From Squalus acanthias (taxonomy: Eukaryota): 64,000 bases of DNA. Below, one piece after another: positions 1 to 64,000 of this stretch; position 1 is the stretch's first letter; every line of letters begins with the position of its first letter. The translations under genes were made by a program, and so were the position numbers. Below the pieces are notes generated by a model that saw only the letters and a program-made list of their open reading frames with translations, was not told where the DNA came from and searched no databases. The stretch lies in the NCBI GenBank assembly GCA_030390025.1, contig JASTWF010000033.1:5768001-5832000 (forward strand), read 5' to 3'.

Positions 1-345
1 AATGGATATAATGGAATACTAGACACCATGATGGATAAATTTGTACCCGCCCCTAGGGCAGGATGAGACTGATAAGATTATGTATAAAAATGTAATTTAC
101 TAAGCTGTCGTTGGAGTCGGATCCAAGAGCGGTCTTGGAAGGTTCTCCCCAGGCCTGTGAATAAAGATCGTTTTGAACCATCACTCGAAGTCTGTCATCT
201 GTACTGAAGCTAAGCGTCGACCTTGTATATCACTTGGTCCGCTGATTGCTTACATCAATTGTCTAACTATCTGTAGAAAGTATATTCTTTACTGAAGCTA
301 AGCGTCGACCTTGTATATCACTTGGTCCGCTGATTGCTTACATCA
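1..345 (+). mobile_element. 3' part of a probable LTR with its terminal 56 bp duplicated
   Basis: TATAAAA at ~83, AATAAA at ~160, ends ...TTACATCA at 257; 202-257 is repeated exactly at 290-345. The 5' end lies outside the window. Confidence 0.5.
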
Positions 346-1327
346 CCCACGCACATACAGACACACTCACACAGACTCTGCAATTTGCAGAAACTAACAC
401 ACACACATTTATTTTAAAAGATTTGCAGCCTGGGACTGTGAATTTCTGATGATGTCCCTTCTTGGTTGTCCGGCCATGTTTGATGAGGACAATCAAACCG
501 GAAGAAGTGAACCGAGGCCCCAGATATCCAGGTCCCCGAGAGGAAATGAAGCCTGGGAGGTAGAAAAGAAGTAAATACAATCAGGAATACATAAAAATAT
601 ATATACTTTACTTTTGTTAACTAAATGTCTGCCTGTGTGTGGTTTGCCAGGAGTGTAATAAAATGAATGGAAAGATCCCACAGCAGTTTTTGCTCTGAAA
701 ACATCCCAAGCACATTCCCCAATAAAGCCCAGTCCAGAAAGAAATCAAATGGATTATTGTGAAAATAATTTTAAAAATATAATATAGATATATATTTTTA
801 AAAGATCTCGTCTTGTTTGGGTTGGGCTGAAGGTGAGAGTAAGATCCCAAAACAGGAAATGCCATGAAACAATCCACAAACATTCCCCTATAAAGTCCAG
901 ACCAGAAAAATATCAAATGGCTTAATGTATATATGTAGCCTTGCTTTTTACAAAATTCTTGAAAGAAAGGCAAAGTAAGATCCCAAAGCAGTGCAGTCTG
1001 GAATGAAATCAGTTTGATCTAATCAGTTTTTTTCAGACATGAGATGTAATGCAAACGGCAGATAACTTGAACACAGACAAGCCCTGCATACACAGCTTTT
1101 GCTGTCTGTCTCTCTCTCTCACAAACACACACACACAAGCCAGCCTGCAAAATTGCCACAAATCACTGTCAGCAATGAAAGAAAGTTGCTTTCTATCATT
1201 GCTCTGCTCAGTTTGGCAGTTTAAAAGCAAACAGACAGTTTTCAGTATTTTATCTTTTCAGTTTGCGGCCTACAGAAACAGGCTTTCTATTGTACCTCTA
1301 AAGCAAATGCTGTGGATGTGGAAATCT

Positions 1328-1545
1328 GAAATAAAATCAGAAAATGCTGGAAATACTCAGCAGGTAAGGCAGCATCTGTGGAGAGAGAGAAACAGAGTTA
1401 ATGTTTCAGCTCGATTACCTTTTGTCAGATTCTGGCAAGGTTCTGACGAAAGGTCATCGAGCTAAAACATTTACTCTGTTTCTCTGTATCTCCACTGATG
1501 CTGCCTAACATACTGAGTATTCCCAGCATTTTCTGTTTTCATTTC
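1328..1545. mobile_element. Inverted pair of Penelope-type terminal sequences (hairpin); partly deleted paralog at ~3095-3275
   Basis: The left arm AAAATCAGAAAATGCTGGAAATACTCAGCAGG...AACAGAGTTAATGTTTCAG is the reverse complement of the right arm ...TTACTCTGTTTCTCTG...GATGCTGCC...CTGAGTATTCCCAGCATTTTCTGTTTT. The same sequence terminates the Penelope fragments at ~7140-7250 and ~57735-57830. Confidence 0.75.
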
Positions 1546-2870
1546 TATTCTGCATGTTGTCTTGATTTCATGTGTCTCTCTCACTGCCTGCCTGCCTTGT
1601 CTTGATTTGAGTAGAGTGGAATGAAAATAATGCAAAGATCCCAGAGCAGCTTTTGTCAGACAGTCCACAAAGACATTTTTCAGTATCTCACTGACTGACT
1701 GATTGTCTTGAATTGAAGTGAAATTAAATAAAGTGATACACAACAGCATTACATGTGGACCAGGCCAGAATGAAATCAATAGGGTTTAATACAACAACAG
1801 CAGGTAATAAGGCAGCAGAACACATCTCACACAAACAGCAGCTTTTGCCCTCTCTCTCTCTCACACACACTCACAGCCTGGCCACCCTGCAGAGGGATGA
1901 CTGCCGTGTTGGAAGATTAAAACTAAAAAGACAGTTTTCAGTATCTTATCTTTACACTCTGTGGCCTACAGAAACAGGCTTTCTATTCTGCTACTTGTCT
2001 GTTGATTTCATGTCTCTCTCTCTCTCACTGACTCTCTGTCTGTCTCTCACTCACACAGTCTCCCTCCCACCCACATTGAACTAAAATTTACAGTAACATG
2101 ACACACACACTCAGACAGACTCTGAAATTTGCAAAAACAGAAACACATTTATTTTGAAAGGGTGCAGCCTGGGAGTGTCAGTTTTTGATGATGTCCCTTC
2201 CTGGCTGTGCGGCCATGTTTGATGAGGTCAATCAAACAGGAAGAAGTGAAGTCGAGGCCCAAGAAATCCGGGTCCCCGAGAGGAAATGAAAGCCCGGGAG
2301 GTAGAAAAGAAGTAAATACAATCAGGAATAAATAGTAATATATATATTTTACTTCTGTTAACTAATGTCTGCCTGTCTGTGGTTTGCCTGGAGTGTAATA
2401 AAATGAATGGAAAGATCGCACAGCAGCTTTTGCTCTGAAAACATCCCAAGCACATTCCCCAATAAAACCTAGTCCAGAAAAAAATCAAATGGATTATTCT
2501 GAAAATAATTTAAAAAATATAATATATACTTTTTCTTTAACAAACTTCTTGTCTTGTTTGAGTTGGACTGAAGGGGAGAGTAATATCCCACAGCAGGATG
2601 TGCCATGAAACACTCCACAAACATTCCCCAATAAAGTCCAGTCCAGAAAAATATCAAATGGATTGATGTATATATGGAAATTTGCTTTTTACTAAATTCT
2701 TGAAAGAAAGACAAAGTAAGATGCAACAACAGCGCAGTCTGGAATGAAATCAGTTTGTTCTAATGGAGTATACTTTATGTTTTCTTCAGACATAAGATGC
2801 AATACCAATGCACACGGCAGATAACTTGAACACAGACAAGCCCTGCATACACACCAGCTTTTGCTGCTTG

Positions 2871-2901
<31 letters not shown>

Positions 2902-3839
2902 GCCAGCATGCAAAATTGCCACAAATCACTGTCAGCAATGAAACAAAGTTGATTTCTATCATTGCTCTGCTCTGTTTGGCAGTTTAAAAGCAAACAGGCA
3001 GTTTTCAGTATTTTATCTTTTCAGTTTGCGGCCTACAGAAACAGGCTTTCTATTCTGCATCAAAAGCAAATGCTGTGGATGTGTGAAATCTGAAAGCAAA
3101 ACAGTAAATGCTGGAAATACTCAGCTGGTAAGGCAGCATCTGCGGAGAGAGAGAGAAACCGAGTCTGGCAAGGTTCTGACGAAAGGTCATCGAGCTGAAC
3201 TTTTACTCTGTTTATCTGTAGCTTAACTGATGCTGCCTAACCTACTGAGTATTTCCAGCATTTTCTGTTTTTATTTCTATTCTGCATGTTGTCTTGATTT
3301 CATGTGTCTCTCGCACTGCCTGCCTGCCTTGACTTGATTTGAGTAGAGTGGAATAAAAAGAATGCAAAGATCCCAGAGCAGCTTTTATTTTCAGACAGTC
3401 CACAAAGACATTTTTCAGTATCTCACTGACTGACTGTCTGTCTTGAAGTGAACTGAAATAAATTGCAATAAAGTGATACACAACAGCATTTCATGTGAAC
3501 CAGAATTAAATCAATAGAGTTTAATACAGCAACAGCAGGTAATAGGACAACAGACCACATCTCACACAAACACCAGCTATTGACCTCTCTCTCTCTCATG
3601 GACACACACTCATAGTCTAGCCAGCCTGCAGAGGGATGACTGCAGTGTTGGAAGAGTAAAACCAAAAAGACACTTTTCAATATCTTATAATTTCACATTG
3701 TGGCCTACAGAAACAGGCTTTCTACTCTGCTACTTGCCTGTTGATTTCATGTCTCTCTCACTCTCACTGACTCTGTGTCTGTCTCTCACTCACACAGACT
3801 CCCTCCTACCCACATTGAACTAAAATTTACAGTAACATG

Positions 3840-4045
3840 ACACACACACTCACACCGACTCTGCAATTTGCAGACACACAGACACCCACTCACTTACAGA
3901 CACACTCACACAGTCTCTGCAATTTGGAGACACACAGACACCCACTCACTTACAGACACACTCACACAGTCTCTGCAATTTGCAGACACACAGACAACCA
4001 TTCACTTACAGACACACTCACACAGTCTCTGCAATTTGCAGAAAC
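3840..4045. repeat. 56-bp minisatellite, ~3.6 copies
   Basis: CTCTGCAATTT starts at 3859, 3915, 3971 and 4027. Confidence 0.9.
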
Positions 4046-4794
4046 TCAACCTCACACACACACATCCATTTTGAAAGATGCGGAGCCTGGGAGTGTCAAT
4101 TTTTGATGATGTCCCTTCCTGGCTGTGTGGCCATGTTTGATGAGGACAATCCAACAGGAAGAAGTGAAGCCGAGGCCCAAGAAATCCGGGTCCCCGAGAG
4201 GAAATGAAAGCCCGGGAGGTAGAAAAGAAGTAAATACAATCAGGAATAAATAATAATATATATACTTTACTTCTGTTAACTAAATGTCTGCCTATCTGTG
4301 GTTTGCCTGGAGTGTAATAAAATGAATGGAAAGATCGCACAGCAGCTTTTGCTCTGAAAGCATCCCAAGCACATTCCCCAATAAAGCTCAGTCCAGAAAA
4401 AAATCAAATGGATTATTCTGAAAATAATTTTAAAAGTATAATATATACTTTTTTAAAAAACCAATGTCTTGTCTTGTTTGGGTTTGGCTGAAGGGGAGAG
4501 TAAGATCCCACAGCAGGATGTGCCATGAAACAATCCACAAACATTCCCCAATAAAGTCCAGTCCAGAAAAATATCAAATGGCTTGATGTATATGTGTAGA
4601 TTTGCTTTTTACAAAATTCTTCAAAGAAAGGCAAAGTAAGATCCCACCATAGCGTACTCTGGAATTAAAACAATATGATCTAATGGTATATACTTTCAGT
4701 TTTTTTCAGACATGAGATGAAATAGCAATGCACACGGCAGATAACTTGAACACAGACAAGTCCTGCATACACGCCAACTTTTGCTGTCTGTCCG

Positions 4795-4841
<47 letters not shown>

Positions 4842-5261
4842 GCTAGCCTGCAAAATTGCCACAAATCACTGTCAGCAATGAAATAAAGTTGATTTTCATC
4901 ATTGCTCTGCTATGTTTGGGAGTTTAAAAGCAAACAGACAGTTTTCAGTATTTTATTCTGCATGTTGTCTTGATTTCTCTCACTGCCTGCCAGCCTGCCT
5001 TGTCACATACAAACTCACAGCCTGGCCAGCCTGCAGAGGGATGACTGCCGAGTTGGAAGATTAAAACCAAAATGACATACAGACACACTCAGACAGACTC
5101 TGCAATTTGCAGAAACTGACACTCACTCTCACATACATTTTGAAAGGGGTGCAGCCTGGGAGCGGATGGGTCACGTGACCCTGTGGCTGGGCCTCTGACC
5201 TCACAATGGGTGATGACGCGATCAGCTCGAGCGGGAAACCCTTAAATTAAATTAAATTACA

Positions 5262-5352
5262 TCAATCAAGGGTCACTCTCAATCCGGGTCTTGTTCCCTG
5301 CAGCGCCCTCAGGAGTCTCTCTCCGTCTGAACTGAACCGATTGTTCCCCAGC
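5262..5352 (-). CDS. NLR-type (NLRP3/NLRC3-like) gene, terminal coding exon
   Basis: Acceptor tgtttcAG, phase 2. Reads LGNNRFSSDGERLLRALQGTRPGLRVTLD* with TGA at 5264-5262, in frame with the two preceding exons. Confidence 0.8.
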
Positions 5353-5520
5353 CTGAAACAGATTAAAGATTAAACAGGAAATAAACAGATTGAACATCAG
5401 TGTAATTAACCGCGAGACTGGGGTTAATAATTCAATAATAATTACAGACAAATAATACCACAGTGACTGAAACCCTTTGATATTTTATTTATTACATTAA
5501 ACATTAACACAAACACTCAC

Positions 5521-5688
5521 CCGATCCGCTCCAGACTCCGGCAGGTCAGTGTGAGGCGGCTGAGAGCGGGGACAGATCGGTCTGTGAAGGAGTTTAATGT
5601 CAGGTCCAGAACCGTCAGTGAGCGGTTTGCACTGAGAGCGGAGGCGAGATCCTCGGTACAAGAATCTGTGAGACCGACAACACATAGA
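5521..5688 (-). CDS. NLR-type gene, 168-bp ribonuclease-inhibitor-type LRR exon
   Basis: Acceptor gatccccAG, donor GTGAG, phase 2-2. Reads LCVVGLTDSCTEDLASALSANRSLTVLDLTLNSFTDRSVPALSRLTLTCRSLERIG (LxxLxLxxN LRR motif). Confidence 0.88.
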
Positions 5689-5826
5689 CTGGGGATCAGA
5701 GAGAAATAACAGAAATCAGAGTCAATCCCAGAGTTTATTAATAACACTATTACTGATACTAACAATAATGTTCAGTGTCAGACATCCAGTTATTATAAAC
5801 ACAATCTCACACAGTCTGGTACTTAC

Positions 5827-5913
5827 CCCAGTTTCTGTATTTTACAGTCCGGGTGCCTCAGAGCCTCAGACACTAGTTTCACTCCTGAATCTCTCAGTTT
5901 ATTGCCGCTCAGT
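5827..5913 (-). CDS. NLR-type gene, 87-bp LRR exon
   Basis: Polypyrimidine tract plus ttcAG acceptor, GTAAGT donor, phase 2-2. Reads LSGNKLRDSGVKLVSEALRHPDCKIQKLG, a typical fish NLR LRR (DSGVK...L..P.CK...L). Confidence 0.88.
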
Positions 5914-6054
5914 CTGAACACAAAAGGAGAGAGAAACAAACTGAATCAAAACCCGGATCTGATATAATTCCCTCTCTCGGATATTACAGCAATCACTGAA
6001 AGTACTTCAGGCCATTAATAACCCGGTTTCCCCCCGCGATTTCGCCCCTTGGCG

Positions 6055-6848
6055 AGTCGGGTGGGGTCGGGGGTGGGTCGGGTGGGGTCGGGGTCGGTGG
6101 ATGGTCGGGTGGGGTCGGGGCTGGTCGGGTGGGGTCGGTGGATGGTCGGGTGGGGCCGGTGGATGGTCGGGTGGGGCCGGTTGATGGTCGGGTGGGGTCG
6201 GGGTCGAGGGATGGTCGGGTGGGGTCGGTGTCGGTGGATGGTCGGGTGGGGCCGGGGTCGGGGGATGGTCGGGTGGGGTCGGTGGATGGTCGGGTGGGGT
6301 CGGGGTCGAGGGATGGTCGGGTGGGGTCGGTGGTTGGTCGGGTGGGGCCGGGGTCGGTGGATGGTCGGGTGGGGCCGGGGTCGGTGGATGGTCGGTGGAT
6401 GGTCGGGTGGGGCCGGGGTCGGTGGATGGTCGGGTAGGGTCGGGGTCGGTGGATGGTCGGGTGGGGTCGGGGTCGGTGGATGGTCGGGTGGGGCCGGGGT
6501 CGGTGGATGGTCGGGTGGGGCCGGTGTCGGTGGATGATCGGGTGGGTTCGGGGTCGGGGGATGGTCGGGTGGGGCCGGGGTCGGGTCGGGTGGGGCCGGG
6601 GTCGAGTCGGGTGGGGCCGGGGTCGGGGTTGGACCGGGGCGGGTCGGATCGGGAGTGGTCGGGGCCAGGCTGGGTGGGGCCGGGGTCGGTGGCGGGGTTG
6701 GACCGGGTCGGATCGGGTGGGGCCGGGGTCGGGTGGGGGCGGGTCGGGTCGGTGGCGGGTCAGGTGGGGTAAGGTCTGTGGTGGCTCGGGCGGGGTCGGG
6801 GTCGGTTGCGGGTGGGGTCGGGGTCGGGGCCGGGGTGGGGTCGGGTGT
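6055..6848. repeat. G-rich minisatellite with 27/21-bp units (GGGTGGGGCCGGGGTCGGTGGATGGTC)
   Basis: Read directly; it explains the 9-aa periodic Pro/Gly-rich ORFs in several frames. Confidence 0.93.
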
Positions 6849-7139
6849 CCCTCTGTCCGGTCTCGTTCCCTGATTATCAGAATTGCCCTCATGGAGCTCA
6901 GTGACCGGCCTTGTCATGTTTGGAGAAACTTGTCTCATTTCTGCTGCTCCTTAAATCCAGGATTTTCTGGGAATGGGGCTATTTTCCCAGAATTAAATGA
7001 TAAAGTGGTGATTCCCTGTACTTTACACTCTGTGCATTATATTAATCTGTAGAATATCTCGGGGTGAGTTATATTGTGAAACGCTAACTGCTGCTGTAAA
7101 ATCAGTCCCCCAGGATTTTATATAACACGGAGAATTTAT

Positions 7140-8435
7140 GATGAAATAAAAACAGGAAATGCTGGAAATACCCAGCAGGTCAGACAGCATCTATAGAGAG
7201 AGAAACAGAGTTAATGTTTCAGGTCGAGGACCCTTGGTCAGAACTGGAAAATGTTACAGATGTAACAGATTTTTAAGCAAGTGTCGGGGCCGTGAAAGGT
7301 GGGGGGAGCGGAGGAAAGAACAAAAGGGAAGGTCTGTGAGAGGGTGGAAGACAGGAGAGATTAAAAGACAAAAGGGATGATGGTGCAAGCAAAAGGAGCT
7401 GGTAATGGGACAAGTTAAGAAACAAAAGGTGAATCTAGATGAGGTGTGAATGGCAATGGCAAAGTCATCAACAGCTGTCATGCGAGGGAAAAACAATAAT
7501 GAAAAAAGTAAAATAGTGGCCGAGTTTATAGTCTGAAATTGTTAAACTCGATGTTGAGTCCAGAAGGCTGTAAATTGCCTAATTGAAAGATGAGGTGCTG
7601 TTCCTCGATCTAATGTTGTACTTTGTTGGAAGAGTGTAAGAGGCCGAGAATGGAGAGATCAGAGTGGGAGTGGAGCGGAGAATTCAAGCGATAGGTGACC
7701 AGAAGCTCGGGGTCACACTTACGGACTGAGCGGAGGTGTTCCGCAAAGCGGTCACCCATTCTGCGTTTGGTCTCCCCAATGTAGAGGAGATCGCATCGTG
7801 AGCAGCGAATACAGTATACTAAATTTCAGGAAGTACAAGTAAATCGATGTTTCACCTGCAAGGAGTGTGTGGGGCGACAGTGGGAAGGGAAGTGGTAAAA
7901 GGGCAGGTGTAGCATCTACTGCGCTTGCACGGGTAGGTGCCGTGGGAAGGGGAAGGGGTGTTGGGGGTGATCGAGGAGTGGACCAGGGTGTTGCGGAGGG
8001 AGCGGTCCCTACGGAATGCTGAAAGGTGAGGTGAGGGGAAAATGAGTTTGGTGGTGGGATCACGCTGGAGGTGGCGGAAATGGCGGAGGATGATCCGTTG
8101 AATGTGGAGGCTGGTGGGGTGAAAGGTGAGGACAAGAGGAACTCTATCGTGGTTCTGGGAGGGAGGGGAAGTGGTGAGAACAGAAGTTCGGGAAATAGAA
8201 CGGACACGGTCAAGAGCTGTGTCAGCCACGGTAGCGGGGAATCCTCGGATAAGGAATAAGGAAGACATGTCGGAATCACTAGAATGGAACGTGACATCAT
8301 CAGAACTGATGCGGCAGTGACGGAGAAACTGGGAGAATGGACCAGTGTCCTTACAGGAAGCGAGGTGGGAGGAAGTGTATTCCAGGTAGCTTTGGGAGTC
8401 AGAGGGCTTATAGTGAGTGTTTGTCAATAGCAGCA
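7140..8435 (-). mobile_element. Penelope-like retroelement, 3' fragment (RT C-terminus, GIY-YIG endonuclease, terminal repeat), decayed
   Basis: HYKPSDSQSYLEYTSSH...PFSQFLR (RT thumb region); NLVYCIRCSRCDLLYIGETKRRMGDRFAEHLRSV (GIY-YIG); frameshifts present. Confidence 0.85.
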
Positions 8436-9282
8436 ATAGAGTTTATTCTGTCCCGTTACAAGTTTTAAATGTCCCTGTGCTCCAAGTTTACAGGGGAGGG
8501 GAGTCTCTCACTTTATTCCCATTAAACTGGCTCTACATTTATTTCAGGTGTAACTGGCCCGAGAGGTTTTGGGGAATTTTCGGAAGTTACCTCCCCGAGC
8601 GAAGCCTCCCTCACACGGGGCGGATTATGGGGAATTCCCGGATTCACTGCCCCCGGTTTCCCCAGGAGCCGCCCGCTGTGTGCGAGGCCCCACCGCTGGC
8701 AGGTGTGTGTCTGTACTCCGGTTAGATTGGAACCTTTTCACCGGCAGGTTTAAGAACCTGAATATCAATCTTTACTCAATGTTCAGGACTGTGAATAATT
8801 GTAAACATTTACAGCTGAAAGAATTCCCGATTCCCCAATATTCCCAATCCAGGAAACTACCCCCTCGACAGGACACACCCTGTACGGTATTGGAGTAAAT
8901 ATCGAACTGTTAGTGATTTAAACTCGGGTTTCTTTCCTGTTCCCAGTTGAACTGGTGGATGTGGAAAACATTTTAAATTAATATTATCTTTACTGCCGGA
9001 TTATATTTTATGTTTACATTCTGCTGTCCAGCCTTATTAAATATGATTTATTGTAATTAAATTATCAGACTCTCAGTGACCTGTATTTGCTGATCCGATA
9101 AAGAATGTAGAATCCCTACTTGTTCACAAGGATCCGTTTTAGATTCTCCAGTCCTGAGGGAATTACTGACCGATCCTCTTATGATTGGTCATATTTGTGT
9201 TGAATCTGCTTCTCCCTGGTTTAACTGAACTGTTTGTTTCCCTGCATTACGGAGCGAAAACACAATCCGTGACTGTTCTACA

Positions 9283-9705
9283 ATTCATACTCATGTGACT
9301 CGGCCAACGTTGTCTACCTCATACGTTGCAGGAAAGGATGCCCCGGAGCATGGTACATCGGCGAGACCATGCAGACACTGCGACAACGTATGAACAGACA
9401 CCGCACAACAATCTCCAGGCATGAGTGTTCACTCCCAGTCGGGGAACACTTCAGCAGTCAAGGACATTCAGCCTCCGATCTTCAGGTACGTGTTCTCCAA
9501 GGCGGCCTTCGAGACACACGACAACGCAAAATCGTCGAGCAGAAACGGATAGCTAAGTTCGGCACCCATGAGGACGGCCTCAACCGGGATCTTGGGTTCA
9601 TGTCATGCTACATGACGTAGAGTCATCCAGACTCGAGTCGTCGTTGGCTTGTTCTCTCTACACGGATGCGGTCGGACCTGCTGTGATTTCAAGCAAAAAA
9701 AGTAT
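9283..9705 (+). mobile_element. Penelope-like element of a second family, GIY-YIG fragment and terminus
   Basis: YSCDSANVVYLIRCRKGCPGAWYIGETMQTLRQRMNRH...PVGEHFS...KFGTHEDGLNRD. Confidence 0.85.
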
Positions 9706-10407
9706 TTTGTTTTCCATACAGACCCCAGCATCAGCCACATTTGACCCCTTGGGACCCCACCTCATTGTCTTTGATGTAATGTTTTCCTGACTGACCTGTT
9801 TGGCCACCATCCACACCTTTGATTGCCGTGATTATCTCTCTGCCGAGGTGTGATAAAGGGCAGAATATTAGGCTTAAAAAGTGAAGCGTAGATTTACCAG
9901 AATGATACATAGAGGCCAAGGGACAAATTACAATGGGAGATTGCACAAACTAGGGATATATTTCCCGGAATTTAGAAGCTTAAGTTATGATTTGATTGAA
10001 GTATTCACGATATTAAGTGGAACTGAAAGTGTCGATAGAGCGAAGCTATTTCCGATGATTGGCCCGTCTAGGAGTACGGGACATAGACTCAACATTAGTT
10101 CCAAGCCTTTCAGGAGAGAAGTTAGGAAAGGCTTCTAATTGTAATGGGTGTCAGAAATTTGTAACAAACTTCCGCAAACAGCACTTAAATCTGGGTCAAT
10201 TGGCAATGTTAAACTTGAGATTGATAGATTTTGGTTAACCAAAGATATGAAGGGATGTGGAGCAAAGGGATGCAAACGGAGTTCGATCACAGATTCAATT
10301 GAATGGCAGAAAGGCTCGAGCGGTTAAAAGGCCTAGTCCTGTTGTTATTCTCACTGCGGAAGGATCAGAGCACGCATGTAGAAATGAATATCGTGATTTA
10401 AAAGCAG

Positions 10408-10480
10408 CGCCCGAACAGGGACTTGAACCCTGGACCCTCAGATTAAAAGTCTGATGCTCTACCGACTGAGCTATCCGGGC
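10408..10480 (-). tRNA. tRNA-Lys-TTT: tRNA-Lys, anticodon TTT
   Basis: GCCCGGATAGCTCAGTCGGTAGAGCATCAGACTTTTAATCTGAGGGTCCAGGGTTCAAGTCCCTGTTCGGGCG, the canonical vertebrate sequence; TTTT Pol III terminator 4 nt downstream. Confidence 0.98.
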
Positions 10481-12187
10481 TCTTGCTGACTAAATCTCAC
10501 AAAAGGACTTTTATTGGCTGCAGTGCATCATTGCACCTTCGACAAATTCCATTTTCTTGTCCATAATCCAGCCTGTGCAGCTCATTTCTCCCACAAATCC
10601 AGATTGACTGCCTCAAACCGGCTTCACTCCAGAAATATTCTCCCTCTCACAAGCGACATGCTCTTTAGCAGTGGCGTCAAATGTGACAACTGCCGTCCCT
10701 CAAATATCTGTCTTGGATCTTCAACTTTTCACCGTATTTACGATTGACTTGGATGTTGCAATTGAGCGCTGTAGATCCAAGTTTGAAGATCGCACTAAGT
10801 TAGAAGGTCCGGTCGTAGTGCAAATGGCAACGGGAGCAAACCAAAGGGACAGAGACAGACGAAGTAAGTCGGCAAAACAAAGGCAAATCGAGTTCACTGT
10901 GCCCAAGTGTGACAGCATCCACCTTGCAACATTATGAGATAGTTCGGAGTATTTTCTAAATAATTGGAAGCTATTAACTGTTGAGGAGTAAAGAGGTTTA
11001 TGAGCCCCAGTTCACAAATCATTAGTAGCTGGCAGACATGGAGCAAAATACAGTTTTATTGTCCTGGTTAGGAAATTGTTTGCGCGACAGGAGACGCAGT
11101 TTACGGATAATGATCTGGTACTTTATTTGGCAGGATATGACGAGTGGTGTCCGTGAGGGATCTCTTATGTGGCCTCATCCATTCACCGATTTTATTAACG
11201 ACTTACTTGATGGGATTGAGAGGCAAACATTCAAGTTTAACGATGACAAAATAGATAGGCGGCATTATAAGCAGTATAGGTGGAAGCAAGAAATTTGCCC
11301 AGATATTCATCGATTATGTGAATGGGCAAATCTGTGGCAAATTGATTTAAATATTAGCGAAGTGTGATGTCATCCACTTCGGAACTAAAAAGGGACGTTT
11401 AGAATATACTCTATACAATGTTAAGCTGGAAACAGTTGAGATCCAAATAGACTTAAGGGTCCATGTACATATATCATTTAATGGTCATGGACAGGTACAG
11501 AAAAGAATCAAAAAGGCTGAATGAAAGGTGATACTTATGTCTATAGGATGACAATATAAGGGGGAGAAATTATGCAACAGCCATACAAAGCACTGGTTAG
11601 ACCACACCTGGAGTACTGTGTGCAGTTCTGGGCATCACACCTTAGTATTAGGCTTAAAAAGTGAAGCGTAGATTTACCAGAATGATACACAGAGTCCAAG
11701 GGACAAATTACAATGGGAGATTGTTCAAACTAGGGATATATTCCCTGGAATTTAGAAGCTTACGTGGTGATTTGATTGAAGTATTCACGATATTAAGTGG
11801 AACTGATAGTGTCGATAGAGCGAAGCTATTTCCGATGATTGGCCCGTCTCGGATTACAGGACACAGACTCAACATTAGTTCCAATGCTTTCAGGAGAGAA
11901 GTTAGGAAAGGCTTCTACATGGAATGGGTGGCAGAAATTTGTAACACACTTCCGCAAACAGCACTTAAAGCTGAATGAATTGGCAATGTGAAACTTGAGA
12001 TTGATAGATGTTGGTTAACCAAAGATATTAAGGGATCTGGAGCAAAGGGATGCAAACGGAGTTCGATCACAGATCCAATTGAACGGCAGAAAGACTCGAG
12101 CGGTTAAAAGCCCTCGTCCTGTTGTTATTCTCACTGCGGAAGGATCAGAGCACGAATGTAGAAATGAATATCGTGATTTAAAAGCAG

Positions 12188-12260
12188 CGCCCGAACAGGG
12201 ACTTGAACCCTGGACCCTCAGATTAAAAGTCTGATGCTCTACCGACTGAGCTATCCGGGC
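12188..12260 (-). tRNA. tRNA-Lys-TTT: tRNA-Lys, anticodon TTT (identical copy)
   Basis: Identical 73-nt sequence and TTTT terminator. Confidence 0.98.
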
Positions 12261-13956
12261 TCTTGCTGACTAAATCTCACAAAAGGACTTTTATTGGCTG
12301 CAGTGCATCATTGCCCCTTCGACAAAATCCATTTTCTTGTCCATAATCCAGCCTGTACAGCTCATTTCTCCCACAAATCCAGTTTAACTGCCTCAAACCG
12401 GCTTCACGCCAGAAATATTCTCCCTCTCACAAGCGACATGCTCTTTAGCAGTGGCGTCAAATGTGACAACTGCCGTCCCTCAAATATCTGTATTGGATCC
12501 TCAACTTTTCACCGTATTTACGATTTATTTGGATGGAGCAATTGAGCGCTGTAGATCCAAGTTTGAAGATCGCACTAAGTTAGAAGGTCCGGTCGTAGTG
12601 CAAATGGGAACGGGAGCTAACCAAAGGGACAGAGACAGACGAAGTAAGTCGGCAAAACAAAGGCAAATCGAGTTCACTGTGCCCAAGTGTGACAGCATCC
12701 ACCTTGCAACATTATGAGATAGTTCGGAGTATTTTCTAAATAATTGGAAGCTATTAACTGTTGAGGAGTAAAGAGGTTTATGAGCCCCAGTTCACAAATC
12801 ATTAGTAGCTGGCAGACATGGAGCAAAATACAGTTTTATTGTCCTGGTTAGGAAATTGTTTGCGCGACAGGAGACGCAGTTTACGGATAATGATCTGGTA
12901 CTTTATTTGGCAGGATATGACGAGTGGTGTCCGTGAGGGATCTCTTATGTGGCCTCATCCATTCACCGATTTTATTAACGACTTACTTGATGGGATTGAG
13001 AGGCAAACATTCAAGTTTAACGATGACAAACCGGCATTATAAGCAGTATAGGTGGAAGCAAGAAATTTGCCCAGATATTCATCGATTATGTGAATGGGCA
13101 AATCTGTGGCAAATTGATTTAACTATTAGCGAAGTGTGATGTCATCCACTTCGGAACTAAAAAGGGGCGTTTAGAATACACTCTATACAATGTTAAGCTG
13201 GAAACAGTTGCGATCCAAATAGACTTAAGGGTCCATGTACATATATCATTTAATGGTCATGGACAGGTACAGAAAAGAATCAAAAAGGCTGAATGAAAGG
13301 TGATACTTATGTCTATAGGATGACAATATAAGGGGGAGAAATTATGCAACAGCCATACAAAGCACTGGTTAGACCACACCTGGAGTACTGTGTGCAGTTC
13401 TGGGCATCACACCTTAGTATTAGGCTTAAAAAGTGAAGCGTAGATTTACCAGAATGATACACAGAGTCCAAGGGACAAATTACAATGGGAGATTGCACAA
13501 ACTAGGGATATATTCCCTGGACTTTAGAAGCTTACGTGATTTGATTGAAGTATTCACGATATTAAGTGGAACTGATAGTGTCGATAGAGCGAAGCTATTT
13601 CCGATGATTGGCCCGTCTCGGAGTACGGGACACAGACTCAACATTAGTTGCAAGCCTTTCAGGAGAGAAGTTAGGAAAGGCTTCTACATGGAATGGGTGG
13701 CAAAAATTTGTAACACACTTCCGCAAACAGCACTTAAAGCTGGGTCAATTGGCAATGTTAAACTTGAGATTGATAGATGTTGGTTATCCAAAGATATTGA
13801 GGGATCTGGAGCAAAGGGATGCAAACGGAGTTCGATCACAGATCTAATTGAACGGCAGAAAGGCTCGAGCGGTTAAAATTCCCGGTCTTGTTGTTATTCT
13901 CATTGCTAAAGGATCAGAGCACGAATGCAGAAATGAATATCGTGATTTAATTGCAG

Positions 13957-14029
13957 CGCCCGACCAGGGACTTGAACCCTGGACTCTCAGATTACAAGTC
14001 TGTTTTTCTCCCGACTGATTTGTCCGGGC
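13957..14029 (-). pseudogene. tRNA-Lys-derived pseudogene, anticodon mutated to TGT
   Basis: 10 substitutions in 73 nt versus the intact copies; D-arm/A-box disrupted; anticodon loop CTTGTAA; TTTT terminator lost. Confidence 0.9.
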
Positions 14030-14254
14030 TCTTGCTGCCTGAACCTCACAAAAGGACTTTCATTGGCTGCAGTGCATCATTGCACCTTCTACAATTTCCA
14101 TTTCTTATCCATAATCCAGCCTGTACAGCTCATTTCTCCCACAAATCCAGACTGACTGCCTGAAACCGGCTTCACGTCAGAAATATTCTCCCTCTCACAA
14201 CCGACATGCTCTTTATCATTGGCGTCAGATGTGACAACTGCCGTCCCTCAAATT

Positions 14255-15607
14255 TCTCGCCCCAAATCTCAGAGTACCTCTTCTCACTTTTCCCATCTCC
14301 CTGTACTATTCTGATTACTGCTTGAGCTCCCGGACCCCCTTACCTATCCGAAAGACTGTTCGCAAACTTTTCTCTAAAATATATATCTGCCATTTCGTTT
14401 TTACTTTCCAACCCGATAAGAATGCCTTGTAACATTATAGACTGAACCCGTCCTCAGCACGTTTCGAAAACAACAACCCTGACTCGGCTCGCCAATTTGT
14501 AGAGATTCACGTATCTTTGCTAAACAGGATCGAGTGCAAACCAATATCGTGCGTATATTGTGTTTAATCGGAGTTTAGGACGAATATAACAAACTAGTAA
14601 AACAGCAAAAACATACGACCGTGACAAGCAGCTGGTATCAGAACCGATCAGCATGCGTAAACAGTTCTCTGGCCTCTGGCCTCTTCTCCTTCTCTCTCTC
14701 TCTCTCTCTCTCTCCCTCTCCCTCTCTCGAACCTCCAATGCTGAGCATGGGCTCGCTCTCAAAAGAGCGTTCGACCAGCCCAACTTCTCTTTGCAACTTC
14801 TGTTCGGCTCTCCCCTCCACCGTCTGTGGGCAAGCCCTTGGAGTTTCACTTTTTATTCTCCTTTTAGGGTTGGGCCTGAGGCCAAGTTATTGACAAGACC
14901 AGTTAATCTGTAGAGGTTCCTCTAAAACTTCATCAACCATTGGCAGCTCAAGTTCTTTTTCTTGGATCTTGGATGAAAGCCTTCCCCAAAAGAGGGTCTC
15001 ATCACTTCATCCAATTTATCTTTCTTGTTTTTACATTTAAAGGTTCCTCCATTGGAATCCATCTTATCTCCTTTGAAAATATCCTCCTTAACCCAGCAAG
15101 TATAAGGCCCGGCCCTGTCCCTCTTAATCATGGCCCCAGCCAGAGCTGTTGCACATTAGCCAGTTGCTATCTCACCTTCATCTAGCAAATGACCCATTCT
15201 AAGATGGATACCTTTGCCTCCTCAAATGTCTTTCATTCTATGTCTATTCCTAATTCACTTTTAATTATCTTGAAAAGCAGTTCTGCTGAACAAATTCCAA
15301 ATTCTATCTGTGGAGATTACCATATGGTTATTAGTAACAATGCAAGAAACAGGTTGGGCCTTCACTGGCCAAATTAAAGATACATAATTAAAGTCAAAAC
15401 CCTAACTTACAAACCACAGATAACGTGCCTGACAGGACCATCCTATGGGCCCCCGTGTGGAATGTTTATGTTTCCCCTAATCTAACTGATTAAAAAGACT
15501 GTCTCAAATTCTAATGCATGCTTTCCAGGAAAACGGAACTTATCATTTAAACACAGCATTATTCATGCAGCCATATTCATTTTTAGGCACCCCTAGTTTC
15601 GAAGACA
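14255..15607 (-). mobile_element. LTR retroelement/ERV 5' end: LTR 15607-14498, PBS 14494-14477, truncated leader
   Basis: Minus strand reads TGTCTTCG...TCTCTACA, then aat TGGCGAGCCGAGTCAGG, matching the tRNA-Arg(ACG) primer-binding site TGGCGAGCCAGCCAGG with one insertion and one mismatch. ATTAAA lies ~70 bp before the LTR end. Confidence 0.7.
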
Positions 15608-18229
15608 TTGCTCTGTTCTATTGCATTGCAAATAACAATCATATTGCAAAGCGATATTCCATTGCAATGTGCTATTGCCTTGCAAATGACTATTACATTG
15701 AACGTGATATTCCATTGCAATGTTCCATTGCAATACAAATATCTACGATATTCCTAAGTTATATTCCATTGCAATGTGCTATTGCATTGTAAATGACTAT
15801 TATAATGCAAAGTGATGTTCCATTGAAATGTGCTATTACATTGCAAATGACGATTATATTGCAGTGATATTTCATTGCAATGATCTATTGCATTGCAAAT
15901 GACTATTATATGGCAAAGTGATATTCCATTGCAATGTTCTATTGCATTGCAAATGTCGATCATATGGCTAAGTGATATTACAATGCAATGTGCTATTGCA
16001 TTGCAAATGACTATTATATCTAAAGTTATGTTCCATTGCAATGTTCTGTTGCATTGCAAAAGGCTATTATATTTCAAAGTGATATTCCATTGCAATATGC
16101 TATTGCATTGCAAATGACGAATATATTGCTAAGTGATATTCCATAGCAATATTGTATTACATTACAAATGTCTACTGTACTGTTAAGTGATATTCTATTG
16201 CGATATTTTATTGCATTGCAAATTATTATTAAAATGCAAACTTAAATTCCATTGCAATGGTCTCTTGCTTTGCAAATGACGATTCTATTGCAAAGTGATA
16301 TTCCATTGCAATGTTTTATTGCTTTGCATATGACGATTCAAATGTAAAGTGATATTCAATTGCAATGTTCTGTTGCATTACAAATGACTACTATATCCTT
16401 AATTGATATTCCATTGCAATGTGCTGTTGCATTGCAAATGGCTATTGAATTGCAATCTGATTTTCCATAGCAATGTAATATTGCATTGCAATTGACTATC
16501 ATATTGCAAAGTGATATTCCATTGCAATGTTCTATTGCATTGCAAATGACGATGATATTGAAATGATATTTCCTTGCAATGTTCTATTTCATTGCAATTG
16601 ACTATTATATGGCAAAGTGATATTCAATTGCAATGTGCTATTGCAGTGCAAATTAATATTATATTGCAAAGTGATATTCAATTGCAATGTGCCATTGCAT
16701 TGCAAATGACTATTATATTTCAAAGTTATATTCCATTGCAATATGCTATTGCATTGCAAATTTCGAATCTATTGCAGAGTGATATTCCATTGCAATGTGT
16801 TTTGCATTGCAAATGACTATTATATTGCTAAGTGATATTCAATTGCAATAGTCTATTGCATTACAAATGACTAATATACAGTTAAGTGATGTTCCTTTGC
16901 AATATTATATTGCAGTGCAAATTATTTTTACAATGCAAAGTGAAATTTCATTGCAACGTTCTCTTGCTTTGCAAATGACGATTCTATTCCAAAGTGATAT
17001 TCCATTGAATTGTTCTATTGCATTACAATTTACTACTATTTCCTTAATTGATATTCCATTGCTATGTGCTACTGCATTGCGATTGAGGATTATATTGCTA
17101 AGCGAAATTCTATTAGAATGAGCTAATGCATTGCAAATGACTACTTTTTGCAAAGTGATATTCCATTGCAATGTTCTATTGCGTAGCAAATGACGATCAT
17201 ATTGCTAAGTAACATTCCATTGTCATGTGCTATTGCATTGCAAATGAATATTATATTGCAAATTGATATTCCATTTCAATGATGTATTGCTTTGGATATG
17301 ACGATCCTATTGCAAAGTGATATTCCATTGCTATATTCTATTTCAAAACAAATGACTACTATACTGTTAATTGATATTCCATTGAAATATTCTATTTAAT
17401 TGCAAATTATTATTACAATGCAAACTGAATTTCCATTGCAATGTTCTCTTGCTTTGCAAATGACGATCCTGTTGCAAAGTGATATTCCATTGCAATGTTC
17501 TATTGCTTTGCATATGACGATTCTATTTCAAAATGATAATCCATTGCAATGTTCTATTGCAATACAAATGACTACTATATCCTTAATTGGTATTTCCTTG
17601 CAATGAACTATTGCATTGCAAATGGCTATTGAATTGCAAAGTGATATTCCATTGCAATGTGCTATTTCATTGCCAATTACTATTATATTGCAAAGTGATT
17701 CTCCATTGCAACACGCTATTGCATTTCAAATGACTGTTATATTTTAAATTAATATTACATTGCAATGTTCTGTTGCACTGGAAATAAGTATTATATATGA
17801 AATGTGATACTCCATTGAAATGTTCTATTGGATTGTAAATGACTATTATATCGCAAAGTGATATTCCATTGCAATGTGCCAATGCATTGCAAATGAGTAT
17901 TATATTATAACTTTGTATTAGAATGCAAACTTCTATTGCATTACAAATGACTACTATTTTCTTAAGTGATTTTCCATTGCAATGTGCTATTGCATTGCAA
18001 ATGACGATTATATTGCAGTGATATTTCATTGCAATGTTCTATTGCATTGCAAATGACTATTATATTGCAAAGTGATATTCCATTGCAATATGCTATTGCA
18101 TTGCAAATGACGAATATATTTCAAAGTGATATTCTATTGCAGTGTTCTATTGCATTGCAAATGAATGATATTTTGCAAAATGATATTCCATTGCAATATT
18201 GTATTACATTAGAAATGACTACTATACTG

Positions 18230-19123
18230 TGTACGGAAGGCTGATATTTGAAGATATTTAGTGTATGGGAATCATATATGTATAACTTCAAGTGTAGCCA
18301 TTGACCAAATAATATAGCCCACAATTACTCCTGGGTAGCTACAATCTCAGAATTGTTCAAAATGTAGTGCACAGTCTGAAGCAGTTTTGACTAAACTTTG
18401 ATAACAAACAGTTACAGGCTGCTAGTGCAGGACAAATCATTAAATTACATACTACGATGCTAAGTAGAACTTAGATTTCGCTTAATAAAACTAATCACAA
18501 CAATATTTAAAGAATAATTAGTATAAATACATAAAATGAGAGAGATCATGGAGATAAGGTATTTAGCTGGTAGATTAAAGTGAAATAGTCTGGATACCTC
18601 AAGACGAGTGAAACAGCGCTGATATGGGCCCTTGGTATAAAGGCCTTGTACCAGGGAAGCTCGAGATGAAAGAGATAAAGTCAATTCCAATGGGGTGCAA
18701 ATTTATAAACAAGATAACACTGAACATGGCAAAGTTGGTGGAAAAATACTGGAAAGGCGGGATGCTGACTTAGTCGAAGTGACAATGGTATGTTAACCAT
18801 TAGAACCAATTATAAAAGGTGATCTTGTTGAAGACCATATATGTACACTGGCCAAACGAAGTTATTGATAAGAAAAGGGTTTAAACCGCGATACTCAAAG
18901 AACAATTTTACACAGACGTACTGCGAGAACAGAGGAACAGAATTAAGACGACGTCATCTGTATCCGAGAGGTTCCAGAGACCTAGGGCTGCGAGCTACTC
19001 GCTAAAACTATCGCCGAATATTAAGTATATTACGCTGTATGATTAATAAATCTTGATCTATTGCTCAAACATACTGGCTGCTGCCTATTGGTGTATTGTC
19101 GAAGAACTCAGAGATCATTAACA
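18230..19123 (+). mobile_element. Probable solo LTR inserted in the satellite
   Basis: Unique 894-bp insert TGTAC...TAACA with AATAAA at 19045-19050; no clean TSD seen. Confidence 0.65.
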
Positions 19124-21135
19124 TCTTAAGTGATATTCCATTGCAATATTCTATTGCACTGCAAATTATTGTTACAATGCAAACTGAAATTCCAAATGCA
19201 TTTTTCTCTTGCTTTGGAAATGACGAATCTATTGCAAAGTGATATTCCACTGCAATGTTCTATTGCATTGCAAATGACGATTATATTGCAATGATATTTC
19301 ATTGCAATGTTCTATAGCATTGTAAATGACTATAATATGGCAAAGTGATATTCCATTGCAATATTCTATTGCATTGCAAATGAATATTATATTGCACAGT
19401 GATATTTCATATTAACGTGCTATTGCATTGCAAATGACTATTATATATTATAAGTTATGTCCCATTGCAATGTTCTATTGCATTGCAAATGACTATTATA
19501 TTGCAAAGTGATATTCAATTGAACTATGCTATTGCGTTGCAAATGATTAATATATTCTAAAGTGATATTCCATTGCAATTTGCTTTGCATTGCAAATGAC
19601 TATTACATTGCTAAGTGATATTCCTTTACAATATTATATTGCATTAAAAATGACTACTTTACTTTTAAGTGATATTCCATTGCAATATTATATTTCATTG
19701 AAAATTATTATTAATATGCAAACTGAAATTTCATTGCAATGTTCTCTTGCTTTGCAAATGACTATTCAATTGCAAAGTGATATTCCATTGCAATGTGCTA
19801 TTGCATTGCAATTGACGAATATATTGCAAAGTCATATTCTATTAGAATGAGCTAATGCAATGCAAATGACTATTTTTCGCAAAGTGATATTCCATTGCAA
19901 TGTTCTAATGCATTGCAAATTACTATTATATTGCAAAGTGATATTGCATTGCAATCTTCTATTGCATTGCAAATGACGCTTATATTGCAATGATATTTCA
20001 TTGCAATGATCTATTGCTTTGCAAATAACTATTATATGGCTAAGTGATAGTGCATTGCAATGTTCTTTTGCATTGCAAATTACGATCATATTGCTAAGTG
20101 ATATTCCATTGCAATGTGCTATTGCATGGCAAATGAATGTTACATTGCTAATGATCTTCCATATCAACGTTCTATTGCATCACAAAGAAATACTGTGCTT
20201 TTAACTGATATTGCATTGCAATATTCTATTGCATTGCAAATGACGATCATATAGATAAGTGAAATTCCATTGCAATGTTCTATTGCATCACAAATGACTA
20301 CTTTGCTGTTAAGTGATATTTCATTGCAACGTTATGTTGCATTGCTAATAACTATTACATTGCACAGTGATATTCCATTGAAATGTGCTATTGCATTGCA
20401 AATGACAATTATTTTGCAAATCAATATTTCATTGCGATTTGCTATTGAATTGCAAATTACTTTTACATTGCGAAGTAATATTCCATTGCAATGTTATATT
20501 GCATCACAAATGACTACTATGCTGTTAAGTGATATTTCATTGCAATGTTCTGTTGCATTGCAAATAAATATTATATTGCAAAGTGAAATTCAATTGCAAT
20601 AAGCTATTGCATTGAAAATGACGAATATATTGCAAAGTGATATTCCATTATAATGGGTTTTGCATTTCAAATGACTATTACATTGCAAAGTGATATTCCA
20701 TTAGAATGAGCTAGTGCATTGCAAATGACTATCAAATAGCAAAGTGATATTCCATTGCAATGTTCTATTGCATTGCAAATAAGTATTATATTTCAAAGTG
20801 ATATTCCATTGCAATGTTCTATTGCATTGCAAATAAATATTATATTGCAAAGTGAAATTCAATTGCAATAAGCTATTGCATTGAAAATGACGAATATATT
20901 GCAAAGTGATATTCCATTACAATGGGTTTTGCATTTCAAATGACTATTATATTGTAAAGTGATATTCCATTGCAATGTTCTATTGCATTGCAAATAAGTA
21001 TTATATTGCCAAGTGAAATTCAATTGCAATAAGCTATTGCATTAAAAATGACTAATATATTGCAAAGTGATATTCCATTACAATGGGTTTTGCATTTCAA
21101 ATGACTATTACATTGCGAAGTGATATTCCATTGCA

Positions 21136-22881
21136 CTTACAATACATACTTTGGTTCTGTCTTCACAAAGGAGGACAGAAATAACCTCCCAGATACGTCG
21201 GGGAACATAGGCTCTAATGAGAGGGAAGAACTGAATGAAATCGGTATTTGTAGGGAAATGGTGTTCGGGAAATTTACGGGATTGAAGGCCGATAAATCCC
21301 CAGGGCCAGATAATCTGCATGCTAGTGTACTTAAGGAAGTAGCACGAGAAATAGTAGCTACATTGCTGGTCATCTTCCAGAATTCTATAGATTCTGGAAC
21401 AGTTCCCATGGATTGGAGGGTAGCTAATCTAACCCCACTGTTTAAAAAAGGTGCGGGAGAGAAAACGTGGAATTAATGACCGGTAACCCTGACATCGGTA
21501 GTGGGGAAAATGCTAGAGTCCATTATAAAAGATATAATAGCAGAGCACTTGGAAAACAGTAACAGGATCGGACAAATTCAATATGGATTTACAAAAGGTA
21601 AATCATGCTTGACTAATCTCATGGAATTTTTTGAGGAAGTAACTGGTAGAATAGATAGGGGAGAACGTGTGGATGTGGTGTATTTCAACTTTCAGAAGGC
21701 TTTCGATAAGGTCCCGCATAAGAGATTAGCGTGCAAAGTTAAAGCACATGGGAGTGGGGGTAAGGTACTGACTTGGATAGAGAACTGGTTGGCAGACAGG
21801 AAGCAAAGTGTTGGAATAAACGGGTCTTTTTCCGAATGGCAGGCAGTGACTAGTGGGGTACCGCAGGGATCGGTGCTAGGACCCCAGTTATTCACAATAT
21901 ATATTAATGATCTAGACGAGGGAACTGGATGTAATATCTCCGAATTTGCAGACGACACAAAGTTGGGTGGGCGTGTGTGTTGTGAGGAGGATGCAGAGAA
22001 ATTCCAGTATGATTTGGACAAGTTGGATGATTGGGCAGGTGCATAGCAGATGCAGTATAATATGGGTAAATGCGAGGTTATCCACTTTGGTGGCAAAAAC
22101 AGGAAGGCAGATTATAATCTGAATGGCAATAGATTGAGAGAAGGGCAAGTGCAACGAGACCTGGGAGTCCTTGTGCACCAGTCGCTGAAGGTAAGCATGC
22201 AGGTGCAGCAGGCGGTTTCGAAGGCAAATGGTATGTTGGCCTTCATAGTGAGAGGATTCGTGTACAGGAGCAAGGATATCTTGCTGCATTTGTACAGGGC
22301 CTTAGTGAGACCCCACCTTGAGTATTGTGTGCAGTTTTCGTCGCCTTATCTGAGGAAGGATTTTCTTGCTATGCAGGGAGTGCAGTGAAGATTCACCAGA
22401 CTGATACCTGGGATGGCAGGAATGACATATGAAGAGAGATTGGGACGATTGGTCTTGTGTTCGCTCGAGTTTTGAAGAATGAGAGTGGATCTCATTGAAA
22501 CTTATAAAATTCTAACAGGAATAGACAGACTAGATGCAGGAAGGATGTTCCCGATGGCGGGGGAGTCCAGAACCAGAAGTCACAGTCAAAGGATAAGGGG
22601 TAAGCCATTTCGGACTGAGATGAGGAGGAATTTCTTCACCCAGCGAGTGGTGAACCTGTGGAATTCTGTACCAGAGAAGGCAGTTGAGGCTAATTCATGA
22701 AATATATTCAAGTAGGAGGTCGATGTATTTCTTAAGGCTAAAGGGATCAAGTGATATGGGGACAAAGCAGGGACAGGGTGCTGAATTTGGATGATCAGCC
22801 ATGATCTCATTAAATGGCGGAGCAGGCTCGAGGGGCCGAATGGCCTACTCCTGCTCCTATCTTCTATGTTTCTATGTTTCT
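21136..22881 (+). mobile_element. CR1 LINE, 5'-truncated (RT domain and 3' tail)
   Basis: DKSPGPD; FQKAFDKVPHKRL; GVPQGSVLGP; FADDTK; (TTCTATGT)n tail; in-frame stops. Confidence 0.95.
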
Positions 22882-24135
22882 AAATGACGATTATTTTGCA
22901 AGTCAATATTTCATTGCGATTTACTATTGCATTGCAAATAACGATTATGTTGCAAGTATTATTCCACTGCAAAGTGCTTTTGCATTGCAAAGGACTATTA
23001 CATTGCTAAGTGATCTTCAATTGCAATGTTCTATTGCATCACAAATTACAACTATGCTGTTAAGTGATATTTCATTGCAATGTTCTGTTGCATTGCAAAT
23101 GACTATTACATTGCAAAATGAAATTCCATTTCAATGTGCTTTTGCATTGCAAGTGACTATTACATCGTTAAGTGATGTTCTATTGCAATGTTCTATTGCA
23201 TCACAAATGACTACTATGCTGTTAAGTGATATTTCATTTCAATGTTCAGTTGCATTGCAAATGACTTTAATATTGCAAAGTGATATTCCATTAGAATAAG
23301 CTAATGCATTGCAAATGACTATCAAATCGAAAAGTTATATTCCATTGCAATGTTCTATTGCATTGCAAATGACTTATATTTTAACGAAATATTCCATTGC
23401 AATGTTTTATTGCATTGCAAAGGACGATTATAATGCAAAGCGATATTCTATTACAATGTGCTATTGTATTGCAAATGACTATTGCATTGCTAAGTGATAT
23501 TCCATTGCAATATTATATTGCATTACAAATAAGTATTATATTAAAATGTGACATTCCATTGCAGAGTTTTATTGCATTGCAAGTGGTTATTATATTTCAA
23601 AGTGATATTCAATTGCAATAAGCTATTGCATTGCAAATGACGTATATATTGTAAAGTGATATTACATTGCAATGTGCTATTGCATTGTAAATGACTATTA
23701 CATTGCAAAATGAAATTCAAATACAATGTGCTTTTGCATTGCTAATAACTATTACATTGCAAAATGATATTCCATTAGAATGAGCTAATGGATTGCAAAT
23801 AACTATCATATTGGAAAGTGATATTCCATTGCAATGTTCTATTGCATTGCAAATGACGATTATATTGCACGGATATTTCATTGCAATGTTCTATTGCATT
23901 GCAAATGACTATTAAATGGCAGAGTGATATTGCATTGCAATGTTCTGTTGCATTGCAAATGACGACTATGCTGTTAAGTGATATTTCATTGCAATGTTCT
24001 GCAGCATTGCAAATGACTATTACATTGCAAAGTGATATTCCATTAGAATAAGCTGCTGCATTGAAAATGACTATCAAATAGAAACGTGATATTCCATTGC
24101 AATGTTCTATTGCATTGCAAATGACTGTTATATTT

Positions 24136-24690
24136 TGTTGGTGAAAAATTAATTCACTCGTGCCTGTCTCAAAGCAAAAGATCACAGTTTATTATTCAAA
24201 GCGCCCTGGGAGAAGGGTCATAGCCTGCGGTCTAGTGACCAGTTTCTCAATTTAATAGTGGCAGCCAAGCTTCTTTTTCCACTTCAAGAAGCCAGAAAAC
24301 ACAATCATCAGCACAGTTATTACATCATGAGCGACTCTTAGGGTCTCTAAAAACAACTTGATTAGAATCTTACAATGTTAGCGACATTCATCCACCACAT
24401 CTACTTTTGTCTAATAGTGGTCAGCCACTGCACCGCAACGTTTCATTCTTACGCCTTTTCGAGGTTAGTTTATTAGAGAAAACAATGATTCACGTTTTTG
24501 TTCTGCAGTGTCTGCATTGTCTATACCGCAGACTAAGCAAGCTGGCCTTTATCTAATTATACACCTGTCTCCATCGGCTTGTAGCCTTCGGGAGATACTT
24601 TGACCTTTACTATAGTCCTTTAAGCAGTTCAACTAATCTTAAGCAACTGATTTGCACTTACATTATTACAATTAATGTTTTACTCATACA
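24136..24690 (-). mobile_element. Solo LTR (555 bp) with 4-bp TSD
   Basis: TG...CA termini, ATTT on both sides (24132-24135 and 24691-24694), minus-strand AATAAA at 24188-24193. Confidence 0.85.
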
Positions 24691-26712
24691 ATTTGCAAGA
24701 GATATTCCATTGCAATGTTCTATTGCATTGCAAATAAGTATTATATTGCAATGTGATATTCCATTGCAATGTTTTATTGCATTGCAAATGACGATTATAA
24801 TGCAAAGCGCTATTCCATAACAATGTGCTATTGCATTGCAAATGACTATTATTTTTCAAAGTGATATTCCATTGCAATATTCTATTGCATTGCAAATGAA
24901 TATTATATTGCAGAGCGATATTCTATTTTAATGTGTCATTGCATTGCAAATGACTATTATATTTAAAGTTATGTTCCATTGCAATGTTCTATTGCATGGC
25001 AAATGACTATTATATTGCAAAGTCATGTTCAATTGCAACATGGTATTGCATTGAAAATGACGAATACATTGCAAAGTGATATTCCATTGCAATATGTTTT
25101 GTTTTGCAAACAAATATTACATTGCTAAGCGATATTCCATTGCAATATTCTATTGCTTTGTAAATTATTATTGCAATGCAAACTGAAATTCAATTGCAAT
25201 GTTCTCTTGCGTTGCAAATGACAATTCTATTGCAAAGTGATATTTCATTGCAATGTTCTATTGCTTTGGATATGACGATTCCATTGCATTGTCATATTCC
25301 ATTGCAATTACAAATGATTACTGTATCCTTAATTGATATTCCATTGCAATGTGCTTTTGCATTGCAAATGCCTATGGAATTGCAAAGTGATATTCCATTG
25401 GAATGTTCTATTGCATGGCAAATGACTATTATATTGCAAAGTGATATTCCATCGGAATTTCCTGTTGCATTGCAAATGGCAATGATTTTGCAATTCAATA
25501 TTTCATTGCGATTTGCTATTGCATTAAAATAACGATTATATTGCAAAGTGATGTTCCATTGCAATGTGCTTTTGCATTGCAAGCGACTATTATTTGCAAA
25601 ATCAAATTCCATTGCAATGTGCTTTTGCATTTCTAAAGACTATTACATAGCAAAATGATATTCCATTAGAAAGAGCTAATTCATTGCAAATTACTATCAT
25701 ATTAGAAAGTGATATTCCATTGCAATGTTGTATTGTATTGCAAATGTCTATTATATTGCAAAGTGATATTCCATTGCAATACTCTATTGCATTGCAAATG
25801 ACTGTTATATTTTAAAATAATATTCCATTGCAATGTTCTATTGCATTGCAAATAAGAAATATATTGCAATGTGATATTCCTTGGCAGTGTTCTATTGCAT
25901 TGCAAAAAAGTATTATATTGCAATGTAATATTACATGGCAGATTTGTATTGCATTGCAAATAAGTATTATATTGCAATGTGATATTCCATTGCAATATTC
26001 TATTGCATTGCAAATGACTATTATATTGCAAAGCAATATTACAATACAATGTGCTATTGCATTGCAAATGACTATTATACTGCAAAGCGATATTCCATTG
26101 CAATGTGCTATTGCACTGCAGATAATGGTTATATTTTAAAGCGATATTACATTACAATTTGCCATTGCATTGCAAATAGACTATTATATTGCAGAGTTAT
26201 ATTCCATTGATAAGTTCCATTGCATTGCCAATGACATTAATATTGCAAAGTGAAATTCCATTGCATTGTTACAATGCTTTGCAAATTACGATTATATTGG
26301 AAATCGACATAATGACTATTATATTACAAAGTGATATTCAATTGCAATGCGCTATTGCAATGCAAATTCATATTATTTGGCAAAGCGACATTGCATTACA
26401 ATGTGCTGTTGCATTGCAAATGACAATTATATTTTAAATTGATATTCCATTGCAATAAGCAATTGCATTGCCAATTACGATTTTAGTTGAAAGCGATATT
26501 CCATTACAATGAGAAATTGCGTTGCAGATTACTATTATGTTCCAAATTTATATTCCATGGCAATTTGCTATTGCATTGCAAATGAGTATTATATTGCAAA
26601 GTGATATTCCTTTGCAATGTACGATTGCATTGTTATGTGCCATTGCATGTCAAATGACGAATTTATTTCAAAGTGATATTCCATTGCAATATGCTGTTGC
26701 ATTGTAAATAAC

Positions 26713-29700
26713 TAACATAGAAACATAGAAACATAGACAGTAAGAGCAGGAGTAGGCTATTCGGTTCCTCGAGCTGGCTCCGCCACTTAATTAGGTCATG
26801 GCTGATCATCCAAATTCAGTACCCTGTCCCTGATTTCTCCATATATCCCTTGATCCTTTTAGCCTTAAGAAATATATCTAACTCCTTTTGAATATATTTA
26901 ATGAATTGACCTCAACTGCCTTCTGTGGTAGAGAATTCCACAGGTTCACCACTCTCTAGGTGAAGAAATTCCTCCTCATCTCTGTGCTAAACGGCTTACC
27001 CCTTATCTTTAGACTGTGACCCCTGGTTCTGGACTCCCCCGCCATCGGGAACATCCTTTCTGCATCTAGTCTCTCTCGTCCTGTTAGAATTTTATAAGTT
27101 TCAATGAATTCGCCTCTCATTCTTCTAAATTCCATCGAATATAAGCCCAATGGATCCCATCTCTCCTCATAAGTCATTCATGCCATCCCAGGTATCAGTC
27201 TGGTGTATCTTCGCTGCACTTCTTCCATTGCAAGAACATCCTTCCTCAGATAAGGCGACCAAAAGTGCACATTATACTCAAGGTGTGGTCTCACCCACGC
27301 CCTCTACATCTGCAGCAACTCATCCTTGCTCCTGTACTCGAATCCTCTCGCTATGAAGGCCAAAATACCATTTGCCTTCTTAAACTCCTACCGCACCAAC
27401 ATGCTTACCTTCAGCGACTGGTGCACGAGGACACCCAGGTCTCGTTGCACTTCTCCTTCTCCCAATCTATTGCCGTTCAGATAATAACATGCCTTCCTGC
27501 TTTTGCCACCAAAGTGGATAACCTCGCATTTATCCACGTTATATTGCATCTGCCATGCATCTGCCCAATCACCCAACCTGTCCAAAACATATTGGAGTTT
27601 CTCGGCATCCTCCTCACAGCACACACGCCCACCCAGCTTTGTTTCACTGCAAACTTGCAAATATTACATCTAGTTCCCTCATCTAGATCATTAATATATA
27701 TTGTGAATAGCTGGGGTTCTAGGACCGATGCCTGCGGTACCCAGTATTTACTGCCTGCCACTCGGAAAAAGACCCGTTTATTCCAACTCTTTGCTTCCTG
27801 TCTACCAACCAGTTCTCTATCCAAGTCAGGACCTTACCCCCAATCACATGGGCTTTAACTTTACAGGCTAATCTCTGATGCGGGACCTTATCGAAAGCCT
27901 TTTGAAAGTCCAAATACACCACATCCATGGTTCTCCCTTATCTATTCTACGAGTTACATCCTCAAAAAATTCCATTGATTAGTCAAGCACGATTTAGCTT
28001 TTGTAAATCCATGTTGACTTTTTCTGAACCTGTCACGGTTTTTCAAGTGCTCTGCTATTACATCTTTTATAATGGACTCTAGCATTTTCCCCACTACCGA
28101 TGTCAGGCTTACCGGTCTATAATTCTCCATTTTCTCTCGACCATCTTTATTAAATTGTGGGGTTACATTAGCTACCCACGAATCCATGGGAACTGTTCCA
28201 GAGTCTAAATAATTTTGGAAGATGACCAGCATTGCATCTACTATTTCTAGGGCCACTTCCTTAAGTACCTTAGGATGTAGATTATCAGGCCCTGGGGATT
28301 TATCGGCCTTTAATCCCGTCAATTTCCCTTAACACCATTTCCCTACAATTACTGATTTCATTCAGTTCCTCGCTCTCATTAGACCCTATGTTCCACGACA
28401 TCTCTGGGAGGTTATTGGTGTCGTCCTTTTTTAAGACAGAACCAAAGTATGTATTTAATTGGTCAGCCATTTCTTTGTTCCCCATTATAAATTCCACTGA
28501 TTCTGACTGCAAGAGACCTACGCTTGACTTCACAAATCTTTTTCTCTTCACATATCTGTAGAAGCTTTTACAGTTAGATTTTATGTTCCCTGAAAGCTTA
28601 CTCTCATACTCTATTTTCCTCCTCTTATTTAATCTTTTGGTCCACCTTTGCTGAATCCCAAACTGCTCCCAATCCTCAGGTTTGCTGCTTTTTCTGGCCA
28701 ATGTATATGTCTTCTCATTGGATCTTATGCTATGCCTAATTTACCTTGTTAACCATGTTTGCACCACATTTTTTGTTTTATTTTTATGCCAGACAGGGAT
28801 GAACAAATTGTGTAGTTAATCCATGCGATCTTTAAATGTTTGCCATTGCCGATTCACCATGAACCCTATAAGTAACGTTCCCCAGTCCACCCTAGCCAAC
28901 TCGCACCTCACACCATCGTAGTTACCTTTATTTAAATTCAGGACCCAAGTCTCTGAGTCAACTACTTCACTCTAAATCTTAATGAAGAATTCTATCATAT
29001 TATGATCGCTCCTCCCCAAGGGGCTTCGCACAATAAGATTGCTAATCAATCCTTTCCCATTACATAATACCCAGTCTAAGATGGCCCGATCTCGAGTTGT
29101 TTCCTCGACATATTGGTCCAGCAAACCATCCCTTATACACTCTAGGAATCCCTCCTCCACAGTAATGTTACTAATTTGGTTAGCCCAATCCGCATGTAGA
29201 TTAAAGTCGCCCATGATAACTGCTGTCCGCTTATTGCACGCGTCTTAAATTTCCTGTTTAATGTCATCCCCAACACCAGCATTACTGTTTGAGGATCTGT
29301 ATACAACTCCCACGAACGTTTTCTGCACCTTGGTATTTCTCAGCTCTACCCATACAGGTTCCACATCATCAGAGCTAATATCCTTCCTTATTACTGTGTT
29401 AATCTCCTCTTTAACCGGCAATGCTACCCCACCTCCTTTTCCTTTTCGCCTATCCTTCCTGAATATTGAACACCCCTGGATGTTAAATTCCCGCCCTTGG
29501 TCACGCTGGAGCAATGTATCCGCAATCCCAATTATATCATATCCGTGTATATCTAATTGCGCAGCTTATTCATCCACCATATTACAAATTCTCCTCGTAT
29601 TAACACACAAAGCCTTCAGGCTTGTTTTTTTAGAACTCGGAGTCCTATTGGAATTATTATTTACTGTGGCTTTGTTTGATTTACACACTTAATGTCTTTG

Positions 29701-31235
29701 CCTTCCACTTCTGCTTTTTGCCTTCCTGTCTTTTGCTTCTATCCTTGCTTCCCTTTTCTCTGTCTCCCTGCACAGGTTCTCAACCACCTGCCATTTTAGT
29801 TTAAACACTCCCCAACAGCACTAGCAAACACTCCCCCTAGGACATCGGTCCCAGTCCTGCCCAGGTGCAAACCGTCCAGTTTGTACTGGTCCCACCTCCC
29901 ACAGACCCGGTTCCAATGTCCCAGGAATTTGAATCCCTCCCCCTTGCACCATTCCTGTAGCCACGTATTCATCTGAAATATCCTTCTATTTCTTCTCTGA
30001 CGAGCACGTGGCGCTTCTAGCAATACTGAGATTACTACCTTTGAGGACCTATGTTTTAATTTACCTGCTAATTTCCTATATTCAGCTTTTAGGACCTCAA
30101 CCCGTTTTTTACCTATATTATTCGTTGATACCTATATTCACCACGACAGTTGGCTGTTCAGCATCCCCCTCCAGAATGACCTGCAGCCGCTCTGAGACAC
30201 CTTGACCCTTGCACCAGGGAGGCAACTATCCATGCTGGAGTCTCGTTTGCGGCCGCAGAAACGCCTATCGATTACCCTTACAATAGAATCCTCAATCACT
30301 ATAGCTCCCCCGCTGTTTTTCCTCCCGTCCTGTGCAGTAGAGCCATCCATGGTGCCAGAAACCTGGCTACTGCTGCCTTCCCCGGATAAAACGTCTCCCC
30401 CCACAATATCCAAGCGGTATAACTGTTTGAGAGGGGGATGACCACAGGGGACTCCTGCACTACCTGCCGAGTCTAGTGCTCTGCCTGGCGTTCACCCATT
30501 CTCTTCCTGCCTGTGCAGCCTTTACCTGCGGTGTGGCCAAATCCCTAATCGTGCTATCCACGATGTCCTCAGAATAGCCAATGCTCCAATATGTATTCAT
30601 TCGCAGCTCCAGCGCCGCTATGCGGTCTGCCAGTAGCTGCAGCTGGATACACTTCCCGCACACATGGTCGTCAGGGTCAAGGAAGTGTCCCTGATTTCCC
30701 ACGTAGTGCAGGAGGAGCATGCCTGGGGCCGAGCTGTGCTGCCATGAATTACCCTTTAATTAATTCAAATTAAATTAAATCAAATCAATACCACTAATTA
30801 CACAACAATTAAATGATATACTCAAGGGCCCTTTTTCACTCGCACTCCCCGCTACACAACAGAGACCCTAGAAACTAGAAACCACCAAATTTAAGTTTGG
30901 AAAAAAGCGACAAAGAGAGAAATGCTCACCAACCAATCATTTACCTGCTTTCTGGTGACGTCACGCTTCGATTACTATTTACTTCTCTCTCTCCGCACTC
31001 CTTAAATCCTCGGACTCTGCGCTCAGTCTCCACCCAGGGCCGCTCTCGCTGCTGCCACCGGGAGTCTCGGCCGCTGTCTCTCTCCCCGTTCCTTAAATCC
31101 TGTTCTCCACCTAGGGCTTTTCTCGCTGCTGCTGCCGGTGAGTCTGGGCTGCTCTCTCTCTCCCCAGTGCTTAATTCCTCGTTCTCTGCGCTCAGTCTCC
31201 ACCCAGGGCCGCTCTCGCTGCTGCTGCCGGTGAGT
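26713..31235 (-). mobile_element. Near full-length decayed CR1 LINE (5'UTR, ORF1 zinc-finger/esterase, ORF2 endonuclease-RT, tail)
   Basis: ORF1 motifs HVCGKC...LELR, IVIEDSIVR, CLPGARV, DGLHL; endonuclease motifs GDFN, SDHN; RT motif YLDFQKAFDKVPH; (AACATAGA)n tail at 26713-26737. Confidence 0.95.
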
Positions 31236-33560
31236 CATTTGCAATATAACTATTATATTGCAAAGTGTTAGTCCATTGTAATTTTCGATTGCATTGCAAA
31301 TGATAATTATATTGGTGTGATATTCCATTGCAATGTTCTGTTGCATTGCAAATGACTATTATATGGCAACGTGATATTCGATTGCAATGTTCTATTGCAT
31401 TGCAAATGATGATTATATTCCAAATTGATATTCCATTGCAATATGCTATTGCACTGCCAATTATGATTTCATTTTAAAGCGATATTCAATTACAATGTGA
31501 TATTGCATTGCAACTGACTATTATGTTGCAACTTTATATTCCGTTGCAATTTGCTATTGCATTGCAAAATGACTATTATAATGCAAAGTGATATTCCATT
31601 GCATTGTTATGTTGCATTGCAACTGACGATTATATTGCAAAGCGACATTTCATTCCAATGTGCTATTGCATTATAAATAACTACTATGCTGTTAAGTGAT
31701 ATTACATTGTAATCTTCTAATGCATTTCAAATGACTATTACTTTGCAAACTAAAATTCCATTGCAAAGTGCTATTGCAATGCAAATGCCTATTCTATTGC
31801 ATAGTGACATATCATTACAATGTGCTATTGCATTTCAACAGACAATTATATTGCAAAGTGATATTCCATTGCAAAGTGCTATTGCATTGCAAATGACAGT
31901 TTATTGCCAAGTTACTTTGTTCTATTACCTTGGAAATGACTATTAGATTGTAAAGTGATATTGCATTGCAATGTCCTATTGCCTTGGAATTGACTATAAT
32001 ATTACAAAGTTATATTCCATTGCAATGTGCTATTTCATTGCAAATGACTATTACATTGAAAAGTGATATCACATTGCAATGTTCTATTGCATTGAAAATG
32101 ACTATTATATTGCAAAGCGAAATTGCATTACAATGTGCTATTGCTTTGCAAATAACGATTTTATTGCAAAGTAATATTCCATTGCAATGTCTATTGTATT
32201 GCAAATGACGATCATATTGCAAAAGCGATATTCCATTGCAATGTGCTATTGCATTGCAAATGACTATTGTATTGCAAAGTAAAAGCCATTGCAAAGTTTT
32301 TTTGCATTGCAAGTGACAATTATATTGCAAAGTGATATTCCATTGCAATGTGCTATTGCATTGCAAATGACTATTATATTGCAAAGTGATATCGCATTGC
32401 ATTGTTTTTTTGCCCTGGAAATGACTATTAAATTGAAAATTGATATTGCATTGTAATGTTCTATTGCATTGCAAATGACTATTATATTACAACGTGATAT
32501 TCCATTGCATTTTGCTATTGCTTAGATAATGACCACCATATTGCAAAGCGACATTGCATTAGAATGTGCTATTGCATTGCAAATGACAATTATATTGCAA
32601 AGTGATATTACATTGCAATGTTCTATTGCATTGCCAATGACGATTATATTTCAATGGGGTAAATTTGCAATGTTCTATTGCATTGCAAATGACAATTATA
32701 TTGCAAACTGAAATTTCATTGCAATGTTCTATTGCATTGCAAATGATAATTATATTGGAAATTGATATCGCATTGCAATGTGCTATTGCATTGCAAATGA
32801 ATATTTTATTGCAAAGTAATATGATATTGCAATGTTGTATTGCATTGCAAGTGATGATTTTATTGCAAAGTGATATTCCATTGCAATGTACTATTGCAGT
32901 GCAGCTGACAGTCATATTGCATAGTGATATTCCAGTGCAATATGCTATTGCATTGCAAATGATAATTATATTGGAAATTGATATCGCATTGCAATGTTCT
33001 ATTGCATTGCAAATGACAATTTTATTCCAAATGAATATTCCATTGCAATGTTCTATGGCCTTGGACATGACTATAATATTAAAAAGTGATATTCCATTGC
33101 AATGTGCTATTGCATTGCAAATGACTATTACTTTGTAAAGCGACATTGCATTAGAATGTGCTGTTGCTTTGCAAATGACGATTATATTGCAAAGTAATAT
33201 TCCATTGCAATGTTCTTTCGCAGTGCAAATGACAATCATATTGCATAGTGATATTCCATTGCAATGTTCTATTGCATTGCAAATGATAGTTATATTGCAA
33301 AACGATATTCCATTGCAATGTGCTATTACGTTGCAAATGACGACTCTGTTGCAAACTGATATTCGATTTCAATGTTCTATTGAATTGCAAATGACGATCA
33401 TATTGCAAATCGATATTTCATTGCAATGTTTTATTGCATTGCAAATGACTATTATTTTGTAAAGTGATATTTCACTGCATTGTGCTATTGCATTTTAAAT
33501 GACGTTCATATTGCAAGGTGATATTCCACTGCAATTTGCTATTGCATTGTAAATTACTAT

Positions 33561-34667
33561 TGAAGGATCCAGCTAGTTCCCAAAGAATTCTGGGATACTT
33601 GGCTAGGTTTAACCCTCCCAAAGAAGGTAACTAAGAAATAACTCACTGAAAGGTTCAGCTTGTTATAAGAACATTATAACATCAGAAAAAGGAGCAGGAG
33701 TCGGCCAATTGGCCCCTCGAGCCTTCTCCGCTATTCAATGAGATCAAGGCTGATCTAATCCTAAACGCCAATCTACTATCACAGAACCATCTCCTGAAAC
33801 TAACAGAATTGGACACACGAAATTGGAGCAGGATCAGGCTACACGGCCCCTGGGCCCAAAGAATTCTGGGGTACTTGACTATGTTTAACCCTCTCATAAA
33901 AAAGGCACTTGTAAGGAATAGCTGTAGATTCAAAGATGGGGCTTAAATAAATCGGAGACTGACAACATGCAGCTGTGAACAGATAGCAAGGATGTAAGCG
34001 AGGTCGAATATCGAACATCAAAGACCAGTAAAAGTGATAAGGGGATCTTAAAATGCAAGGAACAGGCACTTTTGCAGGCTGCAAGGCGTCTCTTCACTAA
34101 TTAAACTTCGGGGTTTTATAAACAGCGCCTTAGTGGAGTCACTGTCCAAGCAATACCTGTCATCCCAGGAGATAAGGGTACCAATTATCAACCATGGTAC
34201 GAGTTCGCTGGACACATGAATCACTGTGGCTTTGTGCTTGTTCGGCAGTTAACGGTAAAACCGGTCCTCTCGAACAATAAACTATGCTTATAGCGAGGAA
34301 GAGATAACAACAGGAATGTGGAGGTAGGGTTACTCCCAACATCTGTGTCCAGCATGGGCAGGGGGGGGGGGGCACCTGAGTTCAGGGGATGGGCCCAACA
34401 GTTGAGTGACTAAACATCAAAACCAATAAAGAGTAACTGTGGTGACGTTGTTTGTACGTGTACACCCCCATTCTGTAGTAAGTGGGCATTGCTTATAGAA
34501 CTGTATATCTTGAATGAACCGTCGTATTTCCTTTGTGAGTGCACCTCAAGCTTCAGGAAACTGGGTGGCTCTCCTTGTGCACAAGTCTCTCTTAGATGTT
34601 TTAATAATTTTTGTTCTTGTCCTCAATTCCGTTTCCATCTAGAGTTTCACCAAATTCGAATCTATCA
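33561..34667 (+). mobile_element. Solo LTR (1107 bp) with 4-bp TSD
   Basis: TGAAG...TATCA termini, CTAT on both sides (33557-33560 and 34668-34671), AATAAA at ~34425. Strand is inferred only from that signal. Confidence 0.82.
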
Positions 34668-36744
34668 CTATTATATTGCAAAGTAATATTCCACTGGAAT
34701 GGGTTATTGCATTGCAAATGACAATTACATTGCAAAGTAATATTACATTGCAATATTCTATTGCATTGCAAGTGACTATTATATTGCAAAGTGATATTCC
34801 ATTGAAATGTTTTACTGCCTTGTAAATGATATTATATTGCAAAATGATATTCCATTGCAACGTGATATTACATTGTAAATGTCTATTATATTGCAAAGCG
34901 ATATTCCTTTGAAATGTTCTATTGCATTGCAAATGACTATTATATTGGCAAAGTGATGTTCCATTGCAATGTACTATTGCACTGCAAATGATGATCATAT
35001 TGGAAAGCAACATTGCATTACAATGTGCTATTGCATTGTAAATGACAGTTATATTGCAAAGTGCTATTCCAATGCAAAGTGTTATAGCATTGCAAATGAC
35101 TATTATATTGCAAAGTAATATTCCATTGCAATGTTCCATCGCATTGCAAATGATGATTATATTGCAAAGCGACATTCCATTGCAATGTGCGATTACATTG
35201 CAAATGAATATTATATTGCAAAATAATAAGCCATTGCAATGTTTTATTGCATTGCAAGTGACAATTATATTGCAAAGTGATATCGGATTGCATTTTTCTA
35301 TTGCATTGCCAATGACTATTATATTGCAAAGTAATATTCCATTGAAATGTTCTTTTGCCTTGGAATTAACTATAATATGACAAAGTTATATTCCATTGCA
35401 ATGTGCTATTTCATTGCAAAAGACTATTATATTGCAAAGAGACATTGCATTACAATGTGCTATAGTATTGTAAATGACTGGTATGTTGCAAAGTAATATT
35501 TCATTGCAATGTACTATTGCCTTGGAATTGACTATAATATTACAAAGTGATATTCCATTGCAATGTGCTATTTCATTGCAAATGACTATTATATTGCAAA
35601 GCGACATTTGATTAAAATGTGCTATTGCTTTGCAAATAACAATTTTATTGCAAAGTGATATTCCATTGCATGTGCTATTGCATTTTAAATGTCTATTGTA
35701 TTGCAAAGTAATCTTCCATTGCAATGTTCTATCGCATTGCAAATGATGATTATATTGCAGAGCGATATTCCATTGCAATGTTCTGTTGCATTGCAAATGA
35801 CGGTTATATTGCAAAGCGATATTCCATTGCAATATGCTATTACATTGCAAATGACAATTCTATTGCAAACTAATATTCCATTGCAATGTTCTATTGCATT
35901 GCAAATGACGATCGTTTTGTAAAGCGATATTCATTTGCAATGGTGTATTGCATTGCTAATGAATTTCATTTTGCAAAGTAATATTCCATTGCAATGTGCT
36001 ATTGCATTGCAATTGACGTTCACATTTCAAGGTGATATTCCATTGCAATGTGCTATTGCATTGTAAATGACTATTATATTGCAAAGTAATTTCCATTAAA
36101 ACATTATATTACATTGTAAATGTCTATTATATTGCAAAGCAATATTCCATTGCAATGTTTTATGGAATTGCAAATAACTTTCATATTGCAAAGTGATATT
36201 CCATTGCAATGTTGGACTGCATTAGAAATAACTACGATATTGTTCAGTGATTTTACATTGCAATGTGGTATTGCATTGCAAATAAGTATTATATTGCAAT
36301 GTGATCTTTCATTGCAATGTTCTATTGCTTTGCAAATGACTATTATATTGCAACTTCAGAATTTAGTGCAATGTGCCATTGCATTGCACATAATTATTAT
36401 ATTACAATGTTATATTAGGTTGCAATGTACTATTGCAGTTCAAATAACTGTTACATTACAAAGTGATATTCCATTGTAATATGCAATTGCATTGCAAATG
36501 AATATTATATTGCAAAGTCAGATGCCATTGCAAAGGGATATTTCACCGCAAAGCACTATTATATTGCAAAGTGATATTCCATTGCAATGTTCCATTGCAT
36601 TGGAAATGACTTTTATATTGCAAAGTGCAATTCAATTGCAATGTTCTATTGCATTGCAAATGACGAATATATTGCAAAGTGATATTCAATTGTAATGCTC
36701 TATTGCATTGCTAATGACTGTTATATTGAAAGAAAATTTAAAGG

Positions 36745-36870
36745 GGCCATTGTGATTAAGTAGGATTCTTCCGATGACTTTACCTGTGGCAGGCAGCAGG
36801 GTAACTCCTCTGCTATTACCGCAATCGGATTTGTCACCTTTCTTGAAGATGTTCACGATTACGGCGTGGG
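36745..36870 (-). mobile_element. Short RTE-clade LINE fragment
   Basis: AVIVNIFKKGDKSDCGNSRGVTLLPATGKVIGRILLN. Confidence 0.8.
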
Positions 36871-36904
36871 ATAGCAGGATGGTGTCTGGTAGCAAATACA
36901 TTTG

Positions 36905-39872
36905 AACTATGTCTCTCTGTCTCTGTCTCTGTTTCGCTGTCTAAATCTGGCTCTCAGACTGAGTCTTGTCTGTCTGTATCTGTCTGTCTGTCTGCATCTT
37001 TGTCTGTATCTGTCGGTCTGACCGTCTCTTTCTCTGTGTATGTTGGTCTATCTCTGTCTGGTTGCCTGAGTCTCTGTCTGTCTATTTCCATGTCTGTCTC
37101 TCACTATTTGGAGTTATTTCTCTTTCTCTCTCTCTATCACTGGTTCTCTAGCTCTGTTGTCTCTCTCAGTCTGAATCTGGCACTGCCTGTCTGTCTCTAC
37201 ATGTCTGTCCCTGTCTGTCTGTCCGTGTCTGCGTGTCTGTTTCTATTGGTCTGTCACTGTCCGTCTTTGTCTCTGTCACTGTCCGTCTGTGCCCCCGTCT
37301 GAACGTGTCTCTGTCAGCCTATCTTTTTCTCTGAGTTTGATTCCCTGTCTGTGTCTGTCTATCTCGGTGTCTCTCTCTGGCTCTGTCTTTCTTCGTCATT
37401 CAGTTTCAGTTTCTGCCGCTGTCTTTGTCTGCTGTGTGCCTGTCTTAGTCTGTATGTCTATCTCTGTGTCTCTCTGTCCGTCTCTGTCATTCTTTGTCTC
37501 TCTCACTCTCTCTCTCTTTGTCAGTTGTTGTTGCTGCCTTTGTCTCTATCCGTCTGCATCCCTTTTTACTTTCTGACTGTCTGTCTCCCATCTATTTCAT
37601 TTTCTGTGTCTACCTCTGTCTGGCTGTACCAATCTGAGTCTATTCCTCTGTCTGTCCGTCTGTGCTCTGCCTGTCTGCTTTTGTCTGTCTCTGTCTATCT
37701 GTCTGTCTCTGTATGTCTATTTCCATATCTCTGTCTATGTATCTCTCTCTGTCTGGCTCTGCATGTCTTTCTGTCTCTCTCTGTCTTTCCTTGTTGCTGT
37801 CTGACTGTCTGAGTCTGTCTGTGTCCCTGTCTGTCTGTGTCTCTGTCTGCCTGTTTGTCTGTCTGCATATTTCTGTCTGTTTGTTGGTCTCTCTCTGTCC
37901 ATCTGTGTCTCGTTTTCTGTCTGTCTGTCTCATTCTGTCTACGTTTCTCTGTCTCTCTCTGTTCTCTCTCTCTCTCTCTCTCTCTCTGTCAGTTTCTGTC
38001 GCAGTCTGTGTCTCTGCCCGTCTGTGTCAGTATCTCTGTCATTCTGTCTATCTGACTGTTTCTTACCCTGCCTAGCTCTGTCTGTTTCTTTTTCACTCTC
38101 TGTCTCTCTGTCTGTCTCTCTGTCTGTCTCTCTGTTTCTCTCTATCTGTCTGGATCTGTTCGCCCATGTCTCTGTCTCTGTCTCTCTCTTTGTCTCTCTC
38201 TCTCTCTGTTTCCCTCCATGTGTTGCCTCTGTTAGTCTGAGCCTGTCCCTGCCTGTTTGTCTGTCTCTGCATGTCTGTCCCTGGCTGTCTGTCCATGTCT
38301 GTCTGTCTGTTTCTGTTGGTCTGCCACTGTACGTCTGTGTCTCTGTTTGTCTATCTCCCCCTCTCTGTCTCTCGCTGTCCTTCTCTTTCTGGCGCTGTCT
38401 GTAATTGTGTCTGTCTCTCTCTGTGTCTCTGTTGCTATCAGTCTGTCTCTGTCTGTCTATGCCCCCTTTGGAATGGATCTCTGTCTGCCTGTCTGTATCT
38501 GTCTGTCTGTCCCTTCACCTAAATCTGAACTCTGCCTGTGTCTCTGTGTTTGTTTCTCTGTCTATGTCTGTTTGTCCCAGTCTCTCTGTCGGGCTGTATT
38601 TCTCTGTCCCTCTCTCTGGCTGTCTGTCTTTGGCTTTCACTCTGTCTGTTTCTGTCGCTGTCTTTGACTGCTGTCTGTCAGTGTGTCAGTCTGTCTGTCT
38701 ATGACTGTCACTATTTCTGTCTGTATCTGTCTCCCTCTCTCCTGCTCTGTCTGTCGTTGTCTCTCTCTCTCTGTCAGTTTCTGTTACTATCTGTTTCTCT
38801 GTCCATCTGCCTCTCTCTCTCTCTGTCAGTTTCTGTTACTATCTGTTTCTCTGTCCATCTGCCTCTCTCTCTCTCTGTCTGTCTCTTTCTCTGTGTGTAC
38901 CTCTGTCTGGCTGTGTCACTCTGAGTCGATTGCTCTTTCTGCCTCTCTATCTCTGTCTGTCTCTGTCTTTCTGTATCTGCCGTTCTCTCTGTATGTATCT
39001 CTCTCTCTGCCTACGTCCGTCTGACTATCTCAGTCTGTCTGTCACTGCCTGTCTGCATCTCTCTCTTTGTTTGTCTCTATCTGTCTCTATCTCTTTGCCA
39101 GTCTCTGTCTCTAAGTTTTTCTCTCTCTCTCTGTCACTCTGTCTGTATGTCTGTCCGTGACTCTGACTGTGCCTCTCCCTCTGTCTCTGCATATCTCTGT
39201 CTGTCGACGTTTCTGTATCCTTCTGTATGTCACTCTTTCTCCCTCTCTGTCTGTCTGATTTTGTTTGTTGGTTTATACTGTCTATCACTTTCCGTTTGTG
39301 TCTCTGTCTGTCTTTCTGCCTCTTTGTGTTTCTCTATCTCTGTCTGTCTGAGTCTTCCATTCTCTGGCTGTCCCCATCGCTGTCAATCTGTCTCTGCCTG
39401 TCTGTCTGTTTCTCTGTCTGTCTGTCTCTCTGTGTCTCTATCTTGGCCTCATTTTCTGTCTCTGTATATCTCTGTATGTCTCTGCCTCCGTCTCTCTGCT
39501 TGTGTCTCTGGCTTTGTCTGTCTATCTGTCTCTGTCTGTTTTTCTGTCTCTGTCTGATTGTCTGTCGCAGTCTGCCTCAGTCTCCTTCTGCCTCATTATC
39601 TGTCACTTTCTTTCAGGCTCAGTTTTCCACTGTCTCAGTCTTTCTTTGTCTGTCCGTCTCTGTCTCTCGGCCTGTCTCTTTCAGATTGGCTCTCTCTGTC
39701 TGTCTGTCTCTGACTGTCTCTGACTGTCTCTATTTCTGTCTATCTCTGTCTCCCTCTCTCCGGCTCTGTTCTCAGTGTGTCTCTCTCTGTGTCAGTTTCT
39801 ATTGCTGTCTGTGTCTCGGACGGTTTGCGTCCCTCTGTCTGTTTGTCTGTCTGTCTGTCTCTTTCTTTGTGC
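36905..39872. repeat. Degenerate (TCTG/TC)n pyrimidine-rich tract
   Basis: Read directly; Leu/Ser/Cys/Val low-complexity ORFs. Confidence 0.92.
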
Positions 39873-42203
39873 CTACCGATGGCCTTGTCATAACCAACAC
39901 ATTGTTCCGTCAGAGGGACAAGTACAAGGCTTCATGGCAACATTCCCGCTCCAAGCACTGGCATCTGCTGGACGACATCTTCATTCGAGCGAGGGCATGA
40001 AAAGACGTCCGCATCACACGTGCCATGACTGGAGCTGACGTCTGCTGGACCGACCACCGCCTAATCCGCTCTGTCATTTCCATCAATGCCGCAGGAAAAT
40101 CAATGCTGGAGCACACAAAGACCATGCTAAGAATGCCCTATTCAGCCTGCGCCTCACAACCAACCTGGCGACTCCCAGTGATCCAGAGTCTCAGAGTGCC
40201 CACATCGCCTGGTCTGCACTCAAGGTCTCCATAATCAGCACCTGTGAACAGACGCTCGGTCACTCGACCAGGAAACACCAAGACTGGTTCGACGAGAATG
40301 ACCAGGAGATCCAGGAGCTAATAAGCCGGAAGCGCACGCCATTCCTGATCAGGAAACAGCAACAGAACTCGAGAGAAAGAAAGAAGCTCTACAGGCGCCT
40401 GAAGGTCGAGGTCCAAAAAAACTTGCGACCTAAAGAACAGATGACGTGTGGAGAAAGCGCAGGAGGTCCAGCAGCTAGCCGCAACCACGACATGCTTGGA
40501 TTCTTTAGCGCAGTCAAGAACACCTCCGGCCCATGCACCCAAGTTCCTTTCCCATTGCGGGTCAAGAACGGAGAGGTACTCATCAAGGACAGAGAGGCAG
40601 TCAGTGCCCGCTGGAAGGAACACTTCGAAGATCTCATAAACCGAGACTCTGTCTTCAACGCGAGTGTGCGCAAATCCATTCCGCAGCATTCTACTCGCCA
40701 CCACCTCAGTACAACCCCAGCCCGACATGAGGTTGAAAACGCTATCCGACAACCGAAGAACAACAAGACCTCAGGATCCGATGGAATCCCCGTCGAGGCA
40801 CTAAAGCATGGCGAAGAAGCAGTATTGACGTGAATACATGAACTAATTTCGCTTATCTGGAAGGAGGAGAGCATGCCAGGGGATCACAGAGACGCCATAA
40901 TCTTGACCTTTTTAAAGAAAGGTGACAATTCCGATTGTGGTAATTACAGAGGAGTTTCCCTGCTGTCTCCCACAGGGAAAGTCATCGCAAGAATCCTCAT
41001 CAATTGCCTTCTCCCAGTGGATGAAGAGCTCCTCCCAGAGTTACAATGCGGAATCCGCCCACTAAGGGGCACAATGGACATGATCTTCACCGCACGTCAA
41101 CTACAAGAGAAATGCGGGGAACAGCACCACCCGCTGAACATGGCCTTCTTTGACCTCACAAAGGCCTTCGACACTGTCAACCGTGAGGGATTACGGAGTG
41201 TCCTCCTCAAATTCGGCAGCCTTCAAGAGATTGTCATCATCCTGCGCCTGCTTCACAACGACATGCAAGCCGTGATCCTGACCAACGGATCCACCACAGA
41301 CCCAATAAACGTATGGACCGGTGCCAAGCAAGGCTGTGTCATCGCACCAACGCTCTTCTCGATCTTCCTGGCTGCAATGCTCCATCTCACTCTTAGCAAG
41401 CTCCCCGCTGGAGTGGAGCTAATGTACAGAACAAACGGGAAACTGTTCAACCTCCGTCGCGTCGCCTCCAGTCCAGATCCAAGTTCGTTCCATCCTCTGT
41501 CATCGAATTACAGTATGCAGACAACGCTTTGTCTGCGCACACTCGGAGTTCGAACTCCAAACCATCGTCAACACCTTCACCGAAGCGTACGAGAGCATGG
41601 GCCTTACACTAAACATCCTTAAGACAAAGGTCCTCTACCGACCTGCCCTGACACACAGTACTGCCCCCCGATTATCAAAATCCACGACGAGGCCTTGGAC
41701 AACGTGGACCACTTTCCGTACCTCGGGAGCCTACTGTCAACAAGGGCAGACGTCGATGACGTAGTCCAACACCGCACTCATTGTGCCAGTGCAGCCTTCG
41801 GTCGCCTGAGGAAGAGAGTGTTTGAAGACCAGGACCTCAAACCTGGGACCAAGCTCATGGTCTACAGGGCAGTGGTGATTCTCGCCCTCCTGTATGCTTC
41901 AGAGATATGCACCATGCACAGCAGGCAACTGAACGCACTGGAGAGGTACCACCAACGCTGCCTCCGGAAGGCGCCGAACACATCGAGTCCCTTCGCCGGG
42001 AGTAAGCGGAAGCCAAGCGCAAATAGCGGTAGGAGCGCACGTCAACCAAAGCACCCCACCCTCCCGCCCCTTCAACCACCGTCTGCCCCTCCTGTGACAG
42101 AGACTGCAGGTCCCGCATTGGACTCATCAGTCACCTGAGAACTCATCTTTAGTGTGGGAGCAAGTCATCCTCGGTTCCGAGGGACTGCCTAAGAAGAGAA
42201 GAC
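39873..42203 (+). mobile_element. RTE-clade LINE, 5'-truncated and decayed
   Basis: LVITNTLF...SWQHSRSKHWHLLD; WTDHRL; KKGDNSDCGNYRGVSLLS; FFDLTKAFDTVNR; KQGCVIAPTLF; FPYLGS; short AAG-type tail. Confidence 0.92.
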
Positions 42204-42910
42204 TCTACCTCTGTCTGGCTCTGTCAGCCTGAGTCTATTTATTTTTCTACCTCTCTCTCTCTGTCTGTCGCTTCATTCTATGTATCTGTCTCTCTGTCCA
42301 TGTCCGTCTGACTACCTCAGTCTGTCTGTCATTGCCTGCCTGTTTCTGTCACTTTGTTCTGTCTCTGTCACTTAGTTTGTCTCTGTCTGCCTCTATCTCT
42401 CTGCCTGTGTGTCTAGCTCTGTCTCGCTGTCTCTGTCTGTCTGTCTTTGTCTGTTTCTCTGTCTCACTGTCTATGCCTCTTCATCTGTCTCTGTATATCT
42501 CTGTCTGTCGCTGTCTGTTTCTCTGGCTGTCTGTCTGTTTGTCTGTGTCTCTGTCTTGGCCTCGCTCTCTGTCTCTCCATATCTATGTATCTATCTGCCT
42601 CTGTCTGTCTGTATCACTGCCTGCGTCTCCGAATTTACAAGTCTATCTGTCTCCGTCGGTTTATCGACATCTTTCTGATTGTCTGTCTAATTCTGCCTCA
42701 TTCTCCGTCAGTCTCATTCAGTCACGTCAACAGTCTTCCGCTATCTGTCTCTTCTGTTAGTCTCAGTCAGCCTCTGTCTGACATAATCTGTCTATATCTC
42801 TTTGTCGGTTTCTTTTTGCGTGTGTTTCTCTGTCTGTCTGTCTGCCTCTGTCTGTCTGCCTCTGTCTGTCTGACTCTGTCTGTCTGTCTTTCCGTCTATT
42901 TCTGTGTTTC

Positions 42911-42941
<31 letters not shown>

Positions 42942-43075
42942 GTGTGAGACAGACAGAGACAGGCAGACGGAGAAAGACATAGAAACAGACAGACTGTGCC
43001 AGACAAACAGACAGAGACAGACACGCAGAAGGAGACTGACAGAGAGAAACAGAAATACTGTGCCTGACAGAGGCA
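42204..43075. repeat. Degenerate (TCTG)n tract ending in a (TG)n run and a short inverted (AGAC)n segment
   Basis: Read directly; strand polarity flips at ~42945. Confidence 0.88.
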
Positions 43076-44700
43076 GACTGAGAGAGGAAGTATTACGGGA
43101 CTTACCAGCTTTGAAAGTAGATAAGTCCCTAGGCCCGGATGAAATGTATCCCAGGTTATTAAGAGCAGCAAAATAGGAAATAGCAGAGGCTTTTACCATC
43201 ATTTTCTAATCCTATCTGGCTACAGGTGTGGTGCCGGAGAACAGGAGGACTGCTAACGTTCCACCTTTGTTTAAAAAGGGAGAAAGGGATAGACCGAGTA
43301 ATTACAGACCAGTCAGTCTAACCTGGGTGGTGGGAAAATTATTGAAAAATGTTCTGAGGGACCGGATAAATCTTCATTCAGAAAGACACGGATTAATCAA
43401 GGATAGTCAGCACGGATTTGTTAAGGGAAGATCGTCTCTGATTAACTTGATTGAATTTTTTGTGTAGGTGACAAGGAGGGTCGATGAGGGTAGTGCGTTT
43501 GCTGTAGTGTATATGGATTTTAGCAAGGCTTTTGATAAGGTCCCACATGGCAGACTGGTCACGTAAGTAAAAGCCCATGGGGTCCAGGGCAAAGTGTCAA
43601 GTTATATTCAAAACTGGCTCGGAGACAGGAAGCAGAATGTAACTGGTTAATGGGTGTTTTTGTGACTGGAAGGCTGTTTCCATTGGGGTTCCGCAGGGCT
43701 CAATACTAGGTCCCTTGCTTTCGTGTTATATATCAGTCATCTAGACTTGAATATAGGGGGCATGATTAAGAAGTTTGCAGCTGATACTAAAATCAGCTGT
43801 GTGGCTGACACTGCAGAAGGAAGCTGTAGACTGCAGAAAGATATCAATAAATTGGTCAGGTGGGCAGAACAGTGGCAAATGGTATTCAATCGGGAGAAGT
43901 GTGAGGTAATTCATTTGGGGAGGGCTAACAAGGCAAGGGAATACACATTAAATGGCAGGACACTGAAAAGTGTAGAGGAATAAAGGGATCAGGGAGTGCA
44001 TGTCCAAAGATTCCTAAAGGTAGCAGGCCTGGTAGATAAGGTGTTTAAGAAGGCATACGGAATGTTTCCCTTTATTAGCCGTGGCATAGAATTCAAGATC
44101 AGCGTTGTTATGCTTCAACTGTATAAAACACTAGTTAGGCCTCAGCTAGAGTACTGCGTGCAGTCCTGGTCACCACATTGCAGGAAATATATGATTGCAC
44201 TAGAGAGGGTACAGAGGAGATTTACAAGGATGTTGCCGGGAGTAGAGAATCTTAGCTGTGAGGAAAGACTAGAAAAGGTAGGATTTGTTTTCCTTGGGGC
44301 AGAGGAGGTTGAGGGGAGACCTTATTGAGGTGTATAAAATTATGAGGGGCCTAGATAGAGTGGACAGGAAGGGTCTATTTCCCTTAGCAGAGGGGTCAAA
44401 AACCAGGGTGCACAGATTTAAAACAATTGGTGGAAGGTTTAGAGGCGATTTCAAGGGGAAATGTCTTCACCCACAGGATTGTGAGGGTCTGGAACTCACT
44501 GCCTGAAAGGATGTTAGAGGCAGGAACCCTCATCACATTTAAAAAGTGCTTGGATGTGCACTTGAAGTGCCGTAATCAACAGGGCTACGGACCAACCGCT
44601 AGAAAGTGGAATTAGGCTGGATAGCTCTTTTTCGGCAGGCGCGGACAGGATGGGCCGAAATGTAAATTTCTATGATTATATTTCTATGATGCTATGTATG
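43076..44700 (+). mobile_element. CR1 LINE, 5'-truncated
   Basis: LKVDKSLGPD; PLFKKG...NYRPVSLT; KFAADTK; RPQLEYCVQ; TTCTATGA-type tail. Confidence 0.93.
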
Positions 44701-46176
44701 TGTGTCCCTGTGTGTCTCTCTGTGTCTGAATTTGTTGTTCAGTTTCTGTCTGTCTCTGTCAGTCTTTCACTCTCCGCCTGTACTCTGCCTGTCTGAGTCT
44801 GTCTGTCTCAGTTCATCTGACTCTCTCTGTATGTCTATTTCCATCTGTCTGCCTCTCTCTGTTGCTGTCTCTCCCTCTCTGTCTGGCCCTGTTGGTCTAT
44901 CTTTCTCCCTCTGTCTGTCCTTGTTGCTGTCTCTCTGTCTCAGTCTGGCTGTGTCCCTATCTGTCTATGTATCTATCTGTCTGTTTGTCTGACCATATAT
45001 TTCTGTCTGTCTGTTGGACTCTCTCTGTCCATCTGTGTTTCTTTCTCTGTCTATCTGTTCATTCTGTCTATGTGTCTGTGACTCTGTCTGTCCCTCTCTC
45101 TCTGTCAGTTTCTATCGCTGTCTCTGTCTCTGTCCGTCTGTGTCCCTGTCTTTGTCATTCTTTCTCTATCTGCCTGTTTCCTTCTCTGCCTACCTCTTTC
45201 TGTTTCTTTGCCTCTCTGTTTGTCTGTCTATAACTCTCTGTATTTCTGTCTGTATCTGTCTGCCTCTCTATTTGTGTCTCTCTGATTGTCTCTCTGTTTC
45301 TCTCTGTCTGTCTTTATCTTTTCTAATATGTCTGTGTCTCTGTCTCTATCTGTCTCCCTCTCTGGTTCTCTCCATCTGTTGTCTCTGTCTGTCTGAGTCT
45401 GTCCCTGCCTATCTTCCTGTCTCTGCATATCTCTCCCTGGCTGTCTGTCCATGTCTGTGTCTCTGTCTGTCTATCTCCCCCTGTCTTTCTCCCACTGTCC
45501 CTCTCTATGTGGCTCTTTCTGTCTTTGTGACTCTATCTGTTTGTCTCTGTTGCTGCCTGTCTGTCCCCGTCTGTCTATTTCCCTGTCTTAATTTATGTCT
45601 GTCGCCTGTCGGTATCTGTCTGTCAGTCTGTCCATCTGAATCTGTGTCTCTGTCTGTGTCTCTGTGTTTGTTTCTCTGTCTATGTTTGTCTGTCTCTGTC
45701 TCTATGTCGAGCTGACTTTCTCTCTCCCTCTCTCTGGCTCTGTCTGTCTTTGTCTTTCACTCTGTCAGTTTCTGTCGCTGTATTTGTCTGCTGTCTGCCT
45801 GTCTCAGTCTGTCTGTCTGTGACTGTCTCTATTTCTGTTTGTCTCTGGCTCCCTCTCTCCGGCTCTGTCTATCTTTGTATCTCTCTCTCTCACTTTCTGT
45901 ATCAGTTTCTGTTGCTGAATGTGTCGCCTTCCGTCTGTGTGTCTCCCTCTCTTTGTCTGTCTGATTCTCTGTGTCTACCTCTGTCTGTCTCTGTCTGTCG
46001 GAGTCTATTTCTCTTTCTGCTTCTCTATCTCTGTCTTTCTGTGTCTCTGTCTGCCGGTCTCTCTGTATGTATCTGTCTCTCTGGCTATATCCGTCTGAGT
46101 ATCTCAGTCTGTCTGTCACTGCCAGTCTGTCTCTGTCTCTTTGTTTGGATCTGTCTGTCTCTAACTCTCTGCCTGT
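44701..46176. repeat. Degenerate (TCTG)n tract, paralogous to ~37700-39120
   Basis: Collinear shared non-simple anchors such as CCTTGTTGCTGTCT, GTTGG.CTCTCTCTGTCCATCTGTGT and CTTTCACTCTGTC. Confidence 0.85.
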
Positions 46177-48015
46177 CTTTTTAAACTCGTTTCTGGGATG
46201 TGGGCGTCGCTGGCAAGGCCAGCATTTATTGCCCATTCCTAATTGCAATTGAGAAGGTGGTGCTGAGCCACCTTCTTGAACCGCTTCAGTCCGTGTGGTG
46301 AAAGTATTCCCGCAGTGCTGTTACGGAGGGAGTTTGACCCAGCGACGATGAAGTATCTGCGATATACTTCTAAGTCAGGATGGTTTGTTAATTGGAAGGG
46401 CTCTTGGAGTTGCTGGTCTTACCATGCGTCTGCTGCCCTTGCCCTTCAAGGTGGAAGAGTTCACGGGTTTGAGAGGTGCTGCCAAAGACACCTTGGCGAG
46501 TTGCTGCAGTGCATCTTGTAGATGGTACACACTTTAGCCACGGTTGGCCGGTGGTGGAGGAAGTGAATGTTTGAAGTGATGGGTGGGGTGCCATAAAAGC
46601 GGGCTTCTTTGTCCTTGATGAGGTCGAGCTTCTTGAGTGTTGTTGGAGCTGCACTCATCCAGGCAAGTGGAGAGTATTCTATCACACTCCTTACCTCTGC
46701 CTTGTAGATGGTGGAAAGGATTTGGGGAGTCAGAATGTGACACACTCGCCGCAGAATACCTAGCCTCTGACCTGCTCTTGTTGCCACAGTACTTATGTGG
46801 TTGATCCAGTTAAGTTACTGGTGAATTGTGACCGCCAGGATTCGGCGATGGTATGCCGTTGAATGTCAAGGGACGTAGGTTCGACTCTCGCCTGTTGGAG
46901 ATAATCATTGCCCTGCATTTCTGTGGCGCGAATATCACCTGCCACTTATCAGCCCAAGCTTGAATGTCGTTCAGGTCTTGCTGAATTCGGGCATGGACTG
47001 CCTCATTATCCCTAGGGGCTGAGAATGGAACTGAACACTGTGAAATAATCAGTAAACATCCCCAATTCTGACCTTATGATGGAGGGAAGTTCATTGATGA
47101 AGCAGCTGAAGGTGGTTGGGCCGAATCACTTTCCTGAGGAACTCCTGCAGCGATGTCCTGTGCCTGAAATGATTGACCTCCATCAACCACAACCATCTTA
47201 CTTTGTGCTAGTTATGGCTCCAGCCAGTGGAGTGTTTTCCCCTTGATTCCCATTAACTTCAATATTGATAGGGCTCCTTGATGCCACACTCGGTCAAATT
47301 CTGTCTCTCTCACCTCACCTCTGGTATTAAGCTCTTTCGTCTATGTTTGGACCAAGGCTGTAATGAGGTCTGGAGCCGAGCGGTCCTGGCGGATCCTGAA
47401 CTGATCATTGGTGAGCATCTTATTGCTGTGCAAGTGCTGCTTGATAGCATTGTCGATGACACCTTCCATCACTTTGCTGATGATTGAGAATAGACTGATG
47501 GGGTGGTAATTGATCAGATTGGATTTGTCCTGCTTTTTATTGATATGACATATCTGGGCAGGTTTCCACATTGTCGGGTAGATGCCAGTTTTGTTGCTGT
47601 CCTGGATCAGCTAGGCTAGAGTCCCGGCTAGTTCTGGAGCACAAGTCTTCAGCACGACAGCCGGGATGTTGTCAGGGCCCATAGCCTTTGCTGCATCCAG
47701 TGCGCTCAGCCTTTTCCTGTTATCACGTGAAATGAATCGAATTGGCTGAAGACTGGCTTCTGTGATGGTGGGAACTCAGAAGGAGGCCGATATGGATCCT
47801 CCACTTTGGCACTTCCGATTGAAGATGGTTGTAAACGCATCAGACTTGTCTTTTGCATTCATTGAGGATGGGGATATTCCTGGAGCCTCCTCCTCCCATT
47901 AGTTATTTAATGGTCCACCACCATTCATGACTGGATGTGGCTTGAATGCAGAGCTTTGTTCTGATCCGTTGATTGTGGGATCCCTTTGCCCTGCCTATAG
48001 CAAGCTGCTTCCCCT
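46177..48015 (-). mobile_element. Non-LTR retrotransposon of the CR1/L2 group (a different family), 3' part
   Basis: MWKPAQICHINKKQDKSN..NYHPISLFSIISKVME; RAGQRLGILRRV..LSTIYKAEVRSVIEYSPLAW; AATAAA and A-rich end near 46180-46230. Confidence 0.85.
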
Positions 48016-49800
48016 GTTCAGCATGTTTGCTCCTCCATATCTTTCCCACTAGTTGGTGGCCTATAAAATACACCTAGTCGTGTAATGGCACCTCTATTAT
48101 TTATTACATCTAACCAAATAGATTCTGTCCTTGACCCCTCCAGGACATCCTCTCTCTCCAGCACTGTAACATTCTGCTGAATCAATACTACCACACCTCC
48201 AATTTCTTTCCTTCCCTTACTTTCCTGAACACCTTCTCCCCAGGAATAATTAGTACCCAATCCTGCCCTTTTTTGAGCCAGATCTTCGTTATCACCACGA
48301 CATCATATTTCCATGTGTCTATTTTCGCCTGCAGCTCACCAACCTAATTAACCACACTTCATGTATTTACCCACATGCACTCCAAACCTGTATTGTATTC
48401 TCTTAGTCTGACCCCACATAGGACCTTATTATTTATTACCCTTGTGCTATCCGTGTCTCCCAATTCTTTGTGCACCTTGTTTCTCCTTTCTAATGCTACA
48501 GCCTGGTGCCCACCCACTGCCAAATTAGTTGAAAACCTCCCCAACACTACGACCAACCCACCCCGTCCCCGGCAAGGCCATTGGTTGCTGCCCTGTTGAT
48601 GTGCAACCTGTCCGGACTGTACAGGTCCCACCTCCCCGAGAACCGGTCCCAATGTCCCCGGATTCTAAGGCACTCCCTCCTGCACCATCTCTCCAGCCAC
48701 ACATTTATCTGCTCTATCCTCCTATTTCTATACTCACCAGCACAGGCACCGGGAGTTATTCGAAGATTACTACCTTTGAGGTCCTGTTTTTAATCTCTTT
48801 CCCAGCTCCCTAAAATCTGCCTGCAGGTCGTCATCCCTCTTTCTACATATGTCATAGGTACCGATATGGACCACAACCTCTGGCTGTTCACCCTCCCCCC
48901 TCAGAATGTTCTTCAGCCGCTCAGTGACATTCTTGACACTGGCACCAGGGAGGCAACATACTATCCTGGATTCACGTAAGCGGCCGCAGAAACACGTGTC
49001 TATTTCCCTAACTAATTAATCCCCTATCACTCTTGCTTTCCTGATATTTCTCCTCGCCACTCCTCAAACACACTGTGCAGCTGTTCCACCGGTGGTGCTC
49101 TGGACTTGGCTCTGGCTTTACTCGCCACAATGCACCATCTTCCTCTCCAGTATTTAGAAATGAATACCGGTTAGAGAGTGAGATGCACTCAGGGGATTCC
49201 TGCTATACCTGCCTGGTCCTCCTTGTCTGTCTGGTGGTCACCCATTCCCTCTCTGCATGCACATTCTTAAGCTGCTGTGTGACCACCTCCTGAAACGTGC
49301 TATCCACGTCGCTCTCAGCCTCACGGATGCACCGCAGTGAAGTCAGTTGCTGCTCAAGCTCCGAAACCAACCCGGAGTTCGAGCTACTCCAGCTGACGAC
49401 ACCTCAGGACACGGGAAATGTGCGGGTTAGGTTGATTTGGCTATGATAAATTGACCCTTAGTGTTAGGGGTGGATTAAATACTTGGGGTTATGGGGATAG
49501 GATGGGATATGTTAGGGGGAATTAAATACGTGGGGTTACGGGGGTAGGGTGGGATATGTGTACTGTGGGGATTAAAGCAGGGACAGGGTACTGGATTTGG
49601 ATGATCAGCCATGATCCTATTGAATGGTGGAGCAGGCTCGACGGGCCGAATGGCCTACTCCTGCTCCTAGATTCTATGTTTCTATGTTTCTAAGAGTACT
49701 GGAGATCCCACATGGCACAAGATGTGCATTCCACGGGAATGAGGTGCCCTGCCATGCCTTTATTTAATAGACCATTACTAACTTAACAGAAATAAACTCA
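48016..49800 (-). mobile_element. CR1 LINE 5' part (ORF1 and start of endonuclease), decayed
   Basis: ORF1 start MAGHLIPVECTSCAMWDL at ~49755; esterase-region remnants; GGVVVLI...TESIWL...GVFYRPP. Confidence 0.85.
49412..49691 (+). mobile_element. HE1-like SINE 3' fragment joined to a CR1 3' tail, nested in the CR1 ORF1
   Basis: ATGTGCGGGTTAGGTTGATTTGGCTATGATAAATTGACCCTTAGTGT resembles the shark HE1 SINE (recognised from memory). 49575-49691 matches the CR1 tail at 22765-22881. Confidence 0.65.
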
Positions 49801-49984
49801 AGACTTTTAAACATATATTTAGAATTCGCATTGTTAAACTGTTCAAACAATCATGCGCAATCAGTTCTTGTTAGCCTGGTAACGACCTCTTGGTGTCTGG
49901 CAAGTGAAATCCCATGCACTGTGATTTTGTGGGAACACGAGATTACAGGACTTTGGACCAGAGAGGCGGTGGATGGGTCTGGCT

Positions 49985-51402
49985 ATTAGTTTGAGGAGCT
50001 GTAATAGTTTGAGGGTGTTGTATCACTTTGAGGTACTCTATTAGTTTGAGGGGGTGTATTAGTTTGAGGTAGTGTATTAGTTTCAGGGGCTGTATTAGTT
50101 TGAGGGGATGTAATACTTTGATGTTCTGTATTAGTTTGAGGTACTGTATTTTTTTGGGGGTGTGTATTAGTTTGAGGTACTCTATTAGTTTGAGGTGCTG
50201 TATTAGTTTGAGGTACTCTATTAGTTTGAGGGGCTGTATTAGTTTGAGGTATTGCATTAGTTTGAGGTATTGCATTAGTTTGAGGTACTCTATTAGTTTG
50301 AGGTGCTGTATTAGTTTGAGGTACTCTATTAGTTTGAGGGGCTGTATTAGTTTGAGGTACTCTATTAGTTTGAGGTTCTGCATTCGTTTGAGGTGCTGTA
50401 TTAGTTTGAGGTACTTTATTAGTTTGAGGGGTTGTATTAGTTTGAGGGGCTGTATTAGTTTGAGGTACTTTATTAGTTTGAGGGGCTGTATTAGTTTGAG
50501 GGTCTGTATTAGTTTGAGGGACTGTATTAGTTTGAGGTGCTGTATTAGTTTGAGGGGCTGTATTAGTTTGAGGGTCTGTATTAGTTTGAGGTACTTTATT
50601 AGTTTGAGGGGCTGTATTAGTTTGAGGGTCTGTATTAGTTTGAGGTACTTTATTAGTTTGAGGGGCTGTATTAGTTTGAGGGTCTGTATTAGTTTGAGGT
50701 GCTGTATTAGTTTGAGGGGCTGTATTAGTTTGAGGGTCTGTATTAGTTTGAGGTACTTTATTAGTTTGAGGGGCTGTATTAGTTTGAGGGGCTGTATTAG
50801 TTTGAGGGTCTGTATTAGTTTGAGGTACTTTATTAGTTTGAGGGGCTGTATTAGTTTGAGGGGCTGTATTAGTTTGAGGTACTTTATTAGTTTGATGTAC
50901 TTTATTAGTTTGAGGGGCTGTATTAGTTTGAGGTACTGTATTAGTTTGAGGGGCTGTATTAGTTTGAGGTACTGTATTAGTTTGAGGGGATGTATTAGTT
51001 TGAGGGGCTGTATTAGTTTGAGGTACTGTATTAGTTTGAGGGGATGTATTAGTTTGAGGGGCTGTATTAGTTTGAGGGGCTGTATTAGTTTGAGGGGCTG
51101 TATTAGTTTGAGGGGATGTATTAGATTGAGGGGCTGTATTAGTTTGAGGTACTGTATTAGTTTGAGGTACTGTATTAGTTTGAGGGGCTGTATTAGTTTG
51201 AGGGGCTGTATTAGTTTGAGGGGCTGTATTAGTTTGAGGTACTGTATTAGTTTGAGGTACTGTATTAGTTTGAGGGGCTGTATTAGTTTGAGGGGCTGTA
51301 TTAGTTTGAGGGGCTGTACTAGTTTGAGGAGCTGTATTAGTTTGAGGGGCTGTATTAGTTTGAGGGGCTGTACTAGTTTGGGGGGCTGTATTAGTTTGAG
51401 GA
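49985..51402. repeat. 18-bp minisatellite (TATTAGTTTGAGGGGCTG), roughly 79 copies
   Basis: Read directly; 6-aa periodic ORFs PQTNTA, LKLIQP and LRGCIS. Confidence 0.97.
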
Positions 51403-51829
51403 TCCATCGACACAAATTCCTCACTTTAATTGTTTAAATAAATGGCCACAGTTAAGGCGGACAGCCCCATCCCAGTGTGCAGCAGAGCAGCCCTGAGCGC
51501 ACATCCTAACATTTGGAATTTAATTACTGAATGGCCACAGCAGAGTGAAAGACATCACCGAAACAATGTGAGATCTAGAGATGGGCCTGGTGGTGTTTGA
51601 AACAACAACCCAATTCCTGGGAGAATACAGCTGGCAATGTTCATTAGTTAATTCATGTGATCAGAAATTTCCGGTCTTTGGGGTTTTCAATTTCAATCTC
51701 AGCACTAAATATATTCCATCACTGCAGGGAATTAACTCGGCTGTCGTCATCTGTTTTTAAAATGTTTTTTTTTTAACAGTATTTTCAGCGATGTTGCTAC
51801 CTCACTGTCCTCGTGGAGATCCCGCAGGG

Positions 51830-51840
51830 TATATATGAAA
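51830..51840 (+). promoter_or_regulatory. Candidate TATA box of the GPCR gene
   Basis: TATATATGAAA ~90 bp upstream of the exon 1 ATG, with GC-rich flanks. Confidence 0.45.
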
Positions 51841-51921
51841 GGCTCTGGGAATGTCGCGCCTCAGAGTTTAATTCAGAGAGATTGCCTGCATCACGAAGAG
51901 ACACATCGCTTCACACAGAAA

Positions 51922-51988
51922 ATGCATCGACCAATTCAACATATGGAGAAAATATGCTGCATGATCATTGCCGTCATTGGTGTTCCTG
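51922..51988 (+). CDS. GPR139-like: GPR139/GPR142-like class A GPCR, coding exon 1 (N-terminus and first half of TM1)
   Basis: ATG...MHRPIQHMEKICCMIIAVIGVP plus G, then donor GTAAGT at 51989. Phase 1 matches the acceptor at 61511 and gives GVPVNLLAIVIL. Confidence 0.85.
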
Positions 51989-52291
51989 GTAAGTGATTAT
52001 AACCATTGAAGTTGTGTAAATCTGTGTGTGAGCTGGCCTCTGGTCTGGCTCTGTGACTGATAATGTTACATCCTGATCTAGTGGTCACCGTTACACAGAC
52101 ACCCGATCAGTGATAACATTTCGGTTAGTGTAATGTCGTAAATTACTTCTGAAGTTTTATTCCATTGCCTCAACTGAAAGTAAAATTCTGTTTGTAACTC
52201 ACAGGCTCGCTGTGTTATGAAGTTATTGCTTTTAGTGAAATATTGTGTACTTTTTAATCAGACCTCAGCAAAATCAACCCTGTGAGAGTAG

Positions 52292-52607
52292 GTATTAGTG
52301 GAAGGGACTGTCACTGTAGAACGACTGAGTGTGGGTGACCAACTGGGGTGGAACACCTCATCCCAGTGGCCATGTATAACTGGGATTGCCTGTCTTGTAG
52401 AATTGTACTGAGTGTGGGTCACTAACTGCAGGGGAACACCTCACCCCAGCGGCCATGTATTACTGGGAATATCTGTCACTGTAGAACGGTACTGAGTGTG
52501 GGTCACCAACTGCAGTGGAACACCTCACCCCAGCGGCCATGTATTACTGGGAATATCTGTCACTGCAGAACTGTCCTGCGTGTGGGTCACTAAACCGAGT
52601 GGAACAA
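52292..52607. repeat. 82-84-bp tandem repeat, ~3.7 copies, in the GPCR intron
   Basis: TGTCACTGTAGAAC-like starts at 52309, 52391, 52474 and 52558. Confidence 0.9.
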
Positions 52608-52746
52608 GTCGGTTCGAATTTGAAATTATTATTTGAGATAATTGATCTCTCCCCTTCATGGAGCTGCATTCGTGTTTTCTCAATGTAACCAACGGCAAAG
52701 GGGATGATTTTTGCTGTTGGTTGAAAACGTTTGGTTATAAGCATAT

Positions 52747-53236
52747 GAGGCGCTGCAGCGAAGGTTCACCACATTGATTCCTGGGATGTGAGGGCTGTCC
52801 TATGATGAGAGATTGTGTAGAATGGTCCTATACTCTCTGCAGTTTAGAAGAATGAGAGGTGATCTCATTGAAACATACAAGATTCTGTAGGGGATTGCCA
52901 GGGTTAGATGCTGAGAGGTTGTTTCCCCTGGCTGAAGTGTCCAGAACTGGGTGGCATAGTCTCAGGATAAGGGGAAGTCCTTTTCAGACTGAGATTAGAA
53001 GGATATTCTTCACTTAGAGGGTTGTGAATCTTTGGAATTCTCTGCCCCAGAGGCCTGTGAAAGTATATTCAAGACTGAGATAGATAGATTTTTGGACTCT
53101 AGCGGAATCAAGGGTTATAGAGATCGGGCAGGAAAGGGCTATTGAGGTCGATGATCAGCCATGATCTTATTGATTGGCGGAGCTGGTTCGAGGGGCCGTA
53201 TGGCCTACTCCTGCTCCGATTTCTTATGTTCTTATG
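52747..53236 (+). mobile_element. CR1 LINE 3' end
   Basis: QRRFTTLIPGM...FRRMRGDLIETYKIL remnants; (TTCTTATG)n tail. Confidence 0.9.
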
Positions 53237-53844
53237 CTCATATATAAGGTGAAATGTATTGATAATGCCTTGTTTCCTATTGAACTGCACCAACAGAAAC
53301 AGATCTTAACTAATTACTGACAAGTTAGCAGCAGGAGAGCAGTGTTACGATATTCAAATCCTCTGTATAATGATGTATTCTTATTTTATGTATAGTTATT
53401 GTAAACAATTTAATTGTTTTGGTGCTGATTTATCCACTTCCCGCAACACGGCCCTGAGAATCTGTGGGTCATGAGTGCTGAATTTCATTATGTTACCGTT
53501 AGACGGGATGAATATTGGGCTGTGGTCATTGATTATTGCACTGCTGTAACTGATTAAGGTGTGAAGAACCAGTTCTTATCTCTGATTCAGAGTCTCTACC
53601 TGCAACGAGCTCTGGCCTTAGCTCAGTGAGGTGAGTCCCTGCGAGGAGGGACACGCATAACTGATCGAACACGCTTATCAGGTTTTCATAATACACAGAT
53701 CAGTCCCGGGGGCAGTAAATAGTTGCATTAATGCATTGATAATGATCAAATAAATAGTGCAATGCTTCAATAACTAACACACTTCAATGATTAAATGAAC
53801 TGATCAATGTGATTAATTTGTACTCAAGTTACGGAGAACTCCTT

Positions 53845-55068
53845 AGAATTTACAGCACAAAACAGGCCATTCGGCCACACTAGGTTATACCAGTGTTTAT
53901 GCTCCACAGGAGCCTCCTCCCATCCCTCTTCATCTCACCCGATCAGCATAACCTTCTACTGATTTCCATCTCGTGTACTTCTCTAGCTTCCCCTTAAATG
54001 CATCTCTGCTATTCGCGTCAAGTACTCCAAGTTGTAGCGAGTTCCACATTCTAACCAATCTCTGAGTAAAGAAATTTCGCCTCAATTCCGTATTGGATTT
54101 ATTAGTGACTCTCTTTTATCGATAATTCCAATTTTGCACTCACGTCTCAAGTATAAACATCTACCCTATGTTACCCCTTCAAAATTTAAAGGCCTCTATT
54201 CGGCCACCCCTCTGCCTTCGCTTTTGTAAAGAAAGGAGACCCAGCCTGTTCAATCATTCCTGATGGTTATAACGTCTCAGTTCTGGTGTCATCCTTGTAA
54301 GAAAAATTGCACTTTATCCTGTGTCTTAATATCCTTTATGTAATATGGAGATCAGAACTGCACACAGTACACTCAGTGTGGTATAACCAAGGTTCGATAT
54401 AACTTTAAGCTAACCTCTTTGCTTAACGATTCTATTCTTCTAGAAATGAACCCCAGTGCTTTGTTTCCATGTTTATGGCCCTGTTACCATGCGTTGCTAC
54501 TTTAAATGATTTATTAATGGGTACCCTTCTACCCCATTCCCGCTCTGATTTTCCAAGGAGTATTTGGGAACGTTTTTCTTCTTACCAAAATGCTATACCT
54601 CTCACTTAGCTATACTGAAATTAATTTGCCATTTAAACGCCCTTTCTGCAAGTTTATTAATGTCTTCAGTTATTGTGTTGCATTCTTCCTCTGCATGAAC
54701 TCTATTCCCAATTTGGATTCATCTGCAAATTTTGAATTTGTGCTTCTGCTTCCTGAATCAATATCATTTATGTAAATGATGAACAACAGTGGTCCCAACG
54801 CCGATCCTTGTGGAACATCACTTCTCACCATCCAGCTAGCTGAGTAAATAGCTTTATCCACTACTCCCTATTTTCTGTTCTTGCAGCCATCTTGCTATCC
54901 ATTCTGCTGCTTGCCTCCTAACTCCACCTGCTCTGTGATTCAGTCTGCTATGTGGTACCTTATCGAATGGCTTTAAAAAATCAAAATATATTACATCTAT
55001 TACATTAACCTTACCTAATCTTTCTGGCACTTATTCAAAGAATTCACTAAGGTTACTCAAGCAAGACA
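53845..55068 (-). mobile_element. Old CR1 LINE fragment
   Basis: [21 protein letters not shown]...KFADESKLG. Confidence 0.85.
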
Positions 55069-55810
55069 TTCCAAAGGGTGTGCAGGAACAGATGGACCCG
55101 GGGGTACATGTACAAAATCGATGAAGGTGGCAGGGCAGGTTGAGAAAGCGGTTAAAACTGCTTACGGGAATCTGAGCTTTATACATAGAGGAATAGAATA
55201 CAAAAGCGAGGAAGTTATGATAAACATTTATAAAACATTGGTTAAGCCACAACTGGAGTATTGTGTCCAATTCTGGGCATCGCACTTTAAGAGGGGGATG
55301 AAGGCTTTAGAGAGGGTGCAAAAAAGATTCACAAGAATGGTTCCAGGGATGAGGGACTTCAGTTATGTAGATATACTAGAGAAGCTGGGGTTGTTCTCAT
55401 TAGAGCAGAGAAGATTGAGAGGAGATTTGATAGAGGTGATCAAAATCATGAGGGGTCGAGACAGTGTAGACAGAGTAGATAGAGAGAAGATGTTTCCATT
55501 GGTGGAACGGTCGAGAAACAGAGGATACAGGTTTTAGGTGATGTGCTGAAGATCCAAAGGCGACATGATGAAAATCTTTTTAAGGCAGTGAGTGGTTATG
55601 ATCTGGAATGCACTGTTTGAAAGGGTGGTGGAGGCAGATCCAATCGTGGCTTTCAAAAGAGAATGGGATATGTACCTGAAGGAAAATAATTGCAGGGCTA
55701 TGGCGAAAGGGCGAGGGATTGGAATTAGCTGCAGTGCATGTGCAGAGAGTGAGCTCGGGATCGACGGGCCCGGATGGCCTCCTTCTGTGCTGTAACCATT
55801 CTATGATTCC
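55069..55810 (+). mobile_element. CR1 LINE 3' end
   Basis: KTLVKPQLEYCVQFW...ALERVQKRFTRMVPG...RRLRGDLIEV; TTCTATGATTC tail. Confidence 0.9.
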
Positions 55811-56029
55811 CTTTTGGAATACCTGCTGAATACTCGTTATTATATTTTTGCTTCTAGATGTTTTTCTGTTACATTTTTGAGTAAGGATTCCATTATATTT
55901 CCTCGCATCGACGTTATGCTAACTGGTCCGTAGATCTTTGGAATTGCTCTGTGTTCCATTTTAAATACAGGAATGACATGTAAATGGTGCTCATGAGTAC
56001 CACATCATGTAAATGGTGAACCGCAGTGG

Positions 56030-57830
56030 TCTTCCCATCACTTCCTCGACTTCACGATCTTCATTTCAGGGGCTAGGACGTCCACCAATATCTACTATAA
56101 TCCCACCAACTCCCACAGGAAACTTGAGTAGACTTCCTCCCACCCAGCTTCCTGGACGGGCTCTATTCTATTCTCAAAGTTTCTCCGCCACCGTTGCATA
56201 CGTTCTGACGATGCCACCTTGCACACCAGTGCTTCCGAAATCTCTTCATATTTTCTCAGCCGAGTATTCACCTCCATTGTGATTGACAGGGCCCTTGACC
56301 GTGTCAATCCTACATTGCTCCCGTCACCACTTGCCCTCCCGGCTGGAACCCAGATAGGGTTTCCTTTGTCCTCAGCTTCCAGTGCACCAGCCTTCACATT
56401 CAACTGATTATCCTCTGCCATTTCCGTCATGTCCAGCTAAGGCCACCAACAAACATATCATCCACTGACCTCCCATCCCCCGGCTCTCGCAACACCCTGA
56501 CCACTCTTCCGTCACCCCTAACATCTGCTCCCCTTCCCTGGCACCTTCCTATGCAAGTGCAGGAGATGCAACGGCCGCGATTTCCCCCTTTTCCATCCCA
56601 AGAGCCAGGGCCCCAAACAGTCCATCCACGTGAAAGACTAATTTACTTGTACTTCTTCCAATTCAGTATATCGTATTCGCTGCCCACGATCCAGTCTCCT
56701 GTACATTGGGTGGACTAAACGCAGATTGAGTAATTGCTTCGCTGAACGCCTCCGTTCAGTCCGCAAGTGTGATCCTGAGCTTCAGGTCACTTGCCACTTT
56801 AATTCTACATCCCACTCCCACTCTGAACTCACTGTTCTCGGCATCCTGCACTGTTCCCCTTTTAAACTCAATGAGGAACAGCACCGTATTTTTCGGTTAG
56901 GCAGTGTATTGCCTTCCGGACACAACACTAAGTATAAAAACTTCAGATCATAACCTCCGCTCCCGTTTTCTCGAACGACATGCGCTGCAATGGAAGATGG
57001 CTCCACAGAGCCACTGGGAGTGGAGGAGCTGGGGGCTGGGGTTTTGTGGTGTCCAACCCGGTACACCGCTAGCGGACTGGTCCAAACACCTGGGGTCTAC
57101 CAAGCTTTTTTTTAAAATTCGTTCTTGGAATGTGGGCGTCGCTGGCAAGGCCGACATTTATTGCCCATCCCTAATTACCCTCGAGAAGGTGGGCTATTTC
57201 AGAGGGCAGTTAAGATTCAATCGCATTGCTGTGGGTTTGGAGACACATATAGGCCAGACCGATTATGGACGGCAGATTTCCTTCCTCTAAAGGGCATTAG
57301 TGAACCAGATGAGTTTTTACGACAATCCGCCAGTTTTATTGTCACCATTACTAATACTAGTTTTTAAATTCCAGATTTTTTTAACTGAATTTAAATTCCA
57401 CAACTGCTTGTGGTGGGATTTGAACTCACGTCTCGTATTATTAGTCTAAGGCGCTGGATTACTAATCTAGTAACATAGCCACTAAATACCGTACCCGCAT
57501 CTCTGCCACATGTGCCCTACTACCCCTCACCCTTGTTATTCTGCTGTAACCATTTACACCTCCTCTAGACCCATCTTCTGTTTCTTTAATTGTCCCATTC
57601 GCCTTGCACCACCATCCCTTGTGTCATTGAATCACTCCTGCCCTCCAGCCAATCACAGACTTTGTTCTTTCCTTATGCAACCGCACTTTTCTCTGACTCT
57701 ATCATTGCTGTAATACTATTAATCTCTGATATCTTCCAGTTCTGATGAAAGGTCATCGACCTCAAATGTTAACTCTGTTTCTATCTGCAAAGATGCTGCC
57801 TGACCCGCTGAGTGTTTTCAGCATTGTTTT
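56030..57830 (+). mobile_element. Decayed Penelope-like element (RT C-terminus, GIY-YIG, terminus), interrupted by a SINE
   Basis: Homologous to 7140-8435: YSQSF...SASEISSYF; SVYRIRCPR.SLLYIGWTKRRLSNCFAERLRSV; terminal motif at 57736-57830. Confidence 0.8.
57105..57498 (-). mobile_element. tRNA-derived SINE with a LINE-derived tail
   Basis: Minus strand has an A-box-like TATTTAGTGG and a B-box GAGTTCAAATCCC. The 3' ~85 bp match the end of the LINE at 46177-46260. Confidence 0.8.
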
Positions 57831-57844
57831 TCTTAATTAAATTA

Positions 57845-60577
57845 AAGCTACTATTAAGTCAAAGGAGGAAGCTTATAAAGTTGCCAGAAAAAGCGGTCAG
57901 CCTGAGTAATGGGATCTTTTTAGAAATCAGCTAAGGGGAACCAAGAAATTGATAAAGAAAGGGGAAATGGAATACGAGCACAAACTAGCGAAAATTATAT
58001 AAACGGATTGTTAAAGCTTCTATAGGTATGTGAAACATAGAAACATATAAGATAGGACCAGGAGCAGGCCATTCGGCCCCTATAGCCTGCTCCGCCATTC
58101 AATGCGATCATGACTGATCATCCAAATTCAGAACCCTGTCTCTGCTTTCTCCCCATATCCCTTGATCCCTTTGGCCTTAAGAAATATATCCAACTCCTTC
58201 TTGAATCTATTTAATTAATTGGCCTCTACTGCCTTCTGTGGTAGAGAATTCCACATGTTCACCACTCTCTGGGTAAATAAATTCCTCCTCATTTCTGTCT
58301 AAAATGGCTTACCGCTTATCCTTAGACTGTGACCACTGGCTCTGGACTCTCCGACCATCGGGAACATCCTTCCTGCATCTAGTCTGTCCACGCCTGTCAG
58401 AATGTTATAACTTTCAATGAGATCCCCTCTCATTCCTCTAAACTCCAGCGAGTATAAGCCCAATCGACCCAATCTCTCATCATACGTCATTCCGGCCATC
58501 CCAGGTATCAGCTTGGTGAATCTTCGCTGAACTCCTTGCATGGCACGAACATCCTTCCTGAGATAAGGCGACCAAAACTGAACACAATACTCAAGATGTG
58601 GTCTCACCAAGGCGCTGTACAACTGCAGCAAGACATCCTTGTTCCTGTACTCAAACCCTCCCGCTACGAAGGCCAACATACCATTTGCCTTCTCAACCGC
58701 CTGCTGCACCTGCATGCTTACCTTCAGCGACTGGTGCACAAGGACACCCAGGTCTCGTTGCACTAGCGAAGGTAAATGTAGATCCGTTACAGTCAGAGAC
58801 GGGAGAATTTATAATGTGAATGAGGAAATGACAGAAAAATTAAAGAAATACTTTGTTTCTGTCTTCACGGAGGAAGACACAAAAAACCTCCTAGAAATAC
58901 GAGAAAACCAAGTGTGTCGCGAGAATGAGGAACTTAAAGAAATTATTATTACTAAAAAAACAGGACTAGCAAAATTAATGAGACAGAAAGTTGATAAATC
59001 TCAAGGACAGGATGACCTACATCCTAGAGTTTTGAAAGAGGTGGCCATTGGGATAGTGGACGCATTGGCTGTCATCTTCCAAAATTCTATAGATTCTGGA
59101 ACGGTTCCTGCAGATTGGAGGAGAGCAAATGTAACCCTGCTCTTTAAGAAAGGAGGGAGAGAGAAATCGGGGAACTACAGACCTGTTAGTCTCGCATCAG
59201 TAGTTGCGAAAATGCTGGAATCTATTATAAAGGATGCAATAACTGGGCACTTAGAAACTAATAGTAAGATTGGGCAGAGTTAACATGTATTTATTAAATG
59301 GAAGTCCTTTTTGACAAACTTATTGGATTTCTTTGAGGATGTAACTAGTGGAGTAGAAAAAGGGGAACTGGTAGATGTGGTGTATTTCGATTTTCAGACG
59401 CCCTTCGATCAGGTCCCACACAAGGGGCTGATGAACAAAATTACGGCACATGGACTTAGGGTAATATACTAGCATGGATTGATAATTGGTTAACAGACAG
59501 AAAACAAAGAGTAGGGATACACGGGTCTTTTTCAGGATGGCAGGCTGTGACTAATGGGGTAACGCAAGGATCGGTGCTTGGGCCTCAGCTATTCACAATC
59601 TATATCAATGATTTGGATGAGGGGACTTAATGTAACATTTCCAAATTTGCTGATGACACAAATTTCGGTGGCAGTGCCAGTTGCGAAATGGATGTGAAGA
59701 GGCTTCAAGGGGATCTCGAGAGGCTCAGTGAGTGGGCGAGATCATGGCAGATGGAATATAATGTGGATAAGTGTGAAGTTATCCAATTTGGTAGAAAAAA
59801 CAGAAAGGCAGTATATTTCCTAAATGGTGAAAGATTGGGGAATGCAGATGCTCAAAGGGGGCTGGATGTCCTTGTACATGATTTACTGAAAGTGAATTTG
59901 CAGGTGCAGCAAGCCATTAGAAAGGCAAATTGTATGCTGGTCGTCATTACAAGAGGATTTGACTACCGGAGTAAAGAAGTCTTACTCCAATTATGTAGGG
60001 TCTTCGTGATGCCACACCTGGATTACTGTGTACAATTTTGGTCTCCTTACCTAAGGAAGAATATACTTGCCACAGAGGAAGTGCAATGAAGGTTCATGAG
60101 ATTGATTCCTGGGATGGCGGGGCTGTCGTATGAGAAGAGATTGAGTAAACTAGGCCTGTATTCTATTGAATTCAGAAGAAAGAGAAGGGATCTCATTGAA
60201 GCATACAAAATTATTGCAGGGCTTGATAGGGTGGATACTGGGAGAATGATTCCCTTGGCTGGGGAGTCTAGAACCAGGGGCCACAGCCTCAGGATAAAGG
60301 GTAGGCCATTCAGGACTAAGATGAGAAGACATTTCTTCAAACAGAGGGTGGTGAATCTTTGCAATTCTCTACCCCAGAGGGCTATGGAGGCTCAGTCATT
60401 GGGTATATTCAAAACAGAAGTCGATAGATTTCTGACTGGTAAGGGCATCAAGGGATATGGCAATTGGGCCGGTGAATGGAATTGAGGCAGAAGATCAGCC
60501 GTAATCTCATTGAATGGCAGAGCTGGCTCGAAGGGCCGAACGGCCTACTCCTGCTCTGATTACTTATGTTCTTATGC
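57845..60577 (+). mobile_element. CR1 LINE, 5'-truncated and decayed, with a nested CR1
   Basis: KYFVSVFTEED; DLHPRVLKEVA; GNYRPVSLASVV; KFADDTNF; (TTCTTATG) tail. Confidence 0.92.
58034..58762 (-). mobile_element. Nested CR1 3' fragment, same subfamily as 21136-22881 and 26713-31235
   Basis: QRDLGVLVHQSLKVSMQVQQAV...RPHLEYCVQFWSPYLRKD; AACATAG tail at 58034. Confidence 0.92.
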
Positions 60578-60627
60578 TCTTAACCGATTTACAGCAGCCT
60601 CAGTATTTTGCATTTGGTCATATACTT

Positions 60628-61437
60628 CCGCCTGGATATCAACAGAGGCGGGTTATGTACGATGGCCGGTTGGTACGGGGTTAATACAGAATATCAGACA
60701 GGATACCTGGAAGTCCAGGTATTCCCGGACGTTGGCGTGTCTTAACTCCACAGCGTACGTCATTTGTCTTTGACTGGTTCACCACCCCGGAGGTCAGCCT
60801 GATTGACAGTCGGGCTGCCAGTCAGACAGGGTGGGGGGTCTCCGGAGCAGGACCAGGTAGATCCGATGGACGAAACTGGGTTGGATGGGGCGTTTTAACC
60901 GGTACCGGGAGTGTGACTGGTCCCGGGGGTTTGACTGGTCCCGGGGGTGTGACTGTTCCCGGGGGATTTGACTGGTCCCGGGGCTTTGACCGGTCCCGGG
61001 GGTTTGACCGGTCCCGGGGGGTTTGACCGGTCCCGGGGGGGTTTGACCGGTCCCGGGGGTTCGACCGCTCCCGGGTGTTTGTCCAATCCCCAGTCTTTGG
61101 GATGTCCGAACCCGACCCCTTGATGCTATCCTTGGGGTGCTCGGGCAGTGGGTAGAGCTTGCGGGGTGGGGCTGACATCATTCCCGAGGCCCAGGAAGCC
61201 CGGCCAGTCGTAGTTAAACCTGTGAACTGGTTAAATCAGAGGCTGCCCGCCTCATTGAAATATTTAACTTGCCAACTCGCCTCCATGGAGCGGTTTGCTG
61301 CCCGCCCCCCTGTCCCGTCTCCGTTAAACTCGGAAGCGGGCGGGTTGGAGGCGGGTTGGGTTCGGGAGAATATTGTTAAATTTTCACCTCTGACCCGACC
61401 CCAACCCGCCGGTTTTTGTGATGTTAAAATCCAGCCC
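60628..61437. mobile_element. Probable non-autonomous DNA transposon (MITE-like) with an internal 17-19-bp minisatellite
   Basis: Imperfect terminal inverted repeats GCCTGGATATCAAC...GCGGGTT and AACCCGC...GTTAAAATCCAGCCC; GGGGGTTTGACCGGTCCC repeats at ~60895-61080. Confidence 0.55.
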
Positions 61438-61511
61438 TTACTGTCTGGGCTCAGACACGGAGAATGTGTGATCAGTAATTTCCAGTCTCTTTTCACTTCT
61501 GTGTTTTACAG

Positions 61512-62491
61512 TGAATTTGCTGGCGATTGTGATCCTGTCCCGGGGAAAGTGCGGGCTCTCCACCTGCACCACTCGCTACCTGGTGGGCATGGCAGCGGCG
61601 GATCTCCTGGCCATTGTCACTGAGGTCATACTGAGGAGGATCAGAATGTATTATTTCCCATGGTCTTTCCTTGGCCTCACCCCTATGTGTAGTGTTCTCG
61701 TTGTCCTGTCCTGTGTAGCCACAGACTGTTCTGTCTGGTTCACCGTCACTTTCACCTTTGATCGATTTGTGGCCATTTGTTGCCAGAAGCTGAAAACTAA
61801 ATATTGCACCGAGAAAACAGCAGCTGTGGTTCTGGCAACAACCGGCATTCTGCTCTGTTTAAAAAACGTTCCATTCTACTTTATATATAAACCCAGGAGG
61901 ATAATCGACAATGTGCCGTGGTTCTGTGCCGCAATCCCGAGCTTTCGTACTGAGCCCGGGTGGGTGGGATTTGACTGGCTTAATACGGTTTTAACCCCAT
62001 TGCTCCCATTCGCTTTAATTCTGTTGCTCAACGCTCTGACAGTCAGACACATTTTTGTGGCCAGTCGGGTCCGTAAGGGACTGAGGGGTGAGAGCAAGGG
62101 AGAGAATGGCAGAGACCCAGAGATGGAGAGCAGAAGGAAGTCTGTGATTTTACTCTTCACCATATCCGGCAGCTTCATACTGCTGTGGCTGGTATCTGTT
62201 TTAGTTTTCTTATATTCAACCATTACAGGAACCATTTATTACACTGATTCATTATTTAACTTTCAACGAGTCGGATTTATGCTGCGGAATTTAAGTTGCT
62301 GCACAAACACATTTATTTATGGGGTGACCCAGTCCAAGTTCAGAGAGCAGGTGAAGAGGGCGGTGAAATATCCGCTTACCACAATTATTCAATTCATTAA
62401 TAATCAGAAACAACTAAGTGCAGCCCAAAGGCGGATCCCAGTGCTTCCAGGCCAGGAATGTAAAATTCAGCCCCAGACTGCCATCCACTGA
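61512..62491 (+). CDS. GPR139-like: GPR139/GPR142-like class A GPCR, coding exon 2 (TM1 second half to stop; spliced protein 348 aa)
   Basis: Acceptor gtgttttacAG after a pyrimidine tract; uninterrupted ORF with 7 hydrophobic segments; N1.50, MAAADLL (D2.50), C3.25, SVWFTVTFTFDRFVAIC, LPF..ILLLN, CCTNTFIY. Family assignment by motif recognition; not necessarily the GPR139 orthologue. Confidence 0.9.
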
Positions 62492-62764
62492 ATTACACCA
62501 GCAATCGCTGGAGATCTGAAGATACAGCCAGCGGCGGGGCGAGCACTGTGTTTAGGACTCGGCACTGTTTCTGACTGACATTTCCCACGTTGTCTTTCGG
62601 GACAGGACCACTAGTTCACTGCTTTCACTCTGAGCTCTTCTGTAAAGAGTCCCTTCAGCGATTGAGGGCAGCAATTCATTCGCAGCTTCCACAGTAAGAG
62701 CCTGGTCAATAGGTAGGCAGACAGAGCGGAGCTGAGCTGCAGTTCAGAGGATTATATTTCCTGG

Positions 62765-63235
62765 AATATACAGCACACAAACAGGCCATTCGGCCCAATC
62801 AGTCTGTGCTGGTGTTTATGCTCCAGACCAGTCTCCTCTCATTGCATCTAACTCATCTCAGCCGCTCAGAATATCTTTCTATTCCTCTTTCTAGCATTTA
62901 CTCATCATGTTTGATTCTGAAAGTATCTAAAGTATTTTGCTCAACCACTTCCTGTGCGAGTATGTTCCAAATTCTAACCACTCTCTGAGTAAAGAAATTC
63001 CTCCTTATTTCCCTATTGAATTTATTAGTAACTATCTTGTATTTATGACCCCAAGTGTTGCATTCTCCCACAAGTGGAAACATTCTCTCCACATCTACCC
63101 TGTCCAACCCATTCATAATTTAAAGATCTCTATCAGGCCTCATCAAACTCCTCTCTCTTCTATAGCAGAAAGGTCCAACCTGTTCAATCTTTACCAATAG
63201 CTGCAATCTTTCAGTTCTGGTGCCATCCAACTAAA
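62765..63235 (-). mobile_element. CR1 LINE 3' end
   Basis: GLDRVDVERMFPLVGE...RRNFFTQRVVRIWN. Confidence 0.85.
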
Positions 63236-63244
63236 TATTTGTAA

Positions 63245-63745
63245 GACCGAAGCTATTGGCCCCCTTCACAAAGTCCGTTGCCTAGCCATCGACTCCATCC
63301 CTCTCCTTAGCACCAGTTTGCAGTTTGCAACCTTGGTGTAGTATTTGACCACGGGATGAACTTGCGGCCGGATATTCACTCCATCACCAGGACGGCTTAC
63401 TTCCACCTCCGTAACATCGCCAAACTTCGCCCCTGCCTCTGCTCATCTGCTGCTCAAACCATCATCCATGCCTTTGTTAGCTCTAGACTTGATAACACCA
63501 ACTCTCTCCTGGCCGGATTCCCATCTCCCACCCTGCATAACATTAGCTCATCCAAAGCTGTGCTGCCCGTCACCTAACCCACACCAAATCCCGGTAAACC
63601 ACCACCCCTGTGCTCGCTGACCGACAGTGACTCCCGATCCGGCAATGCCTCCATTTTAAAATTATCATCCTTGCTTTCAAATCCCTACATGGCCTCGCCC
63701 TCCCTACCTCTGCAAGCTCCACCAGCCCCTCAACACTCCCGAGAG
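63245..63745 (+). mobile_element. L2-clade LINE fragment
   Basis: NLGVVFD...TRTAYFHLRNIAKLRPCL...IIHAFVSSRLDNTNSLLAG. Confidence 0.85.
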
Positions 63746-63814
63746 TACCTGTGCCGGCTGTTTGGTACAGCTGTCCAATTAATAACACTCCTCTGCTCTT
63801 TCCCCAGTTTTTTT

Positions 63815-64000
63815 CTTTATCTCAACTATTTTTCCAAATCCCCTTTGAAAGTTACTATTGAATCTGCTTCCACCACCCTTTCAGGCAGCACATTCCAGAT
63901 CACAACAACTCGCTGTGTAAAACAAAATCCTCCTCATGTTGTCTTGGGTTCTTTTGCCAATCACATTAAATCTGTGTCATCTGGTTACCGACCCCACTAC
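63815..64000 (-). mobile_element. CR1 LINE 3' region, running off the window end
   Basis: Minus strand remnants TQRVVVIWNVLPERVVEADSIVTFK. Confidence 0.75.

Follow-up and report, generated by a model that had tools for sequence, protein, structure and literature searches.

The window analyzed here, a 64,000-nucleotide stretch of Squalus acanthias DNA, contains one intact member of a class A GPCR family that numbers roughly 2,700 copies and may well serve as a chemosensory repertoire, a reading to which we assign a probability of about one half. Each copy would sense a different external ligand via a variable outer pocket, with signaling through a conserved inner G-protein face. Observed traits of a chemoreceptor repertoire are large size, birth-and-death and pocket diversification, the pocket signal being tempered by comparison with flanking DNA. 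The window family also resembles chemoreceptor families in that its N-terminus is short, its gene compact and its arrays spread across many chromosomes. Weighed against the chemosensory reading are the broken state of about half of the sampled copies and, in the window copy itself, a damaged forkhead-like box and the cysteine at residue 13.

Structure and product of the window gene

The gene lies on the plus strand and begins with an ATG at 51922, from which an uninterrupted reading frame runs through both exons to give a 348-aa product. Coding exon 1 (51922..51988; 67 bp, or 22 codons plus one base) specifies the short N-terminus and the first half of TM1; a phase-1 GT..AG intron of 9,523 bp (51989..61511), containing LINE-like fragments and two short tandem arrays, interrupts TM1; and coding exon 2 (61512..62491) supplies the remainder of TM1 through TM7, helix 8 and the C-tail of the class A receptor. 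This is the gene model of the first-pass annotation (exons, phase-1 intron in TM1 and intact frame), all coordinates of which hold. Equivalents of exon 1 are carried by the paralogues, and a strict exon-1/donor pattern had 979 matches in the genome (control, 0). At the other end, a C-terminal extension of 26 codons (62411..62488, plus strand) continues past the stop codon of other paralogues; this long form was found in 16 of 28 intact close paralogues, the window copy counted, and the short form in 12 of 28. About 10 residues precede TM1, and the sole N-x-S/T sequon (N282) sits within TM7, so that no extracellular sequon exists, in agreement with the earlier description of a short, unglycosylated N-terminus. 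Residue 13 is Cys in the window copy and Tyr in six of six close paralogues.

Against Pfam, the window protein matched 7tm_1 only (E 6e-22; 78.8 bits at a cut-off of 30.5). Its AlphaFold2 model (mean pLDDT 92.7) has seven helices and an ECL2 hairpin, and with its seven-helix fold and 7tm_1 profile the product is a class A (rhodopsin-like) GPCR. The best Foldseek matches were peptide-type class A receptors (TM about 0.7). The family could conceivably consist of receptors for peptides of endogenous or social origin that have diversified (neuropeptides, pheromones, gamete signals), a quite improbable reading; more than 1,000 receptors would far exceed any known vertebrate endocrine use. Consistent with such peptides are the lead of peptide receptors in the Foldseek list, FMRFamide-receptor-like clusters among the ESM Atlas neighbours, and the kinship of the GPR139 group with invertebrate FMRFamide, MIP and proctolin receptors that is described in passages of PMC12208981.

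Relation to GPR139 and GPR142

GPR139 and GPR142, two orphan receptors of class A that L-Trp and L-Phe activate (PMC5430874), gave the best sequence match of the window protein to a solved structure (PDB 7vug, 9m42), a weak one at E 1.6e-7. They have in common with the family a non-Pro residue at 7.50, Asn 5.58 and W6.48, whereas the family is mostly without P6.50. GPR139 also has the same phase-1 intron ahead of N1.50; the acceptor lies 2 nt before the N1.50 codon in GPR139 of this genome and, among 11 further relatives, in 10, the resulting count of 11 of 12 covering GPR139, genes on C17, C9 and C12, and family copies, with one locus lacking an N1.50 match by script. When GPR139 was used as query, the next matches after GPR142 were mostly family copies. 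The window gene belongs to a wider GPR139-related group that includes GPR139/142 and GPR210-type orphans.

Orthology to GPR139/142 was ruled out by the tree, by AU tests and by the presence of GPR139 (C18:26.7 Mb) and GPR142 (C24:7.9 Mb) as single genes of their own, which are about 26-33% identical to family copies. The AU tests rejected grouping of the family with GPR139/GPR142 (p 1.5e-5 and 3.6e-4), and phylogeny thereby removed the single-copy orthologue that the first-pass annotation had set against its own proposal. Closest to the expanded family in the tree, as its sister group, was an amphibian and sturgeon gene (support 100/99), the next branches being coelacanth/teleost clades and an amphioxus protein (96/90, 100/97 and 98/90); the separation of the family lineage from GPR139/142 appears to predate the branching of the amphioxus relative. 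The window subfamily holds both ray and shark members (100/100) and, being common to both, is old. The sister gene, which carries an automatic GPR139 name (P0411 of Xenopus tropicalis is an example), is conserved and low-copy, the 20 amphibian clusters comprising one 90% cluster per named species with 66-100% identity. The coelacanth/teleost relatives, which may equal the GPR210A/B sets of PMC6504862, are also conserved and low-copy, in contrast to the elasmobranch branch with its thousands of copies and variable pocket.

Motifs and the predicted ligand pocket

The non-canonical motifs pointed out earlier are present in the window protein, which has DRF at 106-108, FILLWLV with V250 at 6.50, and NTFIY at 288-292, and lacks both P6.50 and P7.50; they are not special to this gene, being family-wide or shared with GPR139. 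F3.51 was found in 57 and T7.50 in 60 of 62 expanded-family proteins, P6.50 was retained in four of the 62, and P7.50 is absent from GPR139 and GPR142 too (F in 9 of 9). The idea that the motif changes mark a dead or unique receptor was rejected, since they were family-wide among the 62 proteins compared. D2.50, R3.50, P5.50, W6.48, N7.49 and Y7.53 are all in the window protein and each is in at least 60 of the 62 family members; F6.44 is likewise retained. With all of these kept, activation would probably follow the ordinary class A course, and the missing P6.50 would make TM6 stiffer.

The Trp/Phe-site positions of GPR139 (F3x33, H5x43, W6x48 and N7x38), taken from PMC5430874, correspond to C90, N180, W248 and F278 of the window protein, with one of four kept. 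Given this difference at three of four residues and the separate lineage, the label "GPR139-like" is unsupported as a guide to the ligand. A C3.25-ECL2 cysteine pair is present in the family and absent from GPR139/GPR142. Because the family conserves D3.37 and has an acidic residue at 5.39 that is conserved as well, the ligands are predicted to be polar or cationic (amines, short basic peptides) rather than Trp/Phe.

Family size and comparison with other repertoires

A tight TM3 pattern had 1,101 exact matches in the genome and a looser one, with up to one mismatch, 2,760 (reversed controls, 0 for each); judged from sequence, S. acanthias would hold about 2,700 family copies. Of 80 copies sampled, 41 had an open exon 2 and 39 a broken one, the open count consisting of 34 by script and seven added via single-frame alignments (with the start of L088 set one codon late), and extrapolation from the 80 loci gives about 1,100-1,730 copies with an open exon 2 genome-wide. 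Among 87 coding sequences, seven pairs had nine or fewer differences per 870 bases, and the single identical pair shares one contig; with so few near-identical pairs, inflation of the copy number by retained haplotype duplicates looks modest, though some duplicates may be present on unplaced contigs, which hold equal-scoring copies.

Matches to the family were found in 2,585 protein clusters, the best 120 of which were elasmobranch wherever named, and no holocephalan members were among the named protein matches. In databases the family sits under the name of one brain receptor, GPR139. Literature searches turned up no paper describing this receptor expansion, and terms beginning with "GPR" were not found in the available parts of the shark genome papers PMC10620051, PMC13100897, PMC8455134 and PMC11979771. 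The lineage-expanded, uncharacterised family suggested by the first-pass annotation was borne out, the expansion going far beyond what had been proposed.

Like OR, TAAR, V1R/ORA and V2R/OlfC receptors, the family occurs in multi-chromosome arrays with about half pseudogenes, a variable outer pocket and a conserved inner face, and its estimated open-frame count is of the same order as the 1,948 elephant ORs given in a section of PMC11979771. Unlike ORs, it matches Pfam 7tm_1 only and not 7tm_4, and has a coding intron in TM1 rather than being intronless; odorant receptors, sought with 7tm_4, yielded three matches at E<=1e-20 among 128 scored candidates. Invertebrate class A expansions with variable pockets, lophotrochozoan ones included, are interpreted as chemosensory in passages of PMC11886862. 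They are likewise large and drawn from neuropeptide-receptor-like stock, the shark family being an independent vertebrate event that is several times larger than the set of about 450 FMRFamide-receptor-like genes of Lymnaea reported in an excerpt of PMC11589774.

Genomic surroundings

An NLR relic at about 338..9287 of the window (minus strand) derives from an expanded NLR gene, of which it retains the 3' (LRR-exon-type) part with the NACHT exon missing. In blastn, kilobases of it align at about 80-91% identity with the 3' part of each of two expanded NLR loci; the nearby relic noticed at first is thereby real. A tblastn search with the NACHT exons of those two loci found no NACHT exon within the window; three NACHT exons chosen as top-scoring likewise detected no NLR relic there by tblastn, whereas expanded-type NLR loci as queries detected one. 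ARAGORN called two tRNA-Lys(TTT) genes (10407-10480 and 12187-12260, minus strand). The flanking 20 kb on each side contained neither a family exon nor a NACHT exon. The isolation earlier attributed to the gene holds inside the 64-kb window but not on its 6.7-Mb contig, which carries at least 21 family copies, the nearest among those listed being 236 kb away. The 3' flanks of copies are co-duplicated, with 90-99% identity over 0.5-1.4 kb, and the family would have spread by segmental duplication along with NLR genes and satellites, with birth-and-death turnover of copies.

The NLR tail inside the window would fit a different and rather unlikely role for the family, in which leukocytes or mucosal cells would use it as a repertoire for innate immunity or barrier sensing that detects microbial or damage-derived peptides, with a mode of action like that of formyl-peptide or Mas-related receptors. 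The disulfide pair and ECL2 hairpin, which resemble those of peptide receptors, point the same way, as does the interleaving of family copies with expanded NLR genes: among the listed 95 NACHT matches, C29 has 15 and C7 has 14, and both are rich in family copies. A listed family copy was found on 16 of 52 small NACHT contigs where 1.9 were expected, but this overlap vanishes if about 500 large contigs alone can carry either gene (expected 14.5, p 0.36), and co-location with NLR genes may merely mirror duplication-prone chromatin. The co-clustering with NLR genes proposed in the first-pass annotation is present as regions common to both, with an excess of overlap that depends on the null model.

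Co-duplicated flanks, together with the broken exon 2 in 39 of 80 samples, are also compatible with a copy number that arose mostly as a side effect of segmental duplication where satellites and LINEs abound, the majority of copies being redundant or silent and only a few retaining the ancestral function. This is regarded as unlikely, as it has to contend with the subfamilies common to sharks and rays, with the many matching protein clusters (2,585, the best 120 elasmobranch wherever named), and with the selection described below.

Selection

In 27 close paralogues from the window gene's subfamily, omega was 1.60 for the extracellular half and 0.57 for the inner half, and the dN/dS analysis of extracellular parts suggested at the outset thus finds them diversifying. 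M2a was favored over M1a with 2dlnL 228 in our own implementation of the site test, with relative branch lengths fixed, and 20 of the 23 sites with posterior >0.9 fell on the extracellular side, which makes up 117 of 289 codons (Fisher p 2e-6), the selected sites including pocket positions 2.61, 2.65, 3.29, 3.33, 5.42, 6.51, 6.54, 7.35 and 7.42. For this close set, omega=1 was rejected for the inner half (p 0.001; purifying selection), and outer omega exceeded 1 (p 0.0006). With a tree per segment, omega was 1.73, 1.37 and 2.16 outside vs. 0.25-0.98 inside; a simple recombination test gave p 0.22; and in 42 broader copies omega was 0.70 outside vs. 0.34 inside.

In pairwise comparisons involving 14 close paralogues, outer non-synonymous divergence was mostly near that of non-coding flanks and lay above both flanks in five, so that relaxed constraint accounts for part of the selection signal. 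Synonymous rates were also higher outside (0.85 vs. 0.51 per site), which hints at gene conversion, a process that can inflate site tests. Near-neutral pairwise divergence of the outer half would suit copy number as a by-product of duplication, a proposal opposed by the inner omega of 0.57 and 0.34 and by the outer value above 1; in this proposal the few copies with conserved ancestral function would resemble the amphibian gene. Strong selection on the pocket is compatible with an arms race, and to that extent with an immune repertoire.

Promoter and transcripts

Alignment across 10 divergent family promoters revealed a footprint at 51752..51837 (plus strand, as are its elements), composed of a forkhead-like box (51752-51762) that is degenerate, i.e., broken, in the window copy, a degenerate EBF/O-E-like site (51808-51817) and a TATA box (51830-51837); forkhead and EBF/O-E are consensus names that we presume to apply to these putative sites. 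The forkhead-like box was found in 8 of the 10 aligned promoters and in 18 of 37 upstream regions. With seven motifs tried upstream, a loose EBF-like motif gave 26 matches vs. a shuffle mean of 9.3 (p 0.01), a strict EBF core p 0.11 and a homeodomain motif p 0.50. Taken together, these promoter results are weak evidence for a chemosensory role, and EBF is active in B cells too. NF-kB-, ETS- and ISRE-like motifs were not enriched upstream of the family (p 0.44, 0.84 and 0.25), which led to rejection of immune promoter motifs as a signature and argues against the immune role. O/E sites are typical for mouse odorant-receptor promoters (PMC5318403); a promoter module common to the family and OR genes was rejected, being found within 1.5 kb upstream of none of three OR genes, and the family differs from these OR genes in having a TATA-type module. 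In one C1 array, the family promoter is replaced in 11 of 11 copies by unrelated DNA that starts less than 230 bp from the ATG, a loss that would fit duplication by-products, against which stands the footprint retained across divergent subfamilies.

Spliced exon-1/exon-2 paralogue ends were found in probable RNA runs from two studies, in contigs from other organisms, several of which extend unspliced into the intron; with the exons aligned separately against them, these contigs are silent on the window copy's own transcription, its strand and its level. In the part of PMC11979771 that treats a catshark brain-plus-olfactory library, no GPCR is among the 50 most specific genes.

Implications

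With respect to the chemosensory reading, it is a tentative possibility, at clearly less than even odds, that a GPR139-related orphan gave rise in sharks and rays to a further major chemoreceptor family, with more than 1,000 functional genes in each genome, of which any sensory cell would choose one or a few. Catshark is credited with about 65 chemosensory receptor genes in passages of PMC6368271, and cartilaginous fishes are described as relatively GPCR-poor in a section of PMC8455134. If this possibility holds, the family would be among the largest vertebrate receptor repertoires and would overturn the few-dozen-receptor view of cartilaginous fish smell. If immune, it would be a new innate receptor repertoire alongside the NLR expansion; if sensory, it would explain how sharks cover chemical space despite few known receptors. 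The low-copy sister gene of Xenopus tropicalis provides a laboratory handle on the ancestral function.

Structure and Number of the Receptor Genes

The window gene, on the forward strand, has a coding exon 1 of 67 bp (51922-51988) and a coding exon 2 at 61512-62491, separated by a 9,523-bp, phase 1 GT..AG intron within TM1. This two-exon structure is as the first-pass annotation had claimed. Joined, the exons translate to an unbroken protein of 348 residues that matches Pfam 7tm_1 through exon 2; its sole glycosylation sequon lies within TM7. Some 520 bp before the start codon ends a tandem array (49984-51401) of roughly 79 units of 18 bp, which yields long open frames by chance. The single window gene is an ordinary member, and the finding is the family.

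Searching the 3.71-Gb genome at the protein level gave 4,730 first-look candidates; identity was 81% or higher in all 130 that were scored. Genome-wide, a tight 29-base TM3 pattern matched exactly 1,101 times and a looser one, with at most one mismatch, 2,760 times (zero for either reversed control); a strict exon-1/donor pattern had 979 matches. Among public proteins 2,585 clusters matched, of which the best 120 place the family in sharks and rays; the window gene belongs to a lineage-expanded family, as first proposed. Odorant-receptor matches at E<=1e-20 in the same genome number 3. Among the TM3-pattern matches listed, arrays occur on contigs C1, C3, C6, C7, C18 and C21; C26, C29, C30 and numerous small contigs carry more copies of the family. 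Eighty of about 170 distinct places among the matches listed were sampled, all perfect pattern matches on the large contigs C1-C21; all 80 are family members, with exon 2 open in 41. About 1,100-1,730 open exon 2 copies would be expected genome-wide by extrapolation, provided that this sample, scored for openness on exon 2, also represents unplaced contigs and one-mismatch matches. At C7:147.99-148.35 Mb the exon-1/donor pattern is doubled in several copies at a spacing of 101 bp, which points to either a tandem duplication of the first exon or an alternative donor.

The family genes are already annotated in public databases under the GPR139 name, mostly automatically as "probable G-protein coupled receptor 139". 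The literature searched, mostly non-subscription, and term look-ups in shark genome papers gave no description of this expansion.

Relation to GPR139 and GPR142

The public name is misleading. The GPR139 motif pattern has one match in the genome, a gene on C18 whose top matches include GPR139 of elasmobranchs, tetrapods and coelacanth at 86-96% identity; GPR142 (57% identity) is on C24. Other relatives are single-copy orphans at C17:37.41 Mb (L044) and C9:120.53 Mb (L045), with orthologues in coelacanth or teleosts and public relatives that are every one auto-named GPR139, and a small cluster on C12. In a tree of 63 proteins, with five more distant proteins as outgroup, the 36 rows of the expanded family group together (92/81) with a salamander gene as sister (100/99). 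Next outward comes the C17 clade, with members from coelacanth and teleosts, then the C9 clade as well as an amphioxus protein (98/90); GPR139 and GPR142 form a separate group (100/100). In a 27-row subset, AU tests rejected a grouping of the family with GPR139 (p 1.5e-5) and likewise with GPR139 and GPR142 together (p 3.6e-4), and non-orthology to the single-copy genes, as first proposed, is upheld. Among 20 amphibian clusters of the sister gene, Xenopus tropicalis included, each named species has a single, conserved one, and the gene also occurs in one sturgeon. The C17- and C9-type clades may be the fish and coelacanth GPR210A/B sets named beside GPR139/142 in PMC6504862.

The cluster at C12:90.76-90.86 Mb (L047, L048, L052), four genes of an early-branching family member whose ECL2 is shorter, lies apart from the large arrays and is a candidate ancestral locus. 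The splice acceptor lies two bases 5' of the N1.50 codon in 11 of 12 loci, and because GPR139, its C17, C9 and C12 relatives and family copies have this position in common, the TM1 intron is ancestral.

Motifs and the Ligand Site

The non-canonical motifs noted in the window gene are present, but are family-wide or common to GPR139/142 rather than special to it. Among 62 aligned family proteins, F3.51 occurs in 57 and T7.50 in 60, and P6.50 is retained in 4; D2.50, R3.50, P5.50, F6.44, W6.48, N7.49 and Y7.53 are kept. Since P7.50 is likewise missing from GPR139 and GPR142, in which 5.58 is Asn, and activation residues are retained, the set is largely inherited and compatible with signaling. 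Loss of P6.50 is the sole derived trait, and 2 of 3 C17/C9-type proteins share it.

Activation of GPR139 by Trp/Phe requires four residues (PMC5430874), among which the family retains W6x48 alone. Conserved instead are D3.37 (52 of 62 proteins, and 36 of 42 sampled from this genome), an acidic residue at 5.39 (47 of 62 and 34 of 42) and the C3.25-ECL2 cysteine pair, from which we infer polar or cationic ligands. Modeling of the exon 2 part gave a seven-helix fold with an ECL2 hairpin (pLDDT 92.7) whose nearest structures are peptide-type class A receptors; by sequence, the best solved relative of the window protein is human GPR139, at only E 1.6e-7. That the family reads endogenous or social peptides is quite improbable.

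Selection on the Two Halves of the Receptor

In 27 distinct close paralogues, the 117 codons of the extracellular half gave an omega of 1.60 and the 172 codons of the intracellular half one of 0.57, both different from 1 (p 0.0006 and 0.001, respectively). M2a was favored over M1a (2dlnL 228); of 23 selected sites, 20 are extracellular, many of them at pocket positions. The contrast was kept with segment-specific trees (1.73, 1.37 and 2.16 outside versus 0.25, 0.98, 0.34 and 0.75 inside), and a simple recombination test was negative in these paralogues (p 0.22); in 42 broader copies omega was 0.70 outside versus 0.34 inside. Counting against positive selection, synonymous rates are likewise higher in the extracellular half, and the proposed diversification is weaker in pairwise comparisons with the window gene, where non-synonymous change in the outer half is greater than the divergence of both non-coding flanks in only 5 of 14, and that in the inner half runs at roughly half the rate of the flanks. 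Purifying selection on the intracellular half is firmly indicated by these rates, and positive selection on the extracellular half, concentrated at some sites, is well supported; the latter signal may owe something to relaxed constraint and to gene conversion. That the copy number reflects passive amplification seems unlikely.

Transcription and Promoter

Paralogue-like exon 1 ends join the exon 2 acceptor in two of four probable-RNA runs of other organisms (X6 and X11, among the rows listed), and one contig of run X13 leaves exon 1 precisely at 51988. From these spliced ends the exon-1/exon-2 junction is evidently used by paralogues; further contigs are unspliced, running from intron to exon 2 or exon 1 to intron. 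A 217-base X11 contig of very high depth (1,252) matches 51535-51620, some 300-390 bp before the start codon; it could represent a repeat, a small transcript or a multi-copy promoter region that has been collapsed.

Upstream regions were anchored for 37 of 42 exon-1 loci. Ten divergent promoters align in a module with a TATA box near -92, preceded by boxes near -165 and, degenerate, near -115 that by consensus would be forkhead-like and EBF-like, respectively. A loose EBF-like motif was enriched upstream (p 0.01, the only one of seven motifs tried), a homeodomain motif was not enriched there, and the module was absent near 3 of 3 odorant-receptor genes of this genome. The forkhead-like box is present in 4 of 6 closest paralogues and damaged in the window copy, which also has a Tyr-to-Cys change in TM1, and therefore this copy may be a weakened member. 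A head-to-tail array of about 22 near-identical copies on one strand (C1:98.9-99.7 Mb; L162-L172, L071-L076) has exon 2 open in 5 of 6 sampled copies and repeat-like proximal upstream DNA without the module.

Neighboring NLR Sequences and Repeats

The NLR remnant reported near the receptor was confirmed by homology to intact NLR loci as the 3' portion of one of the expanded NLR genes (338-9287, reverse strand), without the NACHT exon. It contains repeated modules with 84-bp LRR-type exons, and the homology ends about 30 bp beyond the NACHT exon end of the intact loci, suggesting a truncated segmental duplicate. Two tRNA-Lys(TTT) genes 1,780 bp apart (within 10407-13900) are apparently a tandem duplication, because a near-identical LINE-like fragment follows each. 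A long AT-rich satellite with a 54-bp unit (3 x 18), broken by LINE-like fragments (15606-36732), recurs in NLR loci L036 and L038.

Regionally, the two gene groups do co-cluster (C7, C29, C2561), as suggested earlier. On small contigs it depends on the null: among the matches listed, which are partial for both groups, 16 of 52 with a NACHT match carry a family copy against 1.9 expected if contigs are equal, and the excess is gone if only about 500 contigs are big enough for either gene. Co-location does not show shared function, and immune sensing by the family is a possible but doubtful reading.

In summary, many copies, a constant inner face, a variable pocket, and birth and death together make the anatomy of a ligand-recognition repertoire. 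Because the known shark chemoreceptor sets are small (PMC6368271 and PMC11979771) and comparable invertebrate class A expansions are read as chemosensory (PMC11886862), we put at about one in two the probability that the family is a chemosensory repertoire.
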